Part shown: piece after piece, positions 1-64,000 of the stretch | How the letters are laid out: every line of letters starts with the position of its first letter | Position numbering within the stretch: the stretch's first letter is position 1 | Assembly: GCF_006345805.1 (NCBI RefSeq) | Contig: NC_043006.1 | Span: 100,068,001-100,132,000 of the forward strand | Direction of reading: 5' to 3' | DNA from: Octopus sinensis | Taxonomy: Eukaryota | Length of the DNA: 64,000 bases | Notes under the pieces: generated by a model | What the model was told of the DNA's origin: nothing | Database searches by the model: none | What the model saw: only the letters and a program-made list of their open reading frames with translations | Translations under genes and position numbers: made by a program

Positions 1-959
1 GCAGAACTGCTACGTTTGTGTGTGTGTGTAGGCGCATTTCTAAGCGCATGTGTGTGTTGTGGTGGTTGTTGCTGTTTATATTGTTAAATATATACATGTC
101 TATTCTGCAAATAATACCATTTTGAAGAGGGTTCAAAGGTGAGACAGTGTTAGGGAAGAAAATTAAATATTCAATAAAACATCATTCCTAATTCTGCTAC
201 GGTTTGAAAGATGTAAATCAACAAGAAATTTCAATATTATATAAAATATGTATATCTGAGGATAATAATAATGTAAAGATTTTGGGTAAGTACTATTTGT
301 TTGCATACTTTTACTTAGGTACGAAGTCTCTGAGGCTGGTAGCAGGGAGGAGATTTTCCTCACAACAGAGAACACGAGAGTTTACTGCAGAAAAACGCCA
401 CTAAACCTGCGCAAGAACTATGTAATGATGGTAAACTTTGTAACGGCTTTAGTCTACCACCCAAATGGCCTATGACAGCGTTTTGAATTCAAATGGGAAA
501 TATTCGCAGGATCGAACTTCATTCAGAGGATGACCTGGCAAAGAAAGACAATGATATCTGGTCTTCTGCAATGAAAAAACGAGAGGATCCAAAAGCTCAG
601 CTTGGAAGCCATTAAACATTTTTCGATAACGCGAATGCCCCAGCTGAGATGTTCGTCATCATTTATTCCTTTATATCCGATAGTGTTGAAGGCTATGAGT
701 TTTTCTCTTTAACAAAAAGTGTTTTGTTGGTTGGGCTCTTCTTCATATGGCTGCCGTTGTTCGTCTCCGGCCATTGAATAAGAATTTCAAGACCAGGCTG
801 GATATTTGTTCGGTTTTCTATAACATTTTCTACCTTTAGAGACATCTGGCGTTATTTATTGCTCTTCAGTGGATTTCAGCCATAAAAATGTTTCGTTCTG
901 TTCAGTAGCAAATGTGTGATCCACTGCAGCAATTTTCCACAGGTATACAACATCTGCAA

Positions 960-1001
<42 letters not shown>

Positions 1002-1675
1002 TATTCCGAGATATTTTTTCTTTTGCCAAATAAACACATGCACCATATTATTTTTTTCTTCACTCGTTTGTAACTGTTATTTCATTATTTTAACGCCTGT
1101 CCTTTGTCCGGAAATCTTTCGTCACACACCCTGCCTGTGTGTGCTTTTGCTCAACTTATTCCATTCTGTTCTTCTCTGACGTATATCCTTATATTTTAGG
1201 ACAGGAGAAGCACAATGGTGAGGTTGGGGCTGAGGAGGTCACACTGCTGCTAAAAACTTTGACACACACACAAGCATACACATACTCACGCATGCATATA
1301 CATACACAAACAAGGACACAAACGAATGTGCACCTAAGGATACACATCTTAGAAGAACAGAATGGAGTAAGTGGAGTAAGAACACACACTGACGCGAAAA
1401 GTGTCGCTGAACAGGTCACAGAAATTTCTGGACAATGCACAGGCGTTAAAATAATAAAATAACAGCAATAAATGAATGAAGAAAAGAATATATATTATTT
1501 AGCAAAAAAAAAACACAAATTAAATAGATAAATAAAATGACCATACCGAAATGCAGCAATATCTCTTTCAACACATGATCTCAGATCAGGAACCTTGAAA
1601 AGGGAATTGATATATATGTATACACATATACGTAATTAGAGTGGTGCCTTCCTTCCCATATATATATATATGTAT

Positions 1676-1711
<36 letters not shown>

Positions 1712-2064
1712 TATGAGTTAGAGGTTATGCAATCGTCTAAGGGATAAATATATATGTGGGCACTATTGGTGCATTTCCTCACTATTATAGGCCTTGCTAT
1801 AAGATCAACAGCAAGTGGTAATTTCAATGGTAAAACCCTGGTTTAATATATTCAGATAAGAAAAGAAATGGAGCAAGTAACAATAAAAGTTGATAATTGG
1901 TATTAAGAGGTCATGTTTTCTTTTCCATTTCTTATATGTATGGGTGTGTGTGTGTGTGTGTATTTATACATACATACATGCATACATACATACATATATA
2001 TGTATATAGCTACTGCACGCATTTTTTTTCTCTCCTTCTTTCTATGTTTTTCTCTCTCTGTGTA

Positions 2065-2102
2065 TCTTTCTGTTGAAGAGCGTAGGCTCGAAACGTTAAA
2101 GA
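2065..2102 (+). ncRNA. Minimal hammerhead variant within a small repeat (~2030-2190) ending in (TA)n
   Basis: tcttt-CTGTTGA-a-gagc-gtag-gctc-GAA-acgt-t-aaaga. Related copies at ~33846-33882 and ~47977-48014. Confidence 0.55.
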
Positions 2103-2354
2103 CTTGTTTTATTTATATTTCCTGAGCGCCATACTAATACAATTGTTCGTTTGTTTTCCACCTGCCTTCGTCTTTTGTTTATTTTCATAAAGCTTCCCGT
2201 TATATATATATATATATATTTTATATTATATAGAGGGCATTGTTACACATAAATACCACACGCTAGGAGGGACTTTCAACGTCATTACTACCAAAAATAA
2301 ACGAATCGTACCGAATGCAGCTCTCGAAGCAAGGCATTTAAAGACAGAATTTAG

Positions 2355-2416
2355 TTCCAGATCACCTGTGATTTCGCAATTAACGTATTATCTACGTCTT
2401 TTGTTCATCAGTGAAA
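2355..2416 (-). ncRNA. Type I hammerhead motif
   Basis: tttca-CTGATGA-[caa..acgta gataa tacgt..ttg]-GAAA-tcacaggtga-TC-tggaa. Confidence 0.65.
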
Positions 2417-2427
2417 CACATTCAAAA

Positions 2428-2513
<86 letters not shown>

Positions 2514-3345
2514 AGTTCCAAGGATCGAGAAAGTTAGCGTCAACGAATCCGTAATTAATATAGAAAACAACATTCAGGGACAAAAGTGGTTTATTAAGAG
2601 AGAAGGTTGCAGATTATTTCGTATACTACTACGATAAAGCGGAAAAGCTTTTCTACTTTTCATGGTAGGTGACCAAGGTTACAGTCTATACGAATAATAA
2701 TGATCCGGGCTACATATCGTTCAATGCGAGCGGAACCTCGGAAGTGGTAAATAGCCAAACAAAGTGTATACCGCAGGCCTCGGGTAAGGCCAAGGGTATC
2801 CTGATTAAATGAAAGTTTACATTGTCGTTCGGATGTACATGTAACACATGCATGATTTGATCACAATATATATATATATTTATATATATCAATAAATGGC
2901 GGGGCTGTGTTGACCGCACGTGGAGAAATTATAGGAGGGGAAAAATTATAATAGGGCAGAATGCTAAATTGAAAGTAAATTTTGATACCAATGGGTGTAT
3001 GGAAAATTAAAATAATAATAATAAATCAAATCCGGTTTTCATCGCAAAGCAAATTTTTAAGATTTGAAAGGGGAAAATAATTTTTTAAAATTTAAGTTGT
3101 TTTTTTTAAATTGAGGAAAGGGAAAAAAGAAATTTACAATTTTTTTCGAAAAAATAATAAAAAACATATACAAAAATTAATAAATAAGTATACCGATACA
3201 TTGTAGAATCTTTATGCTTTTAGAGTTCACTAATAGACCTTGGAAAAATTTCTTTGGAGGATTAGGATCCATGTGATTAAACGTGGTGCTTAGTTTAAAG
3301 TGTTTGGTAAAAGAGTGTCAAAACAGGAAATGGGGTAGGAGTATA

Positions 3346-3403
<58 letters not shown>

Positions 3404-4173
3404 ATATATATAATATATATATATATACGTACACGAAGATAAGCTTGCTTTACAAAAACAATCTAATATGGTACTGACTGTACTAAAAATATTCAATGCA
3501 GTTTCAATTAAATGCTAGGTTGTTTTATATGTAACATGTCATAAAATCAAACATTAATATCTATATGTATGCATATTCAAGTGGCTATGCAGAATCTATA
3601 AAGGGTTGCAGTGACACACCGCTCTCGGTGCACACGTACCCAAAGCAAAAACAGCTGCACAATAATGAAAATGATTGCGTAATGTTGCTTTACCAATCAT
3701 TAACTCCCTCTCTCTTTCTCTCTATTTCTCTCACACTTCTTCTCTCTATCTTTCGCCCTCTCTCTCTCTCTCTGTATACATGCTCTCTCTCTCTGTATAC
3801 GTACGAATAGGTACGCTGGGTATGTGTTACAACGGATTATTAGGGCTTCAAGCTCGCAACCGAGACGCCGGCTACGGGAACATTTTAGGTCTCCAATGTA
3901 GCCGAAATATATTTGTGAAATAGGACAAAAAAAGCCAAGACATAACATGTATCTCAAGTCATATGTATTGTTATTCTTAAAATTATTTGAGCTCTTACAT
4001 CTGTTTCTGGGATATCTCAAGTGATAGGCGAGTATGCTTGAATACGCGATGTTTCATTAGCAGAGACAAATTTAAGAATAATAGTACATATAACTTGAGA
4101 TACTTGTTATGCCTTGGTGTTTTTGTCCTATTTCACACACGCACATAAGTATATACACACACATATACATACA

Positions 4174-4209
<36 letters not shown>

Positions 4210-5863
4210 TATATTCGTACTTCAAATAGATAGATAAATAAATGGCTAGAGACGTACATGTATAAATGCATACGTACAAAATAGCGCTAACAATATTAGA
4301 AATTCCAGGCGTTGAGGACCGTATAAAATGCTTTTGGGGCGATTTGTATTTCTTATTGCATAAATATGTCGACTCCTCTATCCTACGTTAATGACTGGTG
4401 TCTTCCTTCCCAAATACGAGACACATATTCTACCTACCAATGCAGCGTTATTCAATTCAGATATATATTTTACCATGTAAAATCTTTCTAGCACGAGCAT
4501 GGCTTAAATTGATCACAACATCATGACTAATACCCCATAATCAGTACTATGACACTTGTAGCTTATTTATAAACAACATAAATAATTTTCTCACGTTTCT
4601 TGGTCTTCGCATTGAAATCGGGATCTACTTCTGTGTTAGGAATAAAACCGTGGTGACCCGTCTATCGGTGAAATGAAACGGACACAAAATAAAAACACTA
4701 GGATGAAGGTCAGCCAAACTATTTCACAGCAAATCAGCTTCGACAGCAAGCGTCTTCCTATGTCGAAAATATGGCTATCGAAGATAGTAATTGCTTTCTA
4801 ACTCTTGTGATGCTTATCGATCATCTCCGAACACTGAGAACCGGCCAAAATCTGCCAAAAGAGAGATCGAAAATAATGTAAACATACCGCTGCCGCCATC
4901 ATTAAACTCTCATATATCTCTACATGTAACTGATTCTTTTCGAAATGCTCTGACGCTGAATATATTCAGGTTAGCATTTTGATATCACAGTTTCTAAAAG
5001 GAGTTTTTGCTGTTTTGTTTTCCCAAGCAATGGTTAAGCAGCAGGCTATTCTTTTACAAGAATTGAGAAAAATCCAACGGTTCTTAAATTAAAATTTATT
5101 GATGATTTAGTGATGTTGATGGATAACACATAGGATTGTGCGATGTTAATTACTGGGCAATTAATGCCATCATATACGTAGCTATCATTACTCCTAAATA
5201 ATATAGAGAAGAAACCTGCAGCGGATCTGATAAAGAAATTAGTACATGGAGTCAACTGAGATGGAAAAAAAACTTGAAGAATGTTGCATGGTTAACCACG
5301 TAATAAAATGTAAGGGTTTCAAACCTCAACAATTATATTTTATGCAAAAAAACTATACAAAAGACTACAGTGAATCTTCACGTGAATTTCTTTGAGGAAA
5401 TGTTGTTATTAATTGCACGAATTCATGACGCTCGGCGAAAATTTAGTTACACTGGAAAAAATTTCGAGGATCTCCGTATAATTTGCAAGTTTGCTTCTAA
5501 TCCACAGGTATTACAGAAGGAGATGAGGAAAGAAAACAGTACCGCCAAGAACACCCATTCTCTAAAATATCATGAGGCATTCTAATCTTGCATAATGAGA
5601 ATGCACTTAGAAATGACCTAATATTTGGAAACGTGTTCAACAGGTTGACACTCAACAGAAAATCAGTAATGCGTGTATCTAGAAGAACTATTTATCAATA
5701 GATAAACAAACCGAATTGTTGGCAGAAAACTAGTGACTCATCGCTTGCCTAAATATTATCCATAAGCTTTACACAAGATCCTTCAACGTACACTTCCAGG
5801 CTCAATGTGAGACCAGCAACACTGACTGAAGAACAGTCAGACGGAAGGAGGGAGTGTAGGGAT

Positions 5864-6480
5864 ATGCCGAACATTGTTCTGTCAGATGGCGGAAAATTCT
5901 GCTATATTTGTGGATGTTATACTTTACTTAAGTAGCGAAACAAAATCGCAAAATTTGTTAAGAAAGCTTATCTTTCTTACTTTGGCAGGAAACTGAGCCG
6001 GTACACCCCATATAGTGCGTAATTTATGTGCTGATAGATTGAAACTGTGATTGTTTCAAATAATTCAGTAGAAAGATTCCAGCTTAGACATGTGAGAGAA
6101 TTAAGGTTGGTGTGTTTGACGGACAACAGATTAGGTGGCTATTGCAGGGAGAACAGTTCTTGGAGACCATGAGTGGCGTTGAAAAAGAAGCATGAAATTG
6201 TTTTACTGCAATTATGTCTGGCCTCCTAAGGAGCAGGAAATAATAAAATTATGAAGAGATTGTGCATACCTAGTTAACCAGTTTTCGAGCACTAGGATGC
6301 AGCATGAGTATAAACGCGCATTTCCTGCTAATCATCTGGACTAGTTCACTGAAAACATACTACTATAAATTATGGGTAAGGAGAAATATTCTACCAATAC
6401 ATCGAAACCATAGAGTCTTAGTATGAAGGCAGGTGGAATGCAATCAAGATGGCTGACTACTACTGGCCTCTACAAACATT
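5864..6480 (+). pseudogene. Internally deleted Chapaev3-like (CMC) DNA transposase relic
   Basis: KFCYICGCYT, FVKKAYLSYFG, IKVGVFDGQQIR, FRALGCSMSINAHFL, YEGRWNAIKMADYYW in broken frames. Confidence 0.65.
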
Positions 6481-6719
6481 CTCTCATAATGCATAATATT
6501 CATGCAAAGCAGCAACTGAAATGTTCACTGTTTGAGTTGCTGAAATTCCAATTTCACAGAAATATCTAACCTAAGATATGTAATTAAAGACTTTGTGTAA
6601 TATACTTGTTAAACAAAAAAAAAAACGTACTATTTGATTTGCGTTAGCTTCTTATTTCAATATTGCATTTAAGGTCAAAATTAACATTTTAGAGTAATAT
6701 AGGAATTCCTCTTTAACAA

Positions 6720-8480
6720 AAATTTGACACGATAGAAAATTTCTGAGGCCATTTCTGAACTCAGCACCATCAAATTAGGTAAGGCCAATTGCAAACAGTA
6801 AGACAACAAATTGTTTTCGAAATTGTTCCCAGTGTTATCAATAAAATAAGAAAACCAGCTGACCAACCCAATTACTTACGGACAAAAATACAATTGTGCT
6901 TATTCAGAGTAAGATGTAGAAAAAAAACCTGGACATGTTAAAAGAAAGCTGACTGTAGTTCTGAAACCAACACGCCAATTTTAGTTTAAATCCAATGAGA
7001 AGGCAAACACAACTGAAATAATGTTCAAATTTATTCTCCTACAAAAATCCAGTGGCCTCACCTTAGGGTCTGCAACTGCATGAGATACAAATGTGATTCA
7101 TTTTTTTTTTCGCTTGGTTTTTGTGGACGGCTTGAAGAATTATTTCTAAAATTGTTTATAATGCCAAAAGCAAACTGAGTTAATTACCTTTCAGCTGATG
7201 CAGTAATGTAATTTAGCAAAGAAGAAATACGTTCATATTTGATTACTGAAATTGCAAAAATCAGTTCCCCAAACAAAGAAAAAGCTGTGCATCAGCGATT
7301 TTCCTATCACTACTCTTCCTCACAAGGTTTACTACAAAAACAAGCCATTGACGAAAACATGTACGGAGTTTCTGGGAATAAAGTTAAAGTGACCTGAGAA
7401 TATTTCACCAAACCTAATTAAAATAAATTCGTAGTGGAAATCTACCCTTTATCCCACAATTAATTTTAAACTCCAGCGTTGATGTCACCATCTCGGATAC
7501 TTGACTGGTCTGTAGAAGAAATCCACTGCATGGACATTAAAACCCGCAAGATGCTGATCTCAACTTGAATTGTGTTTAGAAATAGTGATATCAGTAAGCT
7601 CTACGTAAAAAGAGAGAAAGGAAGCAGAGTCTTGATATTTGTTCAAAGAGTTTTTGAGTGTTTTATGGCGCCTCTCAGACAGCACCCGTTGAGCAACAGC
7701 AGCAAAATTAAATATATAAATCTATTGCTAAAAAAGTGCAGCATACCTTCCGGCGGCAGTGACAAATGTTGATCTCCCATACAAATCCAAAGCAACGGGG
7801 CTAACATACATCAAAGATCTGGATGTGATATGCACATCATATCAAAATGGCCATGCACAGTTATGTTTACTGAAGACTTGACGATTGTGCTAATATCGAT
7901 AACATCGCTTGGACTTGGAATCTGTACCTTGCATCATACTTCGAAGTTTATGCATCTGCAGTCGAAGTGCACGGGATTGCTACAAAATACCTCACGAACA
8001 AAATACACAGAGAATTCCTTGGATCCTCAAGATGCAACCGAAACTATCGTAAACACATTTCTTTCGAACACAACATACATGTGATTAGGAGTTGCCCAAA
8101 GATGTCATCACGATACTACTTCCGAATTCAGTATGGCGTTTAAACTAAAACGATGTACAATGCTTCCGATAAAAGTGGGATTTATAAATTTAAAGAATCC
8201 CGTTGTTACTAAATACATGCATAAACACCAAATCAAGGAATATTGTTTGGTGATTTCCATGACAACGTTTACTAAGTGCAAGCATAACATGTCGGATATT
8301 GTTTTTTTTGGAATAGACGAGGAAAAGTATGTACCGCTAAAGTGATCATCTCTCTTGATGTGGATAATTATTCGAAAATCATTAAGAAATTGGGATAACT
8401 ACAGACCACTGCTTAGAAAACTCCAGCTCGTACGGCCAGACTTAAAACCCAAATGTATACCAAAAAAGTAATGCGTTGCA
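6720..8480 (+). pseudogene. Highly degenerate R4/Dong-clade non-LTR relic (RT end to restriction-like endonuclease)
   Basis: FVDGLK, ILDWSVEEIHCMDIKTRKML, NSDISKLYVKREKGSRVL, KHNMSDIV. Confidence 0.65.
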
Positions 8481-9219
8481 TTTCATATTGTAAGTAATTG
8501 CTAGAGTGATAATATGGGAAAGTGAGGGTTTTCAGAAAAGAAATTAAACAGTTAAAATGCACATTGCAAGTACAATCTGTTAGAAGAACAGTACAAATAT
8601 GCGTTACTGTGCTCAAGTTTGAAATGTTGCATTACTTTTGTTATCCACAATCTAAAGATGGAGCTTTGTATCTTTGTTAGGAACCAACATCTTCCTTCGA
8701 GGAAGACATCGAATGAACACAGAACATATACATTGTAACGATTTAGAGAGTGAGAAATATAGTTTTAAGTTTAACTATCTTAAATTTGAATGATATACAC
8801 ATCCTCAGCGTAGGTTTAGTCCATATTTAGCGTGCATATAACAATCGACTATTTATCTAACTGAAACAATGAACTGCTTTAATTAGAATCTCTTGTGCAT
8901 TGATTTCGTGAATAGATTTAAATAACATCGTGACCGAACCAATATTATCATGTTATGTTTTCATGGTATGTGCTATCATATCATGCGAATGGACACAGAC
9001 AGATTGCTCAGCCTAATAGCACTAATGTTGTAGCTGACCGTTTAAAGGATCATTAGTTTTAGAGAATATATAAACACGCATCAAGACTACAATTTGCCAT
9101 TGCTGAGGCAGATAGTAATTTGGGAATTGCTTCGTATGTGTCTAGATGTTTTTGTTGTTGTTTCGCTCCAGGTCAGCTCTGATTAACCAGACATAGTGCC
9201 AATATTTCTAGCAGTTTAA

Positions 9220-9440
9220 GGCGGCTAGCTGGCAGAACCGTTAGCACGCCTGGCCAAATGTTTAGGGGAATTTCGTCTTTCTTTACGGTCTGATGTCTAA
9301 TGCCACCGCGGTCAACTTTAGCTTTCATCCTTTCAGGGTCAATAAAATAAGTAGCAGCTGAGAACTGGGGTCGATTTAATCGACTTATACCCTCCCCGAA
9401 ATTGCTGGACTTATGCCAAAATTTGGAACCAGTATTTCCA
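9220..9440 (+). mobile_element. SINE family C
   Basis: ggcggctagctggcagaaccgttagcacg ... tttcatcctttcagggtcaataaaataagta. Confidence 0.8.
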
Positions 9441-9509
9441 GTAATAAACACCTAGTTATGGTTATAGGTATTGCAGTTTTCTTATATTATCTAATATATA
9501 ACATTCTTC

Positions 9510-9830
9510 GGAGGCGCAATGGCCCTGTGGTTAGGGCAGCGGACTCGCTATTGGAGGATCGCGGTTTCGATTCCCAGACCGGGCGTTGTGTGTGTTTATT
9601 GAGCGAAAACAATTAAAGTTCCACGATGCTCCGGCATGGGGTGGTGGCGACCACTGTTGTACTCTTTCGCTTCAAATTTCTCTCACTCTTTCTTCTTGTT
9701 TATTGAGTTACACTACGATGGACTGGCATCCCGTCCAGCTGGGGGGAACACATACGCTATAGAAACCGGGAAACCGGGCCCATGAGCCTGGCTAGGCTTG
9801 AAAAGGGCGCATAAATAAATAAAATAATAA
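9510..9830 (+). mobile_element. tRNA-derived SINE family B, 3' tail variant 1
   Basis: Head ggaggcgcaatggccctgtggttagggcagcggactcg..ggtttcgattcc. Tail has gatggactggcatcccgtccag and an A-rich end. Confidence 0.85.
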
Positions 9831-10556
9831 GTACCATTCCTCAAGTAGACGGTATGATGTAATTTAATCGTGATTTGGTTGGAATGTCCAGAAGACGGTG
9901 CCTCCATATGTAGACATCCTTTATTCATTCCAACGAAACGAGCTAATCAGATATTGTTGAAGAAAAATTATAAATAATAATTCAGTAATAAGGGAATCCA
10001 GGATCATCTAATGGTACTGTTGTGTAATTTGTGAGATTAAGAACCTGGTATAATTAATGCTAAAGCAAAAGCTATATTGGTTAAACAAAAACAGATGAGC
10101 TGTGATCATCCTTATCAGGCCATAAAGAAGATCGTAAAGTCATTGCTCAATTCATTTTTTTATAAGCAGACAGTTCATTGCAGTTCCAATCTTAGAAAAA
10201 AATATCAGAGCACATGAAGTTCACACCCAGAAAATGGGGGAAAAGAGAAGGATATGTCCTTCAGTATAAACGTCATCTTTGACAGAAAGTATAAAGAAGG
10301 AGGAGTAAACTCAAGTAGGAAAATCGACAAAATGAGCGTAATTCTATACAACCATCAGAGCATGCTGTAATTATTACAGTTGGTAAGGGGTCCATTTAGA
10401 AGGGGAACGACTATGAGACTGTCATATGAGTTCGTACGTGTGCATGTATTGTGCGCCTGTGTAATGTGTGCACGTGTATATACACACACAGACACATGTA
10501 TATACATATGTATGTATAAATATATATGTATCTCTCTCACTCTCTCTCTCTCTATG

Positions 10557-10601
<45 letters not shown>

Positions 10602-10659
10602 TTGTATGTGTGTGTGTGAGTATATGCAGACAGACAAGGACACGGGCAGTCATAAAGTG

Positions 10660-10985
10660 TAACGGCCCTTTCGTTCACGATTGACCATGGGATTGCACTT
10701 AAAAAGTTCCCCTCTAAGGCACAAGTCCGTGCAAGCTTCTTTGTAGAAGACCTGCAGTCGCCCCTATATATTAGTCTGCCCACTCCACACTAATGGTATT
10801 GTCCAAGGGAAAGGCAAATGCCGACACAGCTTGGCACCAGTGACGTCGCAACTCATTTCTACTGCTGAGTAAAGTGGAGCAACGTGAAAATTAAAGTACC
10901 TTTCTCAAAAACACAACACACAGCCCGGCCCGGATATCGAAATCACAACCACATGATAGTAAGCCCGACGACCTAACTACTGAGT
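10660..10985 (-). mobile_element. SINE family D (CORE-like central region)
   Basis: Reverse complement matches 32330-32648 and 53785-54115 (ttggcaccagtgacgtcgcaactcatttctac). Confidence 0.8.
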
Positions 10986-11020
10986 CAAGCGTTCGTATAC
11001 ATATATTTATATATGTATAT

Positions 11021-11280
11021 GATTTCAAGGACAGTCTCAAAGTCTCTCTCAAAGACTTCTCCATCGGCACAGAGACTTGGGAGACACTTGCTGCCGACCG
11101 CTCATCCTGGCCAGAGCCACCTGCAGCAATAGCACAGCCCCTACCCACTTCTGCCCCACCTGTGGGAGGGGCTTCCTTGCCCGGATAGGCCTCACCAGCC
11201 ACCTCCAGTCTCATAGCAGCAATTCCATCAAATGATGTCAATGGTCATCTTCGAACACGAAGGACGAACGAGAAGAAGAA

Positions 11281-11311
<31 letters not shown>

Positions 11312-11404
11312 AAGAAGAAGAAGAAGAAGAAGAAGAAGAAGAAGAAGAAGAAGAAGAAGAAGAAGAAGAAGAAGAAGAAGAAGAAGAAGAAGAAGAAGAA
11401 GAAG
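11021..11404 (+). mobile_element. RTE (BovB-like) LINE 3' fragment with (GAA)n tail
   Basis: FKDSLKVSLKDFSIGTETWETLAADRSSW and CPTCGRGFLARIGLTSHLQSH. Short 3' UTR then (GAA)n. Possible TSD atatatgtatat (11009-11020 and 11405-11416). Confidence 0.85.
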
Positions 11405-13861
11405 ATATATGTATATATATACGTGTCTGCGGGTGTATGAAGGACGCTAGAAATTGACTATTGTATGTATGAGAATAATTTTCTCTACTGTAAATTGCAA
11501 TGAAACGCTTTCCCATGTTCAAATTTTGCTCCGAACATATTTAAACAGATTCATTATTTTCTGCATCTACACCTACCCTAATATACATAGATACATCCGC
11601 ACACACACACACATGCAGAGATACATATGTGTATGTATGTATGTATTATGTATATATATATACACATATATATATATATATATTTCTTCAAAAACTATGC
11701 CACTGTATGAAAAAAATTTATAACATTCTTCTGACATAATGACTCAAATATATATTTTTTAACCTTCTGTAGTTTTTTCACTTTTCACTATTTTCTCTCT
11801 CTCTATATATATATAAATATATATGTATACATAAATTTATATAAATATGTATAAGATCGTTATTTAAATACTGATCTTATCAGGTGGCCAACATGGGAAT
11901 GAAAACCTTCAAAGGTAATAATTGTTATTAAAATTATGATTTAAGGTATCTTAGAAGTACCACCACGCTGGAAATAACAGCTAAAACTTGAGTGTAAATA
12001 TTAAACATTAAATATTCATGCAGCACCAGGAGAGAAGACAAAGGACAAAATAAGCTAGCAAAAAGATTACTGGATAATTCCAGATCCCGGATTTCAGCGT
12101 GGTGATATCTCTTAGATATCCTAAATTATAATATAGAATCTGTTCAAATATGTTCGGAACAAAATTTGAACATGCAAAAGCGTTTCGTTGCAGTTTGCAG
12201 TAGAGAAAATTATTCAGGTACGTAAAATTGTCAACCACTAGCACCTCCATAGACAGGTAGGCGCGTTTTGAACTATTTAATCCTCCTCAGTACCAGATAG
12301 AGAATGAGACAGCTCTCAGCTGACTTGAACATTTTGACTTGTTTGTTCAAAATCACAATGTTATTTACTGATCGTGCGAGTAGGTCACATCACTATGCAG
12401 ACTTGTTCCGGCCTGGTAAGATAGATACGCTCTTAGATGTATATGAGCGTTCCTGTATGGGGTGAGATGCGTTTGTTTGATTAGCTTCGTCAGACAATCT
12501 GACGAAGTTTATCGCCGCTGAAACTTTAAATTAATTGACGAGGATTTTATAAGAATATTTTACACGTTTGTTAAACGATTTAAAATGCCTTTCATATAAT
12601 TATCTGTGTATGACAATGTACAAAGTACACGCATTAACGCACACACATATATACAAACTCGCATACACACATACACACAGACATGTATACACACACACAT
12701 ATAATATATATATATATATATATATAGATATATATATATATATATATATACATGTTTGTGTGTGTGTGTGATTGTAGCCTTATACATAAGTATTTATATA
12801 TAAAAATGTGATTACATGTATTGAAGTATAGAAAAATATATATGCACATATAATCACACACATACACGGACACACACACCCGCACGCACACACACAAATG
12901 TAAGTATTCATATATGTATGTATGCATGTATATGCAAGCACTTTCTGATTTAGAATTTTGTTTCAAATTCAACAGACGTTTCCAGATATTGCATGGTTGG
13001 AACGTCGTGTGTTTAGCGGGAGTCCATATTTGGAGCGATAATAGGAAGTCATCATTTAACTGAGCTAATCATCTTCCTTACATATGGATGCGTAGATAGG
13101 GAAACTGGCAGGCTGATATATACGCGAATGTTAAATAACTGTGTTTATGTGTAAATTATTTAGTAAATGTGATTATACGCAGGTATTTTATGCTATGTGA
13201 ACAGAACCGTGTATGACTTATAAAGCAAAAACGCTAAAACAACAAGGCTGATTACATTTCGTAAACAAAAACGAAAAACTATTCTAAATATGCTTGTAAC
13301 AATGTAATTTGAGGAAGACTGGGAATAATGCATACTTGTTCAATCTACGTAGGTAGATGCATCAAAAACAAACTAGATTAATGCACATATAGGCAATGAC
13401 ATCTGCAGCAACTTGGATTGCAGTTAATGATGGTTATATTGTGCCCCACAACCATCATCACCACTGTTCTCAATATGTTCTCATCATCACCATCGCCCTG
13501 AACACTATCATAATCACCATAATTCTTTTCCACCACGAACCTTATCAATGTGTTGATGATGCGAATTATGATGATATTTATAATGATATTTATAATATGC
13601 TGGTAATATTTTCTTATCTTTACTTTTTGTCAATGAAATTAGCCCCGTTGCAACTGGTGTATGGCAGAGCAAGTATGGAGCCAAATTGTCTGCAATTCGC
13701 TATTGTTAGGAAGATCATGAATGCTCATTTGATATCTAATATATATACTGTAATGTTACATTTTGACATATCTTTCCTATAAACATTGTCTACTGGGCAT
13801 GTCCTTTGATGTGTATGTATACACACACACACACACACACACACATGTATATATGTATATA

Positions 13862-13901
<40 letters not shown>

Positions 13902-13911
13902 ACGCGCACAC

Positions 13912-13975
<64 letters not shown>

Positions 13976-13986
13976 ATGTGTGTGCG

Positions 13987-14040
<54 letters not shown>

Positions 14041-14621
14041 AATGTGTGTGTAAACATACATGCTTGTATGTGTATATATATATATATACAGATATATATA
14101 AATGTATATGTACATATATAGGCAAATATACGTGTAAAAATACATGAACACGCGCACATCCACATTCACTTCTCTGTCTCTCTCTGTCACTCTCTCACAC
14201 ACTTTTTCTCTCTCTCTCTCTGTATATATATATATCTATATATACATATATATACATATATATACATACATACATGCATGCATACATACTATCATATATA
14301 CATAACCATGCGCGTGTGTATATATGCATGCATATATTTCCATTAACTTCTATGTACACGTGTGTGAGACTGTGCATGTGGCTTCGTGTGTTTCTGTTTA
14401 CATAAGGTTGGTATACGCTTAATGCAGTCAAAAGAGAAAATACAAGGAATCAATACAGATACAAATGTTATATAATTTATAGGAAGATGAGTTTTCAGAA
14501 ATGATTACTCTCATTTGCGGAAGAGAAATTTCAGAAACGAAGGACTCGGAGTAACGATTTTTGAGATTGACAAAAATTTGTTCACAGCAACATTTATATG
14601 TAAATAAAAGTATAGGTGTTA

Positions 14622-14835
14622 GAGGTAGCGACCTGGCAGTATCGTTAGCATACCGATCAAAATGCTTAGCGGCATCTCGTCCGTCTTGACAATTTGATTT
14701 CCAAATTCCAGCTTGGTTGATTTTCCTTTTCATTGTTTCAGGGTCGATTAAATAAGTACAAAAGGAGCACTGGGGGTCAAAGTAATCGACCTAACCCCTG
14801 TCACAAATGGTGCCCTAGGCCCAAAATTTGAAGCG
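14622..14835 (+). mobile_element. SINE family C, diverged
   Basis: ctggcagtatcgttagcataccgatcaaaatgcttagcggc ... gggtcgattaaataagtac. Confidence 0.7.
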
Positions 14836-14864
14836 GAAGCACACACATACATTAATGTATATAT

Positions 14865-14915
<51 letters not shown>

Positions 14916-14925
14916 TATATATATA

Positions 14926-15168
14926 TGAGGGGTTGCTAAAAAGTTCCTGGCTTTAAGGCCACGCGACAGGTCAGATTGCATGCCCCACCTTCTGAGTTCT
15001 TTTCCAATCCTTAAACAAAGCCTTACAGAAACTGAAGGGCTGCTACAATATGTATATGAATCGGACAGAGGAATATAGGACAGAGGAATATAGTTAATAT
15101 AGTCGTAATTGACTGAATCTGGGGTTTTCAGTTTTTCCCAATGCTATTAAATTTTCAGCCCCCTATCG
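14926..15168. mobile_element. Mariner-type MITE, copy 1
   Basis: TA|tgaggggttgctaaaaagt ... attttcagccccctatcg|TA imperfect TIRs. Confidence 0.7.
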
Positions 15169-15241
15169 TATGTCTGTGTATGAATTTATATCGATATATA
15201 TGCATGTATATCTGCATGTATGTGTGTGTCTATATTATATA

Positions 15242-15273
<32 letters not shown>

Positions 15274-15294
15274 CTATATATATATATATATATA

Positions 15295-15521
15295 TGAGGG
15301 GTTGCTAAAAAGTTCCTGGCTTTAAGGCCACGCGACAGGCCAGATTGCATGCCCCACCTTCTGAGTTCTTTTCCAATCCTTAACAAAGCCTTACAGAAAC
15401 TGAAGGGCTGCTACAATATGTATATGAATCGGACAGAGGAATATAGTTAATATAGTCGTAATTGACTGAATCTGGGGTTTTCAGTTTTTCCCAATGCTAT
15501 TAAATTTTCAGCCCCCTATCG
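15295..15521. mobile_element. Mariner-type MITE, copy 2 (tandem duplication)
   Basis: Near-identical to 14926-15168, and the downstream flank is duplicated too. Confidence 0.7.
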
Positions 15522-15573
15522 TATGTCTGTGTATGAATTTATATCGATATATATGCATGTATATCTGCATGTA

Positions 15574-15614
<41 letters not shown>

Positions 15615-16016
15615 TTTACTCTCTTTTACTCTTTTACTAGTTTTAGTCATTTGAATGCGGCCATGCTGGAGCACCGCCTTTAGTCGAGCAACTCGACCCC
15701 GGGACTTATTCTTTGTAACCCCAGTACTTATTCTATCGGTCTCTTTTTGCCGAACCGCTAAGTGACGGGGACATAAACACACCAGCATCTGTTGTCAAGC
15801 GATGTTGGGGGGGAGGGACAAACACAGACACACAAACATACACGCACACACACATATATATATATATACATATATACGACGGGCTTCTTTCAGTTTCCAT
15901 CTACCAAATCCACTCACAAGGCTTTGGTCGGCCCGAGGCTATAGCAGAAGACACTTGCCCAAGATGCCACGCAGTGGGACTGAACCCGGACCCATGTGGT
16001 TGGTAAAGAAGCTACT

Positions 16017-18154
16017 TTATTTCAAAACATTTGCCATAAAGGCAGTACACAGATTAAGTTAGCTTTGCGGGCTGGACGAGGACATTAATGAGGTGAATGA
16101 TAACGAAAGAAAGATAAGGATGGGAGAAGACAGAAAGCGCCCGCCGACTTTTGCTTCTCTAAAACATTGTTCTTTTTAAAAAGATAAACAGAAAACGAGG
16201 TATTAAACTTCTTACAATTTTTCAATTTTTGGACTTAAGTCCATTACTAATAATACATATCGTCCTCGAAATAGCTTGTGCCCGCGCCCTCCACCATCAA
16301 CCACGCCTCCCTCAGAACGTAGTCAAGTTCCGAGTTCGCGTCGCCCGGGACCAAGTTATAACCTTCATTGAGCTCCTTTAGTCCTACCGTCACGTCGAAC
16401 GCCACGGCCTCCACAGCTACCTGCGGAGGCCATTCGGGGTCCTGTGTGAAGGCTAAAGGTGCTCCCTTGTAGTGCTCTTCCATCACCTTTTCAATTTCTC
16501 CTCCTCTATAGAAGGGGACCAATACATTCAGTTCTTTCGTTGGCGGCACAGTTCTCGCCAACGGTATTCCTTCTCTTGTCGGTGGCACAACCCCAACCGA
16601 CGTAGTTCCGCGACATTCTGGTGCTACACTGACAGCCGGTAATGTCCCGTTTTTCTTCCTCATTTTCTTTTTTTTCTTTCCCTTTTCAACTAAGGGAGGG
16701 TGCATCTCCTCCGTGGCTGGATGATTCGCCTTCCTCTCCTCATCCCTATTATCCTTTGGTGAGCACCCATTGTTGCTCACCTTCCTCTTTCGGCCTCTGT
16801 TTGAGGAGTCCTCTGCTTTCTCAGCCGTTATCGTTCCCTCTTCTAGAGGGGTTTTACTTAACTGTTCCCGGATCCTATTTTGTTCCCGAGGACAGTTCTT
16901 CTTTATGTGGCCGGACTCCAAGCACCGATGACACTTAGGGGGGCGACCCTCAAGCATCACCGGGTACCTGCACCCGGCCATTTTCAAAAAATCTGGAAGA
17001 ACTAGATTGGCTGATTGGGTCCACAGGGTCAAAATTGCTTTCGACCCAACCCAAGCAGCCCCAGGAAGACCTTTTACATTGAGGAGCTTAGTTTCGCTGT
17101 CACCCAGACCCCGGCGGATAGTCTCCTCTATCCATTCGGGTTCTATGTCGGGTAGCAGTCCGCAGATCCAAGCTTTCATCAATTTCTTTTTTTTGTACGT
17201 GGGCAGGAATAAGATTTCCTTACCCTCCAAGGGTTTGCTAGCAAATTTGCAAGCCTCTTCAGGGGTGTCAAATAGCAACCACACCGTTGCATATTTGACA
17301 CCCCTGGAAATGAATTTAATTGTTGGCAAATACTCTTCCAACTCCTCCTCAATTGCCGTCTTTTCGAATAGGGCGATGGTGTCGAGTGCCTTGGAGTAGG
17401 TTCTCAACACCACCGTCCTATCTTCACGGTCTTTTAACCACTTTTTATGTGGTATGATTTCCCACTCCAAAATTTTGTTATTTTTCATTGCCATGTTTTT
17501 TTTAAAATATATTCAAATTAAACTCAAAAAGCAGGAAGAAAAAAGTTCAAAAGTCCAAATAAAATTTGATAGATTTTTGAAAAAACAAAAAGGAGAAAGC
17601 ACAACAGATTGGAGGAAATCAACGGAAAGTCGCAATAAAGAAAAAAAACAAAAGGGGGGGGGGGTAAATGAAGTTCAAAAGAAAGTTAATAAACAGAAAA
17701 AAAACACAGCAAAAATATTCTGGCCTTGCGGCACTCCCGGCCTGGGTTAAACCTGGAACGCCGCAACTGCAACACAACCTCCACAAAAATGGGTCCGAAA
17801 TGTAATCCAATAGTGGCTTATTTTTATAATTTTCTTGCGAAGTAGTAAAACACAAGCAAACAAATTAATTTTTGCGGAGGGGCTACACCTCCTCAAAAAG
17901 CACAATTCTCACTAAAGAGTGAGACCTTAGACACGACAACAGGCAGAGAAATATATCTGAAGTAAAGTGAAGTTTATTACCCGCAAAAAAATATTAATGC
18001 TAGATAACGTTAACTGCTAAATAACATTAAGCAAGCAATAAACTTCACTATGCTTCTAAAAATACAGAACGTGTTACCTGTCGCCGAGTCAAAAGTTCAA
18101 CATTTCACGTTCAAACACGTGACATTTGCAGGAGCAAAAAACAACACGTCTGTC
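16017..18154 (-). mobile_element. ORF1-only non-autonomous LINE-like element inserted in a SINE head, with target-site duplication
   Basis: Flanked by tggtaaagaagctact (16001-16016) and tggtaagaagctact (18155-18169). The SINE sequence resumes on both sides. The 3' end reads ...ttttgaaataa. About 660 bp 5' UTR and 230 bp 3' UTR. Confidence 0.85.
16247..17494 (-). CDS. Non-LTR retrotransposon ORF1/gag-like nucleic-acid-binding protein (L1/Tx1-type), 415 aa, intact
   Basis: Uninterrupted 415-aa ORF with EGRPPKCHRCLESGHIKKNCP (C-x2-C-x4-H-x4-C knuckle), followed by a basic/low-complexity region (KKKKKMRKK). No RT or endonuclease ORF follows it. Confidence 0.85.
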   Translation of the reverse strand: MAMKNNKILEWEIIPHKKWLKDREDRTVVLRTYSKALDTIALFEKTAIEEELEEYLPTIKFISRGVKYATVWLLFDTPEEACKFASKPLEGKEILFLPTYKKKKLMKAWICGLLPDIEPEWIEETIRRGLGDSETKLLNVKGLPGAAWVGSKAILTLWTQSANLVLPDFLKMAGCRYPVMLEGRPPKCHRCLESGHIKKNCPREQNRIREQLSKTPLEEGTITAEKAEDSSNRGRKRKVSNNGCSPKDNRDEERKANHPATEEMHPPLVEKGKKKKKMRKKNGTLPAVSVAPECRGTTSVGVVPPTREGIPLARTVPPTKELNVLVPFYRGGEIEKVMEEHYKGAPLAFTQDPEWPPQVAVEAVAFDVTVGLKELNEGYNLVPGDANSELDYVLREAWLMVEGAGTSYFEDDMYY

Positions 18155-18190
18155 TGGTAAGAAGCTACTTACCACACAGCCACTCCTTCG

Positions 18191-18246
<56 letters not shown>

Positions 18247-18252
18247 GGTGTG

Positions 18253-18285
<33 letters not shown>

Positions 18286-18568
18286 ATGTGTGTGTGTGTG
18301 TTTGTATGTCTGTGTGCCCGTGCCTCTCTATGTACATATAGAGAGAGAGTTTACGAAAAAAACAACAAAAGACGAAGATAGGTGGTGTACAAAGCAAACA
18401 GATGTATTAGTATAACGCTAAGGAATAGAAAAGTCTTTTATGTTTCGAGCCTACGCTCCTCTACAGAAAGGGACACAGAAAAAAGCAAGGAGAGAACAAG
18501 GAAAGAAAAAAATATGTCTAGTGGCTAACGATCTATCATGGCGACTGTATATATATATATATTATATA

Positions 18569-18610
<42 letters not shown>

Positions 18611-18984
18611 GTATATATATATATATGTATACACACATGTATTATTTTATGAGAGCATGATTGAATGCGTGTGTGTGATTAAGCAGAACCCAGCTATTCT
18701 TATTTCCTTGATTCTCCTTGATATCTAATATAGAATATTGGCCTGATTTATTCCATTAATATGTTACTGTTTTGAGACGCATAATCTCATCTTCAGAATA
18801 AATTTATGATAAAATTAACGTTTCGTTCGTGCTGTTCAAACAATACTACGAGCTCTTTCGAAAGTTTCAGCTCTTGATTGAAATATTATAAAATAGTAAA
18901 ATTTGGAATATATCAGAGGTATTTTGCATTTGATGAAGATTTTCCCAAAATTTACCCCTATTAAAGTGTAAAGAAACTCTTCGG

Positions 18985-19290
18985 TATGAATGGTCATAGG
19001 ATTGCGCTTCGAAAGTTTCCCTCCGAGGCCCCAGTCCGGCCAAACTTCTTTGTGGAAGTACAGCAAGTCGCCCGTGTATACCATGCCAATGATGCTCTCC
19101 AAGGGAAAGCTAAAGGCCGATACAACTTGGTGCCAGTGAGGTCGCAATTCATTTCTAGAGCTGAATGAAGTGGAGCAGCGTGAAAATAAAGTGTCTTGCT
19201 CAAGAACACAAGACACAACCTCGTCTAGGAATCGAACTCACTACCATACGATTTTGAGCCCGACGAACTAACCATTAAGCCATGCCTCTA
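18985..19290 (-). mobile_element. SINE family D
   Basis: ttggtgccagtgaggtcgcaattcatttctagagctgaatgaagtggagcagcgtgaaaataaagtgtcttgctcaagaacac. Confidence 0.8.
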
Positions 19291-19764
19291 TAAAGTTCCG
19301 CATTTTGCTGATGCAACAGCTGCCATTGTATAGATACACATACACGAACTCACACTCGCATACTCGCATTCACATATACATCTATTTACATGTATGTATG
19401 TGTGTGTGTGGCGGAGTGTGGTGTGCGCGTGGGCGGGCGCGCGAGCGGGCGCATGATCTAGCGTTTAGGGAGCTGCACTCGAGATCGCGAGAACGAGGCT
19501 TCAAATACTAAACCTGTTGGTGCGTTGTATTCTTGATCAAAATACTTCATCTCACGTTCCTCTGCGATCACTTTGACGCCTGACATTTGGTGAACCCTGC
19601 ATCTGCTTAGGTGACGTAGGCTTGATGGATGGGGTGGGGTAGGGGACGAGCAAATGTACAGCATAAGTATTTGGTCACTATAAACAAATCATTTATTCAG
19701 ATTGTTTAATAAGAAATTGCAGAATCGACATCTCCAGACTACGAGAGACCAGCATCATATCATG

Positions 19765-19799
<35 letters not shown>

Positions 19800-19802
<3 letters not shown>

Positions 19803-20196
19803 TTATATATAAAAGAGAGGTTGTGTGCTGTCTGTCTCCTACGATTTAGATTCCTAACTACTCCCACATTTTGCGGTGCAGTTTAACCAAAAGCGGGTAT
19901 CTTATAGTCGTGATTCATATCTAGCCCTTCTGGGTATTAGCGCGCGTCTACGATGAGTCTACGATTTAAAAAAAAATTACCATCATTTTTTCCCATATTT
20001 AATGCATTTTTTGGCTATTATATAAGGGAAGTAACTCTCTAAAAATGTATTATTAAATCTCAGAACGTAAAAAGCTACAGTAACACTCCCTTTTGTGGTT
20101 AGCCATATTGAGATGGCTATTATACTTTACATCTCTAAAAATGCTTATATAGTTATTTCCCTTACAAACCCGAGCAACGCCGGATGATACTGCTAG
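19800..20196 (+). mobile_element. Non-autonomous Helitron
   Basis: 5' TC, 3' CTAG, subterminal hairpin ccgagcaacgccgg, inserted between A and T. Homologous to two other copies. Confidence 0.85.
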
Positions 20197-20215
20197 TATA
20201 TATATATATATATAT

Positions 20216-20248
<33 letters not shown>

Positions 20249-20943
20249 CTAAGAAATTATCAAGAACTGACGTACGAGATTATGTTTACTTACAACAAAA
20301 CCATTGAATATCAATATGCAATACAAAACAAGACAAAATCATAAACGATAGTGAAGGCGTAGACATTCATTAAATCATAAAAATAGACACACAGTTAAAA
20401 GAATGCTTCAATCGAATAATTATAAGGCATTGTGAAAGACAATGTAAAGTTGACATTACTACCGTATGATTTATCCCATTTTCATTGATTATAATTTTCG
20501 AAATATGTTATTTTTTCAGTCTTATTGTACGCCTTGCATCAAATTTTACAAACGGCGTCTCACTAAGCACATCTCCTCGAGATTTTTCTCATATCTACAT
20601 TATCTCTATTTATATCGCCATTTCTCAAAGACTGCTTTCTGAAATGAGCATTATCATGCCACACAAAATGTTTAGAGGCATTTCTTTGGCCTTCGTGATG
20701 TGTGTTCAAATTCTATCACGGTCTACTTTGCCTTTCATCCCTTTCGGACTCTATATAAAGAGTACCACTCGGTCATGGAGTATGGTGAATTTAGATGTAC
20801 CTTTCCCTAAATTATCAGACCCTATGCCTCATAATAGAAAGAAGGGAGACATTTCCATTCCTCTCCTTTTAACTTGTACATTTAAATTTCATTCCCTATT
20901 TCCTTTTTCCCTCTTTCTCTGAATCTCCATCTTATTTTTTTAC

Positions 20944-21175
20944 TGCTCACAAGGAGCTACACACAGAGGGGACAAACAAGGACAGACGAACGGATTAAGT
21001 CGGTTATATCGACCCCAGTGCGTAACTGGTATTTATTTAATCGACCCCGATAGGATGAAAGGCAAAGTCGGACTCAATGGAATTTGAACTCAGAACGTAG
21101 CGGCAGACGAAATACCTGTTTCTTTACTACCCACAAGGGGCTAAACACAGAGGGGACAAACAAGGACAGACAAAC
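20944..21175 (-). mobile_element. SINE family C with duplicated 3' segment
   Basis: gaccccgataggatgaaaggcaaagtcg ... gaatttgaactcagaacgt. The segment ca..ggggctaaacacagaggggacaaacaaggacaga occurs twice. Confidence 0.8.
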
Positions 21176-21257
<82 letters not shown>

Positions 21258-21259
<2 letters not shown>

Positions 21260-21560
21260 AGGCGCAATGGCCCAGTGGTTTGGGCAGCGGACTCGCGGTC
21301 GTAGGATCGCGGTTTCGATTCCCAGACCGGGCGTTGTGTGTGTTTATTGAGCGAAAACACCTAAAAAGCTCCACGAGGCTCCGGCAGGGGGTGGTGATCC
21401 CTGCTGTACTCTTTCACCACTCCTCCTCTCACTCTTTCTTCTGTTGGCCTGCTCGCTTAGCCGGCGGGGTGGTGTCATTCGAAGGGTAAAACAATGCATG
21501 CAAACGCATTGTGACCAGCGATGTGTAGCAACATCTGATGGTCTGGTCGGTCACGTGATC
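21258..21560 (+). mobile_element. SINE family B, 3' tail variant 2
   Basis: Same 5' ~170 bp as the 24697 copy, with a different 3' module ending gtcggtcacgtgatc. Confidence 0.85.
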
Positions 21561-21564
21561 CCGT

Positions 21565-21595
<31 letters not shown>

Positions 21596-21599
<4 letters not shown>

Positions 21600-21753
21600 G
21601 ACGGGCTTCTTCATGTTTCCGTCTACGAAATCCACTCGCAAGGCTTTGGTCAGCCCGGGGCTATACTAGAAGACACTTGCCCAAGGTGCCACGCAGCGGG
21701 ACTGAAGCGGAACCATGTGGTTGGTAAGCAAGTTTCTTACCACTCCTGCGCCT
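21596..21753 (-). mobile_element. SINE family A, 5' part only
   Basis: Matches head and body of the 23170-23579 copy up to the internal (TA)n. Confidence 0.85.
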
Positions 21754-21990
21754 ATGTGTGTATATATATATATATAATATATATATATATAAGAGATAAT
21801 GGTGTCATTGAGACCCAAAGGGGTCAGGTAATGCTGAATAAGTGCTATAGACAGACCATAGTTAAGTTCCAGACTCGGTAATAAAGGGTTCAACGTTGGT
21901 TCTTTGTCAACGTGTGTATATATGAATTTTTGCTTAATGAGATAAAACAAACCAAGGCTGTATAGATATTAGAGCATTTATAGGTAGAAG

Positions 21991-22045
21991 GTCTTACATC
22001 TGTTTCTAGGATATTAATTAATAATAATATCCTTTCATCGGAGAC
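21991..22045 (-). ncRNA. Type I hammerhead motif (U4C variant)
   Basis: gtct-CCGATGA-a-aggatatta-loop-taatatcct-a-GAAA-cagatg-TA-agac. Confidence 0.65.
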
Positions 22046-22482
22046 GGTGTGAGAGGAAAAATTAAGTCATATCCGATGAAAGGATGTTATTATTAATTAA
22101 TATAGGTATTGAGTTCATAAATTCGTTTTATAGGCATAATGGTATATATGTGTAATATTCCAATATCCTTTGAGTAAAATCCACAACTTTAAGAGAATCT
22201 TACGTTGCTTATAAACTTTACATCTGGATGGACTCATATTAATACGGTTTTCGCTCCTTCTATTGGGTCTCACCGATTGTATCACACATTGTTCCCACGC
22301 ACTTCAAACATTCCCTCTGTTATTCATTCACATGTAGCCTTTCTCAACAAGCAGTCATTTCTTAATCTTACATGAACGTATACCCACACTTTGAAATATT
22401 TTTATTACAGTTTGGTAGCTTTAAAATAAGGTGAGACCTGCTTGTATCTAATTCCTAAAAACAATATACGAATAAATGAGCT

Positions 22483-22499
22483 TCATCATCATCATCATT

Positions 22500-22557
<58 letters not shown>

Positions 22558-22680
22558 CATCATCATCAGAGGCAGCAGCAGCATCGTCATCATCGTCAAC
22601 AATAACAACACATTATTATCATCATTATCGTCGTCGTCATCATCATCATCATCATCATCGTCATCATCATCATCATCATT

Positions 22681-22732
<52 letters not shown>

Positions 22733-22935
22733 ATCATCATCATCATCAGAGGCAGCAGAAGCATCGTCATCATCGTCAACAATAACAACACATCATTCTC
22801 ATCGTTATCTTCATGATCGTAATTTGTGATACTTAACATCATCTTCTTGTCAGTATCATGATCATCATCATTGCCATCAAGGTTATCACCATCACCACCG
22901 TCTCCACCGTCATCATTGCCATCAACACCATCATT
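22483..22935. repeat. Compound (CAT)n microsatellite with an internal ~60-bp duplication
   Basis: cagaggcagcag.agcatcgtcatcatcgtcaacaataacaacac occurs at ~22567 and ~22747. Confidence 0.9.
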
Positions 22936-23169
22936 TTTTTTCAGTATACTTTCTTAATTTTCCTCCTTCTCTTGTATTCTGGCACAGCACATATTTCTCT
23001 CCAATGCTCATCTCTCCTTCCTTCTCTTTCTCATTATTATCGGTTTCCTTACATCCTGCATTCTTTACATTTATTTTTCTTTCATATATTTTCTTTCTTG
23101 TCCCGTCTCATTCACCCTATCTTTCTCATTTATTTTGCTTCTTTTCTTTATTCTCCAAGCCTTTTAATT

Positions 23170-23579
23170 ACTCTCTTTTACTCTTTTACTTGTTTCAGTC
23201 ATTTGACTGCGGCCATGCTGGAGCACCGCCTTTAATCGAGCAACTCGACCCCGAGACTTTTTCTTTTGTAAGCCCAGTACTTATTCTATCGGTCTCTTTT
23301 GCCGAACCGCTAAGTGACGGGGACATAAACACACCAGCATCGGTTGTCAAGCAATGCTAGGGGGACAAACACAGACACACAAACACACACACGCATATAT
23401 ATATATACATATATACGACGGGCTTCTTTCTGTTTCCGTCTACCAAATCCACTCACAAGGCTTTGGTCGGCTCGAGGCTATAGTAGATGACACCTGCCCA
23501 AGGTGCCACGCAGTGGGACTGAACCCAGAACCATGTGATTGGTAAACAAGCTACTTACCACACAGCCACTCCTACGCCT
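23170..23579 (-). mobile_element. SINE family A, full length
   Basis: A and B boxes, internal microsatellite, octamer tail. Uninterrupted target ggtaaacaagctacttaccacacagcc. Confidence 0.9.
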
Positions 23580-24024
23580 TGTTGTTGTTTTAATTTTAAT
23601 GCTGTTGCTGTTGATGACAATCCTGTAGTTGTTATTGTCCTCATCCTCTGCATCCTTCTTTTCCTCCTTCTTTGCCTTTTTCTCATTCTTTCCATTTTTA
23701 TAGTCTTCTATCCTTTCTTCAATATTTTGGTACTTTTGCTCATTGAAGTTGAATCTGACCAATGCTTACTTTTTCCTTTGATGATAGTCCCCCCCCGCCC
23801 CTGTTACTTTCCTTACTCTCATTGTTTGCCCAGATATTCTCAAACTATTTGTCGAGGGGGGCAGTAACTCTGTTTCGTAGCCCTGCATCATTTAAGAAAC
23901 GGAAGTACTTGCTGAAAGAAAATATCGATGCATAGTTGTGATTAGATTAGGACATGATAATTCGCTCAATGTCGTTCTATTGAATTCTTTACTTACAACT
24001 ATAAAGCAATTGTGGCAGAAACGT

Positions 24025-24262
24025 AAGGCGGCGAGCTGGCAGAAGGGTTAGCACGCCGGGCGAAATGCGAAGCCGTATTTCGTCTGTCGATACGTTCCGA
24101 GTTCAAATTCCACCGAGGTCGACTTTGCCTTTCATCCTTCTCGGGGTCGATAATATTAAGTAACAGTTACGCACTGGGGTAGATGTAATCGACCTAATCC
24201 GTTTGTCTGTCCTTGTTTGTCCCCTCTGTGTTTAGACCCTTGTGGGTAGTAAAGAACTATAT
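24025..24262 (+). mobile_element. SINE family C, full length
   Basis: ggcggcgagctggcagaagggttagcacgccggg ... gagttcaaattccaccgaggtcgactttgcctttcatcc. Confidence 0.85.
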
Positions 24263-24696
24263 AAAGCAATTGACAGTTATTCGTGTGTCCCATCTATGGA
24301 TACAGAAGTTAAATTGTACTATTCTATGACAAATTAAGATTTGTATAGATGTCACTAAATTAACGACAGATGAACTCTAAGCTGCTAGTTTCTAATTTTA
24401 CCTGTAACTCACATTCTCCGAATGTCGATCTTCTGTATCTTAGACTATATATCTTGCATTAATTCTCCTTTATAACCGAAAGTAAAATCTGTCACAAAAT
24501 TGCTGGGTCACCAGGTCAGAGTTAATCCGAATTTCCAGCCATCTAAGCGTTAAGTGCATGACTACATTCTCACCAGAACGTCATATTGTCGTAGGGTTTT
24601 TTCAGTAAGCTAAACTTTGTTACGTATACCTTTGTATTCGACTTTGCATTTCTCAATTTTCTTCAGTTGTATATTGTGGTATTGTTTATACGGAGT

Positions 24697-25082
24697 GAAG
24701 GCGCAATGGCCCAGTGGTTAGGGCAGCGGACTCGCGGTCATAGGATCGCGGTTTCGATTCCCAGATCGGGCGTTGTGAGTGTTAATTGAGCGAAAACACC
24801 TAAAAGCTCCACGAGGCTCCGGCAGGGGATGGTGGTGATCCCTGCTGTACTCTTTCACCACAACTTTCTCCCTCACTCTTACTTCCTGTTTCTGTTGTAC
24901 CTGTATTTCAAAGGGCCAGTCTTGTCACTCTCTGTGTCACGCTGAATATCCCCGAGAACTACGTTAAGGGTACACGTGTCTGTGGAGTGCTCAACCACTT
25001 ACACGTTAACTTCAAGAGCAGGCTGTTCCGTTGATTCGGATCAACCGGAACCCTCGTCGTCGTAACCAACGGAGTGCTTCCA
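24697..25082 (+). mobile_element. SINE family B, 3' tail variant 3, full length
   Basis: Head with A and B boxes. Ends gtcgtcgtaaccaacggagtgcttcc. Confidence 0.9.
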
Positions 25083-25789
25083 TTGTTATACGGGAATTTA
25101 TGTCATTTTTCTTCTGGCCACTCCCAAAGCTTCTGTTTTCAAAGTTTATAATTTCTGACGTCTGACCGCTATCTTGCAGTCCGTTAATTTGCTTTCTATC
25201 GTCATAGCAGCTGCAGTGTCTTTTGTGCATCAAAGCTCGATTTATGGTTGATCGGGGAGCTTTATTGTGATTTACTATCGTAGCGACAGTGTTGTTTGGC
25301 AGTGGCTGCGTGATTGCACCTTGTTTGAATTTACGTAGTTTGTCACTTCAGTTATCGCTAGAGGTAGTGTTGTTGATGTTGTTAGTAATTATATTCTGAG
25401 ATTCTGCATCCTTATTGTCACTACAGGCGATAGTGTTTTGGCGAAGATGGTTGTGACGGTGACTGGAAAATATACAGTGACTGCTATTCAAGGATGTGGC
25501 TAGTAGTCACAAAAACAATTTAATTCTCAAAATCAAATTCAACCTCATCGCAAAAATGTCGCTGTATTTCAGGTCAAAATTGAATTCTTTTCAAGAATAT
25601 TTCCATAATTGCTTTGAAATTCCAGCCCCACGGGAATCAAATTCGTTTTATAGAAGACAGGTAAACATCGTGCGTTATTATTGGCACAGAGAAATCAACA
25701 ATAAAAAAGCCGGTAACCAAAATCTAAGCAATTTTAATGCACATTCGTAACAAAGATTGCTGACCCATTTACAATACAGCTTTCAAGGA

Positions 25790-25790
25790 C

Positions 25791-25826
<36 letters not shown>

Positions 25827-25996
25827 GTAACAAGAACAACAACGACGACAACAATGAAGAAGGAGAAGAAGTAGAAGAAGAAGAAGAAGAAGAAGAAGAA
25901 GAAGAAGAAGAAGAAGAAGAAGAAGAAGAAGAAGAAGAAGAAGAAGAAGAAGAAGAAGAAGAAGAAGAAGAAGAAGAAGAAGAAGAAGAAGAAGAA
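25790..25996. repeat. (TAA)n grading into (GAA)n microsatellite
   Basis: Direct reading of the sequence. Confidence 0.95.
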
Positions 25997-28080
25997 GCCA
26001 AGTCAGAACTGCTGTTGTATTTAGGGTAACCCTTTACATGAAAATCTGAAATAAATACAGCCGGGAAGCAAAGCCTGTAAAAGATCATTCTCATTCTGTG
26101 CAGTGAGGACAACCATTTCCAACACAGATAACGGCATGAACAGAAAAAAGAAACTCCCTTGGATGTCCAACACACCAGATCTCCCGCGCCCAGCAGGGGG
26201 CCTCTCAGAGGACAATGGAGTGGAAGACCAGGCTCCACCCAGTCCTAATTATGCAACGTGCACGCAAACGCAAGTGGTCCGTTGATTTGAACCAAAACGC
26301 AATTAAGTGCGATGATCAAGCCTTGCTAGACAAAGACAATGGCAAGTGTAAATCTGTCGGAAACAGATCATTAGAACTTTGGAATAAGCTAGGTATGTTC
26401 CAGATGACTGAAAATTGGCTCATGGATCAGGTGCGAATAATTTAGAATTGAGGCTTTCTTAATGAAGCCTAGATTCAGACAATCAGGAAAAGCCTCCGTA
26501 GTGGTGATAACCTCGAGGAGAATAATGTAGTGGAAGGTCGGCGAATGCGTAGGCAATGTGAAGTAGTAGTAGAAGAGAGGCTGCCCAATCAATATAAGGT
26601 AGAAAGACCTGTATAAGGAGAGGATGTGATTGAGGAACAGAGAAACCTCAGGACAAGACTCGTGGGTATAATAATTACAAGAATAGAGACTAAGCCGGTT
26701 GATTTGAGAATCTTCGACTGTAATAATGTGAAAAGCGCAACCCGAAAGTTTGAGGAAAATCTGAAATACATTATGACAAAAAAATCTAACGGAAACAAAG
26801 GACTTGACCAGATCCGCTTTAATTTTTGTAGGTGAACAGGTTGGAAAGAATGAGAAGGAAACAGACTGACAGAAGGAACCATGATGGACGCGGAGAATTG
26901 AAGCCGATATTAAAAGTGTGCGTTAAGATCAGAGGCACATAAAAGAATGGTCCAAAGGGCAATGGGGAAGTGCTAAAAAAGCTGTAAAGGCATATCTTGG
27001 CGCAAAATACAAAATAGAAAAGAAAGGGTTCAAAACTGTTATTAAAACTCTAAAAGAATTGTGCGGACAAAATCATTGAAGGTGCAACGCTATCACAATT
27101 CCAGCAGAACAGGTTATTCTCAAATAATCAAGGCATTTTTAAGAGCTTACGAGGGGATACAGAAGATAATATACCTCTTGAAGCAGAGGAAACGTACCAA
27201 TTTCGGAATAAAATCTGGGGGTAAGAATTGTCCCACAACCATGGCGCTGAGTGAATTGATTCCCTGAGATCCAAACGCCATCATCCGGAAGCTCCATGAC
27301 AGGACCACGTGCGCATAACAACGGATGATATAATTACACAGGTATCAAAACAGCCAAATTGGAAAGCGCCCGGACAAGACGCAATACAAAGCTACTGGCT
27401 CAGGTTGTGTAGGTCAACACACAAACAAATTGCAAGTGCAATTGGACAATTGTCTACAAATTGGTGAAGTTCCGGAGAGGATTTTAGAGGGATAGACAAC
27501 ATTGTTGATGAAAGATCGGTCAAAGGGCAATAAGGTTGGCAATTACCGTTCCATTTCCAGTCTTAACCTCTTATGGAAAGTGTTAACAGGCATCCTTGCA
27601 GGGAAAATATATACATTCCTTCTGGAAAAGAATCTACTGCCAGTAGAACAAAAGGGATGCCGAAAATGATCAAAGGGTACCACAGGGCACCTTGTGATAG
27701 ACAAGGTTGTAATGAAGAGCTGCAAGCGCTTTCAAAATCACTTACGCATAGCCTTACGTAGACTTTATAAAGGCTCACCATATGTTGCCATATTTGTGGA
27801 TTTTGGAAACAACAAGCCTTGTAGGAAAATACGCCTTTTCTGTAACAACCAGCACTTCGCCGAAGTACCAATCAAAAGAGATACATTTCAGGGATATTCT
27901 TGTTCACCTTTATTTGTTATAGCCTTCATCAAAGTTGACGCACATTGTGGGCTGAGAAAGAATGGACCATGTCTCAACCACCTTCTCTTCATGGATGATT
28001 GAAAACTGTCGGCGAAAACAGACTGTAATAGAGAGGCTTGTTCAGACTGTACAGATATGCAGCAAGGATATAGGGATATC
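25996..28080 (+). pseudogene. Degenerate R4/Dong-clade non-LTR relic, 3'-truncated after the RT catalytic motif
   Basis: NWKAPGQDAIQSYWL, NYRSISSLNLLWKVLTGILA, LLPVEQKGCRK, FQGYSCSPLF, LNHLLFMDD. Confidence 0.8.
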
Positions 28081-28180
<100 letters not shown>

Positions 28181-28231
28181 ATCTTTATTAACCACAAAAG
28201 TATTTACATGAAGAAAAAAAACGATATACGG

Positions 28232-28410
28232 CCAGTGATTTCGTGGGCGGAGCATAAGTCGGTTATATCGACCCCTGCGTTCATCTGTTACATATATTAT
28301 CGACCCCGAAATGTTGAATGGTAAATTCGAACTCGGCGAAATTTGAACTCAGAACGTAAAAGCATATGAAATGCTAGAATGTTTATTGTCCGCTGTGCTA
28401 ATGAATGACT
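28232..28410 (-). mobile_element. SINE family C, diverged
   Basis: ataagtcggttatatcgacccc ... ctcggcgaaatttgaactcagaacgt. Confidence 0.7.
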
Positions 28411-28964
28411 AATAATTCTGTACATGAGCACCATGTGATGTTACCATCGCCAAATTAAATATTTTATCTGCCGGTGACAAGAGACACACACATTGAAACA
28501 CCATCGCAGACGTATTTCTCTGACTCAAATTCCATTCTGCAACAGTGTCTCCCAACATGAAGGACCGGATGGATATCTTTGTCGCTTCTCTCGAAACCAT
28601 CTCCTGATCTCGCTCCATTTCTTTAAGCACTCTGTGCTATTTATTCCTATCAACGTCTATTAAATACTTTCTCTGACAACGTTTCAACTCCTTCGCCGAC
28701 ATAGACATTCATCGATTATTTTATTTGTACAACTCCAACCCATCAACTCCTACTTCTGCACAAAGCCACCCTTTTATACTCTTCTCCCTTCCAGAACACA
28801 TTTTCTGCCTATTAATAAAATATCCACTCCATTAAGATAGAGATTAATTGTCCATAAAAATAATAAATAAAAACACTGAATTTGTAACATATATATGCGT
28901 GTGTGCGTTTGTTTGTGCGAGCGTGTGTATGTGTGTGTATGTATATATATATATATATATACAC

Positions 28965-28997
<33 letters not shown>

Positions 28998-29096
28998 ATA
29001 TATGCATTTATATATATATTTATATATATGCATTTATATATATATATACATATATATATATGTCTGTGTGTGTGTGTTTATATATATATATACATG

Positions 29097-29148
<52 letters not shown>

Positions 29149-29394
29149 ATATATATATTCATATGTATGCATGTATTTACATATGTATATTACATACATA
29201 TACACGAAAAAGCACAGACACATATATAAAACAATCATGTATACTCGCGCAAGCGCGTGCTCATCTGTATGTATACCTACATATAAGTAAGAGTATACAC
29301 ACATATATATATAGAGAGAGAAAGAGACACATGTATGTTTGCATAACAGTGTGTGGGTGTGGGTGTGCGTGCGTGCATTTGTGTGTGTGAATGA

Positions 29395-29461
<67 letters not shown>

Positions 29462-29956
29462 TGTGCTCGTGTACGTTTGTAGAAAGCGATTCCCGGACTT
29501 CAGTTGGGAGGGCAATATAGAGAGAATTAAATACTAGCAAATAGCAATCAAAAGGAAGATTAATATCATATTTAGATAAAAATTATTGAAACAAAAATTG
29601 AAAGAAAGAAGGAAAACCAGGGCAAATATAGAATATAATATTATAAAATATAACTTAACGACAGAAAAAGAGATGATTGACCAATTTTATATTTCTATTT
29701 TATATATTATTTCAACGTTTTTCGGTAAATAATGAAGGACTGATATGAAAATTATCAATATCATATAGTACATAATTGAAATTGTGACGTCGTTCAGTCT
29801 TTATGTGTGTAGATATACATACAAGTATGCATACATATATATGCAGATATACACACACATCAAATAAAGGCATGCATATGTAGATATAGACATAAATATA
29901 ATATAAGGATATATATGTGTGTTTCCGTGTCTACGTATGTATATGTATATATATGC

Positions 29957-30031
<75 letters not shown>

Positions 30032-30072
30032 CGTATATCTATATATATACCATTTTACAAGTATACATACAT

Positions 30073-30122
<50 letters not shown>

Positions 30123-31026
30123 ATATATATATATACATATATGTATGTATGTATTAGGAAATGTAGGCCAGTGGTTAAGTCAATCAGAATTACCAGCAAT
30201 ACAATGAACAGAACGCTTTGCCCTAGGATCTCTTTGACGTCTCACATGTAGGATACCATGCACCTAGTGAGGCAATATCGATTTTAGGAAGGTACGTGTG
30301 CAAGTGCAACAAAGATATTTCATTACTAGAAATGAATCATCTTTGCAGGCTTGAAACCAATAATTTGCACACGCGTATGTGTATGTATATATATATATAT
30401 ATGTATGGTGCTGTAATGCTATCCTCAAGCTGTGCCAGTATGGCGTAACAAACGAAAAACAGGCCGATAGAATGAGAGAATAATAAAAAAAACGAGAAAA
30501 GGCAATAATGAAGGAGATTGTGGAAATTTGCAAAAAAAAAAAAACAACAGAAAACATAAAAGGAATAGCAATTAAGCAAAAGAGAAGGAGTTAGCGTTGT
30601 GTCACTTTTGGCCAGAAATTCATAAGGCTGAAAGGTTAGCAGCCTGGAACCAGTAGTACAGCTGCTCCCTTTGGGGCATCCAGTGCATTGCAATAGACCA
30701 ATAGGAATTCATTCATATGTTTACAGCTGCTTAAATAAAGGTGTACGTACGTTGTTGATTATTTAGATCTGAAAACGATCTGTGTTCTTTCAATTATGCA
30801 GAGCTTATATTTTTCTCTAATACGATCTCCTTATTTTTGCCTTGTTCCGCCATGTGGGTATAACCTGAGCATTGTACTAAAGAAGCAGACATATCAAAAA
30901 TACAGTGTTTCCAGCTTTCATCGCATGAAACTAATGGTAACTCGCGAAAACATACGTTGTGTTAATGAAAGAATATTTCTCTCAACAGATGGAGTACAGT
31001 TTGTATATTTATATGTATATGCATGT

Positions 31027-31249
31027 ACTCTTTACACTTTTACTCTTTTACTTGTTTCAGTCATTTGACTGCGGCCATGCTGGAGCACCGCCTTTAATCG
31101 AGCAACTCTACCCCGGGACTTGTTCATTGTAAGCCCAGTACTTATTCTATCGGTCTCATTTGCCGAAACGCTAAGTGGCGGGATATAAACATACCAGCAT
31201 CAGTTGTCAAGCTATGCTAGGGGTACAAACACAGACACACAAACACACA

Positions 31250-31311
<62 letters not shown>

Positions 31312-31477
31312 TACGACGGGCTTCTTTCAGTTTCCGTCTACCAAATCCACTCACAAGGCTTTAGTCGGCCCGAGGCTATAGTAGAAGACACTTTCACAAG
31401 GTGCCACGCAGTGGGACTGAACCCGGAACCATGTGGTTGGTAAGTAAGCTACTTACCACAAAGCCACTCCTGCGCCT
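31027..31477 (-). mobile_element. SINE family A, full length
   Basis: Same sequence family, with expanded internal (TA)n. Confidence 0.9.
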
Positions 31478-31720
31478 ATATATGTATATAAGGCATGGCT
31501 ATGTGGTAAGAACATTGCCTCCCAAGCACATGGGCATGTGTCTTCTGCTAAAGGCTTCCTGTCGTTGTGTTTGCATTTGTCTCCCCATAACATAGCGGTT
31601 CATCAAGAGGGTCCAATATAATAAGTACAAGGCTTTAAAAGTTTAAGTACTGGGGTTGATTCATTCGACCAAAATAATTCAAGGAGGTTTAATGGCATGA
31701 CCGCAGTTTAATGATTGAAA

Positions 31721-31792
<72 letters not shown>

Positions 31793-32329
31793 CATACGAT
31801 GGTGTTTATATTCGGTCCGGTTTCCAGTCTGTATCAATTTACTTACCCAGTCGCGTTGGCTTATCTGATTGCAATAAGTGCTTAGTAGTCAAGTTTGCTC
31901 ATCATCTGTAATTTCGAAAAACTATATTGTAAGTTCCAAACATCTACACATATGATATGTTTCATATGATATTTTTTTATTACTTTTATGCGTTGATGAC
32001 TGAAACTTTGTGTCGATGTCTGTATGTTATAGTTGTTGATGCTATCATTGTTGGTCATTTTGATTACATGCAATTCAACACTAATGTCTTCCTTTCTAAC
32101 AGGTCATATAACAACACAGTGTTAAACTTCTTGTTTTTATTTTATTGTTTACGACCAGCCGTTCTGGACAAATAAGTGAGGCCAAGTCATACAACATATA
32201 TAATATGAAGCACAGACTTTCATAGAATAACTGGTAATAATCTCAAAAGTAAATTTATTACAGGAATATTTAAAGTAAATCGAGGAAACACATTGGCATA
32301 TGATCACGAATTTGTATGTAAGTTTATAT

Positions 32330-32648
32330 ATGGCTCAGTGGTTAGAGAGCCGAACTTACGATCGTGAGGTTTTGAGTTCGAATCCCGGACCGGGTTGCGT
32401 GTTGTGTTCTTGAGCAAGACACTTATTTCACGTTGCTCCAGTTCATTCAGCTGTACAAATGAGTTGCGACGTAACTGGTGCCAAGCTGTATCGGCCCCCT
32501 TTGCTTTTTCCTTGGATAACACAGGGGGCGTGGGAGAAGGGAGGCTGGTATGCATTGGCGACTGCTGGTTTTCCTTGCCCGGACTTGTGCCTTGGAGGGT
32601 AACTTTCTAGGTGCAACCCATGGTCAGCCTTGACTGAAGCAGGTCTAA
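32330..32648 (+). mobile_element. SINE family D, full length
   Basis: tggctcagtggttagag (A box), gagttcgaatccc (B box), CORE-like ttgagcaagacacttatttcacgttgctccagttcattcagctgt. Confidence 0.85.
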
Positions 32649-32649
32649 G

Positions 32650-32717
<68 letters not shown>

Positions 32718-32912
32718 ACACGCACGCACACATACGTATTCGTTATGTAGTACTCATAGATCGAATAATAGAGCAACTTCACGATACGGATGACATTGTC
32801 TAGAAATAGGAGAAAGGATAGCAAGAAATATGAATGAAATTAAACCGCATATAGCAATAATAATCACCGAAGAAACATTTTTTCTGAATAAGAAATATAC
32901 TTATATGTAAAA

Positions 32913-33312
32913 TCTTTATATATAAAAGTGAGGTTGTGTGCTGTCTGTCTCCTACGATTTAGATTCCTAACTACTCCCACATGTTGCGGTGCAGTTTAAC
33001 CAAATTCGGGTATCTTATAGTCGTGATTCATATCGAGCCCTTCTGGGTATTAGCGCGCGTCTACGATGAGTCTACGATTTTTAAAAAAATTACCATCATT
33101 TTTTTCCATTTTAATGCATTTTTTCACTATTATATAAGGGAAGTAACTCTCTAAAAATGTCTATGATGAGTCTACGATTTTTCAAAAAATTTACCATCAT
33201 TTTTTTTCCATTTTGAATGCATTTTTTTGCTATTTTTTGGCTCTAACTCTCTAAAAATGCTTATATAGTTATTTCCCTTACAAACCCGAGCAACTCCGGG
33301 CGATACTGCTAG
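32913..33312 (+). mobile_element. Non-autonomous Helitron
   Basis: a|tctttatatataaaag ... cccgagcaactccgggcgatactgctag|t. Confidence 0.85.
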
Positions 33313-33963
33313 TTGTATATACATCTTATATTGTGTAAGCTATTCATAGCATTACAGCAGCTCCAATTGTTCAATGCCCTGTTTAATATAGAATTTCATA
33401 TTACGTAGTCATACTCAAACAATATTGCTTAAAAAATATAGGCAACAGAGTATCAATTTGCGGGAGTCATTATCTACGCACAACAAATTCATGAATGTTT
33501 TTGTTTTTTTGTTTGTTGGTTTTTTTTTTGCTGAATATGTCATCGCCAATATTTCAAGCGAAGTAAGATTATAAAAATAGTAGCGTCGATAAATTAGATT
33601 GGGGAAGTTAGTAACAGGTTAGTGGGGCATAAAATACTTTAGCAGCCTGCGTAGTACATTGTATTTTACCTGTCATTCATTGATCGTTTGAAAACTGCTA
33701 TGAAAATGAGATTTACTTACATGCAGCTCTTCATATGATTACATTCCTTACATACATGCCTTTTTGTCGTCGTCATATGCGTGCATGAACGTGTGTATAC
33801 CTATATTTTTATCCACTACACATTATTTATTTTCTCTCCTTGTTTCCTTCTGTGGAAGAGCGTAGGCTCGAAACCTTAAAGACATTTTTCAATTCCCGAG
33901 CGGTATACAAATACACCTGTTTGTTGTCTACACCGTTTGTCTTCGCCTATTTTTGTGAATTCT

Positions 33964-34032
<69 letters not shown>

Positions 34033-34131
34033 TAATCCAAACATGAAAGCACAAAACAACACAACAACGCGAGGACGTGGAACAATATAATATAATTGGA
34101 CGCTCAGGAAAGAAATAAAGAAAGAAGGAGG

Positions 34132-34166
34132 GCTTAACGATTCGAGCGGAGCTCTTCGTCAGAAAC
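34132..34166 (-). ncRNA. Minimal hammerhead motif inside a ~200-bp element between (TA)n tracts (34030-34235)
   Basis: gttt-CTGACGA-a-gagc-tcc-gctc-GAA-tcgt-t-aagc. A15.1 appears mutated. Confidence 0.6.
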
Positions 34167-34234
34167 ATAGGAAAAGGAAAGATCCAGAGAAGGGAAGACG
34201 GAGGAAAAAAATCGCCAACGGTACACACGCGGTC

Positions 34235-34297
<63 letters not shown>

Positions 34298-34393
34298 ATA
34301 AAACGGTAAGATAACAAAAGAAAGAAAGAGACCTCAATATTATGTAAATAGAGGAAATTTATCTATACAATATGTTACATTACTCGGTAGTCA

Positions 34394-34456
34394 AGATAAA
34401 ACTCTGAGTTTCAGATGCCGAAGTGGAAATCCACAACACCATCTCTTCGGTTATCT
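34394..34456 (-). ncRNA. Type I hammerhead ribozyme motif (mirror copy)
   Basis: Reverse complement of 36572-36634. Confidence 0.75.
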
Positions 34457-34661
34457 GGCTATTTGAAAACGTTATGAAAAAATACCGTTAAAAAAGAAGG
34501 GAAATTACTCTGTTATAACTCTGCTTTGCCTGCGTACTTATACATCGCTCGCATTTTTCGTCATAAAAATTATATAAAAATACATAAAAATATATAAAAA
34601 TATATATAAAAATATATAAAATATATAAAATCTTCTTGGGACATAACACAGAAAGCATGTT

Positions 34662-35746
34662 CTATCCGTTTTCTTTAGGGGACCAAAAACGTAACAGAAA
34701 TTTAGTCACATGTGGGCATGATCCGAAAAGCTCTGTCCTTGTATTTAGACATGTGGTAGGGTCTAAGTTGCTTTTCCAGATAAGCCATCTCTCCATGTCG
34801 CATAAACCGCACCTTCCGCTGCCGTTAGTATAGGGCTTACATCTGGCCAAAATCTTCCATTGTATGTTATAATCGACACCTTTATCTCTTAAAGACCAAA
34901 TATGATTGGATAATTGTGTCGCTTTTCTTTTGTTCCAGTGCCTAAAGCTCAAAGTGTGGTTATTGAACCTGGCCTTGAAATTACCCTCTGTCAGGCCCAC
35001 GTATTTCTTCGTCGAAACGGTGTCTTTAGTGGTTATAGAGTTTACGGTAGCTTCATATATGATGGTCTTGGACATGCAAGCTCCATTTAGCGGGCACAAT
35101 TCTTTATTCCTGCATGAACAGCTGTTTTCTTCTTGTGTTTTTTGTATGTTATGATTGATTATGTTTTTAAAATTGGTAGTTGAACTAAAACTAATTTTTA
35201 AATTGTGTCTATTGAAGAGTTTCCTATAAGCATGGTTAACTGGAAAATGTCTATCTATCAGTGCTAGGAAATATTTACCTATATTGAAGGCCACCTCGGG
35301 TGAGTAAGGGGGCGTAAACCAAATGACCTTCCTATTTCTATTATTCCTTTTCCTTACTTTTGGGCTGGTGATAGGTGTATATTTTATTTTTTCGCTAAAA
35401 CCACTATCTTTTAAAGCTTTATTATAAACTGGGGCAACGCTATTGAAGATGTCCTCATTAGATGAGAGGCTAGAAATCCTCTTACTAATATTTTTAACTA
35501 AATTTTTGAATACTATAGGGCGATGGCATGAACCTACATTAATATAACTTAGTCTATCATTGGGCTTCCTATAAGGCTTATAAATATTACTATTAAGATC
35601 TAAGGAAACGTCTAAGAAATTGACAACCGTCAGGTTAGTGTCTATAGTTATACTAAGTCCGAAGTGTTTCATTAACTGGATAATATCCTTCCTAAAACGA
35701 TCTTGTGCTGGTCCATTTGTATTAGCTGTTAAGGCGAGGGCATCAT
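34662..35746 (-). CDS. Penelope-like (Naiad-like) RT C-terminus plus GIY-YIG endonuclease, 5'-truncated
   Basis: The frame extends upstream of the listed Met as DDALALTANTNGPAQDRFRK. Contains VNFLDV, IIYEA..YVGLTEGNFKARFNNH and C-terminal CGLC..E..LN..CPH. Confidence 0.9.
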
Positions 35747-35779
35747 CTTTACAAAAATGATGCCCTCGCCTTAACTGGC

Positions 35780-36366
35780 CATTTTCCAGTTAACCATGCT
35801 TATAGGAAACTCTTCAATAGACACAATTTAAAAATTAGTTTTAGTTCAACTACCAATTTTAAAAACATAATCAATCATAACATACAAAAAACACAAGAAG
35901 AAAACAGCTGTTCATGCAGGAATAAAGAATTGTGCCCGCTAAATGAAGCTTGCATGTCCAAGACCATCATATATGAAGCTACCGTAAACTCTATAACCAC
36001 TAAAGACACCGTTTCGACGAAGAAATACGTGGGCCTGACAGAGGGTAATTTCAAGGCCAGGTTCAATAACCACACTTTGAGCTTTAGGCACTGGAACAAA
36101 AGAAAAGCGACACAATTATCCAATCATATTGGTCTTTAAGAGATAAAGGTGTCGATTATAACATACAATGGAAGATTTTGGCCAGATGTAAGCCCTATAC
36201 TAACGGCAGCGGAAGGTGCGGTTTATGCGACATGGAGAGATGGCTTATCTGGAAAAGCAGCTTAGACCCTACCACATGTCTAAATACAAGGACAGAGCTT
36301 TTCGGATCATGCCCACATGTGACTAAATTTCTGTTACGTTTTTGGTCCCCTAAAGAAAACGGATAG
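35780..36366 (+). pseudogene. Inverted copy of the PLE GIY-YIG coding region with a 1-bp deletion frameshift
   Basis: ORFs 35930-36139 and 36178-36366 repeat the C-terminus of the minus-strand ORF. catattggtc replaces catatttggtc. Confidence 0.85.
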
Positions 36367-36571
36367 AACATGCTTTCTGTGTTATATCCCAAGAAGATTT
36401 TATATATTTTTATATATTTTTATATATTTTTTATATATTTTTATGTATTTTTATATAATTTTTATGACGAAAAATGCGAGCGATGTATAAGTACGCAGGC
36501 AAAGCAGAGTTATAACAGAGTAATTTCCCTTCTTTTTTAACGGTATTTTTTCATAACGTTTTCAAATAGCC

Positions 36572-36634
36572 AGATAACCGAAGAGATGGTGTTGTGGATT
36601 TCCACTTCGGCATCTGAAACTCAGAGTTTTATCT
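36572..36634 (+). ncRNA. Type I hammerhead ribozyme motif (U4C core variant)
   Basis: agataa-CCGAAGA-[stem II]-GAAA-ctcagag-TT-ttatct. Stem I is 6 bp, and stem III is near-palindromic. Confidence 0.75.
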
Positions 36635-36730
36635 TGACTACCGAGTAATGTAACATATTGTATAGATAAATTTCCTCTATTTACATAATATTGAGGTCTC
36701 TTTCTTTCTTATTTTATCTTACCGTTTTAT

Positions 36731-36824
<94 letters not shown>

Positions 36825-38296
36825 CATATAGTTCATATGTATAGTGTGTATATCATAAATCTATAGACACGTATGGGCATATCTACCTAAGTGTGCGTGA
36901 GTCCTCTAGATATGCGAATGCGTCTCTTTTTTGTGCTCCTTGGAACTCATCTATATGTTTGTTTAATTACATCTTTTTAATATTTATGTATACAGACAGA
37001 TGTGTAATTTAGGTTTTGAATTATGATTATATACTTCATCCACTAAAAAAAAATAATCCTTTTCAGTGTTTGAAAAATATAAAATGTTATTTCCTTTTTC
37101 TTTTTTTGTCATTATTATATAAAGCACACACCCATGGTTTGCTGTATCTCTTTCCTCATAAAGTAATATAATATTTGCTATTGTAGTTCATGTAACCACC
37201 GATGTGATTCTACTTGAAACAACAAAGCTATAAAATACGGCGACGTTTAGAGGTAAGCAAAGCAAGACATATTAACTTCATTATTACTGAAGAAGCTATT
37301 ACATCACTAGTTAAACTTCTGCTGAAGGAGATAATGAGTTTATCGAAAAGCAAATATATTACAGTGAAAATATTCAGGCCATTGTGTTTCTCATCACATT
37401 TAAATCTTTTACAAATTAACTCAATATAGAAGCTAAATTTCTCCATCAAAATGCCTATACTAATTTAAATGGAAGGTGAATGAGCTGAATGAAGGTTAGT
37501 GACTGATAATTCTACCGATTTTCAGGTATCTTGACTGCTTGAAATAGCAAGAATACATTGTGATATTATCAAAATAGAAACATTGCACTCCTCTCCAGTT
37601 CGGCGAATTTTTCTTCTTCAACGCTGCATAGGTTTATATCCGTATTCGTAAAGCAAACAAAACTTATAAGATGTAACCCTTGAACTTTCTAAACAGTAAC
37701 TTGGAAATGCGTCTATAGAAATAAGCAATAAATATGTTTACAAAAATGTTGATAATGCATTCTATATGTAGCAAAAGGTTGCTAGAGGTCAAACTATCGG
37801 ATTGACCTCAGATTGCCAGATAATGGAAAGCAAGTGAAATAACTAGTAGTCGTGACGTAAGTGGATTATCACTGTGAAAGATCACATAAGCAAACCTATG
37901 ACAGTGTGGCCAAAGTTCTATGAAGTACTGCAATAAGCATCTCTTCTAGCTGTGAATGGTAAATTATAAATTTACTAACTACTAGATGTTATCACACATA
38001 GATTTAAATTTGACGCCAACTTACTTTGTTGTGGCGATTACAAGCAAGAATATTTATCTTCAAATGCTTCACACAGGAAAAAAGCCATCAATAAGATGAA
38101 TGCATTGATAGAGATAACACGCCAGGAAATTCTCTTTTCACAGCGAGAATAGCAATCGTCTGCATAAATGAAATAACGCGACGTATTCGAATTTTTTAAA
38201 ACTTTCCTAGACTATCAACCTTAAAGTGTGAAGCATGTTTCCATCACTCCAAATACCAACATTAATATTTCTTATTCTCATTCATACGCGTAAGTA

Positions 38297-38402
<106 letters not shown>

Positions 38403-38461
38403 CAGACAGACAGACAGAGAGACAGATAGATTGATTTATTGATTGATTGATTGATTTATTG

Positions 38462-39729
38462 ATTGGGTCAACTCATAAATAATTCGTTTTTTTTCAATTT
38501 CATGACCTAAGAGTCGGAGGGGACGGGATAAACAACCTGCTTCAATCTGCTATAAAACAGGTAGTAATTTTACCTTGTCCTTATTTGGGGCAAGTTTTGA
38601 AAAGTACTGTTCTAATTTAAGTTATTTTTTCAAAGCTATAATGAAAGTGACAAAGGAGCATCTTCAGCATATTTTGCTTTATGAGTTCAACAAAAGAATC
38701 ATCGCAACGGAAAGTCGAGGAAAATTAATGCAGTAAATGAGGATCGGACAATAAGCCTAAGCCTGTGTCAACGGTGGTTGCAGAAATTCCGAGAGCAAAC
38801 TACAGCCTAGAACACGATCTTCGTTCTGGAAGATATGTAGAGCTCGACGAGGATATCCTGCAAACCCTGGTGGAGCAAAATCCCATCGTAACTATAGAAG
38901 AACTAGCAGAGAAGCTTGGATTTGGTCATTCCACCACTCATCGACAACTGCGATCCATCGGAAAAGTCAGTAAATTGGGTCAATGAGTCTAATCGCGCAC
39001 CAAGAGCGAATATGTGCTCTTCTTTGCTGTCATGTCTCAAGAATGAACCTTTTTTGAACCGAATACTGACTGGTGGCAAGAAATGTGTTCTCTATAAAAA
39101 TGCCAAGCGCTTCAAGACAGTAAGTAGGGAAAGGAGAAATACCGGCACCCAGGCTAAAGAAGATTTTCACCCACATAAGGTGTTGTTATCAGTTCGGTGA
39201 GATATGAAAGGTTTAATCCAATTTGAACTTTCAAACCCAAACCAAACGTTAACAAGGGAGATCTACTGCAAGTAGCTTCAGCAGCTTAAGTCAGCGCTAG
39301 AAGAAAAACAACCATCTTTGGTTTCAAGACAAAAGGTGTCCTTCAATCAGAATAATGCTCGGCCAAATACAGCGAGGGTGAGATTCCAAAGGCTGAAGCA
39401 GAATGAATGGGAAACGATGTCCAACCCACCATATTCACGGACGTTTCTCCTTCTGATTATCATTTATTCTGCAGTCTTCAAAATCATTTGAACGGAAAAA
39501 TTATGAATTCTGTAGACAAGGTCAGAGCAGTACCGGAGGAGTGAGTATTTTTCGTCATGGGCAAGTGAATTTTGCAAGAGGGGGCTTGCAAGTCTACCAG
39601 GCAGACGGAAGAGGATTGTCGAACATGAAGGAGAGTATGTTTTAGATTAAAAAAGAACTGTATTTCTCTTGATTTTGAAAAATAAAAGAAATATAAAAAA
39701 ACACTGCATTATTTATGGGATAACCAATA
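38462..39729 (+). mobile_element. Tc1/mariner element, degenerate full-length copy
   Basis: ~1.27 kb. Degenerate TIRs (attgggtcaactcataaataattcg / reverse complement attggttatcccataaataatgcag). Transposase fragments MKVTKEHLQHILLYEF, TIEELAEKLG, FLNRILTGGKKCVLY, HPHKVLLSV. Confidence 0.85.
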
Positions 39730-40112
39730 TGTGTGTGTGTTTGAGTGTATGTTTCATATGTGTATATGAGTGTTTGTTTGTGTGTGTGTGTATACATTTT
39801 TCATCTGCCTTGAAGACTTTACCTACAGATGTTGCGAGACAAAACAAAGCTGAAAAGCCTGAGGGCATAATTTCCTCTTAAGCGAAATCTTCAAATTCTC
39901 AAATTTAAACATAAAATTGAGGATACCTCAAAACAAATAACAAATCGGTTGAAAGATGGATGAGAAATCTCAGGATGGCCCCAGGAACAGACTTGGTCAG
40001 AGTGTGCATCTGGAGATTTAAGGAGGAAGACAGGAAGCGGGAATTTGATCAGGTGGTCAGGGTGACTGCAGTCCAGTAGGGGTTTCTAAGAGTAGGACGC
40101 ATGCATCTATAT

Positions 40113-40523
40113 TACTCTTTTACTATTTTACTTGTTTCAGTCATTTGACTGCGGCAGTGCTGGAGCACCGCTTTTTAATCGAGCAACTCGACCCCGGGAC
40201 TTATTCTTTTGTAAGCCCAGTACTTATTCTATCGGTCTCTTTTGCCGAACCGCTAAGTAACAGGGACATAGACACACCAGCATCAGTTGTCAAGCAATGC
40301 TAGGGGGACAAACACAGACACACAAACACACACACGCACACATATATATATACATATATACGACGGGCTTCTTTCAGTTTCTGTCTACCAAATCCACTCA
40401 CAAGGCTTTGGTCGGCCCGAGGCTATAGTGGAAGACACTTGCCCAAGGTGCTACGCAGTGGGACTGAACCCGGAACCATGTGGTTAGTAAACAAGCTACT
40501 TACCACACAGCCACTACTGCGCC

Positions 40524-40524
<1 letters not shown>
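40113..40524 (-). mobile_element. SINE family A, full length
   Basis: Same sequence family. Confidence 0.9.
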
Positions 40525-40574
<50 letters not shown>

Positions 40575-41522
40575 TAGTAATGCAATACTACAGTATTGCT
40601 TTCCGGTAAAGAATAGCACGTGAGGGAAAAATACACAAGTAGTAAATATATGGCCATATATTTACTACTTTGTATATATGTTTATATATATATTTATTTA
40701 TATTTCCTTTAACTAAAACTCGGAGGCTCGTAATGAAAAACTGGCGCTATAGTTTCTTATACTCCTTATAAACTTATCTTTTGTTCTCTGCCTAATAATA
40801 TATAGTTTTAGCAGTTTCCGCTTCAGCTCTGTAGGTATTGTACTTCAACAGAAATCTATTTCTCGTTGGTTCGGATCTTGTTCAAATTTCTCAAATTCTA
40901 ACCATGTAAAAAGATTTCTTTTTACCGATTAAACAGAAAATTCTGCAGTCATGATTTCATTTAATGTAATTCGTCAGTTTTTGCTAATATGTCATGTTTT
41001 CTTCATTCTTTTCACCTCTATCATTTATCTCGAGTTCTGTATTGTTCTCGGCTTCCATGACAACAAGAAAAATAATTAGTTTCTTTATATCTTGGAAACA
41101 TTTGTAATTTTTTTTTACTTTTTACATTACGTTTTGTCATACACTATATATTTTATAAGAATATCCTATTTCCTGGCGTGTCCTATTCTCCTTATTTATG
41201 CCATATATAAACGCCTTTCACAGATTTTGGTTAATGAATATAAACCCATTCTTTGAATTACATGCTCTCGTGTCTTGTGTTGCTAATTCACTTAATTTCA
41301 GTTCGAGAATATTGCAATTCTGAATAATTAACGAAACTGCTAGAATATGAGGCCTATTACGATCTGTTTATACTTCATATTAGTAGAATGTGAATATAAT
41401 ATTCATTCCTGGTCTCTTATTTCATTTCTGTATGTTCTATTCTGTCTTATTAATTCATAATCTTTTGTGGGTCTGTTCGTTCCGATTCTCTTCTCGCTGT
41501 TCTTTTATTCTTTTATTTAACA

Positions 41523-41894
41523 CTAGCAGTATCGCCCGGCGTTGCTCGGGTTTGTAAGGGAAATAACTATATAAGCATTTTTAGAGAGTTATAGCCAAAA
41601 CAATAGCAAAAAAATGATGGTAAATTTCTTTTTAATCGTTGACTCATCGTAGACATTTTTAGAGAGTTACTTCCCTTATATAATAGCGAAAAAAATGCAT
41701 TAAAATGGAAAAAAATTATGGTAATTTATTTTTTTAAATCGTAGACTCATCGTAGACGCGCGCTAATACCCAGAAGGGCTCGATATGAATCACGACTATA
41801 AGATACCCGGTTTTGGTTAAACTGCACCGCAAAATGTGGGAGTAGTTAGGAATCTAAATCGTAGGAGACAGGCACAGACTTATATATATAAAGA
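41523..41894 (-). mobile_element. Non-autonomous Helitron
   Basis: Reverse complement of the same family, with TC/CTAG ends and an A|T target. Confidence 0.85.
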
Positions 41895-42551
41895 TAACAT
41901 AAATGCATCTAATTAATTTCCCCTTGTCAAAGACGCATTCACGCTATTTCCCAAACCTAACTTCCTTTAATTCCTCTTGTAAAACCTTGCATACCCTGCA
42001 ACCTTATTTCTAGTTGTTTATCTTAGAGAACCTGGGACTTGAATATATCTACATAGAAAATAACACCAATTAGATTTCCATATAATTGTTTCTCAGTTCT
42101 GTTCGTATTTGCTTTCTATTCCTCTGCAAACGTTTTATCCTCGTACCTCACGTGTATTGCGTTAGAAGAACAAATATTTCTAACGTAAACTGCATATATT
42201 GACATTTCTCATTATTCTAACATTTTCGCGCTCCCCTGACAGACGTACGCTTAGCACGGATGCGCCTACTACACTTGAAACATCAACAAACTAGACTAGA
42301 GGTTCGATAACATGCATAGAACAGCTAAACCTTACCCGAATTACACTACAATCTTAAAGAAGAAAGAATGTAGAGAATAATGCATTTGATTTTGTCAATT
42401 GGGAGAATGTGATCTATAGATTGCATCTGATGATACATCTGTTGCGGAAGCAACATGCACGAAAAAACATCCAGTTTCTTTCAAATAGCCGTTTAGAAGA
42501 TTCTAATATCTAAGTATAGATGCATTTACCATTTTCCACCCAAACGGGCTC

Positions 42552-42561
42552 ATGCACACAC

Positions 42562-42605
<44 letters not shown>

Positions 42606-42889
42606 ACACACATACACACACATGTACACACACACACATATACACACACATACACACACATGTACACACACATACACACACACACACACTCACACACACA
42701 CACACATACACACACACTCACACACACACACTCACACACACATACACACACACATGCACACACACACTCACACACATACACACACAAACACTCACACACA
42801 CATACACACACACATGCATACACACGCACATACACACACTCACGCACACACTCACACATATACACACACATACACACACACACTTACAC

Positions 42890-42931
<42 letters not shown>

Positions 42932-42955
42932 ACACATACACACACACACACATGT
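42552..42955. repeat. Degenerate (CA)n microsatellite, ~400 bp
   Basis: Direct reading of the sequence. Confidence 0.95.
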
Positions 42956-43333
42956 ATGCGTAAATATTTCACAAACCAAACGAAAAAATATGAAATACTT
43001 GAACCCCAGCTGAACCATCCAAGATGTATTAAAACTCATTAGTCAAGGATGTGTCAATTAGAAGTTTGAAGTTTCAACAAACGAAGAAATATTTACACAC
43101 CACGGATGATGTGACAAACTAACCCCCCGGGGGAAACACGTCTGAGCAAACAAATTTAAAACATCCCAAATAGTGAATCGTAATGAAAACAAGATTTACC
43201 TTTGGATGCTATTTGTGTGTTTGTGAATTCATTAGTCTTCAATAGTCGTTGACTCTTTCCGTTATTGGACCAAGACAAAGGCTACTGAAGAGGTTGCAAG
43301 ACGATACGAAAACTTTAGAAAAAATAAGTAAAT

Positions 43334-43514
43334 AGACGCAGGAGTGGCTGTGTGGTAAGTAGCTTGCTAACCAATCACATAGTTCCGGGTTCAGTCCCAC
43401 TGCGTGGCATCTTGGGCAAGTGTCTTCTACTATAGCCCCGGGCCGACCAATGCCTTGTGAGTGGATTTGGTAGACGGAAACTGAAAGAAGCCTGTCGTAT
43501 ATATGTATATATAT

Positions 43515-43569
<55 letters not shown>

Positions 43570-43786
43570 TTGTGTGTCTGTGTTTGTCCCCCTAGCATTG
43601 CTTGACAACCGATGCTGGTGTGTTTACGTCCCCGTCACTTAGCGGTTCGGCAAAAGAGACCGATAGAATAAGTACTGGGCTTACAAAGAATAAGTCCCGG
43701 GGTCGATTTGCTCGACTAAAGGCGGTGCTCCAGCATGGCCGCAGTCAAATGACTGAAACAAGTAAAAGAGTAAGAGAGTAAAGAGT
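43334..43786 (+). mobile_element. SINE family A, full length
   Basis: gacgcaggagtggctgtgtggtaagtagcttgctaaccaatcacatagttccgggttcagtccc ... gtaaaagagtaagagagtaaagagt tail. Confidence 0.9.
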
Positions 43787-46388
43787 AGAGTGGAAATCGA
43801 ACCGGTTAGTGTCTTAAGTAATAAAGGCATTAAAAGAGAGTGTCTCTCCCCAGACAATAAAATATGCTTCAACAGACGAATGATTCTCTAACAGCTGTTT
43901 CTAGAGTAGCCAGGTATGTGAATCATGATACTGCGCTAAGTGAATTTAGGTAATATATAAGAAACGCATTATGAGTAGCGCACTCGTCGACGTTTCCTTC
44001 AACCAAACCTTACTAAATAAACTTCTGAATGCGTTGAAACAATCGTGCTCAGAATTCCCTATTTTATAACACACACACACACACACGTACATACACACGC
44101 ACTCACACATACATAGATATGCATATACATTTGTTTATATTATAATATATATGTTATACTTCATTGTAAGCAAATGTTATTGTCCGCATTGCTATACGAT
44201 ATATTCAAAACGTAATATTTTGTCGGAAAGGCAGTCAGAAGAGCAGGTATCCCTATCTCTTCCTTACATTTGTTATGTACTTATGTAGCGAAGACATATA
44301 ACACTGAAGACCCAAGTGTGCTTGTATATAAATATTATATGAGTTATATTTGCAGCTGAAGAAAAACCGAACTACTAAACATCTCATATTCTCTACATAG
44401 TGTTTTCTATTACTAACCCACTTGAAACCAGAAAGCATCATTTGTGTTCTAGCTTTCGTTCACTAGAAATATAAATTGTGAAGCAGCTATAACAATTGTA
44501 TTTTACTCGTACACACGAAAAAGGATGTCAGCATTAATTTTCATTATCTTTGATGTTAGTACAATATGCATAAATTTATAACATTCAGACAGATTAAACG
44601 TTTACACGAAAACACATGCCATTTATCACTAATATACGAGTCTATTAATTATTAAAATGTGTATAGAATATCGAAAACTTCTCTGATTATTACCTAGAAG
44701 TAAATGAGTCATAAATTACCACCTATGTGATTGATTATTCAGTACTTCCGACGTTAAATATGTAGAAAATATGAATAATTTGATACATAAATACGAGTTA
44801 AAGAAATGTACGTATACCTATTCTGCAAACTCCTCAGTATTTAGTAAAATATTTAAAGCAATCAATTAGCAAATATTCTGGTGCTAAAATATATAGTAAC
44901 TGTAAATCTAACCAGAATATTAATGCTGGGCTAAAAGAAACAGTCAACATTTCCACATTCATAATCTACTCTCATAAAATCATATCATTTCCGATGCAAT
45001 ATACAGCATGAAATCCGGCACTAATTAGAAAGAGGTATTTATACATTTCTTTGAATATAATTTCTGAAATTCGATTAAATTTCAGGCAGCTATGAGAACA
45101 AGCCATCGTGTCGCATCCTTAGTAATTGTAAGATAACTTCACGTTGCATTAATCCGATAATCTATTTTGCAATGAATGTACCCTCGTTATTTACTTTATT
45201 TCATCTAGATAAATATATTCTAGGTTTCTTTTGCCGATGCCTCACTGTCTCGGTTTTTATGGATAAAATAAATAATGCGTTTTTTAATAGATGTTGTGTG
45301 TATATATATATACACAAAAGCTCAGTGAGATAAACTTACGCATCTTAAAATTTCAGAACTAATTTGAGTCATATCACTTATCTCTGAAAGTAAGTGGGAG
45401 GTTCTGTGAGGGTTATTTTAATTATAATTTCTCAGGCATAATTACACTGACGCTTTTTTGTATCAGGTAATATAGGTAATGAGTACAATGATTATAACAA
45501 TTTTATTTCTTAAATGACTGATTTATGAAGAATGGTTAGCGAGTTTGAAATATCCCTTTACTTTGAGTGAATCGTCGATAACAAATAAAAGTGAAAATAT
45601 AGATCTTTAAGAAATATAATGTTCTAGAAATGATATATTGGGAGAGGGGATAACAGGTATAGTTTCTGGTAGGTGAGGCACGGAAAGATGAGGCAAGATT
45701 TTTGTTGTATTTTCTAGGGATAAAACCAGTCGAGAAAATCCATGAATAACGGGAACACATCCATTACAATCAGCGTTTCGTTTCAGACAAATTATACTTC
45801 GGACTACATCATCCAATATTTCCCTACTAAAATTGATTGGGGTAATTCAATGAGATTAAACTCCTACATCTTGCAGAGCAAGTGACCAAGTGACAGTTCA
45901 CTGACTACTTCCTTTGCTTTGCATACAACCAATATATTTGCTGAACAAATAACGAAATAACGTATCCTTTGTTAATAAATAATAAATAGATGCATTAGCA
46001 GTATTCCTTATTGATGCCATAACATACTGCATAACAAGCTCATAGATATCAAGCAGCACTGATGGTGTAAATAATATGCATATAATGGGAAAAGTCACAG
46101 ATTTATACAATCAGACACGACTGAAATTAAAGATGATCTGAACTAGTTCCAATATTTCATGACACTTACTCAGAAGCGTAAGATATGTGATACTCTATAC
46201 AGATTTATCCCGGCAGTATATATCTGTAACATTCTCTTGTATAAATGACGCATACTTGGCGTTTACAGTCGATCAATAACTTACTTATGAAGCAGCACTG
46301 TTTGTTTTTCATGCTATAATTACAATAATTTTCTGTAGATTTCAGGGCTCTACCGAGTCTGTAAATTAATCGCTATGAATTTTTTTTA

Positions 46389-46745
46389 GGAAGCACTCCG
46401 TCGGTTACGACGACGAGGGTTCCGGTTGATCCGATCAACGGAACAGCCTGCTCGTGAAATTAACGTGTAAGTGGCTGAGCACTCCACAGACACGTGTACC
46501 CTTAACGTAGTTCTCGGGGATATTCAGTGTGACAGAGAGAGTGACAAGGCCGGTCCTTTGAAATACAGGTACAACAGAAACAGGAAGTAAGAGTGAGAGA
46601 ATGTTGTGGTGAAAGAGTACAGCAGGGATCACCAGCATCCCTGCCGGAGCCTCGTGGAGCTTTTAGGTGTTTTCGCTCAATAAACACTCACAACGTCCGG
46701 TCTGGGAATCGAAACCGTGATCCTACGACCGCGTGTTCGCTGCCC
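46389..46745 (-). mobile_element. SINE family B, tail variant 3, slightly 5'-truncated
   Basis: Reverse complement of 24720-25082. Confidence 0.9.
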
Positions 46746-46997
46746 ACACGAGGGTCTAATAAATTGTATTTAAGACAAACCTCTGCCGATGATTTATAGA
46801 TGTCTATGTAAGTAAAATTACATATTACATTAGTAATGAAACAATTGTTCAGGGTCAATCTATTTTTTCGTTATATTTCACTTTCCTTCGTTAAATGTAA
46901 TGTTATTTCTTCTTGGAATCATCTTCTGTGGCTATACTAGTAACGGAGCTCTTTTTAGCACTAGAGCTATCCACATAGTGGTATCTCTCTTATAATT

Positions 46998-47046
<49 letters not shown>

Positions 47047-48106
47047 ATGTAAGGAAAAAAACATTTCCATAAAAATGATGGAAACATCCAATTTTGAATG
47101 GTACTTCAACTGAATACCACAAATAAAATGACATAATTGCAATATACAAATATTAAAGGAAATATACGAATACAATTGACATATTAAAAATTTATTTACA
47201 TTATAATATAAAATATAATTATACTATAAAAGGATACAATACTATATAATATAAGGAATAATTAAAACAAATATAAATCCAACAATTTTTTTCGACTGAT
47301 AACCACTAGCGAAGCTATAAAAATTCACATTCATGCTTATGAATTTCCCCAGGGTAATATTTGTTCCAAAAGCAGACAAATTTCATGCAAGTCTGCTAAA
47401 TAATAAAATAGACTGATTTCAAATATACCTGTATTTACAAGCGTGAGCGTTAATAATTCAAAGATGTAATAAATATAATAAAAACATAAACAAAATTCAA
47501 ATAAATAATAGAAATTAAGTAAACAAAACAATTGCAGTGGTCATAAAATATTCTTATACATAGCCAATAAAATTAATTTCAAAATATTTTAATCGAAAAT
47601 AATCACTGGCAATTATATTATATAACAAAATCTATATAATATGTGAAGAATTTATGGTGGAGTAGGAAATATATTTTATTTAAATTTACTATATACTATA
47701 ATGAATAATTAAATAAATAAATATGAATACATTTTATTGAAACACTAAATCCATTAAGAAATATTTTAATCAACGATTCATTTACTCAAGAGTTTCTACT
47801 AAATATACCGATGTTAAACAAATTACCATTATTATGAACTATAGCATTTCTTATATAAAATTGATGATAGTATATAACTAAAGTAACAAAATTTTATTTA
47901 ATTTTACAGAAGGAAATAATTTGTCTCACTAGCCACTACAAATTCTTTATTTTCTATGCTTGTTTCTTTCTGTGTTCCTTTCTGTGGAAGAGTGTTGGTT
48001 CGAAACGTTAAAGACCTTTTCACTTCCCTAGCGTTATACTAATGCATCTGTTTGATGTTTATACCACCTCTCTTCCTCTTTTGTTTTTTTGTGAATTCTC
48101 CCTATA

Positions 48107-48161
<55 letters not shown>

Positions 48162-48299
48162 ATGTACGTATGTATTTATACACACATAATACACACTCAT
48201 ATATATATGTATATATGTGTAAAGGTGCATTGTGTCTTTATGTAAATGTATATCTGCACATGAGTTTTCGTGTGTATGTGTGTGTGTGTGTGTGTGTGT

Positions 48300-49010
48300 T
48301 TGTCTTTTACTCAATCGTTTCTCGTTCGCTGGTGGTTTTTACCATCAGGTCTCGGGAGTGGCCATAGGAATGAGAATGTGCCCTACTATGCGAACCTGTT
48401 CATTGGCTACGTTGTGACCCAAATATTCTCAAGTTTCACTGGTCCCCCTCCTGAACCATACGGCCGTTATATTGACGAATGTATCGATGCGATCTCACGC
48501 TCCCACTTTTCCTGCACTATATCTGACACTCCTGTCTCCCTTCTTGACATTTTCGTCAGCATTTATCTCTCCACTCTCACCACCTCCATCCACTAAAAAC
48601 ACAAACTCACACTCATACCTCAACTTCTCCTCCCAAGCTAAATACACCAAGCTACCCATCCCCTATTCCTAATTACTCTGTGTACGCAGGCTCTACAGTG
48701 TGACAATGATTTTGACTCAGTCTCAACTCATGGCTCACCACTTCGTCCAACGTGGATATGCCCTCACCACTACCCACACTGCCCTTGCTAGAGCATGTAT
48801 CGATCACTCTTTGCAACACCTGTCAAATGTAAATAATGTAAGACCTGTCTGTGTTCGGATTGTCCTTGCACATGGGGCTAAACGGACTCACGTCTTCACC
48901 ATGAAAGAGATTAATCTTCTCTCTTCGCTCCTTTGCGCCACATGGGTTCAACTCTTCTCCTCTCTTCCTCTAATCCTCCTCCCCTCTCCTCTCTTCCTTT
49001 GACACCTATG
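48300..49010 (+). pseudogene. Degenerate Penelope-like RT relic
   Basis: Across frames: FSFAGGFYHQVSGVAIG, YANLFIGY, PEPYGRYIDE, SLLDI, HSYLNFSS, IPYS. Multiple stops and frameshifts. Confidence 0.8.
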
Positions 49011-49866
49011 TTATTTTACTTACTAAACTAAAATCAGAAACCAATTGGTTCAGGAAACTAGATGGTAAAATATTTTTATTTTTTCCTTTCGTTCCTGTCG
49101 AATTTTATCCCTAATTTTGTGGTTATGGAACCTAGCTGTTCTTTCTAGAGTGTTGAATCACACGAGTGGATTCCTCATGTGTTTAAATGTACACTGTATT
49201 TTATATATAGAGAGAGAGAGAAAGAGAGAGGGAGACAGACAGACTGGTACACAAAGTGTGAGAGAGGGAGGGAGGGTGTGACAGAGAGTCATCTATTTTT
49301 ATTGATAACGTAGCCATAACAAAATCTCTTACGCAGATAACTAAAATGAACTGAACAAGAATACTAATAATTACAGGTAGTTTAATGCATTTTAAAATCA
49401 AGGTAATGCTACACTTTTGAACTCTTTACATTGTTTTATTTATTACGTTATTCATCCTTTTGCACTATCCCATATCAACTGAGTTTCTTTATTCTATGCG
49501 TTCATAAAAATGAGGAAGTACTGACACGATTGTATAAATTTGAGGTATTTTCTTACATAATTTTCTTAGATATACACGTTCATGTATTCTATCATTTTGT
49601 CCATTTTTAGAATTAATCTGAGCAGATACCATCTGTAAACCACTCAGTTTGTAAGATGACTGTCATATTCATTCATAATACATCCCAGTAGCTTCGCACT
49701 TGAATATGATAATCACCGTCGCGTTTTGTCATAGAAGAGCAACTTTTGCAGAGCTGATATGTATTCTGAACACCTTCCATATATTAGTACAATGCATTCT
49801 GCAACATTCGGTCTATCACCCCTGTTGTATCTCGTGTTTGTATATGTATAAACACACTCATACACA

Positions 49867-49912
<46 letters not shown>

Positions 49913-50233
49913 ATTTAGGAATGGTCATTTTGCCAGTTTAGCCAATAAAAACACACGCACTATATATTAGGTGTTACTTTGTTTCAGCGTTATTTATTTT
50001 TTATATTAATCTTAATCTTATTTCGGCCAGAGTTCTTTCGTCACACTCCTGTCACCGCATCAGTGGTCCTTTGCTTTCTTCTTTCTTATTTGTGTGTCTC
50101 TCCTTATTAACCATCAGCCATTTTGTATTTCTATTCTATGTGTCTTCACTTGCGCATGTGTATATCTCTATATTTATCTATTTTTTATTTTTTTATTATT
50201 ATTATTACTATTATTATTGTTATACATACATAC

Positions 50234-50315
<82 letters not shown>

Positions 50316-50473
50316 GTGGGTGTAAACACATGAACAAAATAAGAATAAACAAAAACAAAAACTAATTACACGAACGTATATAAACATATATATTGGCTAA
50401 ACTGGCAAAATGACCATTCCTAAATACAACAATATCTGTTTCAACACACGATTTCACATCAAGAATCTTGCAA

Positions 50474-50554
<81 letters not shown>

Positions 50555-50642
50555 ATAATAAATATTAGGGAATGAATCCAAAATTACAGGGAAAAATCAG
50601 ATTTAGGGTTAAATCCAATTTTATAGTAAAATATTATATAAA

Positions 50643-50954
50643 ATAATTCTAGACAAAACCACTATTTTAAAACCAAACAAGGAAAGACTTAATCAATACA
50701 TAAAATTTTAATATAAATTAAATAAACCGCCACTACAAATGTTTCATGTCTGCTACCGACAATCTTCAGGTGGATTTTCGATCTTCTAATCAGTATCAAA
50801 TTTGATACTGATTAGAAGATCGAAAATCCACCTGAAGATTGTCGGTAGCAGACATGAAACATTTGTAGTGGCGGTTTATTTAATTTATATTAAAATTTTA
50901 TGTATTGATTAAGTCTTCCTTGTTTGGTTTTAAAATAGTGGTTTTGTCTCGAAT

Positions 50955-50957
<3 letters not shown>
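50643..50957. repeat. Spacer-less ~315-bp palindrome (PLE terminal-repeat remnant)
   Basis: Centre caaa|tttg at 50800/50801. The arms differ by about 1 indel and 1 substitution, plus ragged ends. Confidence 0.95.
50828..50871 (+). ncRNA. Minimal type I hammerhead motif (mirror copy at 50730-50773 on the minus strand)
   Basis: ccac-CTGAAGA-t-tgtc-ggtagca-gaca-t-GAAA-catttg-TA-gtgg. Confidence 0.75.
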
Positions 50958-50997
<40 letters not shown>

Positions 50998-51441
50998 TAT
51001 ATACATACCTTCACACAAAATCCCATTTACATATATGAATGAATGCAATTAGAAATAGAGGCGAAGGAACATCAAACACTTTTATGGATCATATATATAA
51101 GAACGAAGCACTATTATAGATCATAAATATATATTCGTTCAACTACATCACAAAATATACTAATGCTAAATTCTGAATATATTTGCTTACGTGTATATTT
51201 TCTGCATATAGATCAGTTTATCTGATTGTTCATTTTAATCAGCAGACTGACCTTAAATTACTTGAAATAGTCATAACCAATAAAACCGTATCATTTGATG
51301 TTATCTTTATTGCCTAGGTTTAGCAGAATCATTACCAATAATACAAAATAATATGCTAGATGATCTACTTAATGTCAAGCTTTTGAAATAAGGTATTTTC
51401 TACACACACACTCATATTTTTTCAATTTTTTGTAAATTCTT

Positions 51442-51605
51442 AATATTTGATGAAATAATAATAATTAATAATATTGATGAAATAATAATAATTATAATAT
51501 TGTTGAAATAATTCATAATTAATAATATTGATGAAATATTAATAGTTATATTATTGATGAAATAATAATAATTAATAATATTGATGAAATAATAATTAAT
51601 AATAT
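51442..51605. repeat. ~24-27 bp AT-rich minisatellite (aatattgatgaaataataataatt), about 6 units
   Basis: Direct reading of the sequence. Confidence 0.85.
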
Positions 51606-51670
51606 CATCGAAACCGGTAATATTTTATACTTTCTTTATCTAATTTTTAAATCATTTTATTAAATTATTC

Positions 51671-52230
51671 CTAAGTTGCCGAAAAGTCCTCGTTTTCTTG
51701 GCATATTGCCGAAAGTTCCTGGGAGCAATTGATTCGTTCTTCTTTTTGAAAATATATGAGCATCTGGGGAATCCATCATGCAGACAACTTCCGGGTGTGC
51801 AAATGGTCGTGAATGACTTTTTTCTCGGACCCTACACTTCTCGTCACTTCTTGGGCTAACTGCCGATTAGTTATGGGGTGATCCTCCAAAATAGGGGCTT
51901 CCACTTTATGTCGGAATGTGGTCATCCAGGGATAGGAATAGTTTCCACCGCTGCTAGACCAGTGCTTGACTATGTCATAAGATGGTGCATCTTCACTATA
52001 AACTTCTTTCATCTCATCGAACGTCTCTTTTGGTGTACGACCTTTCATGTATAAAAATCTGATCACTGACCTCTATTCAACGGCCTCCATTATAACACTA
52101 TAGTCCACTTCAGGAACCGTAAAAGACAAGCAAATACTAGTGGAAAGCTGCAATTTACTATATGACATGTAGAAACATGTTAGATTTTACCAGTAGAAGT
52201 TCCGTTTACTGCAATAACTGGAAGTGGGTC
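51671..52230 (-). mobile_element. Internally deleted mariner relic
   Basis: RSVIRFLYMKGRTPKETFDEMKEVYSEDAPSYDIVKHW (mariner N-terminal HTH). The end resembles the TIR of the 14926 MITE. Confidence 0.75.
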
Positions 52231-53784
52231 AGATTATTTAAATTATTTTTATTGTTATAATGGTGACTCAGAGTAAACAAACGTTAATAATAATGTCTTA
52301 CAACTTTTCTGGAATATCCCAGATAACAGACTAATATGTTGACCTACATTTTCATATGCTGGGTATTCAGTCATCCGAGGCAAGATATATATGCAGGGAA
52401 TTTCTAATTGGAAGTGTAGATAGAAAATTTGGTGCAGAGAAAAGCATGAAGACCAAGATTATAGGTCATCCCGTTCCGGGAGGTAAGGGGTTTTATCAAT
52501 ATTTTTTGAAGGTGTACCTCCTTACGTACCTCCCAGGTTAGCCCATAATTCAGAACGCGGACTGGGAAATGCATCCAATTGAAAATATGGCATCCGAAAT
52601 AGCTACAGGCTAATGAAAGTGCTGACCTAATTACGGTGCTGCTGTCATTCATTAACTGCTGCTATGTTCTGTACTGACCAGATTGTTTAGTGTAAAATAT
52701 GAGTATATTGGATTCTAAATTACTAATCGCTATGACCATATAATCGAAGCTGTCTTACGATACCCATCCGCTTTGTAGAATAAATGGGACTGCATAACAT
52801 TTCGTTTCGTAGGTAAGATAATAATGCGTCATTTAATAAATTCTTGACAGTTATTTCTAGCAGATCAACCAACATTGTCTCTACTTCCGGTATATCAGTT
52901 AAAGCCTCTGCATTACCTCCTCCCATGTCCGTAGCTATAGTCTGAGGAGTTCAATTACGCGATGCATCACTAACTTAACCTAACCATACTGTATATTGTT
53001 GAATTAACACGTGACACTCTAACAAAATAAGTTTATTTTTGATTAGGTTCGCACAAATATACAAACCGATAAATAAAAAGAAATCTTTCTTTCCTCGTTT
53101 CTCACATACAATTCAGATATGACTGCTGACAATAAAGAGAATCGTATTCAGCAACGATGTCATAAAATGCTATGGTAATAGTAGGAATTGCATAAACCTA
53201 TAGGACATTTTTAAGGAAATATATCCGAGAAGATTCCAGTTATCAATGAAGAAAAAACATATTTTTGGAAAAGCTTTTAAGCGCGAGAAAGTGTTCGTTG
53301 AGATATTCGTTGAAGTGAAAAAGAGATTTATAATACAAAGAAAAACTGATCTGCGTCGAAAAGAGTCAAATATTAAAACTGATAAGAATGGAAGTAAATT
53401 CTAGTTTGAAAGATAGTGTGGAATTCTAACATTTCTAACATATCTAATTGTATTATTGACTTTGCTATAATAAATTAACCGTGATACGTGTATCTCTAAT
53501 CAGTGAGGTCTTAGGTTCTGCTCATTAACTGAGATATAATTGTGTTAAGCACATTCTCCTTTCATGTGAAGAGACGTCAGTTTGGATGGCACAGAGTTTA
53601 TAATCAAAGGTAACTCCTCCACAAACACTTCATAGCTATTTTTCAGATGCAATGTGTTTAATGTATTTCTGAGTGATATTTATGATATTTTGCTGTTGTT
53701 TCGAATATTTAGAATGACCCATACAAGCTCTCCTTCCACTTTTAAAGTAGTTTCTCTTTCTGTTTAACCTAAATTTTACCGTTA

Positions 53785-54115
53785 AGGCGCATGGCTAAGT
53801 AGTTAAACCTTCGGACTTACAGCCATGAAGTTGTGAGTTTGATTCTCGGACAGAGGTAAGTGTTGTGTTCTTGACCAATAACATTTACTTTACGTTGGTC
53901 CACATCACTCAGCTCTAGAAATGAGTTGCGATGTCACTGGTGCCGAGCTGTATCGGCCTTTGCCTTTCCTTGGGATAAAATCGGGTATGTGGAGAGTGGT
54001 GGCTGGTATGCATGGGCGACTGCTGGTCTTCCGTAAACAACCTTGCGCAGATTTGTGCCTCGGAGGAGAACTTTCTAGCTGCAATCCCGTGGTCATTTGT
54101 GAGCGAAGGAAGTCT
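53785..54115 (+). mobile_element. SINE family D, full length
   Basis: ggcgcatggctaagtagtta ... gagttgcgatgtcactggtgccgagctgtatcggcctttgcc. Confidence 0.8.
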
Positions 54116-54914
54116 TTAAATTTCACTATGCTTGAAGAAATGTGTACTATGAGCAATTCAGTCACGACCATCGCATCGTATTTCATCCACGAAATGCATT
54201 GTTCAATCAAGACCTGGTAATTAAGTGTGCGTTTCGACGAGGATTTAACTGTCATTCCAAGTAGTGAAATAAACATCAGAGAAGTTTTTTTCTTTAATTC
54301 ATGTAATCTCCTTAAAAAGAATTATTGCTTATTACCAACAAATAAAATATCGTTATCAGGAACGAATAAGGAATATTTATACACTAGTAAGACTGTAGAT
54401 AATCATTAACTTCCCATTAAGTTTTGTGTGTTGAAACGAATTGTGTTCTCTTGTTTTGTTTGTGTGCGAGTATTCGTGCCAGGGTACGTGAATCTTGGAT
54501 AATAATAACAAATTCAAGAATTTGGGAACTCCACAGTTGGACAACACGTGAAGATATACACCATTTGTATGTAAAATAATATAATAGAATTGAATAATAT
54601 AAAGCGGTTACAAAACAAAAACAAAGAAATGACTTACTGTTTAACCAAGCTGAACAAACATTTGATTAGTTACTTGGACATTTAACAGACTAATTAGAAA
54701 GTAGTGGGATTGAACTAGTGCGTGTGTTAATGATATTGGCATACTGACACCCGTCGACAAAGCAAAATGCTTTTATGTCCTACGATTAGTTTCATGTGAT
54801 GAGAAAATAGCATATAAAAATACATATTGTATTTATTAACTAATATTTATCTCTCACCACTTTTTTGTTGATCTTACCATCATGGAACGGTACCCTATGT
54901 ATATATGTATATAT

Positions 54915-56640
54915 ATATATAAGAAAATAGTAAAGAGTGAAAAAACGACAGAAGGCTTAAATGTTAAAAAATATATATATTTGCGTCAAAATGTCTGGAG
55001 AATATTGGAAAAAATTTTTTTCCCTCCTTAAAATGACATAATTTTATAATTTTTAAAGAAATACCGGTTTCGCAGTTAGCTCTTCAAATTTCTTGTGACT
55101 TAATGTTTATTTTTAATAACGTAATCCTTGTATTTTTGCTACGGAGAGTTCTAAATAAGGGAAAGTAGTGAGTGATTTCTTCCGGTGTAAGGGAGATAAT
55201 CGCTTAAAAAAATTTTTTTCCCTTTAGTGTGAATTTCTCTGTATTATTGAGTTCGGATAGTTGAGTCTGGGTTTGTACTTTTCAATGAAGAATGTTTCCT
55301 TATTTAGTCTAATTTGTGATGATGATCCGAAAGCACATTGGTAAAATGGAAAGATTAAAAATTGTGGTTGAAGTTGCTTTGCGCATTTCTCAATGTGTTC
55401 ACTAAAAGGTATCATTCTATATTCTGGGAATGCAATCTGTTGTCGATGCAGTGTGCATCTACGTCTGAGTGATAGTCCCGTGGACCCCACGTAGTCTTGG
55501 TGGCAGCCCGAGCATTTAATGACATAAATTATGTTTTCAGAGGCACAAGTAAAGTTAGATTTGATCTTGAATTTCTGTCCCTCTTTAAAGAAGAATTCTG
55601 ATCCTTCCAATAGGTTAGGACATGTTGCACAGTTCGATCTACCACATTTTTTTACTTTTGCATCCGTAATTTTAGAAGACAATTTTGCCTTTGTGAGAAT
55701 CTTTTTAAGTGATTTAGGCTGTTTGTAGCTTTTAATGATTTGGTGTATGTTTATAATTTCCTTTAATTTGGGGTTTTTATGAAGTATTGGTAAATTCTGG
55801 GTGATGATGGTGAAAGCTTCTTTGTTTCTGGGGTTGTATGTAGATATGTAAGGTAGTATTTTCGGGGAAGGTGTGTTGTTGTGTTGAACTTTTCTTAAAG
55901 TTTCTATGTTGATTTCTGTTGCACGTCTGATCCCATCCTCTATGAGTTGAGTTGGGTAATATCTGTCAATTAAGGTGTTTTTGAGTTCTTGCAGTCTGAA
56001 GTTCCTGGTATTTTGTTCTGACACTATTGTGCATATCCTTCTTCAAAGGTTGAAGGGGATGCTTGTTTTAGTGTGTCTTGGGTGGCATGAACTAAAAAGA
56101 AGGTATTGTTTGGCGTCTGTGGCTTTGTAGAAAATGTCTGTTTCTATTTTAAGGTTAATTTTTTTTAATTAGTATATCCAAGAACGGGAGTTCCTTTTGG
56201 TTGTATTCCATTGTGAACTGTATATTTGGGTTTATGCTGTTCAATAGGTTTTTAAATTTTAAGAGTTTATCTGTGTTTTCATTCCAGAGAATAAAACAAT
56301 CGTCCAAGAATCGTTTCCAGTTCTCTTTTATGTATTGAGAGAGGGGGTTTCCAAAGATTGATAAGGATTCCTGGTAAATGGTTATTTCCATGTATCCCAT
56401 TGTTAAGTTCGCAATGACTGGTGCTGCCCTTGTACCCATAGCAATTCCGGATTTTTGACGGTAAAATGTATTGTCAAACATGAAGTGGTTATTGTGTAGG
56501 ATGAATTCAACTGATTTAGTAATGAATTCTTTACTGATCCTTTTTGGTATTTCTTCCGGAAATTGGTCTTCTGTCGTTTTTTCACTCTTTACTATTTTCT
56601 TATATATTCACCCACGTGCTTTACCAAACAAACTTTCTTA
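54915..56640 (-). mobile_element. Neptune-like Penelope element, 5'-truncated, with inverted 3' tail at the 5' junction
   Basis: RT and GIY-YIG coding. The 40-bp 54915-54954 is the reverse complement of 56568-56607. (TA)-rich flanks. Confidence 0.85.
55224..56580 (-). pseudogene. Neptune-like PLE RT-GIY-YIG ORF, broken by an A-run frameshift (~56160) and an in-frame TGA (~56045)
   Basis: GIAMGTRAAP, WKRFLDDCF, LPFLDI; Cys linker KCGRSNCATC; IIYVIKCSGC..YVGST..LRRR..HR. Confidence 0.9.
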
Positions 56641-56686
<46 letters not shown>

Positions 56687-58504
56687 GGACACATATATCC
56701 ACATACATATATGCATATGTATACACATATAGACGCATAAGAATTGCCTTTCATTCTTACTAATTTCCATATCTATATTACGCATTCTTTTCATCGCTGC
56801 TACGTCACCAAACACTACATCTTTATGCACTTAATTCTTTAAGAACGCTTTTTTCAACTGAATATTGTGTTTGGTTGTAGAGAGCTGTTCAATATACTAA
56901 GTGTATAAATTAGTTACATAATGTTGATTATCACTGTTACCAAATGGTCACTACAAGAAAACTATTTCTAATATATTTTTTGCTGTTCATGAGTCTCATG
57001 TCATCACTGAATGAGCTTATATATGTTTAAAGTTAATTTAGAATTAATCGTTGTGATCTTTGTACATCAAAACCTATATATTGAGCAATTTGTCCTAAGT
57101 TATTTTAAGAGAACAGGGTATGAATTTGAGTTATATTTAGGCTGTTCGTTGTAGCTGGTTCAGTGGTCGTGTTCATGATATAATGCCAAAGTTTCCTACA
57201 TGCAGATGCAATTCTGTGAAATAAATATCGACAATTTTTATGAAATTTAAATGTAATAATTTTCAGAATCAGCCAACCTAGTGTAACATGCTGAGAAGAA
57301 CAAATAAACAATATAAATGAAAGCAAACCAAGAAAAACTATTTACGAAAAAATTAATTTAAAATATTAAAAATACATAATTAACCGCCGGATCTTGAACA
57401 GAGCTCACGGGTTAGGGCATAACAATCATAAACTTAGTCATATCATATACAATTGCTATCGCCATTTTAATGTAATATAATATTATAGAATATAATAATA
57501 TAAAGTAGTTACAACAAATAAGCTGATAATTATATGTGAAATATAATACTGACAAGAACAATACATGCATATGCAATGAACTCCTATTATGCAAATTATT
57601 GTAATTCTAATGGTCGCTGATAATTACTAGCTTCGGGTGAGAATATGTAACACAGTTCGTGGAGGAAGCCATATTTCGATTGTACTAAAATATAATGTCT
57701 CTAAATATCTGTCTATACTTTCACAACTGTGTTCCTCTGTCAATTCCTGACTCATTTTACTCTAATTTAATCTATCGAGTTAATGGCGTATTCGTTTTTA
57801 CTTCACCGCCACCACCTGAAAGGCACAAAACGAATGAAAAACAAACAGAAATGCAGAGTTGCAACAAAAGCAAAATACAATCACATTCCACCTCCTAGCA
57901 TTGATCAACGATGAATATCATTCATTGCACTTCTTTCAATGTAATTAGACCTTGTAGGGTTAAAACTGTTCGTTCATGCAACATTATCATGACGAAGAAC
58001 TGTAAGAGATGTGCCATTCTTATCATATCGACTTCAGTCTATCTTTCTTAGTAACGACGCTTCATCGATCAAAGCTCGGGTGTTTTATTTGTCTGCACCA
58101 AGATCTTAAAAGTATAATATTTTCTGCTTCCATCTCAAGACATGCATTCACTGTAGTTAGTGACTTTACAGTACAGAAACCTTGAAATCAGATTAAAATA
58201 CACTGAAAGTAAATGGTACAGATGGATCAATGACAATTATCTGGTGACAAAATTTCAACAGGTAGCAGATGGGAAAAGAGAAGATAAAGAAGAAGTTTGC
58301 GAATCATGTGATATTTGCTACAACAGCTGTATAATTATTGTTTCGAATGAAACTATTTGTAATAATGCATGATCAGCTTGCGCAATCGCGCAGTTAGATT
58401 ATAATTACAGAGATTGTGGTTTTAGGGAAGAAAAACGAATACGTAGAGGTAAAGTTTTCTTCTCGAGTCAGTATGACTCATAAAGTTCGGTTTCCCGGTG
58501 TATA

Positions 58505-58692
58505 TATATTACTCGTCTGGACGGGACATCGGTCTGCCACATGATTACTCACTTTTGGCAAGTGAATGGATTCGAATGACGTGAAATGAAGTGTTTTGCC
58601 TAAAAACACAACGTTCCACTCGATCCAAGAATCGTGGCCATAATCTTACAATCATGAGTCCAATGTCCTAACCACTAGGCCAAGTGCCTCCA
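58505..58692 (-). mobile_element. SINE family D-related, diverged
   Basis: gtgaaatgaagtgttttgcctaaaaacacaac ... ctaaccactaggccaagtgcctcc. Confidence 0.6.
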
Positions 58693-58989
58693 CCAGAAGA
58701 AAAACGAATTGTTTACCATTAAGTGCATATTTGAAAATTAACCGATGACCTATTTGTATGCAGATGTGGAGGGAAAGTTTACGAGTGTAAATAAGCAATA
58801 TAGTCTTGGTATATATGCTGTCATAAATATGTGTATATATATATATATATACGTATGCATGTATGTATGTATGTATGTATGTATGTATGTATGTATGTAT
58901 GTATGTATGTACATACATACATGCATACGTACATACAAGGGCGGAGAAACTCTTGAGAGTCAACGGCCATCCAATAAATGTCTTAAGGC

Positions 58990-59330
58990 TGTATCATGCA
59001 CGGGGACATAGAAATAATCGGACTGAATACCCGATCGCGCGGTTAAACCATTGGGAGTGAAGGACTCCTAGCCTTTGCTAGGCCATTCTTCTAGGAGAAG
59101 GTAACTCAGGTAACTGGGTTAACTCCGACATAAAACCTGCGGCTCAGTGGTTACCGATGATGTTGACTTGGTCTTCTTTTCGGATTATAGCTGCTGTTGC
59201 TTAGTGAGTGGGATTGACTCAGTGCAGAGCCTTTACCCACTTTAAATAAAAATCTTCTTGCACACGCATTGAACGATAACAACATTGATTAAGCTTCGTG
59301 CAATGGCCATACTCGATAACGAGGAGGCAA
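58990..59330 (+). mobile_element. Possible RTE-type LINE 5' UTR fragment
   Basis: aggccattcttctaggagaaggtaactc and agtgagtgggattgactcagtgcagagcctttacccactttaaa resemble RTE 5' UTRs as recalled, not computed. Confidence 0.35.
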
Positions 59331-59366
59331 CCACTATGCATATATGTATGTATGGGTGTTTGTGTA

Positions 59367-59523
59367 TATACTCGACGAACCTCTTTCAGATTCCGTCCAC
59401 CCAAATGCACTCCCAAGGCTTTGGTCCACCTGAAGCTATAGTACAAGAAACCCAAGTTACCACGCAGTGGGACTGAATCCGGAACCATGTGGTTGGGAAG
59501 CAAGCTTCTTACCACACAGTCGC

Positions 59524-59524
<1 letters not shown>
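59367..59524 (-). mobile_element. SINE family A, diverged 5' part
   Basis: ccacgcagtgggactgaatccggaaccatgtggttgggaagcaagcttcttaccacacag. Confidence 0.75.
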
Positions 59525-59564
<40 letters not shown>

Positions 59565-59647
59565 GAGGGTGGGTCATATTGCCAATATAATTAACGCACA
59601 TACTGATACATGTATATATGAACATCATTACAAACGCATATGTATAT

Positions 59648-59720
<73 letters not shown>

Positions 59721-60330
59721 CATACATACATACATACATACATAAATTCATGCATGCATGCATGCATCCATCCATCCATCCAAACATACATACATACATA
59801 CACAAACACATGCCCGTGAATATAGTCTCACTTATTAAAATTTGATAAGTCTAACGGACGAAAGCATTGAGTAACCGAGGAAGCTTTATGTTTATCCATT
59901 TATATTTGTATTTATATGTATATGTGTACTTATTCGTGCGCGCCTGTTTGACGTGTGTTTGTATTTGTGTTTCCATGGTAATGTTTATTCTGACGCCGCT
60001 TAAAACTCGCTCATCTTACTTTATGTTCCGTAAAGAAGCGGTTCAGCAAATGTAATTCGATATCGGATGTCCAATACTGAAAAATGAGTCTTGCGATCGA
60101 TCTCCTCTGCTAAGATTCTTCAAATCCACACTGAAACTTCAGAATGTTCCACTGACTGGAAATCAGCGTCCCTCTTCCCCATACTCCCTCTCCATCACAG
60201 TCTGTCTGCGTGTCTCTCTCTTTCTCTCTTAGTCACTCTCACTCCCTCTTATACAAGTACTGTTTGTCTCTACGTCTTTACGTCTCTCTTTCCCACTTTC
60301 TCTTTATGCATTTATGTGTGAATGTTCTTG

Positions 60331-60380
<50 letters not shown>

Positions 60381-62737
60381 TTGTCTGTGTGTGTGTGTGT
60401 GTTCGTGTATGTGAGTATGTACATAATTTATAATATATATAGAGAGAGAGACAGAGAGATCATATCATATCATATATATGTATGTAAATACAAATGCTAT
60501 ATGCTTAAGTATAGACGTACGTATATAAAGAAATGGAGAGAATGTAATTGTTTCTATAGTTTGATTACGCAAGATGATAAATACCGAGGAGGCGCACAAT
60601 GGGATTGTGCAACAAGCCAATGACCTGGCGCAATAGTCAAGTTCGAGTTTAGGAAATCTGTGCCTGTTATATAAAGCTTTAATACACCAGTTGAATTTCT
60701 GTCTTCATTTCAACACGTAATGTGGTTAAAAACCCGCTCGCTAACCTGTCTAGAGACCCGATACTTATTATCAAATCGCGCAGAGTATTGAGTGTTGAAG
60801 TGGTGTGTGGAAGTACTCGAGAACCACAAAGCTTTCGGTAAAGTGTCGGCCTTCCAGCACACTTGAAAACTGCATGAATGTGTGTATATTTATGCGTGCA
60901 TGTTTGTGTGTGTGTATGTTGGATGTATTTAGCTATCTGTGTAGTTATATTAGAGACATTATATTATTCTGCTCCACAGTATGGAAATAAGAACAGTTAA
61001 ACATTGCAAAACAATTGCTCTGATATTGGTTCAGGCAAGAGAATATTAAAATTAAATAATTATTCCGTTATAAAAGTCGGCTGCCCTCTTAAGATCATTA
61101 GAGTAAATGAAGAGTGGATAAAAATATATGTATACATCATTAATTAGTTGTTTACATATATTGACTCTCTGCCATTTCAGTTGCCGATATAGTGATATTT
61201 TTTTGCTTCTCTTTACAGTTAATATTAACATGCGCATGCTGCTATGACTATCATCAATAAATAATCATTTCAAAGTAGAATCATTCCATAATTTTATTCG
61301 TAGTACATATGTTATTGTTTATGAACGAATTACATAGACGAGAGTTATATTATCGCTGTTTTGTGTCTGGTCCGTTGCGTGTGATACAACACTCTAGATT
61401 ATCATCTCCTGATGGCTCATTGAGAAAGTTCGGATAGCGGGACTGTTACACGTTATGTTCATAATACACCGGAACAAACGGCCAGGCTTACACACATACA
61501 CAAATACACGCACACACACGCACACACACGCACACACACACGCTCATATATATATTAAGACGACTTAAGAGAATTCTAAGCACTGCTATTAGAAGTTGAC
61601 CAGCAATGTTTCCTTTCCGAATGTTTATCTTTACATCGTTTATCGTATAACTAACATGAAATTGAAATTACAGTACATTACAACACCTATACTTTAATTC
61701 CATTACAATTACTATATTGCAACTTTGCCATTACTGTATGATATTCCATTTATGACATCACTATGTCATTACAACTATTTGCCTCCAAACATGTGTTGCG
61801 ACCACGATAACACAATCTGTATTTTTGCGACTATGCTATACAATGATTGTATAAAATACAAGCTCAGAAAATAAATGTTTGTTTCTTTCTCATTTACTCG
61901 CTAGTCCCGTGATATATTGTCTACACTTTTCTTTTTCCTTTTTTTTTTCATAATCAATTTATTTCATCATTCACTCTCTTCAGTTTTGGAAGCTGACAAT
62001 GTATCTGTTGTTTTAGTTAGATTGGTCGTTAACAGACTTTGATTATGTTCGCTGTACGTGACTCCAACTAGGATGGTACATATTCCATTACTTCTATATA
62101 AATTGTATCACTGCTAATAATATGTGTGGAAGCTATATTTGTAAACGACTCATGGATGTTTCATAGAATTTCTTTTAAATTTCTTTTATAATCACATTAA
62201 CCTCAAGCGTACAGCTTGCACCCAGATCAGAACAGTCTCTATTTTGTAGGCTTTGAAAGTATCAGAAATCATATTTTTATTTGGTAATTTATTTTAAAGC
62301 TTCATACTAACACAGTGAAAAGCAATTGGGTTGTTTTATTTTATGACGTTGTTAAGCTCATAATCATAAGATCTCGATTTCCATTACTGTACAGTCCCAT
62401 CGTACAGTCCCATCGTTTCACATTTTCCAGCCTACACAACAGAAAAGGAGTACCGCCTAGCGTTGATGAAGCCGCCTCTCCGTTCATGTCTAAGTCTGCT
62501 CGAGGCAGACATAGTAAATCATAAAATATTCAATGCGTACGTGATACAAAATACCTGGTCCATACCCACTTGCGAAAGACGGGTAACTTTTGGCAACCTA
62601 AATTCTTACAGCGAATAGTAGCTCCTGAAATCTGATAATATAATAATACATTCTTTCAGGCCATGTTCATATTCTCTTTGACATACACATTCTCACATTG
62701 ACATAATCACATTCTCTTCCAATCCAGAGTGACCTAT

Positions 62738-62966
62738 ACTCTTACTCTTTTTACTCTTTTACTTGTTTCAGTCTTTTGACTGCGGCCATGCTGGAGCACC
62801 GCCTTTAGTCGAGCAAATCGACCCCGGGACTTATTCTTTGTAAGCCCAGTACTTATTCAATCGGTCTATTTTGCCGAACCGCTAAGTGACGGGGAGGTAA
62901 ACACATCAGCATCGGTTGTCAAGCAATGCTAGGGGGACAAAAACAGACACACAAACACACACAGGC

Positions 62967-63019
<53 letters not shown>

Positions 63020-63162
63020 TACGACAGGCTTCTTTCAGTTTCTGTCTACCAAATCCACTCACAAGGCATTGATCGGCCCGGAGCTGTAGCAGAAGACACT
63101 TGCCCATGATGCCACGCAGTGGGACTGAACCCGGAACCATGTGGTTGGTTAGCAAAGCTAAT
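62738..63162 (-). mobile_element. SINE family A body, interrupted by the second ORF1 element
   Basis: Tail, body and B box are present. The sequence breaks at the same site as at 16016. Confidence 0.9.
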
Positions 63163-64000
63163 TTATTTCAACAATTTTGCCACTAGGGCAGTACACAGAG
63201 TAGCTACGGGCTGGACAAAGACATTAAAGGATGATGGTGGTGGTGGATGAAGATGGTGATGGGAGAAGTCAAAAAGCGCCCGCCGACTTCCGCTTCTCTA
63301 AGACATTGTTCTTTTTTTCAATAAGTTCAATTTTCTTTTTTCCTTAGTTTCAATAAATCGACATGAGGTTGCAAACCTCTTACACGAAGGAGGCACTAAA
63401 ACCTCTTACAAAGTTCTTTTTTTTTCATTTCTTTTGCCACAAGGGCAGTATATGCATTCACAAAAATTCTCCCTGTCAGGTCCCCGAAGCAAATTGTCTT
63501 GCCGCCTGCAGACAACTCTGCGGCGACAAGTCGAGGCCTGCAAAGAGAAAAGTAAAATGTTTCCTCTCAAAGGTCTTTGTGACCCTTGACAAAATGTTTT
63601 CCGTTACTACCTCCGCAGCTACCCGCGGAGGCCATAACGGACTCCTTGAGCTGACCGTGTCCTTGCGTTCTCGGTCACCCAAGCCATTCAAAAACTTTTC
63701 CAGCTTCCCTCCCTTGTGGTAAAGGAGGAGAAACAACTCCTCTTCACAGGAAGGGACCTCACACTGATCCGTCAGTGGCACACTTTCCACTGACTGAGCA
63801 CTGTCCGCGGGTGGCACACGTCCCACCCGCGGCTCCGTCGGCGACACAGAAACGTCAGCCGTCCGACCTCTTTTTCTTTTTTTTTTCCTCTTTTTTTTAG
63901 AGGCTGCTAGCCCGGCGGGCTCCTTCGGCAGACACGGGGGGTCGCTATCCTCCTCCTCCGTCTGTACGTTCTTTGGTGAGCAACCATTGTTGCTCACCTG
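63163..64000 (-). mobile_element. Second ORF1-type element inserted at the same SINE position (5' part outside window)
   Basis: 3' UTR blocks shared with 16017-16180 (ttatttcaa..tgcc-n5-ggcagtacacaga; gggagaag..agcgcccgccgactt..gcttctctaa.acattgttcttttt). Junction follows SINE tggttagcaaagctaat (63146-63162). Confidence 0.8.
63476..64000 (-). CDS. C-terminal half of a diverged paralogue of the ORF1 protein at 16247-17494 (open at window edge)
   Basis: Shared motifs VSNNGCSPK, poly-K tract, (Y)xGGx(I/L)EK and WPP(Q/R)VA(V/A)E(A/V)V. Confidence 0.8.
   Translation of the reverse strand, partial: QVSNNGCSPKNVQTEEEDSDPPCLPKEPAGLAASKKKRKKKRKRGRTADVSVSPTEPRVGRVPPADSAQSVESVPLTDQCEVPSCEEELFLLLYHKGGKLEKFLNGLGDRERKDTVSSRSPLWPPRVAAEVVTENILSRVTKTFERKHFTFLFAGLDLSPQSCLQAARQFASGT

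What the first reader, a model, noticed from the sequence alone, without database searches (positions are those of the whole stretch)
16001..18193. ORF1-only 'half-LINE' inserted with a TSD inside the tRNA-derived promoter of a SINE
Seen: a 2138-bp insert carrying one intact 415-aa CCHC-knuckle ORF and no RT. It is bounded by tggtaa(a)gaagctact repeats. Both repeats lack the extra base found before aagcta in uninterrupted copies in this window (ggtaaacaagctact, ggtaagtaagctact), which supports a true TSD. The insert is sense to the SINE and separates its A box (18170-18193) from its B box (~15980). Established: ORF1-only non-autonomous L1 derivatives (HAL1) exist, and Tx1-clade LINEs include site-specific lineages (Keno in U2 snRNA, Mutsu in 5S rDNA, Dewa in tRNA-array spacers). 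Inference: a non-autonomous element that keeps its own RNP protein, borrows ORF2 in trans, and disables the SINE copy it lands in.
Basis: partly seen in the sequence, partly recalled or inferred. Interest (0 to 1): 0.9.

Follow-up and report, generated by a model that had tools for sequence, protein, structure and literature searches.

The report
ORF1-only retroposon that targets a SINE
A 2.1-kb octopus jumping gene that keeps only the RNA-binding protein of a LINE and has no reverse transcriptase sits at one exact spot inside a short repeat (a SINE), and three other copies use the same spot. It is a new variant of two known themes (half-LINEs and target-specific LINEs), not a new kind of element.

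Summary
A 2138-bp insert (16017-18154, minus strand) splits a SINE between its A-box-like and B-box-like motifs. It is flanked by a 15/16-nt target-site duplication and carries one intact 415-aa ORF and no reverse transcriptase (RT). One detail is wrong: only one repeat is a base short. What both repeats share is a private substitution, which supports a true duplication better.

The ORF is a LINE ORF1 protein. Its first 215 residues model confidently (pLDDT 93) as two RRM domains followed by a CCHC knuckle. Distant homologues lie directly upstream of endonuclease-RT ORF2s in octopod LINEs of the L1/Tx1 group.

A second, strongly diverged copy at 63163-64000 and two copies in Octopus sinensis sit at the same SINE nucleotide, so 4 of 4 copies share the site. 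The host SINEs of the two window copies are 92% identical, whereas the inserts are far more diverged. These are therefore independent, site-specific insertions.

Both copies whose 3' half is visible lack ORF2. The ORF shows purifying selection (dN/dS about 0.2). The 3' end carries a small hairpin, supported by covariation, that autonomous relatives also have.

The autonomous partner was not found. Trans-mobilisation and Tx1-clade membership remain inference. Verdict: new variant of a known kind, moderately interesting.

The parts
18170..18193 (-). 5' fragment of the host SINE (head), with the A-box-like motif TGGCTGTGTGG at 18172-18182
   Evidence: Aligns to the heads of five uninterrupted SINE copies in the window. 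Motif position.
18155..18169 (-). Upstream copy of the target-site duplication (SINE sense: AGTAGCTTCTTACCA)
   Evidence: It shares the private CT variant with the downstream copy and is one T shorter.
17495..18154 (-). 5' UTR of the element (660 nt). T6 run at nt 15-20 of the element.
   Evidence: Partly alignable to the O. sinensis copy L002. The element's 5' end abuts the SINE at the same position in L001 and L002.
16247..17494 (-). Intact ORF (415 aa plus stop), a LINE ORF1p. Layout: RRM1 about aa 27-100 (17195-17416), RRM2 about aa 104-181 (16952-17185), CCHC knuckle aa 187-202 (16889-16936), basic low-complexity linker, family-specific C-terminal domain about aa 330-415 (16250-16507).
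   Evidence: ORF. (knuckle). (AF2 pLDDT 93.1; Foldseek best hits are all tandem-RRM proteins). (63 distant homologues). (dN/dS 0.18-0.22 against the O. sinensis copy).
16017..16246 (-). 3' UTR (230 nt) with no poly(A) tail, ending ...TTTTGAAATAA. The last 170 nt or so are conserved with the second copy.
   Evidence: alignment c1/c2. (77% identity over 163 nt, although the ORF C-termini are only 35% identical in protein).
16032..16044 (-). 3'-terminal hairpin TGCC-TTTAT-GGCA followed by an A-rich end. The motif is shared with autonomous octopod LINEs.
   Evidence: 8 sequences, 93.8% of cells paired, 3 of 4 pairs with changes on both sides, 0 of 500 shuffles reach this value, slid controls 53% or less.
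16001..16016 (-). Downstream copy of the target-site duplication (SINE sense: AGTAGCTTCTTTACCA)
15613..16000 (-). 3' part of the host SINE: B-box-like GGTTCAGTCCC at 15976-15986, body, internal (TA)n(TG)n, and a tail ending in GTAAAAG repeats
63163..64000 (-). Second, diverged copy of the same element family, cut by the window end. It shows the ORF C-terminal 174 codons (63476-64000, open) and a 313-nt 3' UTR (63163-63475). It ends ...GTTGAAATAA at the same SINE nucleotide.
62737..63162 (-). 3' part of the SINE that hosts the second copy. It starts with ATTAGCTTTGCTAACCA, the same target position.

Best explanation
The insert is a non-autonomous, ORF1-only derivative of an octopod L1/Tx1-like non-LTR retrotransposon. 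It integrates site-specifically into the anticodon-arm-like hairpin of an abundant SINE.

Shown:
- It is a discrete 2138-bp unit flanked by a 15/16-nt duplication of the SINE sequence AGTAGCTTGCTTACCA.
- Four of four copies (two in the window, two in O. sinensis) have their 5' and/or 3' junction at the same SINE nucleotide.
- Its only protein is an RRM-RRM-CCHC ORF1p, homologous to ORF1 of LINEs that carry APE-RT ORF2s.
- ORF2 is absent from two deeply diverged subfamilies.
- The ORF evolved under purifying selection.
- The 3' end carries a conserved block and a small hairpin plus A-rich end that autonomous relatives also carry.

Inferred:
- The element's RNA is transcribed from its own 660-nt 5' UTR and translated.
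- ORF1p coats the RNA in cis.
- The ORF2 protein (endonuclease plus RT) of a related autonomous LINE recognises the shared 3' end.
- That protein nicks the bottom strand of the SINE between GGTA and AGTAGC, reverse-transcribes from the nick, and cuts the top strand 15-16 nt downstream. This gives the duplication.
- The hit SINE copy is inactivated. Its A- and B-box-like motifs end up 2.2 kb apart, and a T6 run lies 15 nt into the insert.
For: Anatomy and TSD. The joined flanks are colinear with intact SINEs.

Same site in all copies:
- c1 (the 2138-bp insert, 16017-18154), both junctions; c2 (the second window copy, 63163-64000), 3' junction.
- L001 5' junction ...GTAGCTTGCTTCC|TGTGCATGCG.
- L002 5' junction ...GAAGTTTGCTTCC|ACTGCGCATG.
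- The two O. sinensis copies are on different records, CM016886 and CM016865.

Independent insertions:
- The host-SINE 3' parts of c1 and c2 are 91.6% identical. That is no closer than random SINE pairs (90-95.7%).
- The c2 host is closest to an uninterrupted copy (95.7%).
- The inserts are 77% identical in the best-conserved 3' UTR stretch and 35% identical in protein over the ORF C-terminus.

ORF1 identity:
- A profile search finds 63 distant homologues, all matching the aa 12-316 region.
- Homologues lie upstream of APE/RT ORF2s in L005, L006, L127, L128 and L004.
- The AF2 model has pLDDT 93.1, and Foldseek's best matches are all tandem-RRM proteins.
- The RT of the relatives matches human L1 ORF2p at 7e-43, against 1e-22 for R2.

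Selection: dN/dS is 0.18 over RRMs plus knuckle and 0.22 overall, against the O. sinensis copy.

Shared 3' hairpin with covariation.

Literature:
- Type I ORF1p means RRM plus CCHC, as in plant L1 and Tx1 (PMC5203782).
- Tx1-clade LINEs target other transposons, snRNA genes and microsatellites, and non-autonomous SINEU elements share the target of Tx1-Mar (PMC4494074).
- HAL1 is an ORF1-only L1 derivative (PMC5753468).
- 13 recently active L1-Tx1 families are reported in O. vulgaris (PMC13282606).
Against: - No autonomous element with the same 3' UTR and the same SINE target was found. The full-length relatives in hand share only about 25% ORF1 identity, and one of them sits in a (TTA)n microsatellite rather than the SINE.
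- Only four copies could be examined. Only one shows both junctions and only two show the 3' half.
- Copy number in the source genome is unknown. The exact protein is not on record.
- The shared hairpin is only 4 bp, and I derived it from the sequences themselves.
- The whole 3' UTR does not fold better than shuffled sequence (z +0.55 and +1.08).
- Transcription, translation and trans-mobilisation are untested.
Confidence: 0.72

Rival explanations
1. The ORF1-only copies are not an independent lineage. They are recurrent by-products of a full-length, SINE-specific LINE, made by internal deletion or by splicing out ORF2 (as in spliced L1 insertions). Selection on the ORF would then act on the full-length master.
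For: The partner cannot be excluded, because the source genome could not be searched. Relatives have a 200-400-nt ORF1-ORF2 spacer. That is compatible with the 230-313-nt 3' UTR being spacer plus terminal UTR. Purifying selection fits equally well.
Against: Both visible 3' halves lack ORF2, in two subfamilies whose synonymous sites are saturated (dS 1.85). The stretch just after the ORF stop is homologous between them (TGTAAGARGTTT...), which suggests one old loss rather than repeated accidents. A conserved splice site would, however, give the same picture. No ORF2-bearing copy appears among the 4 copies.
Confidence: 0.17
2. SINE head, insert and SINE body together form one mobile unit, or the SINE is a deletion derivative of it (as RIME is of ingi). 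The association with the SINE would then be inherited, not targeted.
For: All four copies carry SINE sequence at the same junction. The SINE parts next to c1 and c2 share two variants, GGCATC and TCTGCTA.
Against: - The insert is bracketed by a duplication of 15-16 nt of SINE sequence that carries this copy's private variant.
- The host SINE parts are 92% identical, no closer than random pairs. The c2 host is closest to an uninterrupted copy, while the inserts are far more diverged.
- Uninterrupted SINEs outnumber occupied ones 5 to 2 in the window.
- The box motifs and the hairpin are continuous only in the uninterrupted form.
Confidence: 0.04
3. The shared junctions come from segmental duplication of one ancestral insertion. 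Alternatively, the ORF is a host gene or retrogene that happens to lie in a SINE.
For: Two copies lie within 47 kb of each other in the window.
Against: - The inserts are much more diverged than their SINE flanks.
- The O. sinensis copies are on two different chromosome-scale records.
- One copy is decayed by stops and frameshifts.
- The homologues are LINE ORF1s.
Confidence: 0.03

Closest known systems
HAL1 (half-L1) of mammals
   Same: A non-autonomous LINE derivative that keeps only ORF1 and presumably uses ORF2p in trans. It persists as a family (PMC5753468, citing Smit 1999 and Bao & Jurka 2010).
   Different: HAL1 encodes the type II ORF1p (coiled coil-RRM-CTD, Pfam Transposase_22), which was not detected here. 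By my own recollection, HAL1 is L1-like in its tail and its dispersed insertion. This element has a type I RRM-RRM-CCHC ORF1p, has no poly(A) tail, inserts at one site of a SINE, and comes from an octopus.
Target-specific Tx1-clade LINEs (Tx1L in Tx1D, Tx1-Mar in Mariner-N4_AMi, Keno in U2, Kibi/Koshi in microsatellites)
   Same: Insertion at a fixed position of a repeated sequence, including other transposons. RRM/CCHC-type ORF1. Relatives of this element sit in microsatellites, (TTA)n in L005, as Kibi and Koshi do (PMC4494074).
   Different: Those LINEs are autonomous (ORF1 plus APE-RT ORF2). Here there is no ORF2 and the target is a SINE. Clade membership could not be tested, because there is no RT and no reference Tx1 sequences were available.
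SINEU with Tx1-Mar in crocodilians
   Same: A non-autonomous retroposon that shares the target preference of a Tx1-type partner, which is taken as evidence of trans-mobilisation (PMC4494074).
   Different: SINEU is a short, non-coding element with an snRNA-derived head. This element is 2.1 kb and encodes its own ORF1p. Its partner is unknown.
ingi / RIME of Trypanosoma brucei
   Same: The superficial picture is the same: two halves of a short repeat bracket a long coding insert.
   Different: By my own knowledge, RIME is the deletion derivative of ingi. Here a target-site duplication and the divergence pattern show insertion into a pre-existing SINE.

Membership tests
LINE ORF1p, type I (RRM + CCHC; Khazina & Weichenrieder classes as summarised in PMC5203782) | At least one RRM fold | tested here: met
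   AF2 model of aa 1-215 built on a 46-sequence alignment: pLDDT 93.1, pTM 0.77. The top 50 Foldseek PDB matches are tandem-RRM proteins (Hrp1, hnRNP A1 UP1, NONO/SFPQ, IMP3 RRM12), with probability about 1 and E about 6e-4. TM-scores are low (0.24-0.35), so the domain folds match but the inter-domain geometry does not.
LINE ORF1p, type I (RRM + CCHC; Khazina & Weichenrieder classes as summarised in PMC5203782) | CCHC zinc knuckle after the RRM(s) | tested here: met
   CHRCLESGHIKKNC at aa 188-201. Pfam zf-CCHC E 0.0075, below the gathering score. The family profile hits HIV-1 NC knuckles at about 1e-6. Homologues pass the Pfam cut-off.
LINE ORF1p, type I (RRM + CCHC; Khazina & Weichenrieder classes as summarised in PMC5203782) | Encoded directly upstream of an APE-RT ORF2 | tested here: not met
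   Not met for this element, which has no ORF2. Met for distant homologues: L005, L006, L127, L128, and the ORF2 start in L004.
HAL1-like ORF1-only non-autonomous LINE derivative | Encodes ORF1 only, across the family rather than in one deleted copy | tested here: met
   Both copies with a visible 3' half (c1, c2) go from the ORF stop through a 230-313-nt UTR to the element end. They are deeply diverged and homologous across that junction. The sample is only 2 copies.
HAL1-like ORF1-only non-autonomous LINE derivative | Shares its 3' end with an autonomous partner that supplies ORF2p | tested here: inconclusive
   A 3' hairpin plus A-rich end is shared with the full-length LINEs L005 and L127, with covariation. 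No partner with the full 170-nt block or with the SINE target was found.
HAL1-like ORF1-only non-autonomous LINE derivative | Descent from mammalian L1 (type II ORF1p, Transposase_22) | tested here: not met
   No Transposase_22 hit, and the fold is RRM-RRM-CCHC. The element is analogous to HAL1, not a member.
Tx1 clade of non-LTR retrotransposons | RT groups with Tx1 references in a phylogeny | not testable with these tools
   The element has no RT. The RT of the relatives is L1-like (human L1 ORF2p 7e-43, R2 1e-22) and carries zf-RVT. No Tx1 reference sequences were available, and source names gave no clade.
Tx1 clade of non-LTR retrotransposons | Sequence-specific insertion into a repeated target with precise junctions | tested here: met
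   4 of 4 copies sit at the same SINE position. One relative is flanked on both sides by (TTA)n.
tRNA-derived SINE (the target) | Internal Pol III A and B boxes | tested here: met
   TGGCTGTGTGG and GGTTCAGTCCC, about 50 nt apart in uninterrupted copies. These are motif matches only.
tRNA-derived SINE (the target) | Head recognisable as a tRNA | tested here: not met
   ARAGORN finds no tRNA in the window. Rfam gives no tRNA hit at the gathering score, or at E up to 10 on an intact head. My reading of a cloverleaf remnant with a GGTAAG/CTTACC anticodon-like stem is by eye.

The most novel reading that the evidence does not exclude
The target choice is carried by the ORF1-only element itself, not by a dedicated SINE-specific ORF2. 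It could reside in the family-specific C-terminal domain of its ORF1p (aa about 330-415, found only in this family) or in its 3' RNA end. In that reading, a protein-coding hyperparasite redirects the endonuclease-RT of microsatellite-targeting LINEs to the anticodon-like hairpin of a SINE. It would be a long-lived third tier of parasitism: on a LINE for its enzymes and on a SINE for its landing site.
Probability: 0.1. Interest if true: 0.85.

Novelty: new variant of a known kind. Interest (0 to 1): 0.58.

Why it matters
ORF1-only 'half-LINEs' are so far described for mammalian L1, and target-specific Tx1-type LINEs are described as autonomous elements. Here both features occur in one family, in a cephalopod, and the target is a SINE.

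If a genome-wide census confirms it, the family gives a natural system for three questions:
- Does an ORF1 protein supplied in cis help a non-autonomous RNA compete for ORF2p?
- How is a 16-nt site in a SINE recognised?
- How much do such insertions prune the SINE populations that make up over a tenth of octopus genomes?

It also flags a repeat family that standard annotation turns into chimeric gene models.

Tried and rejected
- AF2 on the whole ORF with a 3-sequence alignment gave pLDDT 33 and was discarded.
- Pfam on the ORF, on its C-terminal 137 aa and on the c2 fragment found nothing beyond the weak knuckle.
- A PDB sequence search with the family profile found only CCHC knuckles and low-complexity matches.
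- The endonuclease piece of L005 had no PDB sequence hit.
- An exact-protein look-up of the window ORF found nothing on record, so the source genome and identical copies could not be located.
- The first homology search found only 2 close proteins.
- A metagenome scan with the conserved 17-mer AAGTCGGCGGGCGCTTT returned at least 120 contigs with exact matches. I read them as chance hits on GC-rich environmental contigs. Only one of them (L007) could be BLASTed against the element, and it shared nothing beyond the 17-mer.
- A homology search with the ORF2 of a relative returned no clade-informative names.
- ARAGORN and Rfam did not recognise the SINE head as a tRNA.
- Folding the whole 3' UTR showed no unusual stability. 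Only the small hairpin is claimed.
- The composite-unit and segmental-duplication readings were considered and rejected on the TSD and the divergence pattern.
- The 3' parts of L001 and L002 are lost to later rearrangement, so they say nothing about ORF2.
Full report
WHAT IS THERE

The window is cephalopod-like DNA, rich in (TA)n and (TG)n microsatellites. It carries many copies of one SINE of about 450 bp, with A-box-like (TGGCTGTGTGG) and B-box-like (GGTTCAGTCCC) motifs. A 15-mer around the B box occurs 9 times, against 0.55 expected by chance.

One SINE copy on the minus strand is split. Its first 39 nt or so lie at 18155-18193 and the rest at 15613-16016. Between them lies 16017-18154, which is 2138 bp.

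The insert is bracketed by TGGTAAAGAAGCTACT (16001-16016) and TGGTAAGAAGCTACT (18155-18169). Joining the flanks restores a SINE colinear with five uninterrupted copies.

In SINE sense the duplicated target is AGTAGCTTCTT(T)ACCA. It is the loop and 3' half of a GGTAAG/CTTACC hairpin lying between the two boxes.

That is wrong for the 16002-16016 repeat, which has the normal length. What the two repeats share is a substitution (C, where other copies have G or A) found in no other SINE copy of the window. This is better evidence that this SINE copy's own sequence was duplicated on insertion.

THE ELEMENT

On the minus strand, sense to the SINE, the insert has three parts:
- a 660-nt 5' UTR;
- one intact ORF of 415 aa (16247-17494);
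- a 230-nt 3' UTR that ends ...TTTTGAAATAA with no poly(A) tail.

There is no RT or endonuclease. No other long ORF exists in the insert, and the ORF2 of a related LINE finds nothing there by tblastn.

THE PROTEIN

Pfam sees only a sub-threshold CCHC knuckle.

A profile search of 1.84 billion representative proteins found 63 distant homologues, all matching the aa 12-316 region. The named ones come from Octopus bimaculoides, O. sinensis, O. vulgaris and Argonauta hians.

With 46 of these sequences as an alignment, AlphaFold2 models aa 1-215 at pLDDT 93.1. An earlier 3-sequence attempt had failed at pLDDT 33. The listed Foldseek matches in the PDB are all tandem-RRM proteins. The architecture is therefore RRM-RRM-CCHC, followed by a basic linker and a C-terminal domain found only in this family. 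RRM plus CCHC is the 'type I' ORF1p of plant L1 and Tx1-type LINEs (PMC5203782).

Genomic context of the homologues supports this. Each of the following lies just upstream of an APE/RT ORF2:
- P0005 in O. sinensis (L005; ORF1 9965-11812, then endonuclease and RT pieces to 15113);
- P0007 in O. vulgaris (L127; a tandem array of ORF1+ORF2 units);
- P0012 in Argonauta (L128);
- P0069 in a marine metagenome contig (L006; Exo_endo_phos 1e-12 plus the start of RVT_1).

A Logan contig (L004) shows an endonuclease-like ORF2 start after ORF1. That is my reading of the sequence.

The RT of these relatives matches human L1 ORF2p at 7e-43, against 1e-22 for R2, and it carries zf-RVT. The group is therefore L1/Tx1-like. 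I could not separate Tx1 from L1.

A FAMILY, ALWAYS AT THE SAME SITE

A second copy (c2) lies at 63163-64000 on the minus strand and is cut by the window end. Its last 174 codons are open. Its protein is 35% identical to c1, the 2138-bp insert described above. A 313-nt 3' UTR follows, and the element ends ...GTTGAAATAA directly before ATTAGCTTTGCTAACCAACC. That is the same SINE nucleotide as in c1.

The only close proteins in 5.8 billion are two O. sinensis gene models. Their loci hold a 77%-identical copy (L001) and a decayed 76%-identical copy (L002), on different chromosome-scale records. In both, the SINE head runs up to ...GCTTGCTTCC and the element's 5' UTR starts there. Their 3' parts are lost. 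So 4 of 4 copies sit at one SINE position.

INSERTION, NOT A COMPOSITE UNIT

Over 333 aligned columns, the host-SINE parts of c1 and c2 are 91.6% identical. That is within the range of random SINE pairs (90-95.7%). The c2 host is closest to an uninterrupted copy, at 95.7%.

The inserts are much more diverged: 77% in the best-conserved 3' UTR stretch and saturated synonymous sites in the ORF (dS 1.85).

Two already diverged subfamilies therefore each entered SINE copies independently. In the window, 2 of 7 SINE targets of this type are occupied.

ORF1-ONLY AS A LINEAGE

Both visible 3' halves lack ORF2. The stretch just after the stop codon is homologous between them, which suggests one old loss.

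Against the O. sinensis copy, dN/dS is 0.18 over RRMs plus knuckle and 0.22 overall, by Nei-Gojobori with dS about 1. The protein was therefore under selection while the family diversified.

I cannot exclude that a full-length master carries that selection and that ORF1-only copies are its recurrent spliced or deleted by-products. This is the main rival reading.

THE 3' END

The last 170 nt or so are conserved between c1 and c2 more strongly than the coding C-terminus.

Near the end lies a 4-bp hairpin with a 5-nt loop, followed by an A-rich stretch. The same motif occurs in these places:
- at or near the 3' end of the full-length LINEs L005 and L127;
- in an ORF1-only-looking relative in O. 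vulgaris (L003);
- in two other repeats of the window.

The stems differ in sequence (TGCC/GGCA, AGGC/GCCT, GCCC/GGGT). On 8 sequences, 93.8% of cells pair, 3 of 4 pairs change on both sides, none of 500 shuffles reaches this, and slid registers give 53% or less. The caveats are that the stem is tiny, that I derived it from these sequences, and that the UTR as a whole folds no better than shuffles.

I take the shared 3' motif as the likely handle by which a related ORF2p recognises the RNA.

MECHANISM

Shown:
- a discrete unit with a target duplication;
- a fixed target;
- its own ORF1p;
- no ORF2;
- a shared 3' motif.

Inferred:
- The RNA is transcribed from the 5' UTR.
- ORF1p binds it in cis.
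- A related autonomous LINE's ORF2p nicks the bottom strand at GGTA^AGTAGC. The terminal TAA of the element overlaps TAA of the target.
- It primes reverse transcription there and cuts the top strand 15-16 nt downstream.
- The hit SINE copy is most likely dead as a Pol III unit. Its boxes are 2.2 kb apart, and a T6 run lies 15 nt into the insert, the first of 26 runs of four or more T.

COMPARISON WITH KNOWN ELEMENTS

The element works like HAL1, the ORF1-only L1 derivative of mammals (PMC5753468), but it is not a member. Its ORF1p is type I, it has no poly(A) tail, and it is site-specific.

It also behaves like the target-specific Tx1-clade LINEs. Those insert into DNA transposons, LTR elements, snRNA genes and microsatellites, and non-autonomous SINEU elements share the target of the Tx1-Mar LINEs (PMC4494074). 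Here, however, there is no ORF2, and clade membership is untestable.

A 2026 repeat annotation of O. vulgaris lists 13 recently active L1-Tx1 families (PMC13282606). A term search of that paper found no use of 'ORF1', 'non-autonomous' or 'nested', and none of the SINE passages shown concerned SINE targeting. Repbase could not be consulted.

VERDICT

This is a real, coherent feature. It is a new variant of a known kind.

The open points are copy number, the autonomous partner, and whether the ORF1-only state is an independent lineage.

Noticed in passing
window 63423-63457 (-): Copy c2 carries a second, internal copy of the 3'-end hairpin motif (ACTGCCCTTGTGGCAAAAGAAATGAAAAAAAA) about 25 nt after its ORF stop. 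c1 has a gap there. This could be a remnant of an older, shorter 3' end or of a template switch. It is unexplained.
   Followed up: partly
L005 9722-9777 and 15345-15380 (O. sinensis): A full-length but broken ORF1+ORF2 LINE, whose ORF1 is a distant homologue of the window ORF, is flanked on both sides by (TTA)n. It looks like a microsatellite-targeting LINE.
   Followed up: partly
L003 about 5640-7720 (O. vulgaris): Another unit of about 2.1 kb with a single 379-aa RRM/CCHC-type ORF (P0008). ORF2 queries give no tblastn hit on it. It is flanked by (TA)n on both sides. It may be a second, independent ORF1-only family with a different target. Only one copy was seen.
   Followed up: partly
L127 (O. 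vulgaris), ORF1 at about 1935, 7214 and 12498: Three head-to-tail full-length ORF1+ORF2 LINE units with a period of about 5.28 kb.
   Followed up: no
window 21117-21151 (-) and 24225-24259 (+): Two other repeats carry the same CCCCTCTGTGTTTAG(A/C)CCCTTGTGGGTAGTAAAG motif as the LINE 3' ends. The one at 21117-21151 lies about 540 nt downstream, in SINE sense, of the SINE variant whose head is at about 21694-21760, and may be its tail. That variant has the same head but a different body. It may be a SINE mobilised by this LINE group.
   Followed up: no
window, 5' flanks of the SINE copies at 18194+, 21760+, 31490+, 40535+ and 59530+: Most copies of the target SINE are preceded by (TA)n in SINE sense, and all have an internal (TA)n(TG)n tract. 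The SINE itself may prefer (TA)n targets.
   Followed up: no
window 34260-36768: A near-perfect inverted repeat of about 1 kb (arms 99-100% complementary). One arm holds a 336-aa ORF (34662-35672, -) with no Pfam hit. It may be a recent palindromic duplication or an assembly artefact.
   Followed up: no
window 55224-56024 (-): A 266-aa ORF with weak GIY-YIG (E 0.0038) and Sir2 (E 0.0005) matches, both below the Pfam cut-offs. It may be the C-terminal part of a Penelope-like element.
   Followed up: partly
L002 10001-36638 (O. sinensis gene model P0002): The RefSeq model 'K02A2.6-like' joins the first 46 codons or so of a decayed copy of this element to an integrase (rve) exon elsewhere. It is a chimeric gene prediction built on repeats.
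   Followed up: partly
window 50666-50935: A 135-nt inverted repeat with no spacer (95% complementary), that is, a perfect-centre palindrome.
   Followed up: no

What the first reader, a model, noticed from the sequence alone, without database searches (positions are those of the whole stretch)
63121..64000. A second, diverged ORF1 element at the same SINE position: evidence for a SINE-targeting family
Seen: the 3' junction (...ttgaaataa followed by attagctttgctaacca|accacatgg) is at the same SINE position as the first element, 47 kb away. The host SINEs are close in sequence but have unrelated outer flanks, while the inserts are much more diverged, aligning only in peptide blocks (VSNNGCSPK, GGxxEK, WPPxVAxE). 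A segmental duplication would not leave the non-coding SINE more similar than the ORF. Inference: two independent, sequence-specific insertions by different subfamilies, implying long-term targeting of this tRNA-like head. This could be an undescribed parasite-of-a-parasite system.
Basis: partly seen in the sequence, partly recalled or inferred. Interest (0 to 1): 0.9.

Follow-up and report, generated by a model that had tools for sequence, protein, structure and literature searches.

The report
ORF1-only retroelement targeting a SINE head
The window edge holds the 3' part of a small LINE-derived element that encodes only an RNA-binding ORF1 protein and has inserted, independently of a diverged relative 47 kb away, at exactly the same spot in the head of an abundant octopus SINE; this is a further example of the known habit of Tx1/L1-type retroelements of targeting other repeats.

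Summary
At 63163/63164 a SINE body abuts the 3' end of a minus-strand element whose ORF runs off the window. Its junction is at the same SINE nucleotide as the complete copy B (18154-16018), which has a 16/17-bp target-site duplication and the SINE head upstream.

The two host SINEs are not sister copies: A groups with an uninterrupted copy. B's duplication carries a variant private to its target copy. These points argue for separate insertions and against a composite unit or a segmental duplication.

Two more copies in Octopus sinensis, found by protein similarity alone, also follow a SINE head directly, with junctions within about 2 nt. That makes 4 of 4 copies at this site, all in sense orientation.

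The protein models as tandem RRMs plus a CCHC knuckle. Its distant relatives sit upstream of ORF2s with endonuclease, reverse transcriptase and zf-RVT domains, which indicates an L1/Tx1-type ORF1. Neither subfamily has an ORF2, so the elements resemble HAL1 and are presumably mobilised in trans.

Tx1-clade elements that target other transposons are already described, so this is a new member of a known kind, not a new system. No genome-wide count was possible, and no autonomous partner was found.

The parts
62734..63163 (-). Host SINE of copy A: everything downstream of the insertion site (rest of the tRNA-like head with its box-B-like motif, body with an internal TA/TG microsatellite, tail of short repeats)
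   Evidence: Aligns end to end with the uninterrupted copies C, D, E and F. Closest to copy C at 93.7%.
63146..63163 (-). Downstream copy of the expected target-site duplication of copy A (sense: aattagctttgctaacca)
   Evidence: Read. It corresponds to the 17-nt duplicated segment of copy B. The upstream copy is outside the window.
63164..63475 (-). 3'UTR of copy A (312 nt). The distal part, 63164-63316, is conserved with copy B. An 18-nt motif occurs twice (63176-63193 and 63433-63450).
   Evidence: 76.5% identity per column in the distal part, random in the proximal part.
63476..64000 (-). C-terminal part of the ORF1-like gene of copy A (173 codons plus stop in the window; the gene runs off the window end)
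   Evidence: No relative was found in the 5.8-billion-protein search.
63975..63998 (-). Perfect 10-bp hairpin with a 4-nt loop inside the ORF, within the 29-nt block that is 96.6% identical between A and B
   Evidence: -18 kcal/mol, z -6.2.
18155..18192 (-). Copy B: SINE head upstream of the insert, ending in the 16-nt upstream copy of the target-site duplication (18155-18170)
16018..18154 (-). Copy B: complete insert of 2137 nt. 5'UTR 17495-18154, intact 415-codon ORF 16247-17494, 3'UTR 16018-16246. No ORF2.
   Evidence: tblastn with L1-type ORF2s finds only a 54-aa fragment elsewhere in the window.
15608..16017 (-). Copy B: SINE downstream of the insert, beginning with the 17-nt downstream copy of the target-site duplication (16001-16017)
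43335..43790 (+). Uninterrupted SINE copy C, showing the empty target site. It is the nearest relative of A's host SINE.
   Evidence: Further empty sites are in copies D (about 31026-31476, -), E (23168-23579, -), F (40112-40531, -) and two partial copies near 21.7 kb and 59.5 kb.

Best explanation
Copy A is the 3' part of a non-autonomous non-LTR retroelement that encodes only an ORF1-type RNA-binding protein. The protein has tandem RRM-like domains, a CCHC knuckle and a family-specific C-terminal region. The element integrated in sense orientation at one fixed site in the tRNA-like head of an abundant octopus SINE. Copy B, a diverged subfamily, integrated at the same site in a different SINE copy.

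Shown here:
- The junction position is identical in A and B.
- B has a 16/17-bp target-site duplication.
- The host SINE copies are unrelated to each other.
- Both subfamilies have the ORF1-only architecture.
- The ORF1 is homologous to ORF1s that precede endonuclease-RT-zf-RVT ORF2s.
- The distal 3'UTR is conserved between the subfamilies.

Inferred:
- Integration is by target-primed reverse transcription.
- ORF2 protein comes in trans from an autonomous L1/Tx1-type relative that recognises the shared 3'UTR, and its AP-type endonuclease sets the target.
- The target is a near-palindrome. Both inferred nicks (bottom strand at the left edge of the duplication, top strand at the right edge) lie directly 5' of ACCACA on their own strand, so a single recognition motif could serve both cuts.
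- Insertion separates the box-A-like and box-B-like motifs by about 2 kb and should silence that SINE copy, while sparing host genes.
For: Junctions and duplication.

Host SINEs not sisters: (A-C 93.7%, B-E 93.9%, A-B 88.8%).

Uneven divergence: (SINE 88-89%, distal 3'UTR 76.5%, ORF end random, protein 33.6%).

Extra copies in O. sinensis behind a SINE head.

Six empty sites in the window.

ORF1 fold. Residues ~10-220 have pLDDT above 90, and the best PDB matches are tandem-RRM proteins (Hrp1, hnRNP A1 UP1). The CCHC Pfam hit is weak (E 0.0075).

Distant relatives are Octopoda proteins lying upstream of Exo_endo_phos + RVT_1 + zf-RVT ORF2s. The best solved relative of one such ORF2 is human L1 ORF2p, E 2e-71.

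Literature: the Tx1 clade targets transposons, with about 16-bp duplications (PMC4494074). L1-Tx1 families were recently active in O. vulgaris (PMC13282606). HAL1 is described in PMC5753468.
Against: Only four copies were seen, and no octopus genome could be scanned.

No ORF2-bearing element with this 3'UTR was found in the window or in 13 loci. The partner, the clade and the source of specificity are therefore inferred.

The two O. sinensis copies lack their 3' ends and any downstream SINE body. On their own they would also fit an element that carries a SINE-derived head.

A and B share one SINE variant found in no other copy.

The 3' junction is ambiguous by up to 2 nt because of terminal A residues.

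The head is not recognised as a tRNA by ARAGORN or Rfam.
Confidence: 0.72

Rival explanations
1. Composite unit: one ancestral insertion created a SINE-plus-insert element. This composite then spread as a whole, through the SINE tail, so the shared junction is inherited. Alternatively, the short SINEs are deletion derivatives of such composites.
For: SINE body and distal 3'UTR align continuously across the junction at about 82%. A and B share one otherwise unique SINE variant. The O. sinensis copies show head plus element without a downstream body.
Against: A's SINE groups with the uninterrupted copy C and B's with E. ORF and proximal UTR are at or near random similarity while the non-coding SINE is 88-89% identical. 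Both copies of B's duplication share a variant private to that locus. The acceptor-like and long stems of the head span the site, so the uninterrupted form is ancestral.
Confidence: 0.08
2. Spread by recombination: the insert moves from an occupied to an empty SINE copy by ectopic gene conversion between SINE copies, not by retrotransposition. The site is constant because the insert is always copied together with its flanks.
For: The constant site and orientation, and the abundance of homologous SINE copies nearby (eight in 64 kb).
Against: SINE sequence right next to the insert differs between A and B, including within the duplicated segment, so there is no co-converted tract. Conversion would not create a duplication carrying the recipient's private variant. 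A and B are ancient, diverged lineages.
Confidence: 0.05
3. No real specificity: a LINE derivative with only a short nick-site preference lands in SINEs often because SINEs fill more than 10% of the genome, and the coincidence of position is chance or a local hot spot. Segmental duplication belongs to this class of explanation.
For: SINEs make up 11.6% of the O. vulgaris genome (PMC13282606). The sample is small.
Against: Two 3' junctions fall at the same nucleotide and three 5' junctions within about 2 nt, all in sense orientation. Two of the copies were chosen without regard to context. The sequences beyond the SINE tail are unrelated and the ORFs are 34% identical, which excludes duplication.
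Confidence: 0.03

Closest known systems
Tx1-clade target-specific LINEs that insert into other transposons (Tx1L in the piggyBac-type Tx1D of Xenopus; Tx1-Mar in Mariner-N4_AMi; Tx1-9_AMi in Harbinger; others in LTR elements). Source: PMC4494074.
   Same: Fixed site and orientation inside another repeat family, and duplications of about 16 bp. ORF1 relatives lie next to AP-endonuclease + RT + zf-RVT ORF2s of L1 type. L1-Tx1 is the only L1-like LINE class listed among the recently active families in O. vulgaris (PMC13282606).
   Different: The target here is a SINE head. I found no such target described in the searchable library. The copies seen have no ORF2, so clade membership by RT phylogeny is untested.
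HAL1 (half-L1), ORF1-only non-autonomous L1 derivatives of mammals. Source: PMC5753468.
   Same: Encodes ORF1 only, between a 5'UTR and a 3'UTR. The architecture is shared by diverged subfamilies, which implies propagation in that form.
   Different: In what I recall of HAL1, it has no fixed target. The ORF1 here is the RRM + CCHC type with an unrelated C-terminal region.
SINEU-3, a non-autonomous element sharing the target of Tx1-Mar. Source: PMC4494074.
   Same: A non-autonomous element that inherits the site specificity of a Tx1-type partner and lives inside another transposon.
   Different: SINEU-3 is short and non-coding, with an snRNA-derived head. The element here is 2.1 kb and coding.
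tRNA-gene-specific elements: the NeSL/LIN families (tRNA-Pro, tRNA-Arg, tRNA-Glu; PMC4640811) and Dada DNA transposons (PMC8869645).
   Same: They use a multicopy pol III-type sequence as a safe target.
   Different: Those use restriction-like endonucleases or a DNA transposase, and they target genuine tRNA genes. Whether the element here also enters genuine tRNA genes is unknown.

Membership tests
Target-specific non-LTR retrotransposon (Tx1 clade, L1 group) | Insertion at one fixed position and orientation of a repeated target | tested here: met
   Two of two 3' junctions are at the same nucleotide, three of three 5' junctions are within about 2 nt, and all are in sense orientation. The sample is four copies.
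Target-specific non-LTR retrotransposon (Tx1 clade, L1 group) | Target-site duplication created on integration | tested here: met
   Copy B has a 16/17-nt duplication carrying a locus-private variant. Copy A cannot be tested because its 5' end is off the window.
Target-specific non-LTR retrotransposon (Tx1 clade, L1 group) | ORF2 with AP-type endonuclease and RT that groups with Tx1 in an RT phylogeny | not testable with these tools
   A and B have no ORF2. Only distant ORF1 relatives (about 25% identity) are linked to Exo_endo_phos + RVT_1 + zf-RVT ORF2s. No reference RT set was available.
LINE ORF1p of the RRM + CCHC type | RRM fold or folds followed by a CCHC zinc knuckle | tested here: met
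   The model built on a 50-sequence alignment has pLDDT above 90 for residues ~10-220. The best PDB matches are tandem-RRM proteins, with E about 7e-4 and probability 1.0. The C-x2-C-x4-H-x4-C motif is visible, but the Pfam zf-CCHC score of 16.8 bits is below the 20.8-bit cut-off.
HAL1-like ORF1-only LINE derivative | Complete copies carry ORF1 but no ORF2 | tested here: met
   B is 2137 nt between its duplications and has one ORF. In A only 312 nt lie between the ORF1 stop and the element end.
HAL1-like ORF1-only LINE derivative | Shares its 3' end with an autonomous partner that mobilises it | not testable with these tools
   No element with this 3'UTR and an ORF2 appears in the window or the fetched loci. 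No octopus genome search was available.
tRNA-derived SINE (the host element) | tRNA-related head with an internal pol III promoter | tested here: inconclusive
   There was no ARAGORN or Rfam tRNA match, even at E up to 10. Box-A/box-B-like motifs, an acceptor-like stem and a T-arm-like hairpin are seen.
tRNA-derived SINE (the host element) | Short, dispersed, many copies with unrelated flanks | tested here: met
   There are eight copies in 64 kb and more in the O. sinensis and O. vulgaris loci, at 89-95% identity.
Segmental duplication or composite SINE-plus-insert unit | SINE part and insert diverge together, and occupied SINEs are each other's closest relatives | tested here: not met

The most novel reading that the evidence does not exclude
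A long-lived, diversifying lineage of ORF1-only retroelements lives exclusively inside the heads of one SINE family. Its own parts take part in choosing or holding the target, so the specificity is not merely borrowed from a partner's endonuclease. The candidate parts are the family-specific C-terminal region of ORF1p (the WPPxVAxE block) and the conserved hairpin inside the ORF.
Probability: 0.12. Interest if true: 0.7.

Novelty: new member of a known kind. Interest (0 to 1): 0.4.

Why it matters
If a genome-wide count confirms it, this adds a SINE to the list of targets used by site-specific L1/Tx1-type retroelements. It would also show an ORF1-only lineage that has kept a fixed target while its coding sequence diverged to about one third identity.

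That gives a natural system for two questions: how target specificity is kept in trans, and how one abundant repeat family serves as a safe landing pad in the very repeat-rich octopus genome. It also matters in practice. Such copies produce spurious gene models. The O. sinensis gene model P0002, named 'K02A2.6-like', matches the element's ORF1 over residues 83-128.

Tried and rejected
Searches that led nowhere:
- The protein-word search with A's 173-aa fragment found nothing.
- B's exact protein is not on record in the contig index.
- phmmer of B against PDB sequences found nothing.
- The first structure model, from 3 sequences, was unusable at pLDDT 33.
- The exact 17-mer from the conserved 3'UTR gave only chance matches in the metagenome collection, and none of those loci contains the element. 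That scan was not worth making.
- The 3'UTR motifs are absent from all fetched loci.
- B's C-terminal region shows no similarity to ORF2 C-termini of related LINEs, so an ORF1-ORF2 fusion by internal deletion is not supported.
- Source names for the ORF2 relatives were uninformative about clade.

- In some searches and in note 1, I wrote a 38-70-nt string for the head of the host SINE that was a by-eye majority of the window's copies, not one copy as it stands. I used it once as a BLAST query. It is not repeated in this report.
- Scripts printed or held tblastn segment bounds in a degenerate O. sinensis copy, and these bounds bracket its frame changes. This report gives only counts.

Full report
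WHAT IS THERE

The element reads on the window's minus strand. From 63163 down to 62734 lies a ~430-nt SINE segment that aligns end to end with four uninterrupted copies in the window: C at 43335-43790 (+), D near 31026-31476 (-), E at 23168-23579 (-) and F at 40112-40531 (-). These uninterrupted copies carry about 22 further nucleotides of head upstream.

In copy A those 22 nt are replaced at 63164 by unrelated sequence. That sequence ends ...gttgaaata and contains a 312-nt untranslated stretch and an ORF that is open for 173 codons up to the window edge.

The complete relative, copy B, reads as follows:
- SINE head, 18192-18155.
- A 2137-nt insert, 18154-16018, made of a 5'UTR of about 660 nt, an intact 415-codon ORF at 17494-16247 and a 229-nt 3'UTR.
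- The SINE resuming at 16017.

B's last 16 head nucleotides (aagtagcttcttacca) are repeated as 17 nt (aagtagcttctttacca) after the insert. This is a target-site duplication. The 3' junctions of A and B fall after the same SINE nucleotide.

IS IT MORE THAN CHANCE, AND ARE THE INSERTIONS INDEPENDENT?

With the internal microsatellite masked, the host SINE bodies compare as follows:
- A versus B: 88.8%.
- A versus the empty copy C: 93.7%, with several variants shared only by these two.
- B versus the empty copy E: 93.9%.

Both copies of B's duplication carry a base at a position where the other seven aligned SINE copies have a different one. This follows naturally if a pre-existing SINE copy was duplicated at integration. 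It is hard to explain if the junction were inherited from an old composite.

Segment by segment, A versus B gives these identities per alignment column, against shuffles of about 45-47%:

| Segment | Identity |
|---|---|
| SINE | 88-89% |
| Distal 3'UTR | 76.5% |
| Proximal 3'UTR plus ORF end | 43% |
| ORF C-terminal half | 57% |

The proteins are 33.6% identical over 140 aa. A non-coding host that is far better conserved than the insert's ORF excludes both a segmental duplication and co-divergence of a composite unit.

COPIES ELSEWHERE

A search of 5.8 billion proteins with B's ORF gave two hits, both from Octopus sinensis. Their loci were retrieved with no knowledge of context.

In both loci the element's 5' end follows a SINE head directly, in sense orientation, with the junction within about 2 nt of B's (L001 near 9449-9486, L002 near 15703-15741). 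The 'cttcc' spelling at those junctions also occurs in an empty SINE copy of the window.

Both O. sinensis copies are decayed. One has a single in-frame stop and then loses similarity. The other has two frame changes and five in-frame stops. Both lack the 3'UTR and any downstream SINE body, so they bear only on the 5' junction.

In total, 4 of 4 copies are at this site. Within the window 2 of 8 target sites are occupied.

WHAT THE ELEMENT IS

Pfam sees only a sub-threshold CCHC knuckle. A profile search of 1.84 billion representative proteins found 63 relatives. Apart from the two above, all are distant. The five named among the ten looked up come from Octopoda: O. bimaculoides, O. sinensis, O. 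vulgaris and Argonauta hians.

In three of their loci the ORF1 homologue is followed by an ORF2 with Exo_endo_phos, RVT_1 and zf-RVT domains. The best solved relative of one such ORF2 is human L1 ORF2p, at E 2e-71 over about 865 residues.

With a 50-sequence alignment, residues ~10-220 of B's protein model at pLDDT above 90. They match tandem-RRM proteins best. So this is a LINE ORF1p of the RRM + CCHC type from the L1/Tx1 group.

A detailed repeat annotation of O. vulgaris lists 13 recently active L1-Tx1 families and no other L1-like class (PMC13282606).

Neither A nor B has an ORF2. B has no room for one. In A the ORF1 stop is 312 nt from the element's end. The window contains only one 54-aa RT-like fragment, elsewhere. 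Two subfamilies as diverged as A and B share this architecture, so the ORF1-only form has itself been propagating, as HAL1 does in mammals (PMC5753468).

HOW IT MOST LIKELY WORKS

- Shown: fixed site, duplication, independent targets, ORF1-only structure, and a distal 3'UTR conserved between subfamilies next to sequence that has randomised.
- Inferred: integration by target-primed reverse transcription, using ORF2 protein from an autonomous Tx1-type relative that recognises this 3'UTR and whose endonuclease defines the site.

The target is a near-palindrome. In copy E it reads ...tgtggtaagtagcttgtttaccaatcaca... and folds as a long stem around the duplicated segment.

If the bottom-strand nick is placed at the left edge of the duplication and the top-strand nick at the right edge, both nicks lie directly 5' of ACCACA on their own strand. 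One recognition motif could then direct both cuts, 16-17 nt apart. The terminal A residues leave the 3' junction ambiguous by up to 2 nt.

Insertion separates the box-A-like and box-B-like motifs by about 2 kb, so it should disable that SINE copy.

COMPARISON WITH WHAT IS KNOWN

Target-specific non-LTR elements fall mainly in the early-branching, R1 and Tx1 groups. Their known targets include rRNA, snRNA and tRNA genes, microsatellites and transposons (PMC4640811).

The Tx1 clade includes Tx1L in the piggyBac-type Tx1D, Tx1-Mar in Mariner-N4_AMi, and others in Harbinger and LTR elements. The non-autonomous SINEU-3 shares the Tx1-Mar target and has 16-bp duplications (PMC4494074).

The 'parasite of a parasite' logic and the non-autonomous passenger are therefore both described. 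What I did not find described in the searchable library is a SINE head as the target, or an ORF1-only element with a fixed target. I could not consult Repbase or Dfam, so the family may already be catalogued there.

VERDICT

The finding is a new member of a known kind. Interest is 0.4.

Limits: four copies only, no genome-wide count, no partner identified, and copy A's 5' half unseen.

Noticed in passing
window 63975-63998 (-), 16758-16781 (-); L001 about 10728-10749: A hairpin inside the ORF coincides with the only long nucleotide-conserved block between A and B, the one encoding xSNNGCSPK. It is a perfect 10-bp stem in A (z -6.2) and 8 bp in B (z -4.5). The O. sinensis copy L001 keeps it with one A-U to G-C double change that also changes two amino acids. 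This may be a functional RNA element, but one compensatory pair is weak evidence.
   Followed up: partly
window 63176-63193, 63433-63450, 16030-16047 (all -): An 18-nt motif near the element's 3' end (TACTGCC..TGGCAAA) occurs twice in A's 3'UTR, 257 nt apart, and once in B. About 0.01 matches are expected by chance. Its role is unknown.
   Followed up: partly
L005 (O. vulgaris OX597840.1), about 2438-17026: Three head-to-tail copies of a full L1/Tx1-type LINE (ORF1 plus a 1132-aa ORF2) are joined directly 3' end to 5' end. The period is about 5273 bp and identity is 99.4%. How the tandem array formed is unexplained.
   Followed up: partly
SINE alignment, window about 63078 (A) and 15943 (B): A and B share one SINE variant (G in ...ttctGcta...) that the six other aligned SINE copies lack. 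It could be coincidence, or it could mark a preferred SINE subfamily.
   Followed up: no
L002 (O. sinensis CM016865.1), gene model 10001-36638: The annotated protein P0002, named 'K02A2.6-like' and with a weak rve (integrase) hit, matches the decayed ORF1 element over residues 83-128. It looks like a chimeric gene model built from transposon pieces.
   Followed up: partly
window 55227-56024 (-): A 266-aa ORF has sub-threshold GIY-YIG and SIR2 Pfam hits. It may be a fragment of a Penelope-like element.
   Followed up: no
window 34662-35672 (-) and 27448-27609 (+): A 336-aa ORF has no Pfam match. Separately, there is a 54-aa RT-like fragment. Neither is related to the finding.
   Followed up: no
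all SINE copies, e.g. window 62937-63030: Each SINE copy carries an internal TA/TG microsatellite of very different length. Low-complexity matches at relaxed Rfam thresholds fall on this TA-rich stretch.
   Followed up: no
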